The position numbers and the translations under genes are program-made. A DNA stretch of 59,996 nucleotides, filler included, from Hausera hauseri (taxonomy: Eukaryota): assembly GCA_046269625.1 (NCBI GenBank). It is 11 parts of 11 records of this genome, joined end to end, with 100 filler letters (N's around TTAATTAATTAA, not from the genome) between each part and the next. Parts side by side here need not be neighbours in the genome. Positions count along the whole stretch, not along the records: positions 11,511 to 16,510 come from JBJURY010365594.1; 10 more parts are not named here. One strand, 5' to 3'. Shown here piece after piece: positions 1 through 59,996 of this stretch. Under the pieces are notes generated by a model. The model saw only the letters and a list, made by a program, of their open reading frames with translations. It was not told the origin of the DNA and made no database searches. The stretch's first letter is position 1, and every line of letters begins with the position of its first letter.

Positions 1-159
1 GCGTTGTGCGAATGCAGCTGTACCAGTTTATAAAGCCTCAGATACCGCGGCTAAAAACCGCACGGCGCTTGGTTCTTTAGCCATACGAATTTTGCCGAAT
101 ACAAGTCTTCGGGTATGTTCTGTCCTTATGAAGTAATCTGCATAATAAATATCTGTTGA

Positions 160-2967
160 TCGTAACGAAGTGGCTTTGCGCTGCCCGTATCGTTTCATCT
201 GTAAGAGTGTCGTCCAAAGCAGCTAGTTCGAATAATGACTGCACAGGAGCTCCGAATAAGGCTTACGTACGTGAGCATCCCGTAGAAGTAGATGGAGTGT
301 TCCGCCAGCCAAGCAGAACAAACGGAAGAAGAGTCGTCCAACTAGTGTTGGACTCTCAAGGATTCTTAGTGACGTTTTTAGTGTTCGGTGGAAACGTTCT
401 AGAAGGCCATTCGATTGGAGATGGTGAATCGTAGTATGTATGTGATAGATCCCCAATCGGTTAACAAGAGAATTGAACAGGTTGGATTGAAACTGGGGAC
501 CTTGGTCTGTGATTATTAGGCGAAGTAATCCAAACCTGCTAATCCATGTACGAATGAAAACGTCAGCTATGGCGTCGGTATTTGTGCTACCCAAAGGGAT
601 GGTTTCTGGCCATCGCAAGAAACGGTCCATTATGGTGAGAATAAATTGATGACCGTTGTCTGGAGGAAGAGGGCCGACGATGTCAATATGCATGGATTCG
701 AAACGCAATGTGCTGGCCTTAAATGCTTAGTTGTATTGTATTTTTGGCACGCCACACACTCCTTAACTCATGCCTGCACATTGGAACGCATTGACGGCCA
801 AACGACTTGTCGGTGGAGTAAACGAAAAGTGGCTTTAGCACCAGGGTGGTGTAGCAAATGTACACTATTAAATTCTTGCCTTTGCAACGATGGTGCAAGA
901 ATTATTACGGAATGACCTGGTTTGGAAGTGTCTAGAGCCACGCCGTTAACAATTGTGCAAGACTTGAAAGAACTAAGCATGTTCTGAGGTGGCTGGTTCT
1001 GTTGAAGGTGCGTTTGAGTAAAGATTTGTGAAAAATTAATCGAACTAACTGACCTAGATAAAAAATCGGCAACTAAATTATTAACTCCGCTGATATGTTT
1101 TATGTCGAAGTTAAATGTCGACAAATATGACATCTGTCATTCTTGGCGTGTGGAAGGATGTTTCTTAGCCATGATGTTAAGCAAGGGCTTGTAATCGGTC
1201 TGTATGGTAAAATGGCGAGCGACAAATAGGTGGAAGAAATGCTTTAAAGCGAGTACGATGGCCAATAATTCCCGATCGAACGTTAACTATTTAGTTTCAG
1301 GGGATGTTAGCTTATGAGAAAAAAATTCTAGCGGTTGATATTCTCCTTTGTGGATTTGGTGAATCACAGCACTTACCGCAGTTGTTGAAGCGTCTGTGGT
1401 AAGAATAAGTTTCGCGTCAGACTTGGGGAAAGCGAGAATGTCGACAGTCTCAATTCCTTCGCGTATCTTATCAAACTTATCAACCACTTCAGGTGTCCAC
1501 TGAATTGACTGATGTTTTTGCCGCCGCTTAAGTGTGCAAATTGTGTCATCAGTTCAGAACAATATGGTACATACTTATGTACAAAGTGTAGTGTACCAAG
1601 GAAGCTGCGCACTTCAGTGATTGTACGTGGTAACTGTATATTCTTAAGAGCTTCAACCCGGTCTGGTTGGGGTGAGTGGCCGTCTGGTGAAATAACGTGG
1701 CCCAAAATGTTGTTGCGCTTTTTGAAGAACTAGCATTTGTAGAAATTGACTTGGAAATTATGATGATTAAGGCGTTGGAATATTGCGCGAAGATGTTTCT
1801 CATGTTGTTTGGCTGAAGACGAAAAGACCAGAATATCATCGATGTAAGGGTCCGCAAACGGGAAATCTTGGAGAATTGAGTCAATGTGTCGCAGAAAAGG
1901 TTGTGCGGCATTTCGCAAACCGAATGGCATAAGCAGGTACTCGTAGAGACCAAAAGGAGTAGTGACAGCAGTCTTTTCTATATCTTCGGGTGCAACTGGT
2001 ATTTGGTGATATGCATGGGCCAAATCGATGGTCGAATAAACTGCGGTTGAATTAAAGAATTCAAGATATCCTTGATGAGTGGCAGGAGGTACGCATACAT
2101 AATAGTCAAGTTGTTCAACTGTCAATATTTACCACATGTAAAGTTGACGACCAAGGAGATTTGGAACGGCGTACAATGCCGGAACGTTCTAGTTCAAGAA
2201 ATTTGTTTTCTAGGGCCTGCCTACGACGAGGTGACAGTGGTCGCACCTTTTGGCATATTGGCCGTTGATGCAATTTGTGAATTGTTTGCTAATGTAAAGT
2301 TAATTGGTACTTGGTGTAAGATGGTCGAATTGAAAATGGTGTTGGCTGAAATGATTTCGTCGAGTAAATTAACGTTGGTGACAGTACCACAATTAACGAC
2401 ATCAAACATAGACTGAATATCAGTACTATAATTTAAAAATTTACGAAATGAAATATTGTTACGGAAATTCGAATTAGTTTTTGATTTCCCCAAAATTGAT
2501 CTCCGCGTCTCGATCGACTGCGCAGTACTCAAAATGTTATTTATGTGCTTGCTAACGCTGCCAGTGGTGCCACTCCCCAGACATCGTTGACTGCAGTCAA
2601 CCAATAAATTTTAATGTGACAAAAAATCAGAACATAGAATTGCCGTCTGGACAGTAGCAACTATGAACGTCCAGTGGAAAGATGAAGGAAATTTTGCTAA
2701 GATAAAAGATAGTTTAGCCATGCCAGAAATTTCCAGTGGTTGACCCGTAGCGGTTTATAAGGACTTGATTTTGAATGCCGAATTTTGGACAGGAAAAGTT
2801 TGTGACAATAAATAAATCGCTGCACCTGTGTCAATGAGGAAGTCAACGGATTGCGTTGTAGGGGTAGTGGTTGCAGCCTTTAGAGCAAAGATCGCAAAAG
2901 AGGCGTGTCGGCATTCAGAAGGTGAAGCAGTACCTTTGCCAGAGTTTGTCATGACTTCTGGCGGCAA
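160..2967 (-). pseudogene. pol: pol (protease, RT, RNase H, integrase), frameshifted
   Basis: Protease FLIDTGA. RT IDLAHAYHQIP, MPFGLRNA, YIDDIL. RNase H LTTDAS. Integrase HIDIVGPLP, ITDQGPQF, SNGLLERFHRTLK. Split over many ORFs. Confidence 0.95.
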
Positions 2968-4048
2968 ATTTGGTTTTTTTGAAAAAGCGAACTAGGACGA
3001 CTATTACAAGGAAAGGTAGCACGTCCGTTGTTCTTATCTGTTCGAAACGTACAGCCTGGAATGCATTTGCGAGCTTGATTTTTAATCTTTGCGTGGTAGA
3101 TGCAAACAACGGTGTCTGAAAAAACTTATATTGTAAAATCTGCATCCTAGGCAGCATTTTTTGGCACTTTTATTAAATCTGTTGTGATAATAGCAGATAG
3201 GCGATCGCGCAGGCGATGGTGACCGGTTTCTAGGTACAGAATGGGCGCGATCAGCGACAAAATTTCTTCGGCGAGACAGCGAAAATTCATTTAATTTGTT
3301 GTTAATATTGCTAACGGTTGCGTGCAGTGCTGTATTTTCAGCACATATCTGATTGAGATGTTATTCTATCGATTCGTTGTTACTGTGAATACCGTTTGCA
3401 GCAACTGTAGTTTATTGGTGGGCAGTTTAAGTGTAGAACGTCATGTGTCTTGTAGGTTAATTCGGCCAATTTTTCAAGAGCCGTGGAGTCCCTCACGACA
3501 GTAAGTAGGGCCCTAATTTGGATAGGCAACGCGTTAAGAAAGTAGTGGCGAAGCAATTCTGGATTATGTTTTTCCGTGACGCCAAGGGTTTGTAGGTGTT
3601 CCAAGGAAGTACGTAAAAAGTTTGATGGTCGTTGTGTACCTATGGCGTTGTCGTGTAAGAAGCGTTGTATGATAGCGTCCATTGAGGGTTTTGTGATCTT
3701 AAGAACGGCGTTGAAGAGTTGTGAATACAGATCAGGAAGTTCAAAGATTTCAATGATGTTATTAATTCGTGTTTTGATATTGTTAGGGAGTAAGAATAGG
3801 AGGTTGTGTGCTTTGGTTAAGGAATCGGTAACATTGTTTGCTTGTAGCCAAAGTTAGTGGAATTTCTACCAAGTTTTTCTGGCGCCTTAGTTGTCGATAA
3901 AGGATTCATTACGGTGAGAGAAAGAAGCGGAAGAAGCAGTGGTTGAAGGGTCATTAGCAGGATTAGTGGTGGATTTTTGGAGTAGTATAACGGGTTTTGG
4001 TTTCATGGTGGCTTTATCTGTGGCGTCTAAAGTTGGCGATGAATTCAT
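2968..4048 (-). pseudogene. gag: gag with two tandem CHCC motifs
   Basis: Capsid-like segment (RPSNFLR...FLNALP...LEKLAEL). Motifs CYYHNRFNKSAKKCCLGC and CIYHAKIKNQARKCIPGC. In-frame stops near 3850-3890. Confidence 0.85.
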
Positions 4049-4230
4049 GCCGCCACGGATGCGAAAGTGTATATGGAGATGGATATAAGGCGAAGAAGGA
4101 TTTAGGATCCCAGAGATGAGTACGTTAGAGCCGTTGTGCGTAATGTAGAAATCAGATGAGCAGATAAAAGTGCAGATGGTGTTGTATGTCTGTAATGTTT
4201 GTGTGCGATGCTTGAATTGTGTAAATATGT
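4049..4230 (-). pseudogene. ubiquitin-like leader in frame with gag
   Basis: Manual translation: ...TLQTYNTICTFICSSDFYITHNG...IHLHIHFRIRGG|M. Homologous to 50625-50801. Confidence 0.65.
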
Positions 4231-4282
4231 TCGTTATTTAAAAAGAGAAAAAAAATGGTGTGAATGTATAGCTAGGAGCGTG

Positions 4283-4361
4283 TCGCGGGGTCCCGCGAAC
4301 GGCACCGTCCGACCCAGCGGTCCAGGGCGGGCGGACGGAAATTCGGCGCCGCTGCGCCGAA
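4283..4361 (-). promoter_or_regulatory. three consecutive GC-rich stem-loops in the retroelement 5' leader
   Basis: Inverted pairs TCGCGGG/CCCGCGA (4283-4298), CCGTCCG/CGGACGG (4305-4338) and TTCGGCGC/GCGCCGAA (4342-4361). Confidence 0.55.
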
Positions 4362-4864
4362 ACCGAAACTTTGTGGTGGTTGACTCCCCACTTTCGAGCT
4401 CAATCGTAGCTATAGTGTTGAATGGGAATGTTTTGTGTTTGAAGTCTTTGATACGTTTTTATTCTCTGAAGTTATTCAAAATTCCTCCGTGTCGTGCCAT
4501 ATATTCGCATTTTTGTGGTATATATAACGTCGTGGGTCATTGTAACATATGGTTATTGTGTCAATATTGTCTCTATATTCTTTAACATTTTTTTGATTAC
4601 CTCGTGGGATCGTTGGATTCGATCAGTCTTTACTCGCCTCGTTCAAATGTTGTTTAAAATTGTAAGAAGATTTTCTCGAGTACTGGTGGTGATGTTACCA
4701 ATGTGCATGCAGGGAATAAAAGCTCAGTTTAAGTCCACTATATTTGTAATTGTATAATTTTCAACGTTGGTGGATGTAATATTGTATCCACATTTGCCGA
4801 CTACGTCATTGTTGACATGATTTCGATTGTGTTTTGATTTTTTGAAGACTAAGAATGCCTTTGT

Positions 4865-5401
4865 TTATGGTCGACATTTGCTTATGACATATTGGGGAAA
4901 TACAATGTCATAGTGCATTGTGTTCATTACATGACAAATTCTGTTGTTTAGCTGTGGTGCTGTTAGTCTTTCCATGGTAAATATCTGATAGGGATGGAAT
5001 TTCAATGGTTGATAAATATGTATATTTTTTGTAGGTCCGTATTTGTGGTGTGTTTGTAAAACTTTACTTTGATTAATTTCGCCCATGTATGATTCACTGT
5101 ATTGAAGTTTCAGTCGACATGCTGTGCGAGAATTAGTATATGCCACGAAAATTTCTTTTGTTCCAACAGTCGGCGGACGTGTTAATGTTGCACACTTAGT
5201 TGAGCGGGGATGTAAATCAACAGACTCCCTTATTTGCCCGAATCTTGCAACATCAATACTACCAGATCGTATTTTAGAATCATTGCCAGATAAAAATGTA
5301 CTGGGTACGAAGCTTCCATCAATGTTAAACACAACGCTTTTTACATTTGGTGGTACATCTAAATATGATTCGACTGCAGGAGAATCAGTTTTAGGAACCA
5401 A
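4865..5401 (-). CDS. ORF of unknown function (probably a fragment)
   Basis: 178-aa ORF with no recognised motif. Joined abruptly to the Gypsy leader near 4400. Confidence 0.3.
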   Translation of the reverse strand: MVPKTDSPAVESYLDVPPNVKSVVFNIDGSFVPSTFLSGNDSKIRSGSIDVARFGQIRESVDLHPRSTKCATLTRPPTVGTKEIFVAYTNSRTACRLKLQYSESYMGEINQSKVLQTHHKYGPTKNIHIYQPLKFHPYQIFTMERLTAPQLNNRICHVMNTMHYDIVFPQYVISKCRP

Positions 5402-5498
5402 TCTAATTCCTTTAAATAACCCCTTCAGATAGGGAATATAACCCTAGGCACGTGTATCTTTGTCGGTAATTTCGGTACCCTTCTTATTTAGGTGATTA

Positions 5499-5598
5499 NN
5501 NNNNNNNNNNNNNNNNNNNNNNNNNNNNNNNNNNNNNNNNNNTTAATTAATTAANNNNNNNNNNNNNNNNNNNNNNNNNNNNNNNNNNNNNNNNNNNN
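5499..5598. other. artificial contig linker N44-TTAATTAATTAA-N44
   Basis: Six-frame stop linker. Identical 100-nt copies at 11411-11510, 16511-16610, 21459-21558, 26119-26218, 33053-33152, 38061-38160, 42616-42715, 46837-46936 and 55688-55787. Confidence 0.99.
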
Positions 5599-7190
5599 CT
5601 TTTGTTTACGGGTATTAAGGATTCGATTTTTTCTCGTTGGAGGTGTTGGCTCCTTACTGATACTTTTTCGGAATATCCCGTATTTCAAAGGTTGCTTGTG
5701 GTTCAAAATGTTTTATTTTAGCCTTCGAACAAAAACCGTAAATATTACTGGGTCCGTAGTCCATTTTCTGTTGCGTACTAGTTGGCCCTGGGTTGGATTC
5801 TTGTATGCTTAATCGGTAATTGATCAGTTCCGTAGACTCAATAGCTTTGGGTAAAGAATAAGGCCGGAAATANNNNNNNNNNTCTCCTGTCTAGCACTCA
5901 GTTTTTCCGGGCTGTTAGAACTTTGCAAATTCTGTCTCGGATTGTCGAGAATCCATTCATGGTTCCATTTCAATTCTGTACATGTCGCGTAAATATTGAG
6001 AATGTTGACTGACTGTTAACAAGAGACGTATTCTGATGTGCCTTCTGCTCATTGCTTTGAGTATTAACTTAAATTGACCTTCAACGGTCGGCGGTAGGTA
6101 AACATATCTTTCCTTAAGTATCTATTACATTCGTTCCATTATGGGTTTCTATTTCTCGCATTCATACTATTTGTAACGGGCAATTTCAATTTTTTCACGA
6201 TCTTTTCTACTTGATACCCGACGAGGATACATCCATACAGGCAGTGTCAATTCCTCACTGAGCAGCTTGATATCTTTACCATAAGCCAAATGTTCTTTTT
6301 TGATTCCAGTGACTTTTGAATAAGTTTCTCTTACCCCTTCTCTGGGGCTGATTGTTTTTGAATAAATTTCAACGCCTTCAATCTCTCGAACGGATACTTC
6401 GATTGAGATATAAATCCCATCGTCTCCTTCTCAGTAATTTAATGCTACGATCCTGGAGTTTCTTGCATATAGCACTAGCAGGTCTTCGTCCTGATTCTTT
6501 TTTGTCGGTTTGTTTGAATCATAAAGGTGGTCTTTGAACAAAGGGCGCATCTTAATAAGTTACTTCAATCACCAACTTAACAGGTAATGCAGCGACTCGG
6601 AATTCTAGCTCACAATTGTAATGGTGGAAATCTGTTCATCAGGAAAGTGTTGTAACGGTATTGTCTTCCTCGTGAGGAATTCCCAGTTTGGTCCTTCTCC
6701 ATCCGCTAGGTGAACAAATATATTTTGATGGTAGACTGGTTCATATTGAACTAATTGTCTCAAGGCATACGCTCCTGCATCTTTATCCTCTCTCATCGTA
6801 CAGATATACGACTCCGTTATCCTCGGCGGTTCCCTTGAGATTATTGGGGATTTCGCTGGTCTGTTTGTATTCAGTAAACGTTCTTCTTTGCAATTCTTTA
6901 TAAATCTGTCTGAATATCAATTTGGATTGGGGTATTAATATTGTTGTACATGTTTGTAGGAAATCGTCGATACTACGTCGCTCGGTTTTCGAGGCCATTT
7001 GAACACTTACCAATCTAAAAAACAAACAATAAAGGTTTGTCCTAAAACAATGTGTGGTTTTAAACCAAAACCAATTCTTTGTTTGACGATAGAATAACCG
7101 ATCTGTAATTGTCAGGTTATTTTATCATAGATGCTCTTGGGGTTCAAATTCCCTTAATTCCCGCTCTAGGGCTTTAGGACGCTTATTATG

Positions 7191-8410
7191 TTAATTTTGG
7201 GCAACTATTTGAAAAATCGCTATGATTATTAGCGCAAACGTTGACAAACCTACAATCATTACAATGGGCAAAGCCGTTAACTCCTTAAGTTTTACAGTAA
7301 CAACTGTGGTCGTGTCATGTTCTGTGTCTTTGCTCAAGTGTGGTTCTGCTTGGACTTCATCTAGGGTACGTAGCGTGAAGTTTTGATTTTGTTTGCCTCT
7401 TGCGTTTATTTGTATTATGTACTGTGATTTCGGTTTTATTGAGTTGCATTCAGTCTGATAAGTATTTTTCGGTAAAGTTACTTTTTGATGATTATACATC
7501 GTACGACAATTTATTTCTGTCATAGTTGAACGTTTTTTTAACGGAAAACACTATTTTACGCCGCTGTGTCTAATATTTGACGGGAATATTAGCTAGTTCT
7601 CTCTTAGGCATTTTCCTTGTCGTGGTGAGTCTAACAATTGTGCTCACTCGAGTGGTAGGTTTCTTCGTCTTTATTTCGACTGCAGTTTTCCTGATTCTAT
7701 CTTCCGGATAATGTTCCTAAATAAGTACTCGATTTATTTATTCGTATTCTATAGAGGTCAAATCGGATTTTGTATTCGTAACCCTTTGGTATTTTACAAC
7801 ATGAATTTGATCTCGTGTCTTTAACGCCGGAGTAATTTGAAGATGGACTCGACTTGCTTGATTTGATGAATTTAACCGAAATCTCCCGGTCATCCGGCAA
7901 TCTTCCTTTTGTTTTTATCTGGATACATTTATCTTTCTTATCTTCTGAGATGCTAATTATGTTTCCATCCAATACCCATTTCATCGGATCTGTTGATTGA
8001 ATGATATCGCTGAAATCTGTTACATTTATTTGCTCTCTGGTGGGTATCACGACTTTTAATTGTGGCCTTATTGCCGATTGTGCGCGACTATCGTTCTTCT
8101 AGTACATTTGTATTGTAAATGTAAGTGCTCCCATGACACCCTTCTTGAAATCTAAGTTCGCGTCCCACAGAACTACTTGGTATTTTACTTTTCTGGCGAG
8201 TTTGTTCAGAATTGCACACAGTTCCTCACGGGATCTATACTCTGAGCTTTGAAGCGATCTAGGGTACTTATGTCATTTGTCTTCATGTTTAATAACTCCC
8301 TTTCCATCCATTTATTTAGTGCTTGAATCCCATCCATTTCTATTTCGGCTTTTACTTTTGGGATGTGCGATGCGATTAAGGATAGCGCTAAGACTATTTG
8401 TATAAGATAT
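7191..8410 (-). pseudogene. accessory type I membrane protein with an FN3-like segment
   Basis: Signal-like YLIQIVLALSLIASHIPKVKA (about 8345-8410). FN3-like ECNSIKPKSQYIIQINARG. C-terminal TM LPIVMIVGLSTFALIIIAIFQIV. Confidence 0.5.
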
Positions 8411-8539
8411 TGGTCTGGTAATTATGGACGTGGCTTTTGTCCTATTGTCCTGACTCTGACTTGTTTTTTTATTATTAGAACGCAGATGGTATCGTTTATC
8501 TGGCTTTATGTTTTCAGACTCGTTGTATTAATGATTTCT

Positions 8540-10400
8540 TTACCATTCTTGTTAATGTAAACCGTAGTAGGTGTCGTTCTGGTAATCTCGTACGGTCCTC
8601 TCCCCGTACGCGTAAGTTTTAACGATGTCTGTTTGGCTACGGGATAATGCACATAACCCAATTCCCAGTTTCTAGATCGTGCGGTTTCGCTTTCTTGTCG
8701 TATTGCTTCTTAAATTGTTCTTCGTATTCTACGGACAACGTTTTAGCCATTTCCAAACATTTTTGTAATTCGGTTTGTAGAACTTCTGCAACATTTGGTT
8801 CTGTCTTCAGGATTTGCTTGTTACGGAATCATCCTTAAGTCTGTAGGCAATGTTGCTTCTCGTCCATACATCATAAAGAATGGCGTAAATCTTCTTGCAA
8901 AATGTGTTGTCGTATTGATGGCGAATTGCGTGCCTTCTAAAAACTCATCCCAATCCTTTGGATCTTTTGACACTAATGTAGATAATATTCGTATAATAGT
9001 GGCGTTCATACGTTCGACCATTCCGTTACATTGAGGATGATAAGCTGTCGTAGTTAATCTCAATTTCGAACATTTTAGTTATTTTGTCGAATAACTCACT
9101 AGTAAAATTTCGTCCTCGATCAGTTAATATCTGATCAGGCGGTCCGTATCTGCAAATGATCCTCCTCACTACTGCTTCTGTTAATGTTTCTGCATTTTGA
9201 TCGTATAATGCTATTAACTCCACAAAATGAGTTATCCTCATCTTCTATTTCTACCTGCCAATATCCGGATTATAAGTCCAGTGGTAAACCATTTTGCTCC
9301 TGAGAGTCTGTCTAGAGCTTCTTTTACCGACGGTAGGGGTGATGAATCCTTCATCATAACAGTATTTAGCGCTCTGTAATCAATATATAATTGATGTTTT
9401 GTGGTACCCTTTTTGACCATAAGAATGGGTGAATGCCAAGATCTATAACTGGGTCTAATTATGCCAGCTTTAAGCATTCGTTCTACTTGCTTAGCTATCT
9501 CGGGTCTTAAGGAATGTGGCGGTTTTGGCATTTTTTATTACTCAAGGTCAATTTCGTCACTGGAACCAGGCTTTTTCTTAAGTGTTATTGTTAGCCTTAA
9601 CGCTTTTGCTCTGCCACTATCTTCGTCCTCAGCAATTATTGCTTTATAAAGGCATAATAATTCATAAAATCGACAATAAGCTTCTGGTGAGAACTTGGTT
9701 TCTACGTGAGGTGAGAACACGGCATATTTATATGGTTTCTCTTCGACCCTTATTGCTGATACCTTGTAAGTGTGATCCAAGGTAGTATTAGCGTATATTT
9801 TAACTGGAATTTGCTCGTTATTAACTATTCTGACGGGTACATGACCAGACGCTACCCGGGCTAGTATAATACTCAATAACACTCAATATTTAACGTTTCT
9901 TTTTGTTCGAAATATACTGGTAGATCGTCGTCTTGGCGGATTTGTGCAAATATTAACATTTCTGTTCTAGGTGTAATATTTTCATCGACTGGGATCCATA
10001 CTCTCCAAGTTCTCTATTAATTTTTGTTCCTTTTATCGGCCCAGACTCAATTAGCTTCGAGGTAAGTCTACTGCTACATTTGATAGACGTCTTAATACAT
10101 CGCATCCCAATACTACGTCGTCCGTTAGATTCTCCATTATGGAAAACTGCTGCAAAGTTTGTCCAATTATTTCAATATTAGAGTTACATTTGAATTTCAG
10201 TCTTGATTCTTATCCGAAGGCTCCTATACTTCTGGGATCGGTTGCTAGCGGTGGTCGCAGTCGGCGTCGTAGTGAATTGGGTATCAATCCGTGTTTTATA
10301 AATGATTTCTCTAATCCGGTATCTATTAACGCATATACTTCCCAATCGTCGATGTTAATTTTAGCAAAGGGTCTGCCTTCTATAATCATGGGATATTAAC
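8540..10400 (-). pseudogene. pol: Gypsy pol with an internal RT/RNase H deletion
   Basis: Protease EVYALIDTG (about 10315-10342). RT start IDYRALN...SGYWQVEIEE jumps near 9240 into integrase TDRGRNF, YHPQCNGMVERMN and a GPY motif. Confidence 0.9.
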
Positions 10401-10680
10401 GGCAGATATCTTAAGTCCATTTATATTAATTTCTGGTACGTTACCGCTATCTTAGTCTATCTGTCTTAATTCACCAGTTGGGTATAATCCATTATTTGCA
10501 ACTTTCGTCGTCCGGTTCGTGCGTATTGATTAATGGCTCTCGGTTATTAGGATTGTAAAAAGATTGGATTTGCGGATTATAACAAACTGCCAATCTGGTC
10601 TGTTTTGTTGGATCCTTGGGGAGTATATCACCCTGTGATCGTCAACCGATCGACGGCACGGTCCTGCCTTGTCTATAGTT

Positions 10681-11320
10681 TCATACATTTTTCGTAAGAG
10701 CTTTGTCTAATTGTCTAAAAGCTTTAATTTCTTTCGGTCTGTAAATTCCGTTGCTCGCGGTGTCAGCTAATTTATCATTTCTTATACCTTTTACCAAGTT
10801 CGTTCCAGTTAGTTTACTCGATGCGGCTGTTTTATCTCCATTTGGCAAACTTACCCAATCGGTCTCACTTCTTCTAAACATGGATTCTACTAGTCCTGAT
10901 TTACATTCCTTCAAAATCGTCGGTTGCGTAACTCCGGTGACTCGTCCCTAAAATGTCTTCTTTCATCGGAATTATGGGTGAAGCTAGTTGTGGATTGACA
11001 CATATTAAAGCTAATTTGGTTCTCATAATTTTCGTGTCCAACTTACAATAATTCTTGATCATTTTGTAGTATAGTTCTGCTATTTCGGTTTGTCCCTTAT
11101 AGTAAGAGTAATCGTCTCTATTTTTCAAGTAATCTGTCCTCACGACTTGCGTTTCCAACGGGAAGGTGGTTATTGTGGCTTCTGCCACAAAAATACTTCG
11201 TAGTTGGTGGCGTACATCACTAAGTTACATCGAGAGAGAATCTGCTTCTTAATGAAATTCAATCCATGATCGTCTGAAATTAATATTGTTGGTGTGTAGT
11301 GTTCGGCTACGTCTTTCCTT
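10681..11320 (-). pseudogene. env: env-like (class III / chuvirus-G-like) glycoprotein fragment
   Basis: KNRDDYSYYKGQTEIAELYYKMIKNYCKLDTKIMRTKLAL aligns with DNKIEFIYHFQQENIYAMYREIILNDCKLNKEIIRNRIYL of the env at 16248+. Both also share TPTI and TNYE segments. Confidence 0.7.
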
Positions 11321-12420
11321 GATCTGGTATTCGTAAGTAGTAAGAAGGGAGGACTTCTCCCCAAACCCCCCCCACATGGAAGGAAGGAAGCCAATAGGAG
11401 TAGAGGACCANNNNNNNNNNNNNNNNNNNNNNNNNNNNNNNNNNNNNNNNNNNNTTAATTAATTAANNNNNNNNNNNNNNNNNNNNNNNNNNNNNNNNNN
11501 NNNNNNNNNNATTGTCGTGATACTCTTTACTCAGACTTTTAGGTCAATTTTTGCTGTATATTTTCTTGATAACGCTCCATGTTCATCATACCAAATGACA
11601 TACCTATTTTGGATACAGATATATTGACATTGTTTGAAACTAAGTTATTACAGAGGCACGAAGAACAATACCATAAACTCAATTTATTTTCTATTTCAGA
11701 ATTTTTTAAAGATATCAATTCTTTCATCATGATTTTCAGGGTTTTTACACTTGTACGTTATTGTCTTTTTAGACCGCTGATGAGAACCGTGTCATTCAAT
11801 CACATGTTAATTCTACATACACAAGTCTATACTTTGTACCTGTCTAATCATTCATTAATTTCACCTTCATACTTTGTGACTCATGTTCATTTAATTACAT
11901 CTCAATGTCACATACCTTCTTATACTGATTTCATACGCATGACACACCAATTCTTATAATCAACATGATAAACGTGAAAAAAAAGGAAAAATAGTCTGAT
12001 ATGTACAATCTATATATTCACACAACCTATACTTCTATACACACATTTATACATACTATATACATTCCCCTTCTTTATATTTCTCATGTTCTCCGGATTA
12101 CCCAACTAGACAGTCGGGTCCCAACAACTACTGTATCCTTCATTTGTGACAATAATTATAACGAACTACCTTATGTTAAAAATGATCGACGTATGTAAGT
12201 ATGGTTTTGTTCATGTTTATGTTTTATGATTTTGTTCCTTTTTATTGATCGTGTTTGTATGATTAAATATTTCTGTTGTTAGTTTATCATCCTTTGATAT
12301 TGATTAGTTGTAGAAGAGTGATTTGATTAAGTAAGGTTATATATTGTAATATAGAAAGTAATAATAAATTTCAGGGCCTTATTTGGTATACCGTCCCTTC
12401 TGGACGGTTGTCTAAAATCG

Positions 12421-12638
12421 AATAAATAAGGGGGAGTAACGTCAGTGTACCTCCTGAATAAACTCACTCACTAAGCCTAATTAAACAAAGTAAAATTCAA
12501 ACATCGACAAGCCTAGAGGTTGCTGATTATCCTTATAAAGTAAGTTAAGCTTGAGACAGGGAGAGAACTCAAGCTTCTGAATAGAGAGTATAAGTTTAAG
12601 GTTGAAAGACCAAGAAATCTTAACCTCTAAACTTATCA
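12421..12638 (+). repeat. putative LTR with possible upstream polypurine tract
   Basis: Ends ...TTATCA one base before a PBS. Contains AATAAA. Purine run AAGGGGGAG at about 12428-12436. The 5' boundary is uncertain. Confidence 0.5.
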
Positions 12639-12639
12639 C

Positions 12640-12656
12640 TGGTGCCCCGAGTGAGG
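12640..12656 (+). promoter_or_regulatory. primer-binding site, elongator tRNA-Met
   Basis: TGGTGCCCCGAGTGAGG, 16/17 match to the complement of the animal elongator tRNA-Met 3' end (TGGTGCCCCGTGTGAGG). Lies just upstream of gag. Confidence 0.8.
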
Positions 12657-12756
12657 AGGCACACTGGCGTATAACACTCGAAGTAGAGTTAACGCTAATA
12701 TTGCAACTTCACGCACTGATTCAGCAAGGAGTAGTTCTGAATCAGACGAAAACCCT

Positions 12757-13996
12757 TTGGTTGAACCAAGCACGAATATAGAAAGAAACCCAATGTCTAG
12801 CTCCGGAATAGGAACTGACTCAAGCACAACTGGTACGATGGTCCTACCGATGGATAAGTTTGAAGGCAAACCGGACCAAGATTATAGCGAATTTCTGATG
12901 CAATACCAAATGTATTCGCAGAGTTTTGCGTGGTCAGATGAGCTCAGGATGCAACGTCTTCCCTTACATCTTAAAGGAATAGGACTTAGTGCTTATGCCC
13001 AGCTTACGGATGATGATAAAGCTGATTGGGCTAGCCTTAAGGACACCCTGGAAGAAAGACTCTTAGCAGACCCATCAGGAAAAGGTCGAATTGGAGAATT
13101 CAAAAGGCGACGTCAGAGAAAAGGTGAAAGCGTGCAGGAGTATGCATGTGCCCTTCAGAAGTTGGCCCAGAGAGCCTGTGCAGATGATGACATAAGAGAA
13201 GACGCCCTCCTGGTTTAGTTTTGTTATGGAGTTACCAAGGAAATACAGAATTATATTATTGTGGCAGATCCGGACATATAAAAATGCTGTCAGTAAGGCC
13301 AGGAAGATAGAATTAAATTACGAAAGATTAGAAAATACCAAAAAGCCTCCTAAAACTGATGACAAAAAGATAAAAAATTTTTAATCAAAGAAAAATTTGC
13401 AAAAACCATTTTACAAAATGCAGAATCAAATGGGACAACCTCAGAAGAAGGTAACATGGCAACAAAAACAACCTCAAAAATCTGCAATGAAAAAACCAGT
13501 GGTTAACCAGAACGGACAACCATTATGTTTCGCATGTCAAAAATATGAACATATGGCTCGTACCTGCTCTAATGAAGGACAATCAAGTCAGAAGAAAAAG
13601 AACGTTGATATAGTAGGTAATATATCCGATACAGATAATGAACACGAAACCACGGATACAGAGCCCGTAGAAACGATTGAAAAGCTACAACAAAAGATCA
13701 GATTCAAATTGAAAAAAAGTAAAACGAATACGATAAAAGAAGAAGATAAGATAGCTGAATTAAAACAGCTATACCTTGAATTAAAAGAGCAACAAATCTG
13801 TGAGAGAAGGCAGAAAATGAACGATGAAAGTTCAGTCATTGCTCCCATTCGTAGACCCAAAAAGACTCCTGCATCAGAATCGGATGTTGAAAAGAAAAGG
13901 GTCAAGAAGAAGGACAAACCTTTGATACAAGAAGAAGAATTGAAGACTCCGGAATTTAACTTACTTTCGGGAAGTGAAAGCGAAAATGTGAGTTAA
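12757..13996 (+). pseudogene. gag: Gypsy gag (capsid, CCHC knuckle, charged extension)
   Basis: KFEGKPDQDYSEFL, LPLHLKG, RRQRKGESVQEYA, knuckle CFACQKYEHMARTC. One stop and a frameshift. Confidence 0.9.
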
Positions 13997-14781
13997 GTGA
14001 AGAAAGTAAACCGAAGGAGAAGATAAAAAGAATAAGAAAAAAGAAAATTAAGGAAAAGTCTCCAAGTTATGAGTCTTCATCTGTCGATTTAGATCAAGAT
14101 GGCGTAGAAATAGTTCGGAAAATATCTAGCTATGCCAACCAAGAACTAATCGATGGCACTCGGTTTAGGCAAGATCTGTCCATGTTGCTATTGCCAACTA
14201 TTAGCCATCAACAATTTGCTGATTTACTGGATTTGCTGTTCATGTATGCTGCGGGTACAAGCCCATATCAGAATATTATACGATACATAATCTATCGATA
14301 TGCGGACAGGGTGAGGACAGTTGGAGAAAACCCTGAAGTAGTAGTTACTCTCCAACAATATAATCAAGAATTCCATGCTCTTAGAATGAAATCGTCGGAT
14401 ACAATAGCTATGTTAAAACATAAAATTGACGAAATAAGCCAGCCTCAAGGAGAATTGGAGTTACGCTTCTATGGACGAACATTGATGGACTACGAAACTT
14501 TATATGAAGAAGGTATTTGGGAAAATCGATATAATCCAGTGTGTATTACTTATAAACAGCCTGAACAATAGATAATCGATGAAATTATCACTGATGTCAG
14601 GCCAAAGGAAACACAAGAGGCCAAACATCAATATCAGGCTCAACCAGTAGAAGTCGGAGGAAATATACCTATATCAGAACAAATGCAAACGAACGAAAGA
14701 AACCGTGGTAGACCAAAAGGAACGACGAAACTTTATCAGTTGAAAGACAGGAAAGCTAGAGGTGATGAAGTTGTTTGAAGA

Positions 14782-15318
14782 TTGTTAATGACAGAAGAAG
14801 AATATGACATAGATAATGTATCATTGGCAACATTACTAAAAACCTTGTTAGCAAGAATGCATAATGCATTCATTGAGTTTAATACCAATTTACAAATACC
14901 GGATTCATTAATGCAAAATATTAGGAATGAAATTGCAAAGATTAGTGAACAATTTGCAGATATCCCTACAGACGAAAGGATAAATGAAATACAGGAAAGA
15001 GATATACTATCCAGAATGATGGGAACAGGAGTATCCCGAAATAAAATCGTGACGGCAATATCCTATCTCTTGTATAAGATAATAGTGATGAACGGTGTAA
15101 ATCCGAATCAAGAAGAGATAGAGAGAAATATAGAAATAGCTACAAGAGCCTTGAAAGCCAATGTTGAAGGATGGGTAAAATGCAGAGGTGGATGGATCAC
15201 TAGTCTGGTCCATACGACAATACATGAATCGGCGCCAACTACACAACAGCGAATGGAATATCTTCCACCTCAGCAATCAGAGAGACAACGAAACCAACAA
15301 CCGGATTTCGATTTATCT
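14782..15318 (+). CDS. Bcl-2-like domain (BH1/BH2-like motifs) in a retroelement polyprotein
   Basis: RMMGTGVSRNKIVTAISY resembles BH1 (ELFRDGVNWGRIVAFF). VEGWVKCRGGW resembles BH2 (WIxxxGGW). Spacing and helical pattern fit. Confidence 0.62.
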
Positions 15319-16510
15319 TGGTTAACTAAGGTTATACCCATACTCCTTCTGTTTAGCCTGATGCCAAAGGCTCTCTCGATTATTGCCTATGACTGTAGTC
15401 AGGCTAAGGAGGGTCCAATATACTCTTTATTAGACCTAGAGAAATGTCCTTTTGCCAATCCAGCCTCACTAACTACCATATCGAAAAAACAGTACTACGT
15501 CTATCAAGAGTCGGAGTTTGTGAAAACTAAAGTAAAAGAATGCTTTGTTCGAAAGAATCATTTTCACTTCATATGCGGATATTAGTATCGAAACTCAGTA
15601 ATAGTTGAACCAACTGCTCCATTCGAACCACTTCCTATAAGTAAACGGATGAGCATAGAGGCTTTTGTAAAAAAACAGATTAATATTGGCAATATTAGAT
15701 TGAAAGCTCAGAAAGGAAAAATTATCAATAAAAAAATTGTTGTGGCTGGAACAATTGATAAAACAGGATATTGTAAGGGTGAATCTTACAATATAAATGT
15801 TAAAATTTTGGATAATATAGTGGCTACTGAAGATTATCAGGTTGAGTTGAGAGAATATGATGCCCTCTTTGAGTTATCTTTAGGAAAAATGATGACATTC
15901 CCTGAATGTGATTACTATAATAAAGAATGCGACACTGGTGAATCAATTATGTCTTATGAAGTTGATAGGGATCAGTGTCAATTAGCCTTATTAAAAATAG
16001 GAAAGTTCAACGAAACAAAAGGATGAATCTACAAAGAAGAAATATTTAAGAGTATACTAGACCGAGCATCGGATATGATTGAGACTCCTACTATAGTATA
16101 TTTAGCAAACTCTCAAGACGGAATGAGATTTAAATTAGAAAGTGATACTAGGAAATGTGACATACAGTATTTCGAACAAATTATGAAGGGATATTCTTAT
16201 CCACAACAGAAATAACCAAAGCTAAAAGGAAAATCGATAAATCGAAAGTGAAACCCCATCTTTATTTTGATAATAAGATTGAGTTTATTTACCACTTCCA
16301 ACAAGAAAACATTTATGCTATGTATCGAGAGATAATATTAAACGACTGTAAGTTGAACAAAGAGATAATTAGGAACCGAATATATCTATCAGCGATAACG
16401 GACGGAATAATAAAAGATCCAGCTGAATCTCCTGATGCAGAAGGAAAGTTCGCTCGAACGATGGGTGAGACACTCGTAACTTTTGAATGCACAAAAGTAG
16501 CTGTCAAATT
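15319..16510 (+). pseudogene. env: env-like glycoprotein (class III / chuvirus-G-like), truncated by the contig end
   Basis: Hydrophobic signal WLTKVIPILLLFSLMPKALS, then IIAYDC...YSLLDLEKC. Cys-rich ectodomain, GYCKG and GETLVTFECTKVAV. Stops at 15583 and 16024 plus a frameshift. Confidence 0.78.
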
Positions 16511-16818
16511 NNNNNNNNNNNNNNNNNNNNNNNNNNNNNNNNNNNNNNNNNNNNTTAATTAATTAANNNNNNNNNNNNNNNNNNNNNNNNNNNNNNNNNN
16601 NNNNNNNNNNAACTTCCTGGTGAACTGGATGGATCTCAACAGAGCCTGGATCAGTTGTCAGGAGGATCTCTGTGGTTCTGGTTCTGACCTGTCCGGCTCT
16701 CTGGACCAGAACATTGATCGGATCAGAACCATTTTCCCAATGTCAGTCAGAAGGCTCACACTGAGCATGCTCAGACAACGGGTCGTGGTTCTGTTCTGAC
16801 GTGTGGCTCCCCCTGCAG

Positions 16819-16957
16819 GCCGGAGAGCCCATCACCTCCACCACTCAGGTTCTGACCGTGTCGGGTCTGGTTCCGTCGTCCAGCTACAACTGCAGCGTGA
16901 CGAGCTTCAGCTACAGCTCAGCCAGCCGGCCGGCCCGCATCACCGTCACCACCGCAG
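16819..16957 (+). CDS. ptpro: single exon of teleost-like receptor tyrosine phosphatase O (FN3 repeat)
   Basis: CAG|...|GTAG splice sites. VLTVSGLVPSSSYNCSVTSFSYSS matches the PTPRO YNCSVTSFS motif. GC-rich with GGTTCT-rich flanks, unlike the rest of the window. Confidence 0.75.
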
Positions 16958-17694
16958 GTAGGGGGCGGCCTGGAGTCGGGCCGCAGCACCGCCAGTGGGG
17001 GGCGCTGTGCAAACCTTAAACATGTTTTAACCAGATCAACACAAAGTACTGGGAAAATCTGAAATGTGTGGCGGGCTTTTTGTTCTGCTTTCCTCTGAAT
17101 GCAGTCAGCCAGACGCCTGAGTCTCACTGCAGCGGTTCTGGTTCTGGTCTCAGAGGTTCTGGCTCCTGCACGTTTCAACAACTCAAACTTAAGGCTTTTT
17201 AAGACCAAAACGAATGAAATTTAAGACCTGCACTATTACAATATCACAAATAAACAAATCCTATTAGTTGGCAACAGACGTGAGCCAATGAAGAAGATCA
17301 ACAGTGTCCAGCCAACTGGCAACTTATACACGATGGACATAAAAAGCTAGCTTTAACTTTTAATGTTAGCTTACCTAGTAAACTTTAGCAAGCTTTTCTA
17401 TTAGCAATATGAAAAACTATTATTAGATAGAAAGAGTATATTAGCAGTTAGCTACTATTCAGACCGCAGTGAAGATGCCTGCATGCGACTCAAAGTTTTG
17501 CATAGCAGTAAAATCCCTTGAGAAAAAAGAGAAAACTATGTAGAACATATGATAAGTATTCCTGCCACAACACAGTTTGAGTAACCATAATCCATCTGAT
17601 ATATTTTTATACAAGGGAAACACTTAAAGGACTAACACTTAACAGGAGCCAAAAGGCTAACATGATTTTTCTTTAAGAAACATCAGTAAACCAT

Positions 17695-17964
17695 ATGATA
17701 CGTCTAACATTGGACGTAGTTCTAATTTGTCAGACGATAATTTTGGATGAATTCGACGAACCGATAACGGGTGAAATTGATATCAACACAGTGCCGAGAG
17801 ATAGAATCAAATGTAAACTGTTGTATGCCAGTAGTGTGAATCCCGGTGGTTGGGCACCGGCATCGGTACTTCGTACGGTTGCTCGTCGGGAATATCCCCG
17901 ATTTATTAAACGTTTCAGTCAGTATGTCATCGAAAACACAATGGATTGTTTACCAAAATTTTGA
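17695..17964 (+). CDS. CERT1: C-terminal START-domain fragment of ceramide transfer protein
   Basis: [27 protein letters not shown] is diagnostic of the CERT/COL4A3BP C-terminus. Natural stop present, 5' part missing. Confidence 0.88.
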
Positions 17965-18419
17965 TTTATTTTCCGATTTTTTTATTATTCAAAACCATAA
18001 TGCAATTTTATACGTGTTTTTTGGAATTGAATAAATACAACGTGATAGAGCGACTAACAAAATATATATATCTTTATTCAAGAAAACATGTCCAGATGTA
18101 TCCTACCTTTTCTATTGTGTGTATCAAATTTTTGTTTATTTTATTATTATTATTACCGATTATCATTGTTGAGTCTCCTTTACGATTTATATTTACTCAA
18201 GACGATCTATGTACACTGTTTATTTATATTGCGATACATTGATGCTGTTGTACTTTTAACAAATCGAAAAAGAGATGAAACATTTTGCCCATGTATTTCT
18301 CTAGCTCTCTTTTATAAAAGCAAAGTTAAATCTTCAATGTTACTGCTTACAACGGATGTGATCTTTGACCAATATATTTTGTACAGTTTATCTTTGAGAT
18401 TGTTCGGACTTATTTCATT

Positions 18420-19643
18420 ACAGAACTTTCTCGACTTACAGCAGAAGGTCCATTGGACAACATCGCCCATTATTTAAATGCCGTAATAATTTCTCTTCAT
18501 TGTTCCATGGGAATAGCGGTAAATATCAGTAGAGATGCCCGAGAACTATCTGTGAAACCAATGCAAAAATTTATTACTGAATCTATTGAATCATCGGATA
18601 GTCTCATGCAAGCAACCTTGGATGTGTATCCAGCTTCTCATCCAGTCACAGTTAATGTTGACGAATCCAAGAATCGAACTGAACAAATTCGCCAAGCCAT
18701 GGGTGAAACTCAAGCGGATGAAGTTAAGAATAGATTCAATAACCTTTTAAAATAGCTCCATGTCCAAGAGGAAGAAAAGCGGCAGGCGAAATTCAAAAAA
18801 TTACGTGATACGTATGCTAAACTGGAAGAGCAACTTCAGAAAACGATGATTCCCATTAAAGAATACGCGAATTTGTTCAGCAATAAAAGCAGCGAACTTG
18901 GGAGCCAGATGAGATCAAAAATGTTCAGTGGATGTGGTAGTATAGAACAGATGAAAATAAAAATATGTCGACAATCACTCGGGGCTGTTTGTACTCTCAT
19001 AGACAAACTGGCCAGTATGGGGTTCAATTTTGGAATAAAACAATTATGTCTAAATAATATTGAAAATGATGGTGCGTGTAATATCAAAAAAGCCGAAGAA
19101 CGAGCTCAGAAATGTTCCAATGAACGGGAATCAGGAAATGCTCCTGATGGATTTGGTGCTATGCATCGAGGAACTAAGGAAGGGCTGAAGGCCATGAAAG
19201 AGATATTTGGCTTTAATGTCACTTGGAAATTTAAACGATTGGCTTTTCAAGTAAGTGGTAATTCCCTTTTACATGGAACAGCAACATTAGCTTTAATCAT
19301 TGGTGATGCTATACAGGTCTTTGTAAATTTGATCATTTTGCTATTCGTTGGCCTTAAACTTATTTTGATGCTCGTCATATTCAAGTCTTTTAAGTATTGC
19401 AAAAAGTACATGGAAGATTTAGATCATGATAATATCTACGTCACAGTATATTTTGAGTATATTGACGAACAGAGAAAACGCGCTAACAGAAGCAGTCTTC
19501 TTCCATTAAAAAGTTTTGAAGTCAAGAAATTAATATACAACAATAAATTTTATACGGGATCAGAATTGAAAAAAACTTGTAAAGGGTGTTATAAAAATTA
19601 CTACAGTCGTTCTATCATTGACAATTTCTTTTATTATGTGTGA
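18420..19643 (+). pseudogene. DCST1: DC-STAMP-domain protein (DCST1/sneaky-like), intronless and partial
   Basis: GPLDNIAHYLNAVIISLHC and DHDNIYVTVYFEYIDEQRKRANRSSLLPLK motifs. One in-frame TAG at 18753 between two same-frame ORFs. Confidence 0.78.
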
Positions 19644-19759
19644 CATGTTCTATGAGTCATTCATTATAGTTTTTTTTAATTTTTAATTAGAAATAAAGCT
19701 TTGTTATATGCATTCATTTCTTTTCAATTATAAAATTTATCATAAGCGGATTTACTCCA

Positions 19760-21458
19760 AATGCCAGTAAATCACAAATGGTATACATGAAACACGTTGT
19801 CATTATTGTGGACATTTACACATGCTTTTTTATTAGCGATCCATTCCGGAAGCTGTATATATGAACTACTCGGCATGGGGGAGAATCTGTGCACATACAG
19901 AAGCAATCTATTGATGGTTGTCAGAATCCATCAGCTCTTCGTATCCTGACGCTGATCAGCTTTGCATGCTCTTCATGCAGCCACTCTACTATATAGGTGG
20001 CTTCAAAAATGGTTCTATTTCTGGTCTTAAAAGCACTTTTGGATTCTTCGGCATCAACATTGACCTATGTGGCCTCAAGTTTCATATTAACCTTAATGGC
20101 CTTGAGCTCAGCTATGTTGTCCTGAAGAATCCCTTCTGTTTCTTCCTCTGTGTACTCCAGAAACGCCTTGATGGTTGTTTGACCAGTTGAATCAATGACA
20201 TATTTGCGGCATTTTTACTTTAATGTTGCAGCATCAACTGGCCGCTGTCGATGACTCTTTGATGGAGCCGGTACGCCTGATGCGTCCGATGCGCGTTTTA
20301 GTCCTGCATCTGGCTGTACTGCAGGCTGTGCAACTGGCTTATGTTCATTAAAGATGATCTTCTTTAACTTTGATGCGAAGTCAGTCAAATGATGTTTGTG
20401 ATCTTCATAAAACTGTATGTATTTTCCATCACATACAGAGTCACATGCTGGGCAGATATAATAAATGATCCTGTTGAATTTGTGTCCATAATAGCTCCTC
20501 ATGGTATTGTGACAATTCTGAGGTGGTGTATTGCACATGTGCAAAAAACATATGAACTGCATCTTTGATTTTCCTTTGGCATGAAAGTCTTTATTGGCAT
20601 ATTGGTACTGAATATTTGTTTTTTCGACTTGGTGAAGGAAATCAAGTGTTGTTTGTTGACATAGTAAAAGTTTTCATAATTGGTTTGGCACACAACCTCA
20701 CATGTAGGGCATATATAATACTGAACCCTGTTGTAAATATGGCTAGTATTTCATCATAATACTATGGCAATTTTCAGGCTCATGGATTTGAGACAAGCAT
20801 TCTCTGTAAAGTTTGCAAATCTAAAAATCAACCAATTATTTGAGCAGCACAATTAAAAAACTCATCATTCGTTGAAGTGATTTTGGAAATAATGAAAAAT
20901 ATAGTCATATCACCATGTACTGTCCAGCTTAGTGATCGGTTTTAATGCATCTTTGTTTTAATGCATCAATTAAATTAAATACATGGTGGCGCCAAATTTA
21001 AGGTCTTCATATATAGCGAATCGAATGGAGTGATCTGATTCTTCGAATAATGCATGCTTGACCGAAATATTAGACTTGTAAGATCGAATTCGAATATCTG
21101 ATACCATATTCCGATTCGGTATATATGTCTTCATATCTGTGACCGCTATTAGATTTATTGATTTCCGATTCACTGGGCTTTAAATGCAGATTTTGCTTAA
21201 TTCGAAATTTTGATTTTATATCTATATAGTACATTTTCATGGAATAATTTTTATGTATGAGGGGGTTTTCATATATGAGGAATCGATTGCCGCTATTAGA
21301 TTTTTCGAATAATTCGAACTTCGATATTCGATCTCGAAAATATTCGAATTTCGAATATCTGACTTGAGATTCGAGATCGCCATATTCGACTTCCTATCTG
21401 TCCCCGCTAATTATAATATCGAATTTTGAGTGCTAGGGGCAAATAAAACCTATGGGAA
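19760..21458 (-). mobile_element. 5' portion of a Polinton-type PolB element
   Basis: Minus strand about 19780-19890 encodes FSPMPSSSYIQLPEWIANKKACVNVHNND/CFMY, the N-terminal motif of Polinton-type PolB ORFs. 20940-21400 is homologous to the repeats at 33330-35000. Confidence 0.7.
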
Positions 21459-21558
21459 NNNNNNNNNNNNNNNNNNNNNNNNNNNNNNNNNNNNNNNNNN
21501 NNTTAATTAATTAANNNNNNNNNNNNNNNNNNNNNNNNNNNNNNNNNNNNNNNNNNNN

Positions 21559-23966
21559 GATGAAGGAGAAGTATACATCGAACCAAATGTAAATTTTATG
21601 GATAAAAGTGAATTATGGATTGCTCATGCAATCGATAATATTCGAGAAAAGCAAGTAATTACTCGAATAACTAATGTTTCAAATAAATCGAAATTAATAA
21701 GAAAAGGCACAATAATTGCCTACACATATCCTATAAAAGATGTAGGAAATAAGGCAACAGAAGCCATTATCTCCATCGTACAAGAATTGTCCGAATTCGT
21801 GGAAAAAGAACAACACAGGTCACGAAAAGAAAGCGGGATGCGGTTAGAAAATGAATGAATAAATAAATTGAAAAGCCATCTTAATAAAAATAAGAAAATA
21901 ACAAAACTCGTTAAGACTCCTGTTAATTGGAATGATTATGATTTGTTTGGAAGGGACAGTATATTAACGGATATATAAAAAGAAGGTGTAATAAAAATAT
22001 TACACCAATATGAAAACGTATTCGCTGTAGATGAATATGATATGGGCGTAATACCGGTTATTAAGCATGAAATCAAATTAAAGCAAGGAATGGAGACCCC
22101 CATTAAAAAGAGATCGTATAGGCTCAATTATGATAAAAGAGAAAAGGCAAAAGAAATAATAGCTGAAATGAAACAACACAATATAATCCGACCCAGTAAT
22201 TCGCCATGGGCAGCCCCAATTGTAATAGTGCAAAAGAAAGACGGATCTATTAGGATGTGCGTAGACTATCGTGCTTTGAATGAAGTAACAGTGGATAACA
22301 CTTATCCGTTACCTAGGATCGACGAAATACTGGACAGATTAAAAGATAAAATGTTGTTTACCACGTTAGATCTACAAAAAGGTTTTTGGAAAATAGAGGT
22401 ACAGGAAGAGGACAAACAGAAAACAGCTTTTGTAACAGCAGATGGACATTACGAATTTAATAGGATGGTATTTGGGATGAAAAATGCTCCAGCAACATTT
22501 CAAACCGCCATGGATATAATTACAATGGGCGCTCCACACATAATGTGTTATGCAAATGATGTAATAATTGCGTCAACTGATTATAAACAACATAAAGAAC
22601 ACCTTAAGGATATGTTAGAGAGATGCGCGCTTCTAGGAATAAAGATTAGTTTAAAAAATGTTGTTTTGCCCCAACTAAAGTAGACTTCTTAGGCCACACG
22701 GTAAGTCGAGAAGGTATTAGTCCTCAAATTGAAAAAATAAATAAAATCCAAGATTTTCCAGTCCCAAAGACGGTCAAGGGAGTTCGAAAGTTTCTTGGCC
22801 TCACAGGCTATTACCGAAAATTTGTTAAAAACTATCAACAGATAGCTTCACCGTTGCATGCATTACTACAAGAAAATTCTAAACTTGTTTGGACTCAAGA
22901 GTGTCAAAAGGCTTACCAACAATTAAAAGATAACTTATTAGCTCCACCTATATTAGCATATCCAGATATGTCAAGGCCATATTTTTTAGCAACGGATGCC
23001 AGCAAAGTCGGAATCGGAGTTGTTTTATCACAAAAGGATGACCAAGGACAAGAACATCCGATATCGTTTGGAGGGAGAAAATTAAGAAAACATGAAAGGA
23101 ACTATTCCACAATTGAACGTGAATTACTCGCAATAGTTTATGCGTTAGAACAGTATGGCCAATATTTATCAGAAACCAAACCTATTATTATTTATACTGA
23201 TCATAAGCCATTACAGTGGTTGAAAAATCATAAAAATCCGAATAGTCGACTAATGAAGTGGGCTATGCTGCTTCAGCCATATGATCTGAAGTTTGAATAT
23301 AAAATGGGAAAAGCGAATGCTAATGCAGACTATATGTCAAGAATACCAGAAGATACAGATCAAACCGGAAAAGAATCCATAGATAAACCAGGTGTTATAG
23401 CAGCAATATGGAGCATCACAGGACAAGAGAGATCATTATTACAAAAGCAGCAAAATGATGAACAAATTAAACAAATCAGAGAATTTTTGAAAAGAAAAGT
23501 AATACCGAATGACACAGATCTTTACGCCCATTTAAAAAGTTTTGCTGAACATTATGAAATAAAGGATGATGTATTATATTATAACCATAAAGGAAAACTA
23601 GTTGTAGTTGTTCCGCAAAAAGATATAAAGTTGTTACTGACGCAATATCATGATGGTATGATGGGAGGACACCAGTCAGTAAAAAGAACCTTAGGAAGAT
23701 TGAAAAGAAAATATTATTGGCATACTATGACTAAAGATGTTCAGGATTGGTGTAAAAGTTGCCCAATTTGCGCCACTAGGAGGAATACTGGTTTAAAGAT
23801 TAAAGTTCCTCTTAAACCAATAGAATGTCCACCAGCCCCAATGGAATTCTCGGCTATGGACATTCTAGGACCGTTACCGATGACAATAAATGGAAACAAA
23901 TACATGTTAGTGTTTGTCGATCTATTCTCCAGATGGCCAGTTGTGATACCGATAACAAATCAGAAA
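21559..23966 (+). mobile_element. pol: Gypsy pol (RT, RNase H, N-terminal integrase)
   Basis: RMCVDYRALN, LDLQKGF, YAND (catalytic D to N), ATDAS, TDHKPL, HHCC zinc finger, MDILGPLP. One frameshift in an A-run near 22655. Confidence 0.95.
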
Positions 23967-26063
23967 GAAAATTATCAATGGACTAGTATTTCTGGAACAT
24001 CATTAATAGACAAAAGAGTATCGTATGTAATGCTAACTGGAGTCGAAAATAAAGGCAAACCAAAGCCGCCTTTTATCAAAGAAGCCGGAATAACTGTTCT
24101 TTGTAGCAATAAAATTAACTCTGTCAAATCAGAATTCGATTTGAATTTCCAATGTCAATTTGTTGAAGATGGAAAATCATCTAATTCCGATGAGAAATAC
24201 ATTGCAAACGTTGTTCGATCGACCAATTATAAAGTTGACACAGCTGCATTTATCCATTGCGATCCGTTGTGGATTTCTAGATTATCGAGATTCAACGATC
24301 CATCAGGAAAATGTAAATTACAACTAATTAAAGACAACGGAGCGATGACGAATAAATCTATCGATATCTGTTCAGCGTACGAGAAATGCGTTGGAGGATT
24401 TTCGGTGGATTTAAATACGAATTTGCAGGATATTGACGTGATATTCGGATTACCATTTGCCAACAAGACGAAAGTATTACGACAGGCTCAGTACACAGGA
24501 ATATCGCAAGCTAACCAGCAAGTACCGATCGGAGAATTGGGAACGGTGCATAATTTCGGTTATTCCGTTGCATTCGGCAGAACCGGATCGATGTTTGTTG
24601 CGTCACCAGTGTCGGCGAAAAATACGCCATATATTCAACAAATTAACGGGAAGGAATACTACGCAAATAGTATCATAAAGGATCAATATATTGGTGGTTT
24701 CGGTACGAGTTTGGATACGGTGGAAATTCGAAAGGACTTCTACGGTGCAATAATCGGTGCGCCATATTTAAATCGACAAACTCTGCCGAATGCTGGCGGC
24801 GTTTTTCTCGCCTGTGAAGGTCACGAAATTGACGTGGTATTCGGCGAGAACGGATACGATTATTTCGGCTACATCGTTGCGCGATTGGGGGACATAAATG
24901 ACGATGGATCCGATGAATTTGCGGTCAGTGCACCGCGTCTCCAGTTGGATTCGCCGGGGAGAATTTACGTGTACAGCACGTTGGGTAATTGTAAAATAAA
25001 CAAAATCCCGTTGCAAATTATCCAAAGTGACATTGCCGGATTTGGTATGGCAATATCGAGGAACTTTGATGTTAATTTCAATGGTTGGCCGGATTTCTTC
25101 GTATCCGGTTTGCAGATGAAAGACGTGCGGTTGTTTTCTATGCCGAAACAAGAAACGGTAACGTGTCGATTTGTTGCGCCGAAATCTGTCGATTTGTCAA
25201 CGTTCGGTGGGTTTAGAATTGCGGTGATGTTCGATCGTAGAATAAATTACGATAATTACACATTCCAAACTGCTGTCGACATGCTCCACAAACAAGAACC
25301 GAGATTTAAATTAGTCGAGAGTGTATGGAAAGGATCATCGTATTCCATTGAAATTCAGGCATTGGATGACATTCTCGGAATGGATTTCAAATCGACACCG
25401 TTCAAATTGGCATTGCGTGGCATCCGATCGTGTAAAGTACATGGCACGGGTTGTTTTCTAGTCCAGTCGCCGAACATTCGATGGAAAAACTGCGAGGAAA
25501 TCATCAAAATTCCCCAGGGATCATGTGTCGATTGTAAGTCGGATTTGAAACTCGTTGCCAAACCCGATCCAAAAGGATCCGATATCTTAATTGGAAACCA
25601 CGAAAATTACGATCGACAAATTGAATTGACCATTTCCAATCTGGGTCCGCAACAAATCCAGCGAGTTTATCTGTCGATTAATCCAACACCCAATTTGTCC
25701 GTTTTGAAAACGGTTTTGAACGTTTCGTCTAGTGAAATCTCTCAAACCGAAGGGAAATTTAAAATCGTTATTAAAGAAGCTCTTGAGTCGTGGTTGAGTA
25801 ATTCTGATGATGTTAAAGCAATTGTGCGATTGTCATTTATTCCCAATTCGGAATTAACGAGTTCGGCATCGATAACCTTTCAGATTTGGGGTATAAACGA
25901 CGACATGAATTTATCAAATAACAATCATACTATTGATTATAACGTTCTGTTTCGTCCAAATGTTACGTTTTCGTCGAAAATCACGGAAAAACCCATCGTT
26001 TATAATATGTGGTCAGTCATGTGCATAACCAAAATTTATACAGGATGGAATATGCTATTGTGA
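22854..26063 (+). CDS. 1069-aa in-frame fusion ORF: RNase H and partial integrase joined to integrin alpha ectodomain
   Basis: Open frame across a junction near 23967. Confidence 0.6.
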   Translation: MHALLQENSKLVWTQECQKAYQQLKDNLLAPPILAYPDMSRPYFLATDASKVGIGVVLSQKDDQGQEHPISFGGRKLRKHERNYSTIERELLAIVYALEQYGQYLSETKPIIIYTDHKPLQWLKNHKNPNSRLMKWAMLLQPYDLKFEYKMGKANANADYMSRIPEDTDQTGKESIDKPGVIAAIWSITGQERSLLQKQQNDEQIKQIREFLKRKVIPNDTDLYAHLKSFAEHYEIKDDVLYYNHKGKLVVVVPQKDIKLLLTQYHDGMMGGHQSVKRTLGRLKRKYYWHTMTKDVQDWCKSCPICATRRNTGLKIKVPLKPIECPPAPMEFSAMDILGPLPMTINGNKYMLVFVDLFSRWPVVIPITNQKENYQWTSISGTSLIDKRVSYVMLTGVENKGKPKPPFIKEAGITVLCSNKINSVKSEFDLNFQCQFVEDGKSSNSDEKYIANVVRSTNYKVDTAAFIHCDPLWISRLSRFNDPSGKCKLQLIKDNGAMTNKSIDICSAYEKCVGGFSVDLNTNLQDIDVIFGLPFANKTKVLRQAQYTGISQANQQVPIGELGTVHNFGYSVAFGRTGSMFVASPVSAKNTPYIQQINGKEYYANSIIKDQYIGGFGTSLDTVEIRKDFYGAIIGAPYLNRQTLPNAGGVFLACEGHEIDVVFGENGYDYFGYIVARLGDINDDGSDEFAVSAPRLQLDSPGRIYVYSTLGNCKINKIPLQIIQSDIAGFGMAISRNFDVNFNGWPDFFVSGLQMKDVRLFSMPKQETVTCRFVAPKSVDLSTFGGFRIAVMFDRRINYDNYTFQTAVDMLHKQEPRFKLVESVWKGSSYSIEIQALDDILGMDFKSTPFKLALRGIRSCKVHGTGCFLVQSPNIRWKNCEEIIKIPQGSCVDCKSDLKLVAKPDPKGSDILIGNHENYDRQIELTISNLGPQQIQRVYLSINPTPNLSVLKTVLNVSSSEISQTEGKFKIVIKEALESWLSNSDDVKAIVRLSFIPNSELTSSASITFQIWGINDDMNLSNNNHTIDYNVLFRPNVTFSSKITEKPIVYNMWSVMCITKIYTGWNMLL
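23967..26063 (+). CDS. integrin alpha subunit fragment (beta-propeller, thigh, calf-1)
   Basis: FG-GAP repeats NFGYSV, IIGAPY, YFGYIVARLGDINDDGSDEFAVSAP, FGMAISRNFDVNFNGWPDFFVSG, and genu-like CVDCKSDLKL. No signal peptide, TM or GFFKR. Confidence 0.9.
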   Translation, partial: ENYQWTSISGTSLIDKRVSYVMLTGVENKGKPKPPFIKEAGITVLCSNKINSVKSEFDLNFQCQFVEDGKSSNSDEKYIANVVRSTNYKVDTAAFIHCDPLWISRLSRFNDPSGKCKLQLIKDNGAMTNKSIDICSAYEKCVGGFSVDLNTNLQDIDVIFGLPFANKTKVLRQAQYTGISQANQQVPIGELGTVHNFGYSVAFGRTGSMFVASPVSAKNTPYIQQINGKEYYANSIIKDQYIGGFGTSLDTVEIRKDFYGAIIGAPYLNRQTLPNAGGVFLACEGHEIDVVFGENGYDYFGYIVARLGDINDDGSDEFAVSAPRLQLDSPGRIYVYSTLGNCKINKIPLQIIQSDIAGFGMAISRNFDVNFNGWPDFFVSGLQMKDVRLFSMPKQETVTCRFVAPKSVDLSTFGGFRIAVMFDRRINYDNYTFQTAVDMLHKQEPRFKLVESVWKGSSYSIEIQALDDILGMDFKSTPFKLALRGIRSCKVHGTGCFLVQSPNIRWKNCEEIIKIPQGSCVDCKSDLKLVAKPDPKGSDILIGNHENYDRQIELTISNLGPQQIQRVYLSINPTPNLSVLKTVLNVSSSEISQTEGKFKIVIKEALESWLSNSDDVKAIVRLSFIPNSELTSSASITFQIWGINDDMNLSNNNHTIDYNVLFRPNVTFSSKITEKPIVYNMWSVMCITKIYTGWNMLL

Positions 26064-26369
26064 ATTAAACCAATGCATTTCAGATTGACAGAACATCAAG
26101 AAAACAAATCGAATATAANNNNNNNNNNNNNNNNNNNNNNNNNNNNNNNNNNNNNNNNNNNNTTAATTAATTAANNNNNNNNNNNNNNNNNNNNNNNNNN
26201 NNNNNNNNNNNNNNNNNNTCATTTGTGCGATCTTCAACTCTTGGCATTTAAATAATTGATTAGCGCTCATAGGTTTCACACCGACCAATTTAACACCATC
26301 TTCTCCATAAGGATATGTAATATCCAAATGTTCTTTCGGCCTACTGTCAGTTAAAAGGCTATAATATTT

Positions 26370-29067
26370 TGGCCGTAGAAATACCCTTAACTTTCATCCT
26401 TGAAGCAGCCGATTTTGTTTGTGATGGCGTTTCTGTACAATGGATGATTCTGTGGGTAATTGGACTTGTCCAGTAATCCGTCTGCCATAATTTGCCACAG
26501 TAGTTGTTAGGGATTGACGTTTTCCAGTTCCAAGAAAAAACTATCTGTGTCACCGGAAATTATATTGATCTTGCTTCCGCCGCTACCGAACATTTGTCGG
26601 TAACATACCAAATAGCGATACTGCAGCTCATACATCTGCAAGTTGCTCAGATCCAATAGCACTTGTCCTATATAACTTGGCCGGTCCAGTACGACTTCTT
26701 CACTGTTTAAAGGCACGGCAACCAATCCATCGGCAATGCGCATTGATCGCTTGAACTGCGCCTTACTCGTATACGTAACCAACCGCTTTTCGCTATTGTA
26801 TAAGCGTACATTGAGCCACTTTTCCAGATTCTCTACTGCTTTTCCATAGAGAGAATTGTTTTTCAGCTTGTAATAGTCTTTTCAAACTTCGTACAAGCTT
26901 CAGCTCGTTTTTCCGAATTCCGACTGATATACGGCTCGAATATCGGAGCCTGTGCGAATCGGATTGTGCGATGCAGCTGTGTGACGCGTACACCCAACTG
27001 TATGTAAAATTGCAACAGATGCCAATGAATTATGTAGTTTTGTTTACGTTCATGCGTCATAAGCAGCTTTTTTAACTTCAAGCCCGGTGGATATTGGTTG
27101 ATTGGTGCGACCGGCAGTTCATTCAGAAAGTCATGCAACTCATCTGGTATCAAGAGATCGACTTCCATCAGGTATCCTAATGAGCTGCTTTCTGCTGTTG
27201 TCATATCTGCCCTCGACAGATTTTCCAGTAATGTGTCCAGGTCCGGTTTGTCAACTACCCATTCCAATAAACCGTACGGCAAGGGTTGCGAAAGCGCCCA
27301 GCCGTACAGGTTATTAATGTTGATATACAAGAGTAATGTGGTATAATTACTGGTTACATGGTGCTTGTTGACAAATTTCATGCCGCCACGAATACCAAAA
27401 TCAAACATTCGGTACATTTTCGGGTCTTGCAATAGCTCTATATCCCGTTCCAGTGACATCAGAGCTGATGCCCAGCTCATTCCTGGTATTGAGTAAAAGT
27501 TGAGTGGCTCCAGCCTATCTTCTGCCAACACGTTAGCTCGAAATGTCTGAAACACATCGGCTAGCAGGTACACATCCAATTTTAGATAATGAAGAATGTA
27601 CTCCAACAGGTTTCTGCAGCTGAGCTTTGCTCAAAACGATTGGGCTTTGTGATATTGTTCTTCTGTGATACCGGGCCATTGCGGTAGTAATTCTTCTGTT
27701 GTCTGAAGCCGCTTGTACGATATCGAAAGTCATACGGGAATATGCCTTTGCTACGTGAAACATGTGCAGGGGAATGAGTCAATGTTAGCGGCACATCTGA
27801 CAAGGCATTTACCAGCTTTGTCAGAGATTCGTTGAGAAATTGCAACGAATCAAGGAAGCGTACCTGAAACCGGCTAATACGAGCAGATGGTGACAGGAAA
27901 TTCTCCATTGTAGTCGGAATTATGGAAAGTTCCCAGTGTGTAAAGCCGTTAATGGCCCATTTGAGAATATGGTGACAGTCATAACCTTGAAAATGATGAA
28001 AGATCACCGGCAGGAATGGTCGCACTCGCTTTGCTAAATCGCATAAATTGCATGCTGCTCCCAAGTATCGACCAGTGAAATAGTCATGATCCGGTACAAG
28101 CCATTCCTGTTCATCAAACGGTATTATTTTGTGGCACAGATAGCATTCATCGGTGGCAGCAAAAAGCAGCGGTTGATATTCATATGTCAAAATCAATGGC
28201 TTATTGCAATTGTTGCAATACCACGGCGCGACTTCCGCTTCCACTATGGTTTGAAACTACTGCAGGAAATCACTTATACAGTTCCAATCATGGAAAACGT
28301 AATACTGCAGTTGTCCTGCGGCTTTTATTGGTACTAACAACATACCGACGGTAATTGGAACGTGCTTTTGATCGCATACATTGTGCCGTGCTAGAATTGC
28401 TTCGATATTGGCATACACTCCATATGCCGGACTGTCCGTTTTGACCAGTCACTGAATCTCAACTCCATTTTGACTGGCGTAACATACATTGTGGTTCCTG
28501 ATGAAGTTTGTCTGCACAGCGCCAGATGCTTTTCCCATATCTCATTTGACCGGAATTTATGCAGACACACGGGACACCATTTACACCGTATATGCTTTTG
28601 ATGAACTGATCAGGCTCCATGTTCAACAATCTGTTCAAATTGGTCACAGCCGTGTAATGAAACTTTTCTTCATTCTCCAACAGCAACAAATTTACTGGGC
28701 GTCCAATAGGATTTCGACTGCGGAAAATTATGTCCACGTGAGGATTCTTGTAAATTTCCTCATCCACCGGTATCTCTACGATTGTGTTGAACCGGAACAC
28801 GTTGATTACCTGTGTCGGATTACGCCGTTCAAAAGCCGGAATAGTTTTGAGTTTCATCGGCATCCAAAACTCATCGTAGTTCAATTCTAAGAAATACTTA
28901 CGGTACTGCTTTTGACAATTTGCATGATGTCTGGACACTTGATCATATTTTAATATGGCCAGAATGCTGTAAATAAAGCAGTATTCGTCGTTAGTATTTT
29001 TTACATTCACTGTACCGTCAGAGACTGCTTCAAGGAGGCAGGTGTAGGTATGACTGAACGTCCTCAC
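26370..29067 (-). pseudogene. protein-primed DNA polymerase B (Polinton/Maverick-type) with endonuclease VII-like insert
   Basis: NVKNTNDEYCF, CYLC...DHDYFTGRYLGAACNLC, RFLDSLQFL, DVYLLADVF, GIRGG, NNLYGWAL, KLKNNSLYGK, GDTDS. Frameshifted. Confidence 0.92.
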
Positions 29068-29149
29068 ACGTAAATCATGTCACTCGTCTTGGTCAATATA
29101 AAGTTGAAAGTGACAATCTTTACAATTCGTCAACTGTGGGTTCGTGCGT

Positions 29150-32100
29150 ATCATCGAAATTGGGTTTAACAGTAAATTAAAAATACTGATTTAAATACAT
29201 TGTTGATATTTCATCGCATTTCCATCTGACAACGCTGCACTAGATATTCTGAGATTACAATTGATATTTACATGGCGGGGAAAATTCTTTCACCGATCCG
29301 CTAAACCCTCCAGTGCTATCACACTTTAGGCACTACATCATCCCCGTGGCAAGATAAAGACAATAAGGAGGAAAATTAACAGAGATTATAGTAGGAAAAA
29401 GAAGAACTTGTACCTATTCGGTTTTGGTACGTGTTAGACGTTGGATTCCATCTATGAACTTCTCCCTGATGTAAGTACTAAATGTCTTTTGGGGTGACCT
29501 GTTAGATGTTACTGGTGCTTGTGGAGTTGTTTGAAGGAGAGGTGCTATGTATTTTATGGTGTTTTAAGAGGATGCTTCATGAATAGGTGAAAGTGCAGAA
29601 GAAGCTGAAAAAGGAAGAGGATTACGCGAAGATGGCGAGACTGGAGAATGAAGCAAATCGTGCGATGAAGGTTAAGTGAGTGGTGGATGTTCAGGTGATG
29701 ACGGCAAAGTAGGTGGTGAAAGAGCAGTGGACGATGAAGGAAGTGAAACGAACTGCTTGTGACACGATAGCGATTGGCGTAACGGATCAAAAGCATCAAG
29801 AAAATTAGATGATAGCTGAAGGGCAGAGAAGTTAGAGTTGGGATGTGAAACAATGCTGTTATCGTGGTCATTGTAAACGAAGAAAGCTGGCTTCAGATTA
29901 GAAATGTGTACATTTTGGGGTTTGTCCTTTCGTAAAATAGTAGCGGTGTGCGAAGAAAGGATGAGTAGTTTGTAAAAGCCAACGTATTGAGGTCAAAAAC
30001 CAGAAGGTGACGGATCCTTCAGCCATACAAACTTGGCTGAGTATAAGTCCTATGGAATATAAGATTTGTCTTTATTTATAAGACGGCAAAGGCGTTTGAG
30101 TTTACATCTACAAAGTTGGACTGTTCCGCAAAAATAACTTCATTTGACGAACTTTCACCGAGATTGGAATGCTCAAATAGGGTAGGAATTGGTGTCCCAA
30201 AGAGAGCCTCAGCTGTAGCACAACCTGTGGTGGTGGATGGCGTGTCGCGTCAACCGAGTAGGACAGGAGGAAGAATTGAGGTCCAGTTATGATTGTTGTT
30301 TGACAGGATTTTCAAGGAAATCTTCATGGTGCGGTGAAATCTCTCAAGAAGACCATTTGCTTGGGGATGGTACGGCGTCGTATGGAAATGGGCTATCCCC
30401 AAGTGCCTTACCAGAGATTTAAAAAGATCAGCTTCAAATTGTGGACCCTGGTCTGTTATGATGTGATGTGGTGAGCTAAAATGGTTGACCCATGTCTTGA
30501 TAAATGCATCTGCTACTGAGTCAGTGTTGGTTGAAGCGGAACGGCTTTAGGCCAGCGGGAAGCACGATCCATCATGGATAAGATATATTGATAACCATTG
30601 TCGTAAGGTAGAGGATCCATAAGATCCAAATGCACGGTTTCAAAAGGAGAAGTGCAAGGGAAGTAGTAAACTGGTGGTTTGAGGTGTTTATGAACCTTAT
30701 ATCGCTGATATGCTGCACATCCCTTAACCCAGACCTGTACATCTGTACGCATAGTCGGCCATACAACACGGCGTTACAGTAGACGGAATGTGGCTTTTGA
30801 ACTCGGATGTTGAATAGAGTGAAAGTGAGTAAAAGCCGTCTTTTGCAACTATGGAGCAGGAATGATTTTTTATTAGTAGAGTGGGATGTGTTGTAGGCGA
30901 TGCCATCGATGATCTCAACAGATTTAAAATCTTGGCGAATACCAGATAATGGCTGATTATTTCTTAGAATTTCAGAAGAGACGATTGGCTGAACTGCAAT
31001 TGAATTGACCGATCGCGACAAAAAGTTTGCTACTAAATTTTCGGTGCCGGAAATGTATTTCATGGAAAAGCTAAACGTCGACAGGTATGATATCAGTCGC
31101 TCTTGTCTGGGCGATGGCTGTTTTAACGTCATGATATGAAGTAGAGGCTTGTGGTCGATTTGGATGGTAAATTGACGTGATAGAAGCAAATGCTTGAAAT
31201 GCTTTACCGTTAGAACTATGGCCAAGAGTTCACGATCAAATGTAGAGTATCGGCTTACCGATTGTGTGAGCTTTCGGGAATAGAATTCTAATGGCTCGTC
31301 AACACCATTGTATATTTGGTGTAATATCGCACCAGTGGCTGTGGTTGAGGCATCGGTAGTTAATATCAGTTCCGCGTTTGGTTTTGGGAAAGCCAAGATT
31401 TCAACGGTTTTCAGACCTTCACGAAGGCAATAAAATTGATTTACTGGATCGGGAGTCCAATGGATTAATTGTCTTTTCTTTCCGGATGAGAGGTGTGCGA
31501 AAGGTGCCGTTAGCTCGGAGTAGTGTGGCATATAATTACGTACGAAGTGCAATATCCCTAGAAAACTCCTCATATCAATATTAGTAGTTGGTAACGTAAC
31601 ATTTTTGAATTGTTGTAAGCGATCAGGCTGGGGCGAATGACCTTCGGGAGTAATTATGTGACTTAAGAAGTTGACGCGTTTCTGGAAGAAATTGCATTTG
31701 GCGAAATAGATTTGCAGGTTGCTTTTATGCAATCTGTGGAAAATAATTCTGAGGTGCTCATAATGTTGTTTGATCGAGGTGGAAGCAACTAATATGTCAT
31801 CTACGTATGGGGGAGCGAAATCAAGACCAGAAAGAACGGTGTCAATGTGGCGCTAAAAGGTCTGAGATGCGCTACGAAGTCCGAAAGGCATGAAGATGTA
31901 TTCATAAAAACCAAATGGTATGATGACAGCAGTTTTTTGAATGTCATCAGGTGCAACGGGAATTTGATGGTAGGCCTTGTGCAGATCAATAGTAGAATAG
32001 GTATTGGTGTTGTTGAGACCATGAAGAATATCTTTAATGAGTGGTAGTGGATAGGCATCAGTAATAGTTAGATTGTTTAATTGTCGATAGTTGCCACATG

Positions 32101-33052
32101 GTCTGTAGGTACCATCTTTCTTTACCACTACATAAAGAGGAGAAGCCCACGGTGAATTCGATCTCCGAATGATGCCAGACCTTTCAAGTTCATTAAATGC
32201 CTATTCCACAGCTTTACGTCTGCGTGGAGACAAAGGTTTGACCTTCTGTTTGATCGACCTCTGATGCTCTGTTACTATGTGATGAAAAGTTGTAGATGAA
32301 GGCTTGAAGTTGAAGTTCCTTTTAACTATGCGAAAGAAAGACGTTGTGACTTATGATTTAAGATTGGAGTCTAAAGACAAGAATGAATGAGGCACATCAT
32401 TAGAGAGAACAGCTCCAGTGAATGACGAAAGGCAGCTGGCATCGCTACTGTGGACGCCTAATTTGGATTTTTGTTTTAGGATAGATTTATGATTGTCATT
32501 CATAATAGAAATATTGGCGACTTTATCGGAAGTTTTTTTATATATGACGAAAGGTTAAATAGCTTCATAGATGAGCGCAGTGAATTGTTCGCTAAGTTGT
32601 CTATGAGACACATGTTTGGAGTTGCAATCGAGTTCCTGCTTAAAAGACACTTTATTTGCAATTGACCAATAGATAATATGCGGCGAGAAAATCTGCGCCT
32701 ATTATGGGAGATTTAATATTGGCCACGTGGAACTTCCAGACAAACTTATCCGGCAAGTTGGCGAATGTGAAAGTTAATTCCGTGGTTCCGCAAGATGCAA
32801 CGGTTGACCACTGGCAGTGAAAAGCGGTGGACAGGAAATCATAGTCGATGTAGGAACGAAGGACAATGGAAGGAGCGAAAGGGCAGCTCCTGAGTCTATA
32901 AGAAAGTTGATATGTGAAGTATCTCTGCATAACAGTATAGCTTTCAACAGAAAGACTGCAGAGGCGGTGTTGAAACGGCCATAAGATTGAGCGATATTGC
33001 CTGCGCCAGAATGTACCGCAAAATCTTGCGTCGTTATTAGTTTTCCATCCAG
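29150..33052 (-). mobile_element. CsRn1-like Gypsy copy B (pol plus start of 3' LTR)
   Basis: Protease, RT (YVDD), RNase H, integrase and S/T/P-rich tail. GGGGA tract followed by LTR start TGTAGTGCCTA (29337 downward), the same as at 55664. Confidence 0.92.
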
Positions 33053-33329
33053 NNNNNNNNNNNNNNNNNNNNNNNNNNNNNNNNNNNNNNNNNNNNTTAA
33101 TTAATTAANNNNNNNNNNNNNNNNNNNNNNNNNNNNNNNNNNNNNNNNNNNNCTACACAAACAAGTGGAAATCGAAAAATGTAAAACCGTACGCACATAG
33201 AAACTAACATGTGCCTTATCCGATTATGAAATTAGTTATTCAAAAACTCGAATACAAGTCGAACTTTTCGAATAATTTATTTTCTTTTCGAATAAAAGCA
33301 AAAATCGAAAAATCTAAAAGCGTAAAGGG

Positions 33330-35000
33330 ATACAAACTAATACATGGAGAACCCCAATATGATGTCAGACATTCTCAAAGAAGCTTAAATAAAAAAGCCG
33401 ATTTTTCGATCGATTCCGAATATTCAAATTATACCATCGGATTCCCCATGTCCGAAAACCTTTGTAGACCAAGAATTGGGTGTGTAAAATATTTAAAAAT
33501 TTTTCGAAATGGACAAAACATTGAAATATTCGATAATATTCGGGCACGCATGCATTATTCGAAGAATCTGATGGCTTTAATCGACTCTCCATGCGCGAAA
33601 ACCTGTAGGACAGTCAATATCGGCGCGGTGAGTGCACTGCGGTGTATTAAAACAAGGTTTAATAACAAGTACAAATTACATAAAATACTAAGTAATTAAA
33701 CGGTGCTTATTTTGATTGCACAATTGACGATGAAATTGAAGGTGAATAACACTGAAATCAATAAATCTTTAAGCATAGACAGATAGGAATCCATATATAA
33801 AGAATCTGAATCTGGTGTTAGATATTTGAATACATTCGAAATCGGATAATTATCAATTCAAACTCGAAAACTCGATCAAGCATATGTTAGTCAAAGAATC
33901 TGATCAGTCCAATAGATTTCCCATATGGGAAAACATGCAAGGGAAAAGTTAGCGCCATGCAGTGCATCGTTGTCTATTAAAACAAGCTTTGTTAATATGG
34001 TAAAAATTATGTAATAAATACTATGTAATTCAACGGTGCTTATTTGTTTTAATTAATCAGGTAATATTAAAACGTGAAGTTGAAAGAGAAGGGTGTAAGA
34101 ATCGATAAATCTTTAAGCGCACCCAGATAGAAATGCATATGTGGAGAATCCCAATCCGATGCCAGATATTCGAATACATTATTCTAAATCGACAAATTAT
34201 CGATTCGAACTCAAAAAATCGATCAGGCGTAAATTATTAGAAGAATCTGATGGCATAAATCGATTCTCCAAGTGCCAAAATCCTGTATAATAAATAAAAT
34301 TGGCCACATTCTATGAATTAATACATAGTAAAATAACATTGAAAAAAATTCATATATATGTGCGTGCGTGCTTTAGTTAACTTGATTTTCAAAGTGATGG
34401 GTGCAAGAATCGATAAATATTTAAGCGTAGATAAATAGGAAATCATGTATGGAGAATCAAATTACGATGTCAGAAGAGAATTTCAAGGTGATGAATCAAA
34501 TTTGGCGGGGATAAAAAATCAATTGATGCATTAAAATAAATGAACAAATGCAACCCGTTGAGCAGACAAATGCAATACGATGGCAATACATAATCACGGA
34601 TTTATGCATGTAAGCAAGGCTTTACCTTGAGTTTTGTTTAATCAAATTACGTGACAAGTTTATGCAATTGATGCATTAAAACAAATGTGCAGTATGTTGA
34701 CAATGCAAGTGCAACATGTTGACAACAATATGCAGTGCCGAATTTACCCTACCATTAAAAATTATTAACTTTCCTTACATGTGTGTTTTGTTTTACTGCA
34801 TCAATAATCAAATGGAGAATCCTGTTCAGAAGTCGAATATTCGAATACTTGAAAGTCGATAAAGTCCGACGTTTCACTGTGAATGTCAAGATAGTGAATC
34901 AAATTTAGCGGGCAAAAAAATTTAATTGGTGCATTAAAACAAATGCGACACATTGGTAATACAAGTGTAACATGTTGGCAACAATATGCAGTGCATAGTT
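33330..35000 (+). repeat. degenerate tandem repeat, period about 335-345 bp
   Basis: Recurrent AAGAATCTGAT (about 33563, 33895, 34240), AACGGTGCTTATT (about 33698, 34032) and AAATCTTTAAGC (about 33763, 34107). Later ATGCATTAAAA-containing units. Confidence 0.75.
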
Positions 35001-35044
35001 TACAGTACCATTAGAGGAAACTAGTGTAGAAATATATCAGAATT

Positions 35045-35335
35045 GCTGGGAATAGAGAAGAAATATACCAAGATAATGAGGATTAGTGATGCAATATATC
35101 AGTAATATAGGGAATAAATAGAGGGAATATACCAAGATAATAAGGACCATGGATGGAATATAGAGGGAATGTACCAAGACAATGAGGATTAGTGAGGCAA
35201 TATATGGGTAATATAGGGAATAGGGAGAGGGAATATACCAAGATAAAAAGGACTAATGAGGCAACATATCAGTAATATAGGGAATATATAGATGGAATAT
35301 ACCAAGATAATGAGGACTAGTGAGGGAATGTACCA
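35045..35335 (+). repeat. minisatellite, about 5 copies of a 45-65 bp purine-rich unit
   Basis: Core GAATATACCAAGATAATGAGGA repeated at about 35061, 35125, 35167, 35231 and 35295. Confidence 0.85.
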
Positions 35336-35375
35336 CCCAAGGATGGATTTTATAGCCAGCTACCGGACTGTGATA

Positions 35376-36900
35376 TCAGTAATGAAGACTACCAGTATGC
35401 TCAGAACGTCTGGCATGTATTCCAATGCAAAACATTAGGGAATATAGCGACACATAACTCCAAACCGATGTACTGCTGCTGACAGATGTTTTTGAGAGTT
35501 TCAGGGATGTTACAATAAAGAGCCATGCATTGGATCCGGCTAATTTCTTTACGGCTCCAGGGATGAGTTGGGCAGTTATGCTGAGATATACTGGTGTTAG
35601 GCTGCAGATTATCAAGGATCATGATATGATCCTTATGATCGAGAAAGGAATTAGAGGCGGAATATGCCAGGCCATTCACCGGTATAGTGAGGCAAATAAC
35701 TAGTATATAGCCCGGTATGATCCATGCAAGGAATCCTCATATATATGAACAACTTGTATGGATATGCAAAGAGCGTCCCATTGCCATATGATAACTTCAA
35801 ATGGGTCGAGAATCCTGGAAACATCCCTATACTGGACCTGGATACCAGTGGAGATACGGGATACATACTGGAGGTAAATAAGGAATATCCGGCTTCTATC
35901 CATACAAGACATCAACAGCTGCCTTTCCTCCCTGAGAGCAGGCTTCCATCCCATGGAAAGCACAGAAAGCTGCTCTGTCATCTGGGTAATAGGGAGAGGT
36001 CTCCAGAAAACAGTTAGACATGGACTTCGTATTACTAAGATTTATAGGGCCCTGCAGTTCAGCCAGTCCATGTGGCTGCAGTCATACATAGATTTCAATA
36101 TAAAGCTGCGGACTAATGCCAAGAACGACTTTGAGAAGGATCAGTTCAAGCTTTGCAACACAGCGTTTTTGGCAAGACTATGGAGAATATCCACATAATG
36201 ATCAACATGAAGCTACTATGTGACTGGAAGCAAGCAAAGAAGCTCATTTACAAACCCAATTTCCACAGCAGCGCCATATATACGGAGAACATGGTAGGAA
36301 TACATATGCTGAAAACAGCATTGGTATTCAACAAGCCCACATATGTGGGTATGGCAATACTGGATCTATCAAAAACTCTAATGTACAGATTCCATTACGA
36401 TATAATGGTCCCTAAGTTCAAATCCATGCATCTGATGTATATCCATACTGATAGCTTCATCTATCAGATCCATACAGAGGACATTTATGAGGACTTTGTC
36501 CAGTTGGCAAAGCATATGCATGCCTCGGACTATCCGAAGGATCATCTTAACTATTCAATTTCTAACAAAAAAATCCTAGGGAAATTCAAGGACGAGGTGA
36601 ATGGGGCAATAATGTCGAGATTTGTGGCTCTCAGATCTAAAATGTATGCCCTAGACGTATGTTGCCAAATAAAGAAGCGAGCAAAATGGGTTAAAAGGGT
36701 TACATTGGCCAAGAAGATCAGTTTTCAAGACTATGTGACAGTTCTGCAGGTGCAGACTCACATTATATCGAAAATTAAAAGATCCAATCTAGGGATCATA
36801 ACATCCAAACTGTTACCTTACAGAAGAAAAGCCTATATTGTATGGACGACAAGAGGCAGATCCTCAGCGATGGAATCCACACATTATCTCACGGGCATAT
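35376..36900 (+). pseudogene. protein-primed DNA polymerase B (Polinton-type), polymerase domain
   Basis: TDVLLLTDVFESFR, GIRGG, NNLYGYA, FGKTMEN, KPTYVGMAILDLSK, HTDS, GKFKDE, LRSKMY. Stops and frameshifts. Confidence 0.93.
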
Positions 36901-37136
36901 GGCATTATTGTAACTATGTACATATTGTTATTCTTTGTTCAATAAATGTTGTATAGAAATATCGTGTTGTCTTCTTGATTAAGTAATGTGGGATTAAGCC
37001 AAGTAAAACTAAGTAACTATTATATAAGTTAAGACCAAGTAAAACATAGATCAATAAAATCAATAAATTTGAATAATTAATACAGTGCGACATTTACTTG
37101 CATTAATCTTTCATTATTTCAAAAAATATTGAAGAC

Positions 37137-37325
37137 TTGTCCCCGATTTGTTGAGAGCAGATGTCTGATAAAACAATGAGATTGGCGACATGCGATACAC
37201 ATACTTTCTGCACAGGCTGTCTGCAGAAATGGCTAAGCAGTAAAATGTTGTGTCCGCTATGCAGAACAAAGTGTGAGTATATGGTAGTCCAGGATGCTAA
37301 AGGCCAGTGCCTGTATATAACATAG
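37137..37325 (+). pseudogene. RING finger (C3HC4) mini-ORF
   Basis: Manual translation SPIC*EQMSDKTMRLATCDTHTFCTGCLQKWLSSKMLCPLCR. Not in the ORF track. Confidence 0.8.
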
Positions 37326-37468
37326 GTATGGTGCCTGATAAAAACCCTGCATGAATTCTTACCAGAAAATGACAATGATGATACTATTATTATGTGATTG
37401 TTGTGTTCAGTACATGTTGTTTTCAATATACTTTAAGTCTTATAAAACCAACTACTTTCATAACACAT

Positions 37469-37867
37469 TTATTTAGAAACAATATAATTTGGACATAACG
37501 TTAAACACTTTTTATATGCATAATGTGAACCATGTTCACGATAAATACATGTAATGTTCTTTGGAATAGTTACCAATTTGGTACATTCATATGCACATAT
37601 TCGCAATTCTGGAAATATGCTATTAAATATCTTCCTCTTTCGCTCATCAGCATAATCTTTGACATAGAACATGTATTCCTTTATATTACACATATTCCCA
37701 ATATCTCGCATAAGGATATCGCTGCAAAGCTGGGTATTATGTTCTTTCCAAGTCAGTTTGTGATGATGGTTTGTCAAATAAGCATTTGTTGTTTGAGCCT
37801 TGTTTGTGCAACAATACAGTGTAGGCCTAAAAATAGCATAAATCACATGTACTATACTAAAATTCAC
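37469..37867 (-). CDS. small ORF of unknown function in the PolB element
   Basis: 132-aa Cys/His-containing ORF convergent with the RING ORF. No family recognised. Confidence 0.3.
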   Translation of the reverse strand: MNFSIVHVIYAIFRPTLYCCTNKAQTTNAYLTNHHHKLTWKEHNTQLCSDILMRDIGNMCNIKEYMFYVKDYADERKRKIFNSIFPELRICAYECTKLVTIPKNITCIYREHGSHYAYKKCLTLCPNYIVSK

Positions 37868-38255
37868 TTACGCAAATACATAGTATAGTGGGTGAAACAT
37901 AGTATCCACTGGCATTATGCATAGCTACTTTGTGATGTTTTCATTATTATTATCCACAAGTCCCTCCAAGTCAATAAATATGACACACATTATTTCAACA
38001 AAACATTTATTAACACAACAACGTTTATAACAATTTTATATAAATTGGCGTCTAAGCCAGNNNNNNNNNNNNNNNNNNNNNNNNNNNNNNNNNNNNNNNN
38101 NNNNTTAATTAATTAANNNNNNNNNNNNNNNNNNNNNNNNNNNNNNNNNNNNNNNNNNNNTATCGACGACGTTTTCTTTTCTTTATTTGTATAGTCCAAT
38201 TTTGCTTTGCTCGAACGCAAATTATAGCGTTTGTTTGGTCTTATTTCCATTTTAA

Positions 38256-40630
38256 CTACTCTCTGGATTGATATGACTTCCTGCTTGCAAAATTTTTGTT
38301 TATATAAACTGTGGCTGGTGTGATTTTGGTAACTTCGTAAGGTCCTCTACCTGTTCTGGTGAGTTTAATAGATGTGCCTTTCTTTGCCACTGGGTGATGT
38401 ACGTAAACCCAATTTCCTGTTTCTAGGTCGTGTGGTTTAGCCTTCTTGTCATATTGCCTCTTATATTGTTTTTGGTATTCTTTGGATAATTCTTTGACTA
38501 TTTCCCAACACTTGTGTAATCCCAGTTGTAATACTTCGATAAAATTTTGTTCCAAGTATTCCGTTCTGGTTGTATAAGGAATCAGTCCTAAATCTGTAGG
38601 TATTACAGCTTCTCTACCGTACATTATGAAAAATGGGGTGAATCCGGTTGCAGAATGTGGGGTATTATTAATGGCAAACTGTGTACCTTCCAAGAAATCG
38701 TCCCAATTCTTCTAGTCTTTCGCGACTACTGTCGATAAAATTTGTATAACTGTCGCATTCATTTGCTTAACCAATCCGTTACATTGGGGATGATAAGCTG
38801 TTGTGGTTAGTCGCTCGATTTCGAAAATTTTGGTAATTTTCTCGAACAGTTCGCTCGTAAAGATTCTGTCAAAATTTTTTCAGGCGGCCCATATCTGCAA
38901 ATAATTTTCCGGACTACTACTTCTGCCAGGGTCTCAGCTCTTTGGTCTACTAATGCTATAAGCTAGCCAAAATGAGTCAATCGGTTTACATAGGTCAAAA
39001 TATATTTATTGCTCTTGTGACTCGTAGGTAACGGTCCTACAATATCCATGGACATTTCTTGCATTGGTCTGTCGGGCACATTGATGGGTTTAAACTCTGC
39101 GATGTGGTTTTTCACTTTTCTGCCTTTGGTTTCGCATACTTCACAAGCATTCACCCAATTTCTCACGTCGATGCAAATGCTCGGCCAGTAATAGTTATTT
39201 AATATTCTTTTCAATGTCTTCTTCCACGACATGTGTCCAGCTAGATATGAGTTGTGTTCGGCCATTAGCACTTCCTTTTGGTATGACGACTAATTTTTGT
39301 CCCTTTCGTTCGTAGTACAACACATTTTCGTGGTTCAAATCTCCTTCGACGTAGTTTTTGTGACCATTTCGTCGTAGGTGTTTCCGTAACTGATGACCCT
39401 TTGGTGTTTTGTTAGTATCGACGAATTCGATTATTTGTGGTATAACTTTGTCCTTTCTCTGTTCGATAGCAATATTCAATGCCTTATCCAGTGTGAGAGT
39501 CCGTTGTCTTTCTACTAAGTCTTCGAGGTGGGCTTTTCTAGTGACCGTAACCGCGCTTGTTTTAGTTTTAAGTCTCGATAATGCATTGGCATCGACATGT
39601 TTATTTCCGGGCTTGTATTGGAATTCAATATTATAACGTGAGATCTCCTCGGTCCCACTGTTGAGTCTACAGGTTGGATTATTTGCTTTACCCTTCAAGG
39701 TCGTGACCACCTTGTGATCAGTGATGATTACAATCTTCTGTACATAGACGTACACATTAAAATGTCGTAAGACTTCCTTCACCGCTAACGTTTCCAACTC
39801 CCTTACCGAATAGTTCTTCTTGGCTTTCTTTAGAGAGCGCCCTCCATATGCGACCGGGTGTTCTAGCTCCTCGTCTTCTCGTTTCTGAGCTAGCTCATAT
39901 CCGATGCCTTCCTTACTGGCGTCTGTTTTGATAACGAACGGCAGGTTGAAATCAGGATATCTTAAAACGGGTTCACTAGTTAGAATTTTCTTCATTTCAT
40001 CGAAATCTTTCCGTTCGATATCAGTCCATTTCCAATTGATCCCTTTTTAAGCAAGCGGTACAAAGGTGCGTTTATGTTTGAATTATCTGGCATATAACTA
40101 GCATAATACCCACATAACCCTAACCAGTGGCTTAATTCCTTTTGATTCTGGGGTTCCATGCAGTCCGATATTTGATTTAGCAATGATTTATCCGGATTTG
40201 AGCCCGTTTGCATTTCTTAGGGTTTAGTTTTAATCCAGCTTGCTTCCAGAAGTGTACCATCAATATCTTTCAAATGACCTTTTTCCGTTTTTGACGCAAT
40301 AATGACGTCATCTAGGTAAGCTAACTCTTGTTCTAGTCCCATTAGCATCTTGTTCATCATGCGGGTAAAGATGGCTCGTTCGGTAGTTATTCCAAATGGC
40401 ATAACATTAAATTCGTATATACCGTCGTGTGTCTTAAATGCAGTTTTGTAACGGTCTTCTTCCTCTATCTCCACTTGCCAATATCCGGATTGTAAATCAA
40501 GTGTGGTAAACCATCTAGCTCCAGAAAGTCTATCCAAAGTTTTTATTACCGATGGTAATGGGAAGGAGTCTTTCATAATAAGTATGTTTAACGCTCGATA
40601 GTCGATACAAAATCGGTGCTTAGTAGTAGT
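38256..40630 (-). pseudogene. pol: Gypsy pol (RT, RNase H, integrase), same family as 8540-10400
   Basis: LDLQSGYWQ, YLDD, KTDAS, HHCC, MDIVGPLP, TPFFIMYGRE, GPY. Confidence 0.95.
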
Positions 40631-40636
40631 TGTATA

Positions 40637-41582
40637 ATGGCTGGATGGGGCAAAACCCTCAAATTTCAGGAAAGGCGACGACGTGGAGAAGTTCATTAAA
40701 GGACGTGAAAAATTCTTTAAATATATGAACTTTCCGGCGGCAAAGCGAGAGATGATGGTTGAATGTCTCTTGGAGGAAGATTCACTAGAAAGATACGAGG
40801 CAGTAGATGCAAGGATAACGGGATATCAAAACCGACTACGGAAGGCTTTCGCCCGATCCTCAACGCTATGTGAAGGTCTAACAGAAGCGCTCGAGTACAG
40901 AATGAATGGAGCGGAACCGGAGGCTTACTTCGGAACAATAGAGAAACTTCTGCATAAAATCATGAAACACAATCTTTCACGCGAGTCTCTAAAAGAGAAA
41001 CTATTGTTCCAATGTTGTAACAATGGAGAGATGAGAAGGGAAATATGCCTCAGTGACAAACGAGACGCGGAAACTATAAAGGAAAAAATACGGAAGATAC
41101 GCGAGGTGAAGATTAAGACGGAAGAAGTCAACACGGTCAAGGAGTATACGGGGATCGGTAGAAGAAGTTACCAGGAAGTGGCAGCACAAAATATCAGGAA
41201 ACCTGTTCCTAGAATCAACACTACCCCTATAAGACCACAAAATAGTAGATTAAAGTGTTGGACGTGCCAGAAGGAAAGACATACATGCAGAACGTGCACC
41301 ACACAGAGACCGATTAAATGCTTTGGATGCGGAAAAGAAGGACACATAAGCAGGCAATGTCCCGAAAGAAAACCAATAAGATGCTACGGATGTGGTCAGC
41401 TAGGATACATCAGACGAAATTGTGTTAACCTTAGCTGTGCAAGATGTCACCATAGGGGCCATACCGAAAAAGAGTGTTGCACCAGGCTGGAAGGGAGAAG
41501 AGAACCAGGATGGGATACGTACAAAGTTAAAAGAAGGTACGGAGATAATCTGAACAGAAGACGGGGGAAGTCGAAAACGTAG
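40637..41582 (+). CDS. gag: Gypsy-type gag with four zinc knuckles
   Basis: CWTCQKERHTCRTC, CFGCGKEGHISRQC, CYGCGQLGYIRRNC, CARCHHRGHTEKEC. Confidence 0.85.
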
Positions 41583-42389
41583 ATGAAGAAGAAACAGAAT
41601 CCGATCAGGAGTCAGTTACCCCAAAAAGCAGAGCCTCGATAGAAGTGGAGCAAATAGGGGCACTACAATAGATTCAGTCTCCCAAAATATCGTTATGTAT
41701 AATAGTAGTATTATATCAAACAGTATATGTGAGGACCAGATTTATTCCTTTCCGACGGAACATTTGTGTGTCTACTGTCATGGAATGATTCTTCATGTTT
41801 GATATTTCTGGATTGAAGAGTATCCACTTGACTCGTATTGAATGTACCATTTGGCAATTTAGACTGATTTAATACGGATTCATTAATGGTTGATATATTC
41901 ATTCTTAATAGAAAATTTGGGGAAATTCTCTGCTGTGAATTGGCATTGCAATCAACAAAACTGCTATCAAATGCGGAAGATACATTCTTTCTCATTGTGC
42001 ACTCAAAACTTTGAAATCAGAAATTCAGGTACTCATTACAATAAAAAAATCCAAAAGTCAAAGCTGAATAAATTCCAATCGACTAAATAACTATGAAAAT
42101 TAAGAAAATCGCTTGCAATGACGGATATAAGTCCAAAGAATTCACGCAAAATAAATTTTATTTAGAATTTCACCATAATGTCTTTTAATATTTAAACAAA
42201 ACAAACATTTTTTACACAATAAGTTTCACATATAGATAACCAATTGGGTAAATGTGGGCACCACAGGAAACACGAATCAAAAAGAAGGGGACACGGAGGT
42301 ATGTTGATGGGTAAAACTACACAGTAAAGGTACGGAAATTTATGAAAGTGGAAAATTTCCAGGAAGTACCCTGCAACGGAATAGAGGAA

Positions 42390-42615
42390 AGTGGGAACGA
42401 TACGCAGATCTTCACGCTAGACAAATTGTATACCAAGCAGATATCATACAGGAAGTTTAATGGACGACTAGGAATCAAATTAAAGATATAAGACAGGTGG
42501 GAATATTGCTTATTGGACACAGGGGCCAAGGTAAACGTCATAAACAAAAAGATCTTGGATAAACTTGCAAATGCACACAAAGAGAAATCAGATACCACAC
42601 TACGATTCGCGAACA
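42390..42615 (+). pseudogene. retroviral-type aspartic protease fragment
   Basis: Manual translation EYCLLDTGAKVNVI, with DTG at about 42516. Lies downstream of the four-knuckle gag. Confidence 0.8.
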
Positions 42616-43018
42616 NNNNNNNNNNNNNNNNNNNNNNNNNNNNNNNNNNNNNNNNNNNNTTAATTAATTAANNNNNNNNNNNNNNNNNNNNNNNNNNNNN
42701 NNNNNNNNNNNNNNNTTCACAGATTTTGATTGTTAGTTTTTTTATATATTACAAGTGCTGCTTACTTCGGCACTTGTGATCCCGATTTGTAATTTTTCTA
42801 TTTTGTATGTTAGAAAATTTGATTTTGGTATATTTTATTTGACCTAATCCGTGATATTAAATTGTGACTTTAAATTTTATGTTATTGTAAGGTGGGACTT
42901 TACAACCAGCTCTATGCGAATTCCTTTTTATTCGTTAATTCCGATCGGGTAAGCTTATATTTGTTTCTGTAGATTTCCAGCTCTTTGTTTAATTCATCTA
43001 GCTCTATTGCTGTCTGCG

Positions 43019-44945
43019 TCATATGGATTCGGCGTTTTTCACATCGTCGATTTGAGTTGTAAATTGACATACTTTGTCATCGTCGATTTCTTCTAGCGCA
43101 ATCTGACGTTTTGGACAAATATCCAAAGTTGTCAAATCGCCTATTGATATTTCAGTTATCGGCTTTGTTGTCAGATATCTAATTCCTTCTAAGCTAGTGT
43201 GTTTATGGCAGATTATCTCCTGTTTCGTTGACAAATCTATTTCTTTGATCATTCTGTATATTTCTCCAAAGAATTTGGCTTCCTGATTTTTGCTTATAAA
43301 ATTTAACCTTAATAATGAGTTGAATTCAACCCGAAGGTCTGCCTGTGTCTTCATTACATCTAGGTAGCGGAGTATTTCCTTTAACTGCTGTTTAGTTATC
43401 GGATCATGCGTCGTAGATTTCCTCAAGCGGTACTTTGTTAGATCCGCCAATCGGCCTAACAATTCAATCCATTTTTTGAGTTTATTATCTATTATTGGTT
43501 TGGCGTATATCACATTTTCTAACCTTTCGTAGGCATCGTTCAATTTATCATCTGAACCCCTGATATAGTCCATTATCCGTTTAACGCAATTAATTTCCTC
43601 CTTATATTTATTTAATTTCAGAATACACGTTTCCGTTATGTTTCCTGTTTCTTGATTGTCTATTTTCTTTAGTTTAGAGTTACATCTATAGATTTCAGCA
43701 GGCCTCTTATCCCATGAGTCGATGAGAGTTTCTATAATTGCATATTCCTTAGGCACGTTGAACGCAATTTTACATATTTCCATCAAGAGAGGAATATCTA
43801 CCGAGTCTATTCCCAGTATCTGGAATTCGTTTTCATCCAGTTCATTTACTGGCTTATTCTTAACGTGGTATACTATCAGGTCCTCTCTCTTTCATCAGTT
43901 TTTCTAAGTTGCGCTTTGCTTGTTTCTGTTTTGGTTCCACTTCCACTGTCTTTAATAATTCTTGGACTGTTGCCACTTTACCCCCGATTTTTATCTCTTG
44001 ATCCTTCCACATCTCAGTAAAATCAATTCCACTCTTTGTCCATGAGTTCAATTTCGTTCTGCATTCTTTGATTGACTCTTCGATTGCTTCATCTGGCTCA
44101 CTTAATTCTTTCTCTTTTCTAGCATCTTCCTTAATGTACTTTTCTAATTTCTTATACATTTTCTCAGCAAATTGTTGTTCCTTACCGGACATATCCATTC
44201 GTATTTTTATGTATTCAAGTTCCTGTAAATTACGTCGTATAGTCTCAGGGTCAGTTGGTGCTGCTCTAATCTCCTTTAGTGTATCTGCGTTTTTCCATGA
44301 TTTCCTGCTTTTTCATACTCTTCCATCGAGTCTCTCGCTTTTTATCGTGCTATTGTCTTCATTTTCGCTTACGGGTAGTGGGCATATCTCGTTTATTTCA
44401 CTGTTTGGATCCTGTACTTCCGTAGTTATGCCTGGAGTATACAGTACTTCCTTAAACTCCGCCTCTGGAGTGTTAAAACTTAAATCGCTTTCCATGCCCA
44501 TATCCCGTGGATTCAACTTTTCGGAGCTTTCCTTTTTCAACGGCGATCTTGATCGACCTTTTTATTTCCTTTTAATCGATGGGCTTCGACCTCTGTTCTT
44601 TGTTATTTTAAGAACTAGCGGGGCTATGTATTCGCTCTCAATGCCTTCGGTAGCGCCGATTTCTTTCTCTGTTGGGTTTTTAGGTTGGGCGTCCATGTCT
44701 ACACTGGACGACGTCGTTGGTACCTTGGTTACTTCTTTGATCTCCGTTTTGGGTTTGGTCAACCCGTGATATACTTCCACTATCCGTACGTTATTCCCAT
44801 ATTCTTTTTGAGCCCTTAATATTTGTGGATTGCTAGTTTCCTTTTGGCTTTTCAAGTATCTTCGTGAATCTTGTATGTCTAAAATCGCGTCTATGTCGCC
44901 TCGGGGGCCATATTTCGCCTCTAAATCTTCTTGCATCTTAATCAT
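43019..44945 (-). pseudogene. long non-Pol coding extension downstream of gag
   Basis: Four same-strand ORF pieces rich in K/E follow the knuckle. No protease or RT motif. Confidence 0.6.
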
Positions 44946-44984
44946 GCTTGCCTTGGTAGGTTTGGTAAATGAGACGCTTCGCTG

Positions 44985-46079
44985 GTTCGGGCACGATCTT
45001 GCTATGTGGCCTTCCTTGCCACATGTATAGCATATTAGGTTTCCATTCCTACCAACTCTTTGTCGACCGTCCTCATTAATGGGTGATTTTGACCTACTAT
45101 TGTTTTTAGTATAGTTTTGGTTCGACGATTCTGGTTGATTACTTCCGTTAAATTTATTTTCATTGCTCCTAGGATAATTAAAACGATTTCCATCCTTGTA
45201 TCTGGTTCCGTTACTATTACTTTTATAACCATCTTAGTTGTAATTCGAACTATAGTTTGGCTTCATGTTCACATTATTTTGATTTCGATTATTATTGAAA
45301 CTTTTGCTCTCGTAACGCGAGTTCTTATTATTTCTATTGTCGTAATTCCGACTTCGCCCATTATCGTGGAATCGTTTATTATTCCTATTCTTATCATTTC
45401 ATTCGCAATCCCTATCATAGAACTCATTTTGCCTGGCGTATCTGTCTAACGCCATTTCTAAATCTAGTGCCAATTGCAGCGTTTTCTCTAAGTTCTCTGG
45501 TCTCGCCAACATTAATTGCTTCATTATGTCTCTTGACCAAATACCGTTAATCAACTGTGTTGTCATCATGACATCCAAATCTGGTGTAATTGCATTTTCG
45601 GCGACTTTGCGTTCTGCTTCGTCTTTTGCTTTGGTAATATTCGCAATTCTTGGCGTGCTTATATAGCTATTTGCAAATTTCTTTAGGGCAAACGCAAACT
45701 GGGTGATTGATTCGCCCTTCTGTTGCGCCCTATTTTGAAATGCCACCAAATTTTGTTGTGGGGTTACTGTTGGTAATAATTTTCTATTTAATGCTCCCAC
45801 TAGCGACGTACAATCCTTTCTTTCTTCATCCGTCAATTCTGCGTAGGCATCGGCAGCAAAATTCTTCAAGTAGAGTGGTAGTCGCTTAATCATTTGTTGA
45901 GGTTCTAACCCTATGCCTTTGGCGTGAAGTTTGTATGTTTTGAGAAATTCGTTTAATCCTTCCGAATCACCGTTGTATGCCGGTAAATTCAACGACTCGT
46001 ACGTGAAAATGTCCAGCTTCTGTCTGGCTGTATTATCAACTGCCATTTTATTTGTATTTGCGTCGGCTATATTCTCCAT
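44985..46079 (-). pseudogene. gag: Gypsy gag related to the gag at 12757
   Basis: LPAYNGD, RLPLYLK, QQKGESITQFA, N/R-rich linker, knuckle CYTCGKEGHIARSC (about 44990-45032). Confidence 0.9.
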
Positions 46080-46434
46080 TTTACGCAGTTCACTTAATTT
46101 AGGTGAAGCTTTGAAATTTATTTCTTGATCTTGGTCTGATAAATTCGTTAGATTTTCGCGTGACTCAGATAAGGTACGCTTTCGTTTGAATTTGTTCTTG
46201 CTTTACTACGGGTTCCTCTTAAGTTTAAATTCTCTTTACCGTTAAGGTTTAAATGTTCAGATTTACTATGTCTGTCAATATTTGTGCTTTAATACCCACT
46301 TAATTAAATACAGGAGCTTATATCCCAAATTTTATACTTTAGTCGATTGAATTAATTGGTGTCGATGCGCTGATCGCGGGTATTTTGCTTTAATTAACTC
46401 TTTGTTGAAGTAATAGTCTAGCAAGGTACAGACT

Positions 46435-46452
46435 GTCCTGCTAGGGTCGCCA
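46435..46452 (-). promoter_or_regulatory. primer-binding site, tRNA-Arg type
   Basis: Minus strand reads ...ATAACA-TT-TGGCGACCCTAGCAGGAC: LTR end CA, a 2-nt spacer, then a TGGCGA-type PBS upstream of gag. Confidence 0.72.
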
Positions 46453-46549
46453 AATGTTATATTTTGGGGAGTTGGCCCTACTTGTCTCTCACTATATAAC
46501 AATAATTATATCAAATTTAAAAAAATATAGCAGGTGCGTTTTACTGTTC

Positions 46550-46836
46550 TTTCATATGCATATCATTGGTGTATTCCATGCTGAGTTACATGGCTTGATA
46601 ATGTCGTTTTCTCATAGGCTTCGGATGGTCTCGTCAATCTTTTTCTATAGGTATACTGGTTGCCTGTGAGGTTTGATATTAAACGGCGCTCTTGTCGTGT
46701 CTATTCGGTGTTTGATGAGAGATGTACACCCTATGTCCCACTTGTCGGCCATGAATACTTCTGGGTATTTCTGTATAATGTTGAGCAACTCTCTGTTGTC
46801 ACTCACCTGAAGAGCTTCCTTCGCCCTGTTGATTCG
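46550..46836 (-). pseudogene. N-terminal RT fragment of a different Gypsy element
   Basis: Manual translation YPEVFMADKWDIGCTSLIKHRIDT...IIKPCNSAWNTP with stops. Confidence 0.8.
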
Positions 46837-46936
46837 NNNNNNNNNNNNNNNNNNNNNNNNNNNNNNNNNNNNNNNNNNNNTTAATTAATTAANNNNNNNN
46901 NNNNNNNNNNNNNNNNNNNNNNNNNNNNNNNNNNNN

Positions 46937-49371
46937 GAGATCTTGAAAAAATTAAGAACGAAATAAAAAAGCTGAAATCAGAATTGGATGAACTGAATAA
47001 ACGTTACGAAGCAGCTATGGGTGAACGACAAAAACTTCAAGGAGAGATATAATGCAAAGACGTTTATTAGCTGCAGATAAATTAATTAGTGGTCTAAGTT
47101 CTGAAAATGAAAGACGGACAAAAGATTTGCAATTACTGAAAGAAAAGAAAGTTAGACTATTAGGGAATTGTTTGGTATCTTCAGCTTTCCTAAGTTACGT
47201 TGGTGCGTTTTCTTCAAAATATAGATCTGAAATGGTATATGGACACTGAAAGAAAGACGTTGTTCAAGGAAATATTCCCCTAAGTGAAAATTTTAGGCTT
47301 GAATCTGTTTTGATAAACGATGTAGAAGTTAGTACATGGAATACCGAAGGGCTTCCATCGGATGATTTAATTATTCAAAATGGAATTCTGACAACTAGAA
47401 CATTTCGGTTTCCGTTATGTATTGATCCTCAACAACGAGCATTGAGTTGGATTATGCAAAAAGAAGAGAAAAATAATTTGAAAATCACCACATTTAAAGA
47501 TTCTGATTTTCTTAAACAGTTGGAATTAGCCATAAAGTATGGATTCCCATTTCTATTTAAGGATGTGGATGAATATATTGACCCAGTTATTGATAATGTC
47601 TTGAAAAAAATATTAAAGGTGATAGAGGTAGAGAAGTTATAGTTCTTGGTGATAAAGAAATAGATTATGATCCGAATTTTCGTCTGTATCTCAATACAAA
47701 GCTAAGTAATCCGAAATATGGACCAAATGTCTTTGGTAAATCTATGGTAATAAATTATGCTGTTACTCTCAAAGGATTGGAAGATCAACTATTAAGCGTC
47801 ATTGTGAAATACTAACGAAAAGAATTAGAAGAACAACGTGAACGTGTTATCAGAGAAACAAGTGAAAATAAGCGTCTTCTTAAAGACTTGGAAGATTCCC
47901 TACTGCGGGAGTTAGCAACAAGTACGGGGAATATGTTAGATAATACTGAACTTGTTGACACATTAGAAGAAACTAAAAGCAAAGCTTCGGAAGTCTCTGA
48001 TAAATTGAAACTTGGAGCTATTAATTCTGTTGAAATAGATAAACACAGGGACGGTTATAGACCTGCTGCTCAAAGAGGTGCTATTTTATTTTTTGTACTT
48101 GCCGATATGTCAATAATAAATTCCATGTATCACTACTCACTTGCTTCGTATCTTGATGTTTTTAAATTCTCGTTAAGAAAAGTTTGTCGGATGGTAATTT
48201 AGAAAAACGTTTGAACAATATCAAAAATACTCTAACCAGAAATGTTTAACTACGGTTGCACGGAAATCTTTGAGAAACATAAATTACTCTTTATCTTTCA
48301 AATCACTCTTAGATTAGAAATGAATAAAAAAGAATTACTTGAAGAACTCGACTTCTTTATTAAAGGGAATACTTCACTAGAAGGAGCCAAGCGAAAAACA
48401 CCTTTCAAATGGATTAGTGAGGTCAGTTGGAAAGATGTTACAAAATTAGTCGACGTATGCCCATCAGTTTTTAATACTCTCATAGAGGATATCGAAAGAA
48501 ATGAATATAAATGGCGCAGGTGGATAAATTCAGAAACTCCTGAATGTCAAGATTTACCACAACAATATAATAAAATTTTGAGTAGTTTCCAGAAACTTTG
48601 CTTATTGCGATGTTTCAGAAGTGATCGTATATATCGAGCTATTACTCTTTATGTAACAGAAAAAATGGGTGAAGAATTTGTGACTCCACCAATTTTGAAT
48701 TTAGAAAATATTCTTGACCAAAGTACTACATTTTCGCCAATAGTATTTATTTTAAGTCCGGGATCTGATCCCGCAAATGATGTCTTTAAATTAGCTGAAA
48801 GATCTGGTTTCGGCAGCAATAAACTGAAATACATATCCATGGGTCAAGGCCAAGAGAATAATGCAAAGATATTATTAGAAACGTCAATTTCTAGAGGTAA
48901 TTGGTTAATGCTTCAAAATTGCCATTTGCTTGTTAAGTGGCTAAAAGAATTAGAAAAAGAATTAGAGAAATTATCGAAACCTCATCCAGATTTTCGTTTG
49001 TGGCTTACAACGGAACCTACTGAAGCATTTCCAATTGATATTTTACAAAGATCTCTGAAGGTAGTTACTGAACCACCAAATGGTCTGAAATTAAATTTAC
49101 GATCGACTTATGAAAAGATTGCTTTGAATTGTTTAACTAATTTTAATCATGAAGTGTCTCCAAGTCTGGTCTTTACATTAGCGTCTTTCCATACAGTCGT
49201 TCAAGAGAGAAGGAAATACGGAAAAATTGGCTGGAATATTCCTTACGATTTTAATGAATCTGATTTTCGAGTATGTATTCAAATTTTACAAACGTATCTT
49301 AAAAAAGCAAGTGATGCTAACGATAGCAAAATACCATGGGGAAGCTTGAAATATTTAATAAAAGAAGTTAT
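46937..49371 (+). pseudogene. DNAH10: axonemal dynein heavy chain 10 fragment (stalk to AAA6), intronless and disrupted
   Basis: [64 protein letters not shown]. Several frameshifts and stops. Confidence 0.9.
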
Positions 49372-49990
49372 TAGAACTGATACGCCAACACCGTTTTGAT
49401 CTTAAAACTTTTGTGCCATATTAGTTCCATTAAATATTGTAATGTCCGACAAAAGCAACTTGACTGTATACAATATATTCTTCGTCGTTACGGTGACCAA
49501 ATTGGGGACAGTTGGCGTTTAATAATTGAAAATATTAGTTCAATTGATTACGTAATAAGTGAACAGCTAGTCAGAAATGCATTTCAGTGTTTCCAGATTG
49601 TTAATACTGAATATTTAGTTGAATCGAACAACTCTTGTTACTCAGCTGTTGTTATAGTAGCGTTCAGATTCACTAAACAAGACCAGAATTTAAAGACTTT
49701 CTTGTCGGCAATTGGATCCATATGGTATATTGCTGATTTCTTCTTCCAACAATCAACATTCATCGAAAAGGTATGGACACGAGATAAGATCGACGAACTA
49801 TGGATTGAATTGTATTGTAATCTTGTTGAAATATGTATTGACAAAAGGCCAGCTGTTAGAAATTCTGCAGGTCAGACACTCTTTAATACTCTTGATATAC
49901 ATGGTGGGGTAATTCAAAAAATAGTTGGTCCATAGTAATGTGGAAGGTTTCGTTTCCATTACTTGCAGTCAATTTTGATAATTACATTGC
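49372..49990 (+). pseudogene. MON2: MON2 (endosome/Golgi trafficking) fragment
   Basis: VRQKQLDCIQYIL, LVRNAFQCFQI, LSAIGSIWYIADFF, DKRPAVRNSAGQTLF. Confidence 0.82.
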
Positions 49991-50624
49991 AAAACTGCAG
50001 GAAAACATAAAATCTATAACTGGCACAATATTCCAGATAGGGGAGTTTTGTTGTCTGAGAAGGATTTCAATTGCTCAATAAATATTTCCAGACAGAACAT
50101 GAACAAGTGTGTTCTGCAACAAAAGCCTTAATTTCAGAAATCGAAAATTGCATCGTATTTACAGCAATTGCATTGCGTAAACTGCGAAATTGGGAAGTAT
50201 TGATTATGCCAAGCCATTTAGTTGTTTACACATTTGATTCAAAATTTCACGGGCTTATAGCATTAGGTGACAAAACAATCATTAATACCAAATACTTCGA
50301 TGTCACGTGACACTCGCAGTTCTTACTTATTCCTGGAGTCCATCAAGTGTTATAGTGAACCGGAATATATAATAAACAACAGCAATGACACGACGTATAA
50401 TAAACAATATCCGCGAAATATTAACTCCACTATTATGAAAGAATTCCAAAGAGTTATTTCGGACTCCGTCCCAGACGGAATATCAACCCCATTTATCGGT
50501 TAGATTCGTTAAAAGAAATAGCATTCCTCTTGGTTTCTAATGCTCGTGGAGATACCACACTACCCATCTTGCCGTTCATCCTCATCATTTTCCGTCCACC
50601 TTTTTGCTAATACCAAATTGATAC

Positions 50625-50801
50625 ATGCCACAAATATCACACCGTATCGGTACATTACAATTATATGACCTTATTCGTAAGGCTACCGCCTTCAATGATT
50701 TCTACTTGACTCACAACGGTTTTATTTTAATTGACTTCCCACACATCATGGCCTCACATTACCATCTATGTATACACATCAATCCTAAAATCCGCGGCGG
50801 T
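50625..50801 (+). CDS. ubiquitin-like leader ending in RGG before the Gag Met
   Basis: TLQLYDLIRKATAFNDFYLTHNGFIL...LCIHINPKIRGG|M. Confidence 0.65.
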
Positions 50802-51881
50802 ATGATTTCTCCACCACCTAGTGACACCACCGATAAGGTGACCACAAAACCCAAATCCATTCTCTACTACCCCAAAACAAACCATCCACCTACTTCAACC
50901 AATACAAATTCTTATCACTAAAATCCTGCCAGTACTCCCCAACATTGCTCTAATACTTTATCGACAACGAAAATTCTAGAAAAACTTGGCTCCACTTCCA
51001 TTAACTCTCGTTACAGTCCAACGGTATTACAGACTTGTTATCCAAAGCCCATAATCTACTCTAGTTCCTACCAAACTATATAAAGGCCTCAATCCATAAC
51101 TTACTGGATATCTTTCAATACCCTGATCCTTTTACGCAATTGTTCGATGCCGTGTTAAAACCGACAGAACCATCAATTCTTTAATGTAAATGCAATGGGG
51201 ACACAAAAACCTAGTAATTTTCTACGTACCTCATCGGCTCACTTACGTACTTTAGGTGTCACCAAGGAACACAATCCGGATCTACTTCGACGATATTTCC
51301 TTAAGGCCTTACCCCTTCAAATTATGGCTTTACTTACCGTTGTTGAAGATTCTACGGCCTTAGATAAACTGGCTGAAATGGCCTATAAAGCACACGAAGT
51401 CTTACAAAGTCAATCACAACCCATTATATCAGCTGCTATTACGACCGATGACAATCAACGACATACATCCATCGAGCACCAATTGAACCAATTGCGCGCC
51501 GAAAATGCGGCACTAAAACACACAATCAACACCATCAATGATAAGCTGAATGACCTTTCCTTACATCGACGGAATGCTTCCTCGTCTCACCGAACGCGCC
51601 CTCCTTCCAGAAATCGAACACCGTCACCAACGCGGTCATTCATATGTTATTACCACAACAAATTCAATAACAAAGCAAATAAATTCTGTTTAGGGTGTAG
51701 ATATTATTTGTCGAATCTACACTCGGATAACATAGTTTGCATCTATTATGCAAAATTTGGATCTAATGCTCGAAATTGTATTTCAGGCTGTAACTATAAA
51801 ACCCACTATAACTACACCACTGATAAACGTTTCAGTTTCTCTAACAGTAACCGTACTAACTCACCAATCCAAAAAAACTGA
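50802..51881 (+). pseudogene. gag: gag with two tandem CHCC motifs
   Basis: CYYHNKFNNKANKFCLGC and CIYYAKFGSNARNCISGC. Capsid region homologous to 3380-3682. Confidence 0.88.
51872..51878 (+). promoter_or_regulatory. -1 ribosomal frameshift slippery site A AAA AAC
   Basis: Directly before the gag TGA, in the correct phase. The pol ORF (51884) is in the -1 frame. Confidence 0.8.
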
Positions 51882-51883
51882 TT

Positions 51884-54800
51884 TTGTCACCAGTATTCTC
51901 GGCAGATTCTGGCAAAGGCAACTTACCTAATTCCTCCTGCCGACACACTTCATTTGTAGTCTTTACACTAAAAGCTGCTATCTTTAATCCTAACATTCAA
52001 TCCACAGACTTTCTCATCGATACTGGCTCAGCGACCTCACTCCTACCACTTTCTTTTCCGGTTCAGCATTCTTCGCCTAAAATAAAACCTTTATACACCC
52101 CCTCCGGTCAACCTCTCCATATTGCCGAAACTTGTAAATTATCTTTCACTCTACCAAAATTTTCCTCTCCATTCCATTGGACGTTTACAGTTGCTAACGT
52201 CCAGACGGCAATACTTGGCTCCGATTTCCTTTCGTACTATAATTTGCTAGTCGATTGTAACCGTCTCTGCCTGAAGTCAAATACACCTGTAGACCGTAGC
52301 ACAAGAATAGATAGCACCCAAACGACAACACAGTGAACAGTAAGTAAGCAATATATCTTAAAACAGTCAGTACCTAATTCTAATTCCAATAACTATTACA
52401 TTTTGCATCGTAAGCTTCAAAAGGACAATGTGGACAGTCAATCACAGCTCAATATCGACACCCACAATCTGATATTTTCAGTAGAATCATTGAACAACAA
52501 CACGCACTCAAATACGGTCCCGAATCCGACCATCTTACTCCAAACTCCATCTAATTACTCATCTACAACCAACCACATTACATCCAGTACTGCTAACAAC
52601 CATGGTTCATCATTTCCAACAACATTCCAGCAATTATCCGTAAGTTTACGACAATTCATCCATACTTCTTATCCTCGTATACTTCAGAAAGGTCAGAATT
52701 TCACCCCTGTAAACGGCATTTACCACCATGTAATTACAAGACATCAAAGACCAATTCGACAAAAAGTCCGTGCATTGTCACCGCAACGCAGCCAGGCAGT
52801 ACATGCTGAATTTAAGGAACTCGAAAAATCAGGTATCGTCCGCAGATCTAAATCACCTTGGTCTTCGCCTCTTCATGTTGCTCAAAAGAAAGATGGATCT
52901 TTCCGACCATGAGACGATTACCGCCAACTTAATACTTTAACCATAATTGACGCATATCCACTTCCATTAATCAAAGACATATTACATCGGCTTAATACTA
53001 CTTCAGTTTATTCAACAATTGATTTAGACAAAGTTTACCACCAAATTCCTGTCGCACCAAAACACATCGAGAAAACTGCAGTTACTACACCTTTTGGTTT
53101 TTGAGTACTTGTGTATGCCTTTCGGTTTCCGGAATGCCGCGCAGACTTTTCAGCGACACATTGATTCAATTCTTTCAGACTACACTTTTGCGCATCCACA
53201 TATTGATGATATCTTGGTTGCCTCTATTTTCAAACGACTTAACCAGTTCAATCTACAGATCAATTTTGCGAAATGTAACTTCTTTCAGAAACGCGTTCAT
53301 TTCTTCGGACATATTATCTCATCAAACGGCCATTCACCTCAGCCTGATCTAGTCGAGACTGTTAAAAGTGTCCAACTACCTAAGACAACCACAGAAATGT
53401 ACAGTTTTCTTAGTACCTTTCATTTCGTCCACAAATATATTCCATATTGTTCGGAACTTACCGCACCTTTTGCACATTTAAATGGAGGAAAAAAACACCA
53501 GAAAATTGTGTGGACACCTCAACTAGTCAATAAATTAGATAGACTACGAGAAGCAGTAAAATCTGTTGAAATGTTAGCATTTCCTAAACCTGACGCTGAG
53601 TTAATTTTAACTACAAATGCATCAAACATCGCAGTATGTGCTGTATTACATCAGTTGTATAAAGGAGAAAATCAACCTCTAGAATTTTTATCCCGAAAAT
53701 TAACGCCACCAGAAACTAGATATTCAACTTTCGATTGGGGACTGCTGGCAATAGTTCTTGCTTTAAGACACTTTTCTCACTTACTTACAGCTCGTCATTT
53801 TGTTATCCAGACCGACCACAAACCATTGATTAATATAATGGCAATGAAACATCCTTCAGCTCGACAAGAACGGCAAATCTCATATTTGTCAACATTCAAC
53901 TTTGACATCAAACACATCGAGGGTGTTGACAATCTAGTTGCCAATTTCCTATCTAGATCAGTCGGTTTAATCAATTTTTCGCCAATCTTCATTCAGAAAA
54001 AACTCCAAGAAAATCAGCCATCGCAAGATATTCTCGAATCGTTCAAATCTCACAAGATTATCGACAGCGTGGCCTTAGATATTTCCAAACCAGGACAATC
54101 CAAAATAATTCTTGCTCCATCTTTACACAAACAAGCATTTCATAATGTACATTCGTTACATAATCCTGGTGCCAAAGCAACTTTTCGCTTACTCCAACGC
54201 CAAGTAGTGTGGCCATCAATGCGCTCCGTTATGCAAGCATGGGTTAAGGAGTGCGTGTCTTGCTAGAAATATAAAACAATAAAACATATAAAACCACCAT
54301 TATACCACTTCCAATGCACATCACGTTTTGAAATCGTACATATTGATATCGTTGGTCCTCTTTCAATAGACAACGGCCACCAATTTATTCTGACCATGAT
54401 GGACCGTTCCTCACGATTGCCGGAATTCATTCCACTGCGTTGTGCAAACACCAACACAATAGCAAATACTTTCATCCGTACATGGATTAGTAGATTCGGA
54501 TCTCCTCGATATATCATCTCAGATCAAGGTCCTCAATTTGAATCGAATTTGTTCAAATCTCTAGTAAACCGATTGGGAATAAGTCACATTCATACAACAC
54601 CTTATCATCCCTAATCAAATGGCCTTCACGAACGTTTCCACCGAACCTTGAAAACATCACTTCGAACCCTTGCACAGTTTAACGCCAATTGGACTACACG
54701 TCTACCGTTTGTTCTACTTGGTTGGCGGAACACTCCGTCCACTTCCACAAAATAATCACCAACGGAAGCATTATTCGGAACCCCTTGTACGGTCATTGTT

Positions 54801-55449
54801 CGAATTAACCGCTTTAGACGAGACTGCTACAGACGAGAGGATACGAGCAGCACAGGATCATTTTGTCACAATCAGCAAAGATTAGTTTTGCAGGGTCTTA
54901 CACAATGACACATCTTACATACCAGAAGACTTTTACTCAGCAAAGTTTGTTTGGCTTAAAAACCAGACACCTTGCGATTTCCAGCCACAGTACTTAGGGC
55001 CATATAAATTAATACAACTACATTCACACAACGCTATTATCTTTAAAGACGGAAAAGAAGTTGTAGTGCATATTACTAATGTAAAACCAACCTTTTACGT
55101 CGACGATACCTCACCAACGGAAACATCAACCTTATTCCTCACACCTACAACCACCGCTACCTCGACTTTGATTCCCCAGTCTACAACAAATCATTCCGCT
55201 GCCCCCGTCTCTGTGCCTACTTTGTCACCTACCAATTCCATTCCTGCCTCCATCTGGACATTTCCATCTACTCCTACTTTTACCACTATTTCTGATCCAC
55301 ACTTAGCTTCTATACCTTCGTCTATTTCTACAACACTCCTCAATTGGTTACCTACTCACGCTACCACAGAAACTGTGTATAATCTACCCACAGTCGTCCC
55401 CCCCACCTCTTTTATTACCTTCTCCAGGAACAACATCCAGTCACACTGA
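51884..55449 (+). pseudogene. pol: pol (PR-RT-RH-IN plus S/T/P-rich tail)
   Basis: FLIDTGS, SPWSSPLH, HIDD, QTDHKPL, HIDIVGPL, SDQGPQF, YLGPY. Several stops. Confidence 0.95.
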
Positions 55450-55653
55450 AAGTAAAATCTCTTTTGATAAACCATATCAGCAACAAGACACTACAGTGAA
55501 GGTACGTCACAAATCCGTTACTTTCAATAACTATAGCAGAGAACTATACAACGAAGGAGTACAACGCCTTGTACGCGCAAAAAATTATTTGGCAAATTTT
55601 GTTTGTTCTCAGAATTTTCCTCCAATCTTTTCTTTCAAGTTCTCAACTCAGCC

Positions 55654-55687
55654 AAGGGGGTATTGTAGTGCCTATAAAAGTGTTAGC
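55654..55687 (+). repeat. polypurine tract and start of 3' LTR
   Basis: AAGGGGG-TAT-TGTAGTGCCTA. The same LTR start occurs in copy B. Confidence 0.8.
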
Positions 55688-56149
55688 NNNNNNNNNNNNN
55701 NNNNNNNNNNNNNNNNNNNNNNNNNNNNNNNTTAATTAATTAANNNNNNNNNNNNNNNNNNNNNNNNNNNNNNNNNNNNNNNNNNNNCTGCAGGAATTAA
55801 GGGTAACGAAAGACAAGACAGCAAGTAAGTCTACAGTGACCTGTGGAAAGCAAAATGGACCGGGCTGATATCAGTAACACTCTCAGGGAGATAGGCCGGA
55901 TAGAAGACTCAAGAGGCGACTCGGAGTCGACATCCATGTCCCGATTAAAAGAACTTTGTGTGAAGCAGGGTGCTGCTAGACATGAACGTCACTGTGGGAA
56001 TAGGAGACGTTTTATTGAGCAACACAGAGCCGGAACTATCAGTCGTTGCATGCTGACGAATATACTGACGATGAAATCAGAGCACCTATGGACTTGTCCC
56101 GTGTGCAGAGCTGATGATGATCTGACGACTAACTAACTAATTAACTAAC

Positions 56150-57402
56150 ACATCATCATGAAGAGAATGAAAAAGAAACTAGAAGAAGAAATACATGAAG
56201 TGCTAGCTAGTTTTCGACAAGGCAGGGGCACAAAGGACCATATCTTCAACATGAGAAACATTTTCGAGAAGTGCAGAGAGAACACTGTAGACCTTCACAC
56301 TTGTTTCATTGGTTACACCAAGGCTTTTGACTGTGTACAGCATAAACATTTGTGGAACATCATTTGTGATGAACATCAACAACACATATAATACACCTAA
56401 CTGAATCAATGTAACAAGAGCAACAAGCAGCTGTAAGCATGTCGGGAGAAACATCAGAATAGTTTGAGGTACTAAAGGAGTAAGCCAAGGGTGTATATTC
56501 TCCCCATATCTGTTCAACATCTATGCCGAAAATATAATGAGAAATGTCAGAGAAGACGAAAACATTCCAAACTATGATCCTTTCACAATCGGTGGTAACA
56601 CTCTTCCAGAAATCAGATACGCAGATTATACAGTCCTACTTTCAAATAGTCCTGAAAGTCTAGAAAAACTGAAACTGGTGGTTAAAAAATACAGCGAAGA
56701 ACAGAACTTTTTCTTGAACAAAAAAAAAGAATAATAATAACTACGACAACTAAGAAACCTAGTTGCCAACCGAAAATCACAATCGACAACGAAGAAACAG
56801 AAAATGTATTCAAATTTTGAATATCTAGGGTCCACAATATATAACAACTGCGACTGCTCAAAGGAAGCGATACATAGATTAACCATAACAATGCCGAGAG
56901 TAACTTGTATGAAGTACCTGTGGCATGACAAACCAAAAGCAACTCAATCAAAATAAAACTTCTAAGAGCATGCATCTTCCCTGTGGCGACCTATGGAAGT
57001 GAATCATGGACTATTATAACAAGCAATAAAGAAAAAGACAGACGCATTCGAATTAAGATGTTAGGGAGACTCCTAAGAATATCATGGACAAAAAGAGAAA
57101 AAAAAACAAAGATATATTCCAAAAACTGAACATCAGGAACAACTGGCACATCAATAGTATCATGTCTCGAAAACTGAAATAATTTAGGCGACGTTAAACG
57201 TCATGGCGGTCTAGAGAAAATGTATTGTTCCTGGCACAAGAGGCAAAGGAAGGCCAAGACGACGGTGGACACCAGACATCAAGGAAACTCTGAATATGAA
57301 ATTGAGAAAGGCCGGCGAGCTGACAAGAGAAGAGAATCTTTCAGACGGGATGTGGTGAGTTCGGCGTTCTGCAGAGGACAGGCGACATGATGATGAAGAT
57401 GT
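56150..57402 (+). mobile_element. 5'-truncated RTE-like LINE, decayed RT
   Basis: FRQGRGT, KAFDCV, QGCIFSPYLFN, RYAD, FEYLGS, YGSESWT, GRPRRRW. (TGA)n-like tail at about 57388-57402. Confidence 0.9.
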
Positions 57403-58319
57403 TGACCCTACGACTCAAATAAACAAAAGTACAATGACAAGGAACACCTTATTATAAAGCAATCAACAGAAGTCACTAGGGGAAAAATGATAAAGCACAT
57501 TTTATGCAAGAGTCATCGTAGAATCGATATGTGTTTAATTCTTAGGTTATTGAGACAAATGAGGTCATTCAAGATTAACTCGTGGAGTCCGTGAGTGACT
57601 CCAGGATCGGGATATAACTGAACTTTGATGAGTGCGAAGAGAAGTGATATCTAAACAAATAAAACATCGACACAAGGCTGCACTAAAGTTTATATGGGGT
57701 CGACTGTGGCTTAGTTGTTTGGACATTCGCCTCGGAATGCAAAGTTAGGAGGTTCGAAACCACGCAGGATCCCACTTATGATGGGAGGGCCATTGAAACG
57801 ATGGCGGGTCTTGCCGAAGATCCAACCTCGCAAGGCAAGTGGTGAAGGAAAGATAACTCAGATAGATAACTTCCGTAAACTGTATATGGTTTGTATCCCA
57901 TTGAGAATTGAAGCAGTTGTTTTCCCTGGACAAGGTCTGTGATACAAACAAACATTACTATAGAATATATCACCATAAAGCGAATTACGTTACACTGTTT
58001 CGTTAAGTTAGTAGCCTAATAGACCGGATTTCAGCATGGCATTTTTCGGGTTTGTCTTCGCTGGGATGTTATGGAATCCAGGTTCTTATTCATCCAAACA
58101 CTGCCGCAGGAATCGGAGGTTTGTAGAGTAGCCGTCTATTGAATACATCACAGACCTTTGAACGTGTAGTTTAGTTTAGTCGAATGGTCAACATCCTCGT
58201 ACACGGAAATGAATCCATAAGTCATCCGTTCTCCTTCATTCTGGAGGATCTCTGCTCAGTTCACTTACTCAGTTGCACCGGCGAGAGCCCCGTAGGTTGG
58301 GAAGATGTGTCTTAGAATT

Positions 58320-58540
58320 TTCCCTGACAGCGGCCATTAGGCCTACTCTTTTTAAGATTTCCAATTGCCAAGGGATTTTTAACGTGCACGACAACGTACA
58401 CGGACGTTCGATCTCACTACCCAGAGATCAGGGGAATTTTTTTACTAGAAGATCCAATAAAAAAAAATCCCAAGTTTCGCCACCGGGATTTGAAACCTGC
58501 ACTTGAGGCAGACGCCAAACCTCGATACCACTGAGCCCAC
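58320..58540 (-). mobile_element. probable tRNA-derived SINE
   Basis: Minus-strand A-box-like TGGGCTCAGTGG and B-box-like GGTTTCAAATCC at 58485-58540, without a full cloverleaf. Confidence 0.5.
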
Positions 58541-59919
58541 AAATAAATGTGAAGCTGAGTACGCGGAGGTGAACTGTGATCTTGTCGTTGTTTTTTATTC
58601 TGCACTTCGGAAGTGCCAGCGTTAGTGTACACTATCTATCATTTTGCTGAACTGTGTTAAACCTTCTGTTAGCTAGCTAATCCATTATCTTATCTGTCAC
58701 ATCCCATTTGATAAACGAAACACAGGCAACTTAGACTATACTGCAAGATAATTGACACCAAAGCCTGCCAACGCCTGTTCGGGTCAGGAATAGAAAAGGC
58801 TTTTCCGTCATCATGTCGTATGAAGAGACTTAAGATGGTAGGTTTGTCGTTGAGACTCGATAACTTTGGCTGGGGGTTGATTCGGTTGATATGCCGGATT
58901 TCTTTTGGCATCATCTTTATTACCAGACGTATTGGTTGTGTCTTTCCCTGTGACGAATCAGTGGAGATGAGAGAGGGTTGTGATACTTGGGCACTTCTTC
59001 CATACTATTAGCCCAGGAAAACAATTGTGTTCTGTAGAACGAAATAATGCACACTTTTGTTTTCTTACTGTGACAGGGATCTATTAACGATGGTATATTT
59101 TCCCAGTACAAAAGACCAGTGGTTCATCAGCCAGCATTTTCTGCTCCTGAAATTGACAGAACTTTTTCCATATGCCTGCAGATTCTATTCTGTACATATT
59201 GATGCTGGTATATCAACTAACTTACCCCATTGACTACATGCCTGCAGTCATACCAGCCACCTGTGTAGACATCTCTAGCCTCTACCTGGAACTCAGCAAT
59301 ACAATTCGGGTCACCAGTAAGATTTTCACGCGTGATAGAATTAAGTTCTTCAGGGTTGAATTCCCTTGGCCTGGTTACAAAAGAAAGTCAGTAAAAGTAT
59401 ACAACGTGCTCATAAAATCTGTGTATGGCTAATAAAACTTACTTTTTGATAATGAAGAAAGAAACATATTTTTTTCTCAAGTTTTTTTTTTTTAAATACA
59501 GAAAGTTATGTCAACAGGAGCACCATTTGTGAATCTATATTGTACTAAGAGTATATGATCCTCCATTCAGACTAACACCATTCCACTTGGTCTCACTTTT
59601 GACCCTCTCTCATCCGTTCTCTTTCTTTGCCCATACTCTTCTTCCTTACTCTCGTGGTTCCTTTTGACATAACTAATTTTAAAAAAAAATAAGTTGACCA
59701 ATTCACTATTGATGGTTAGGGGGTCGGCAAGAGCTACCAAAATTTCAATGGCCCCAGAGTGAGATCCCGCGTAGTTTCGAACCCCATACCTTCGGATTGT
59801 AAAAGGCAGTTGTGTTTCATTAACCACCAACTTAGTCGTTGTTCTAAATATTGCTGTTTTTCTTCTTGTTTCTTTCCATTCCTTTCTGACTTATGTATCT
59901 TTCTATTCACCATCTCTTC

Positions 59920-59920
<1 letters not shown>

Positions 59921-59950
<30 letters not shown>

Positions 59951-59996
59951 TGTATGTATGTATGTATGTATGTATGTATGTATGTATGTATGTATG
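59921..59996. repeat. (TATG)n microsatellite
   Basis: 19 perfect units running to the window end. Confidence 0.99.

Follow-up and report, generated by a model that had tools for sequence, protein, structure and literature searches.

A probable Burro-type polyprotein gene of Hausera hauseri with a Bcl-2-like domain ahead of its Env signal

The closest described systems are the planarian Burro/GYPSM1 elements, which are 25-30 kb long with paired LTRs and encode, in one ORF of 4,873 aa, Gag with CCHC knuckles and a Ubi2/SUMO-like region before a BCL2-like motif (PMC6431247). Their Env sits between BCL2 and the protease and matches mononegavirus fusion glycoproteins, and Burro was termed the first case of an in-frame env between gag and pol (PMC6431247). 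BURRO1 has been shown to be abundant and active (PMC8532177), and Burro1 is reported as part of an expansion among planarians of both land and freshwater (PMC13465017). A BIR/RING cargo of Burro1, B-IAP, is reported second-hand to protect planarian stem cells (PMC13465017). The same glycoprotein class has been treated in mosquito elements (PMC7642597). In the Platyhelminthes, the C1a GAG-ENV-POL errantiviruses (Smed_errantivirus_1-6) likewise carry Env before Pol, with an Env of the same HSV/gB-type family (PMC13524379); neither "Bcl" nor "Burro" occurs in the main text of that publication.

In the stretch of Hausera hauseri DNA analysed here (the window, 59,996 nucleotides from assembly GCA_046269625.1), the initial annotation had recognized a Bcl-2-like domain joined to an Env signal and had named Burro as a precedent to be checked. 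The precedent exists: Ubi/SUMO-BCL2-Env-protease in one ORF has been published (PMC6431247), so the layout as such is not new. The annotated segment (14782-16510) very probably comes from the central part of a disrupted Burro-type Ty3/gypsy polyprotein gene that holds a true Bcl-2-derived domain. Burro/GYPSM1 and the window family share the order Gag, CCHC, Ubi/SUMO-like, BCL2-like, Env in one ORF, as seen in P0002, the best of the relatives (protein records, numbered here with a P). The window Env, like that of Burro, is of the mononegavirus-like (HSV gB-type) class by Pfam PF24664, both elements are high copy, and decayed Burro copies with stops and frameshifts occur in Dugesia japonica (PMC6431247), as does decay in the window copy. 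In contrast, Burro has two or three CCHC knuckles and the window element one; the MATH, BIR and ankyrin regions of Burro are absent from the 5-kb contig at 11511-16510 from which the window element is known, Burro having been compared by its description rather than by direct alignment; and the distance from Gag to the start of Env in P0002, about 810 aa, is shorter than in Burro. As for the errantiviruses, the Env part of relative P0013 agrees by eye almost letter for letter with the Smed_errantivirus_1 row (PMC13524379). Over 142 columns, the window Env shares 35% identity with the P0013 Env, and the window element therefore belongs to a family distinct from Smed_errantivirus_1.

Setting, architecture and decay of the element

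The window consists of 11 short contigs with N/linker spacers between them, and the finding is confined to the contig at 11511-16510, which carries the 5' portion of the element and is bounded by N runs at 11411-11510 and 16511-16610. On the plus strand at 12634-12656, a putative 3' end of a 5' LTR (...TATCA at 12638) is followed by a primer-binding-site-like TGG... from 12640. This reading makes the segment the probable 3' terminus of the 5' LTR, the second LTR being absent from the contig. The element is repetitive. On the 5-kb contig, 21,396 contigs from run X1, which may itself be the source of the window, can be aligned; their summed depth, not to be read as a copy number, is about 10 across the first 330 bases, climbs from about 12350 and lies between thousands and tens of thousands along most of the element. 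Related loci were found neither among viral contigs nor among JGI metagenome contigs.

The element is read on the plus strand from a Gag capsid-like region (12793-13272; Pfam Retrotrans_gag, E 7e-4), which is 80% identical to aa 3-164 of P0002 and is interrupted by an in-frame stop at 13216 and a frameshift near 13273. A CCHC zinc knuckle follows (13526-13570; Pfam zf-CCHC, E 0.011), whose counterpart in P0002 scores above the Pfam cut-off (E 2.5e-4). Downstream lie a small domain predicted to be helical, of unassigned type (14110-14350; 58/81 residues identical to P0002; no significant match in the Pfam scan), and, C-terminal to it, a ubiquitin/SUMO-like domain (UBL) at 14351-14560 (51/70 residues identical to P0002; Pfam ubiquitin, E 2.9e-4, under the cut-off), then a stop at 14569. 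Two candidate assignments were rejected here: a death-domain or DED identity for 14110-14350, for which Pfam support is absent, and a role of the UBL as a deubiquitinase cut site, the Gly-Gly end being absent by eye in both the window and P0002. Among 35 relatives, phmmer matched the helical-UBL module to P0002 only, and stretches resembling it can be discerned by eye in P0005, P0022 and P0025; we do not claim family-wide conservation. The linker beyond carries an RGRP basic motif (14698-14721), which by eye also precedes the Env signal in P0005, P0010, P0012 and P0035, all relatives free of the Bcl-2-like domain.

After an in-frame stop at 14776-14778 comes the Bcl-2-like helical domain (14824-15210; aa 13-141 from the ATG at 14788, with a confident core at aa 41-140), then a Q/P-rich linker of low model confidence (15211-15315; pLDDT below 50 for aa 142-176) and an internal Env signal sequence (15316-15378). 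Hydropathy and the -1/-3 pattern predict signal-peptidase cleavage after 15378. The N-terminal part of a class III (HSV gB/chuvirus-like) Env ectodomain occupies 15379-16510, where PF24664, a viral fusion glycoprotein model, matches three consecutive pieces (E 1.5e-6, 9.4e-6 and 4.2e-9, one of them above the cut-off). This Env is broken by stops at 15583 and 16024, a frameshift near 16160 and the contig end at 16510.

P0002 (82% identity, 1130 aa) encodes the same succession, Gag-CCHC-helical/UBL-Bcl-2-signal-Env, in a single open frame. Compared with it, the window copy has six stops (13216, 13382, 14569, 14776, 15583 and 16024) and about three frame changes (near 13273, 13980-14060 and 16160). 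Judged by its sequence, the window copy is a dead element, and with these lesions it cannot carry out the processing proposed below. The lesions also bear on the single Bcl-2-Env ORF described in the initial annotation. It is indeed one open frame (14779-15585), but its start is the stop at 14776, a lesion within a Gag-to-Env frame. Since P0002 is open across this position and lacks a Met where the window has ATG 14788, the ORF is a piece of a polyprotein gene cut out by decay.

The part of the gene beyond the contig can be read from relatives. In seven of them (P0003, P0005, P0010, P0012, P0022, P0029 and P0035) Env is followed in frame by an aspartic protease, an arrangement that they share with Burro/GYPSM1 (PMC6431247), and P0012, P0022 and P0035 continue from the protease into RT, RNase H and integrase. 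In P0003, one ORF combines the Bcl-2-like domain with Env and protease. Where measured, Env identity for these relatives is 29-38%, and the window contig stops within Env. Several relatives have additional peculiarities: P0035, P0005 and P0003 show three to six aspartic-protease motifs per Env-before-Pol ORF, with ankyrin and C2H2 also present in P0035, and two are chimeras in which a host gene is joined to the signal and N-terminal part of Env, with MRP-L47 lying upstream of them in P0013 and a FAD-oxidase domain downstream in P0006.

Further retroelement and host-like sequences lie on other parts of the window. A second decayed element (8530-11340, minus strand), in the order Env, protease, RT, integrase, gave zero blastn nucleotide matches to the element described here. 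At 42716-46836 (-), a related Gag-CCHC (28% identical to the P0002 Gag) precedes an open frame of 290 aa (43022-43891) that has no Pfam match. At 21979-26063 (+), a gypsy RT-RNase H-partial integrase continues in the same frame into an intronless integrin-alpha-like sequence of about 690 aa (FG-GAP, E 0.002), as if a pol gene had captured a host mRNA. By eye, 26866-29079 (-) and 36135-36953 (+) resemble DNA polymerase B fragments of the Polinton/adintovirus type. The segment at 16611-19640 joins a piece that resembles a fibronectin-III exon (Pfam fn3, E 0.012), is richer in GC and looks fish-like, to START-domain and DC-STAMP-like fragments, and is possibly host, food or chimeric sequence.

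At 47250-49935 (+), axonemal dynein heavy chain 10 and Mon2 are represented by intronless, frame-broken fragments that abut each other beside a gypsy element; they are likely retrocopies or assembly chimeras. The top named matches of the dynein fragment are Lingula (66%) and Paragonimus (62%). In a FastTree phylogeny of this fragment and 24 of its 120 matches, among which named triclads and monogeneans are absent, it groups with one further record as sister to Paragonimus + Schistocephalus and outside them (support 0.985); the Schistosoma row is a long branch positioned away from these two. This placement makes a flatworm host likely.

Identity and conservation of the Bcl-2-like domain

The frame 14779-15585 contains all the motifs named in the initial annotation: a BH3-like segment, IAKISEQF (14932-14955), a BH1-like motif, GVSRNKIVTAISY (15028-15066), a BH2-like motif, WVKCRGGW (15172-15195), the Q/P linker, a hydrophobic stretch (15328-15363) and, in the same frame as the domain, AYDC (15385-15396). 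The Pfam Bcl-2 model PF00452 aligns to the window over positions 4-100 of 100 (E 0.0011, 19.9-20.4 bits) and, of 27 relatives scanned, independently matches four (E 7.7e-5 to 2.1e-3), which are 23-30% identical to the window domain; all of these scores, at most 23.6 bits among the relatives, lie under the cut-off of 31.4 bits. A profile made from the element alone (the window plus nine relatives, cellular Bcl-2 excluded) retrieved, with the E limit set at 1, 108 sequences from the PDB, with Bcl-xL as the best (E 1.9e-4), and the 60 best rows of the 108 were all Bcl-2 family members. A second profile, of eight distant relatives without the window and P0002, scored the window domain at 42.6 bits, while 500 shuffles gave 9.2 or less, a comparison that is partly circular because these relatives were found using the window as query. 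A single-sequence phmmer search of the PDB returned zero Bcl-2 chains. Word-indexed homologue searches gave none at near length and none among proteins of 3437-5000 aa, the latter a weak search, its range being derived from long alignment rows.

The BH motifs differ in how well they are kept. The BH2-like pattern occurs once in the 119,988 six-frame residues of the window, and across rows its Trp, Gly and Trp are present in 9/10, 10/10 and 9/10. At the BH1 NWGR position, the basic residue is retained (Lys or Arg in 9/9 rows) but Trp and Gly are found in none of the nine, so that the BH1-like motif of the initial annotation stands at its place in altered form. IAKISEQF lies in the expected helix yet is not conserved among relatives, and its reading as a BH3 motif is not upheld. 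In Bcl-2 proteins, the BH1 Gly and Arg are important for BH3 binding. The domain is Bcl-2-like by sequence, as had been proposed, with a BH1 groove that is non-canonical on the same evidence. It is very probably Bcl-2-derived, and diverged, and BH3 binding is only putative given the lost Trp-Gly.

In the AlphaFold model built from 10 sequences (a single-sequence model, of mean pLDDT 44.5, was discarded), pLDDT is 62-84 over aa 41-140 and below 50 for helix 1, and helices are predicted at aa 39-55, 67-77, 84-102, 108-132 and 136-141. Foldseek found no PDB match at E 0.001 or better; its best E was 0.032, and all 45 rows among the matches listed were Bcl-2 family members. With VIA, Bcl-2-family chains made up 21 of 50 rows, none reaching Z 8, and the top row, Cre recombinase (Z 7.6), was tied with KSHV Bcl-2 (Z 7.3, rmsd 4.2, 105 aligned residues). 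The viral structure library likewise gave no Foldseek match at E 0.001 or better; six rows had a probability of at least 0.6, four of them named Bcl-2 proteins and two without a name. Identity in the structure alignments with Bcl-2 proteins was 10-18%. The fold searches based on this model are consistent with Bcl-2 but weak. Bcl-2 chains prevail among the structural matches, but with E values of 0.03 or worse and Z of at most 7.3. The domain resembles Bcl-xL, KSHV Bcl-2, BHRF1, canarypox CNP058 and A179L in its helix layout and the BH2 W-x5-GW, and shares with Bcl-2 proteins the basic residue at the BH1 Arg position and a C-terminal hydrophobic segment. Unlike them, it lacks the NWGR Trp-Gly and is internal to a polyprotein, and its hydrophobic segment is a predicted cleavable Env signal.

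A full HMMER search with the window element returned 33 relatives. In nine of them the Bcl-2-like domain stands directly before the Env signal, with no intervening domain in any, so the in-frame fusion to a fusion-glycoprotein Env reported in the initial annotation is kept beyond the window; the domain scores of these nine are circular, the same nine having built the profile. Eight have at least 140 residues upstream of Env without a Bcl-2-like domain (one of them the host-gene chimera P0013), and the other 16 are too short upstream of Env to judge. Since at least seven of the 33 have a long upstream part and no such domain, it is dispensable for the family. In an Env tree of 25 of 35 relatives, with the shortest omitted and deep nodes weak, the Bcl-2-bearing rows do not fall into a single clade, and P0008, which has the domain, is sister to four domain-free rows (support 0.966), a pattern that suggests loss of the domain.

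Between the window and P0002, the Bcl-2-like core is the most conserved segment (92/100 residues identical), as compared with 214/257 (83%) in Env, 15/22 in the signal and 20/40 in the linker region 15196-15315, that is, 92% in the core and 50% in the linker. Sister contigs show 147 variable sites, and 30 of the 40 best-supported fall at third codon positions. Of the 18 listed sites that fall within the core, 15 are at the third position and none at the second (P 2e-5 against one third); the bias extends to the linker (6/8 sites) and the signal (7/8 sites). As the sites were chosen by support and are non-independent, these counts are a signature and not an estimate of dN/dS. The sister copies therefore carry a signature of purifying selection on the core, under which, as far as the rows indicate, the loss of the BH1 Trp-Gly is consistent among relatives. 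The sister copies proposed as a check in the initial annotation retain both the core and, in the nine protein records, the fusion. No listed contig covers the complete BH2-to-Env junction, and the fusion in sister copies therefore rests on the protein records.

The Env signal and the fate of the upstream product

In most rows, with or without Bcl-2, the hydrophobic core of the signal ends 7-11 residues before YDC/FDC. With the cut placed three residues before the Tyr, a small residue stands at -1 in 29 of 32 family rows and at -3 in 28 of 32, compared with 5-19 of 32 at other upstream positions (our own count; 3 of 35 rows could not be placed). In the window this pattern gives ALS|IIAYDC, the cleavage site named in the initial annotation, which agrees with the family as a prediction from sequence pattern. 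Since the signal occurs in relatives that are free of Bcl-2, the hydrophobic stretch belongs to the Env family, and on these comparisons it is the family's own Env signal rather than a captured Bcl-2 tail. Ten long relatives have no hydrophobic 19-residue segment upstream of the signal, and nine of the ten have a single hydrophobic region about 530-570 residues past the Env start; where protease motifs are present, this region precedes the first of them. This topology fits a polyprotein whose Gag-to-Bcl-2 part would be cytosolic, its Env luminal, and its protease and Pol cytosolic again.

Translation of an intact member could then proceed as follows. The internal signal would thread Env into the ER lumen cotranslationally, signal peptidase would cleave at ALS|IIAYDC, and the signal would remain on the upstream product, holding the Bcl-2-like domain at the cytosolic face of the ER, while the Env transmembrane segment would bring protease and Pol back into the cytosol. 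The initial annotation had signal peptidase releasing a membrane-anchored vBcl-2. This has to be amended, as the domain is internal to the polyprotein: signal peptidase by itself would leave a Gag-UBL-Bcl-2-anchor product of about 810 aa (P0002 numbering). Because the domain lies inside Gag-...-Env(-protease-Pol), a further protease cut is needed for a small anchored Bcl-2, and the element's aspartic protease may provide it by removing Gag and UBL to give Bcl-2-linker-anchor. Such a protein would protect the particle-producing cell. The domain itself may have been gained by template-switching capture of a host mRNA.

A published analogue for a signal serving as an anchor is the rubella capsid, in which the E2 signal peptide is kept as the C-terminus and is required for mitochondrial targeting of the capsid (PMC3040668). 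The rubella capsid resembles the proposed product in that a glycoprotein signal stays as the C-terminal anchor of the upstream polyprotein part, but it has no homology to the window domain and no Bcl-2 fold. It is anti-apoptotic, and the signal peptide is dispensable for its block of apoptosis (PMC3040668).

The separate parts of this proposal differ in strength. Intact members quite probably retain the Env signal as an anchor on the upstream product; an anti-apoptotic action of the domain is somewhat favoured; and the whole, a Burro-type polyprotein whose retained Env signal anchors a Bcl-2-like domain that dampens host-cell death, we consider slightly better than an even chance. We think it unlikely that the domain, Bcl-2-derived and membrane-tethered as above, no longer has a role in apoptosis and serves as an interaction scaffold, for instance against innate-immune signalling, as poxvirus A46/A52/B14/K7 do, or connects the capsid precursor to the membrane in a matrix-like way.

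It is also rather improbable that the hydrophobic stretch acts as an Env signal alone, the domain being freed in soluble form, either through a cut in the Q/P linker by the element protease or through signal peptide peptidase, so that the tail anchor would be transient and the adjacency of domain and signal a by-product of the capture site. Relatives without Bcl-2 have the same signal at an equal distance from YDC, which favours this reading, as do the long, variable linker of low model confidence and the short core of the signal, which contains Pro and Ser (the best 12-residue stretch scores 2.42 and 19-residue stretches only 1.65). The distance from BH2 to the Env start, 50-76 residues where measured, is also unlike that of a typical tail anchor. 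However, the domain immediately precedes the signal in all nine relatives that have it, and the third-position bias reaches into linker and signal alike.

That internal initiation or a spliced RNA yields Bcl-2-Env as a separate protein is very improbable. The ATG at 14788 does follow a stop in the window, and the records of P0003 and P0008 start at or within the domain, but gene callers begin proteins after lesions in decayed copies, P0002 reads through the stop position and has no Met there, 1,227 residues of open frame lie ahead of the domain in P0025, and Burro is reported as a single 4,873-aa ORF (PMC6431247). Least credible, and barely so, is an unrelated helical bundle with W-x5-GW by chance, for which sub-threshold Pfam scores and the level ranking of recombinase core-binding domains and Bcl-2 proteins by VIA might speak, but against which Pfam, the element-only profile and Foldseek converge on the Bcl-2 family for the window and four relatives, with a BCL2-like motif published at the same Burro position (PMC6431247).

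The reading that we prefer remains the retained Env signal as an anchor for a Bcl-2-like domain that would dampen cell death. None of the literature consulted names the Env signal as a membrane anchor for the BCL2-like domain, and "signal peptide" is absent from the text of PMC6431247; a Dev Cell 2026 study of Burro1 and Grohme et al. (2018) may cover it. A fuller picture is offered tentatively and is doubtful as a whole: Burro-type elements would process a genuine viral-style Bcl-2 out of their polyprotein with the Env signal doubling as its tail anchor, so that the anti-death protein would arise at the ER in a one-to-one ratio to capsid and envelope; it would act through a BH1 groove that has lost the NWGR Trp-Gly in many lineages, and the host possibly lies outside the planarian families reported for Burro1. 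The layout is already published and the window copy itself contributes little. What the family adds is comparative evidence on the Burro BCL2-like motif, which the publications consulted only annotate, and, beside the reported B-IAP cargo, a concrete test case for a retroelement that may control host-cell death through a signal-anchored Bcl-2 protein.
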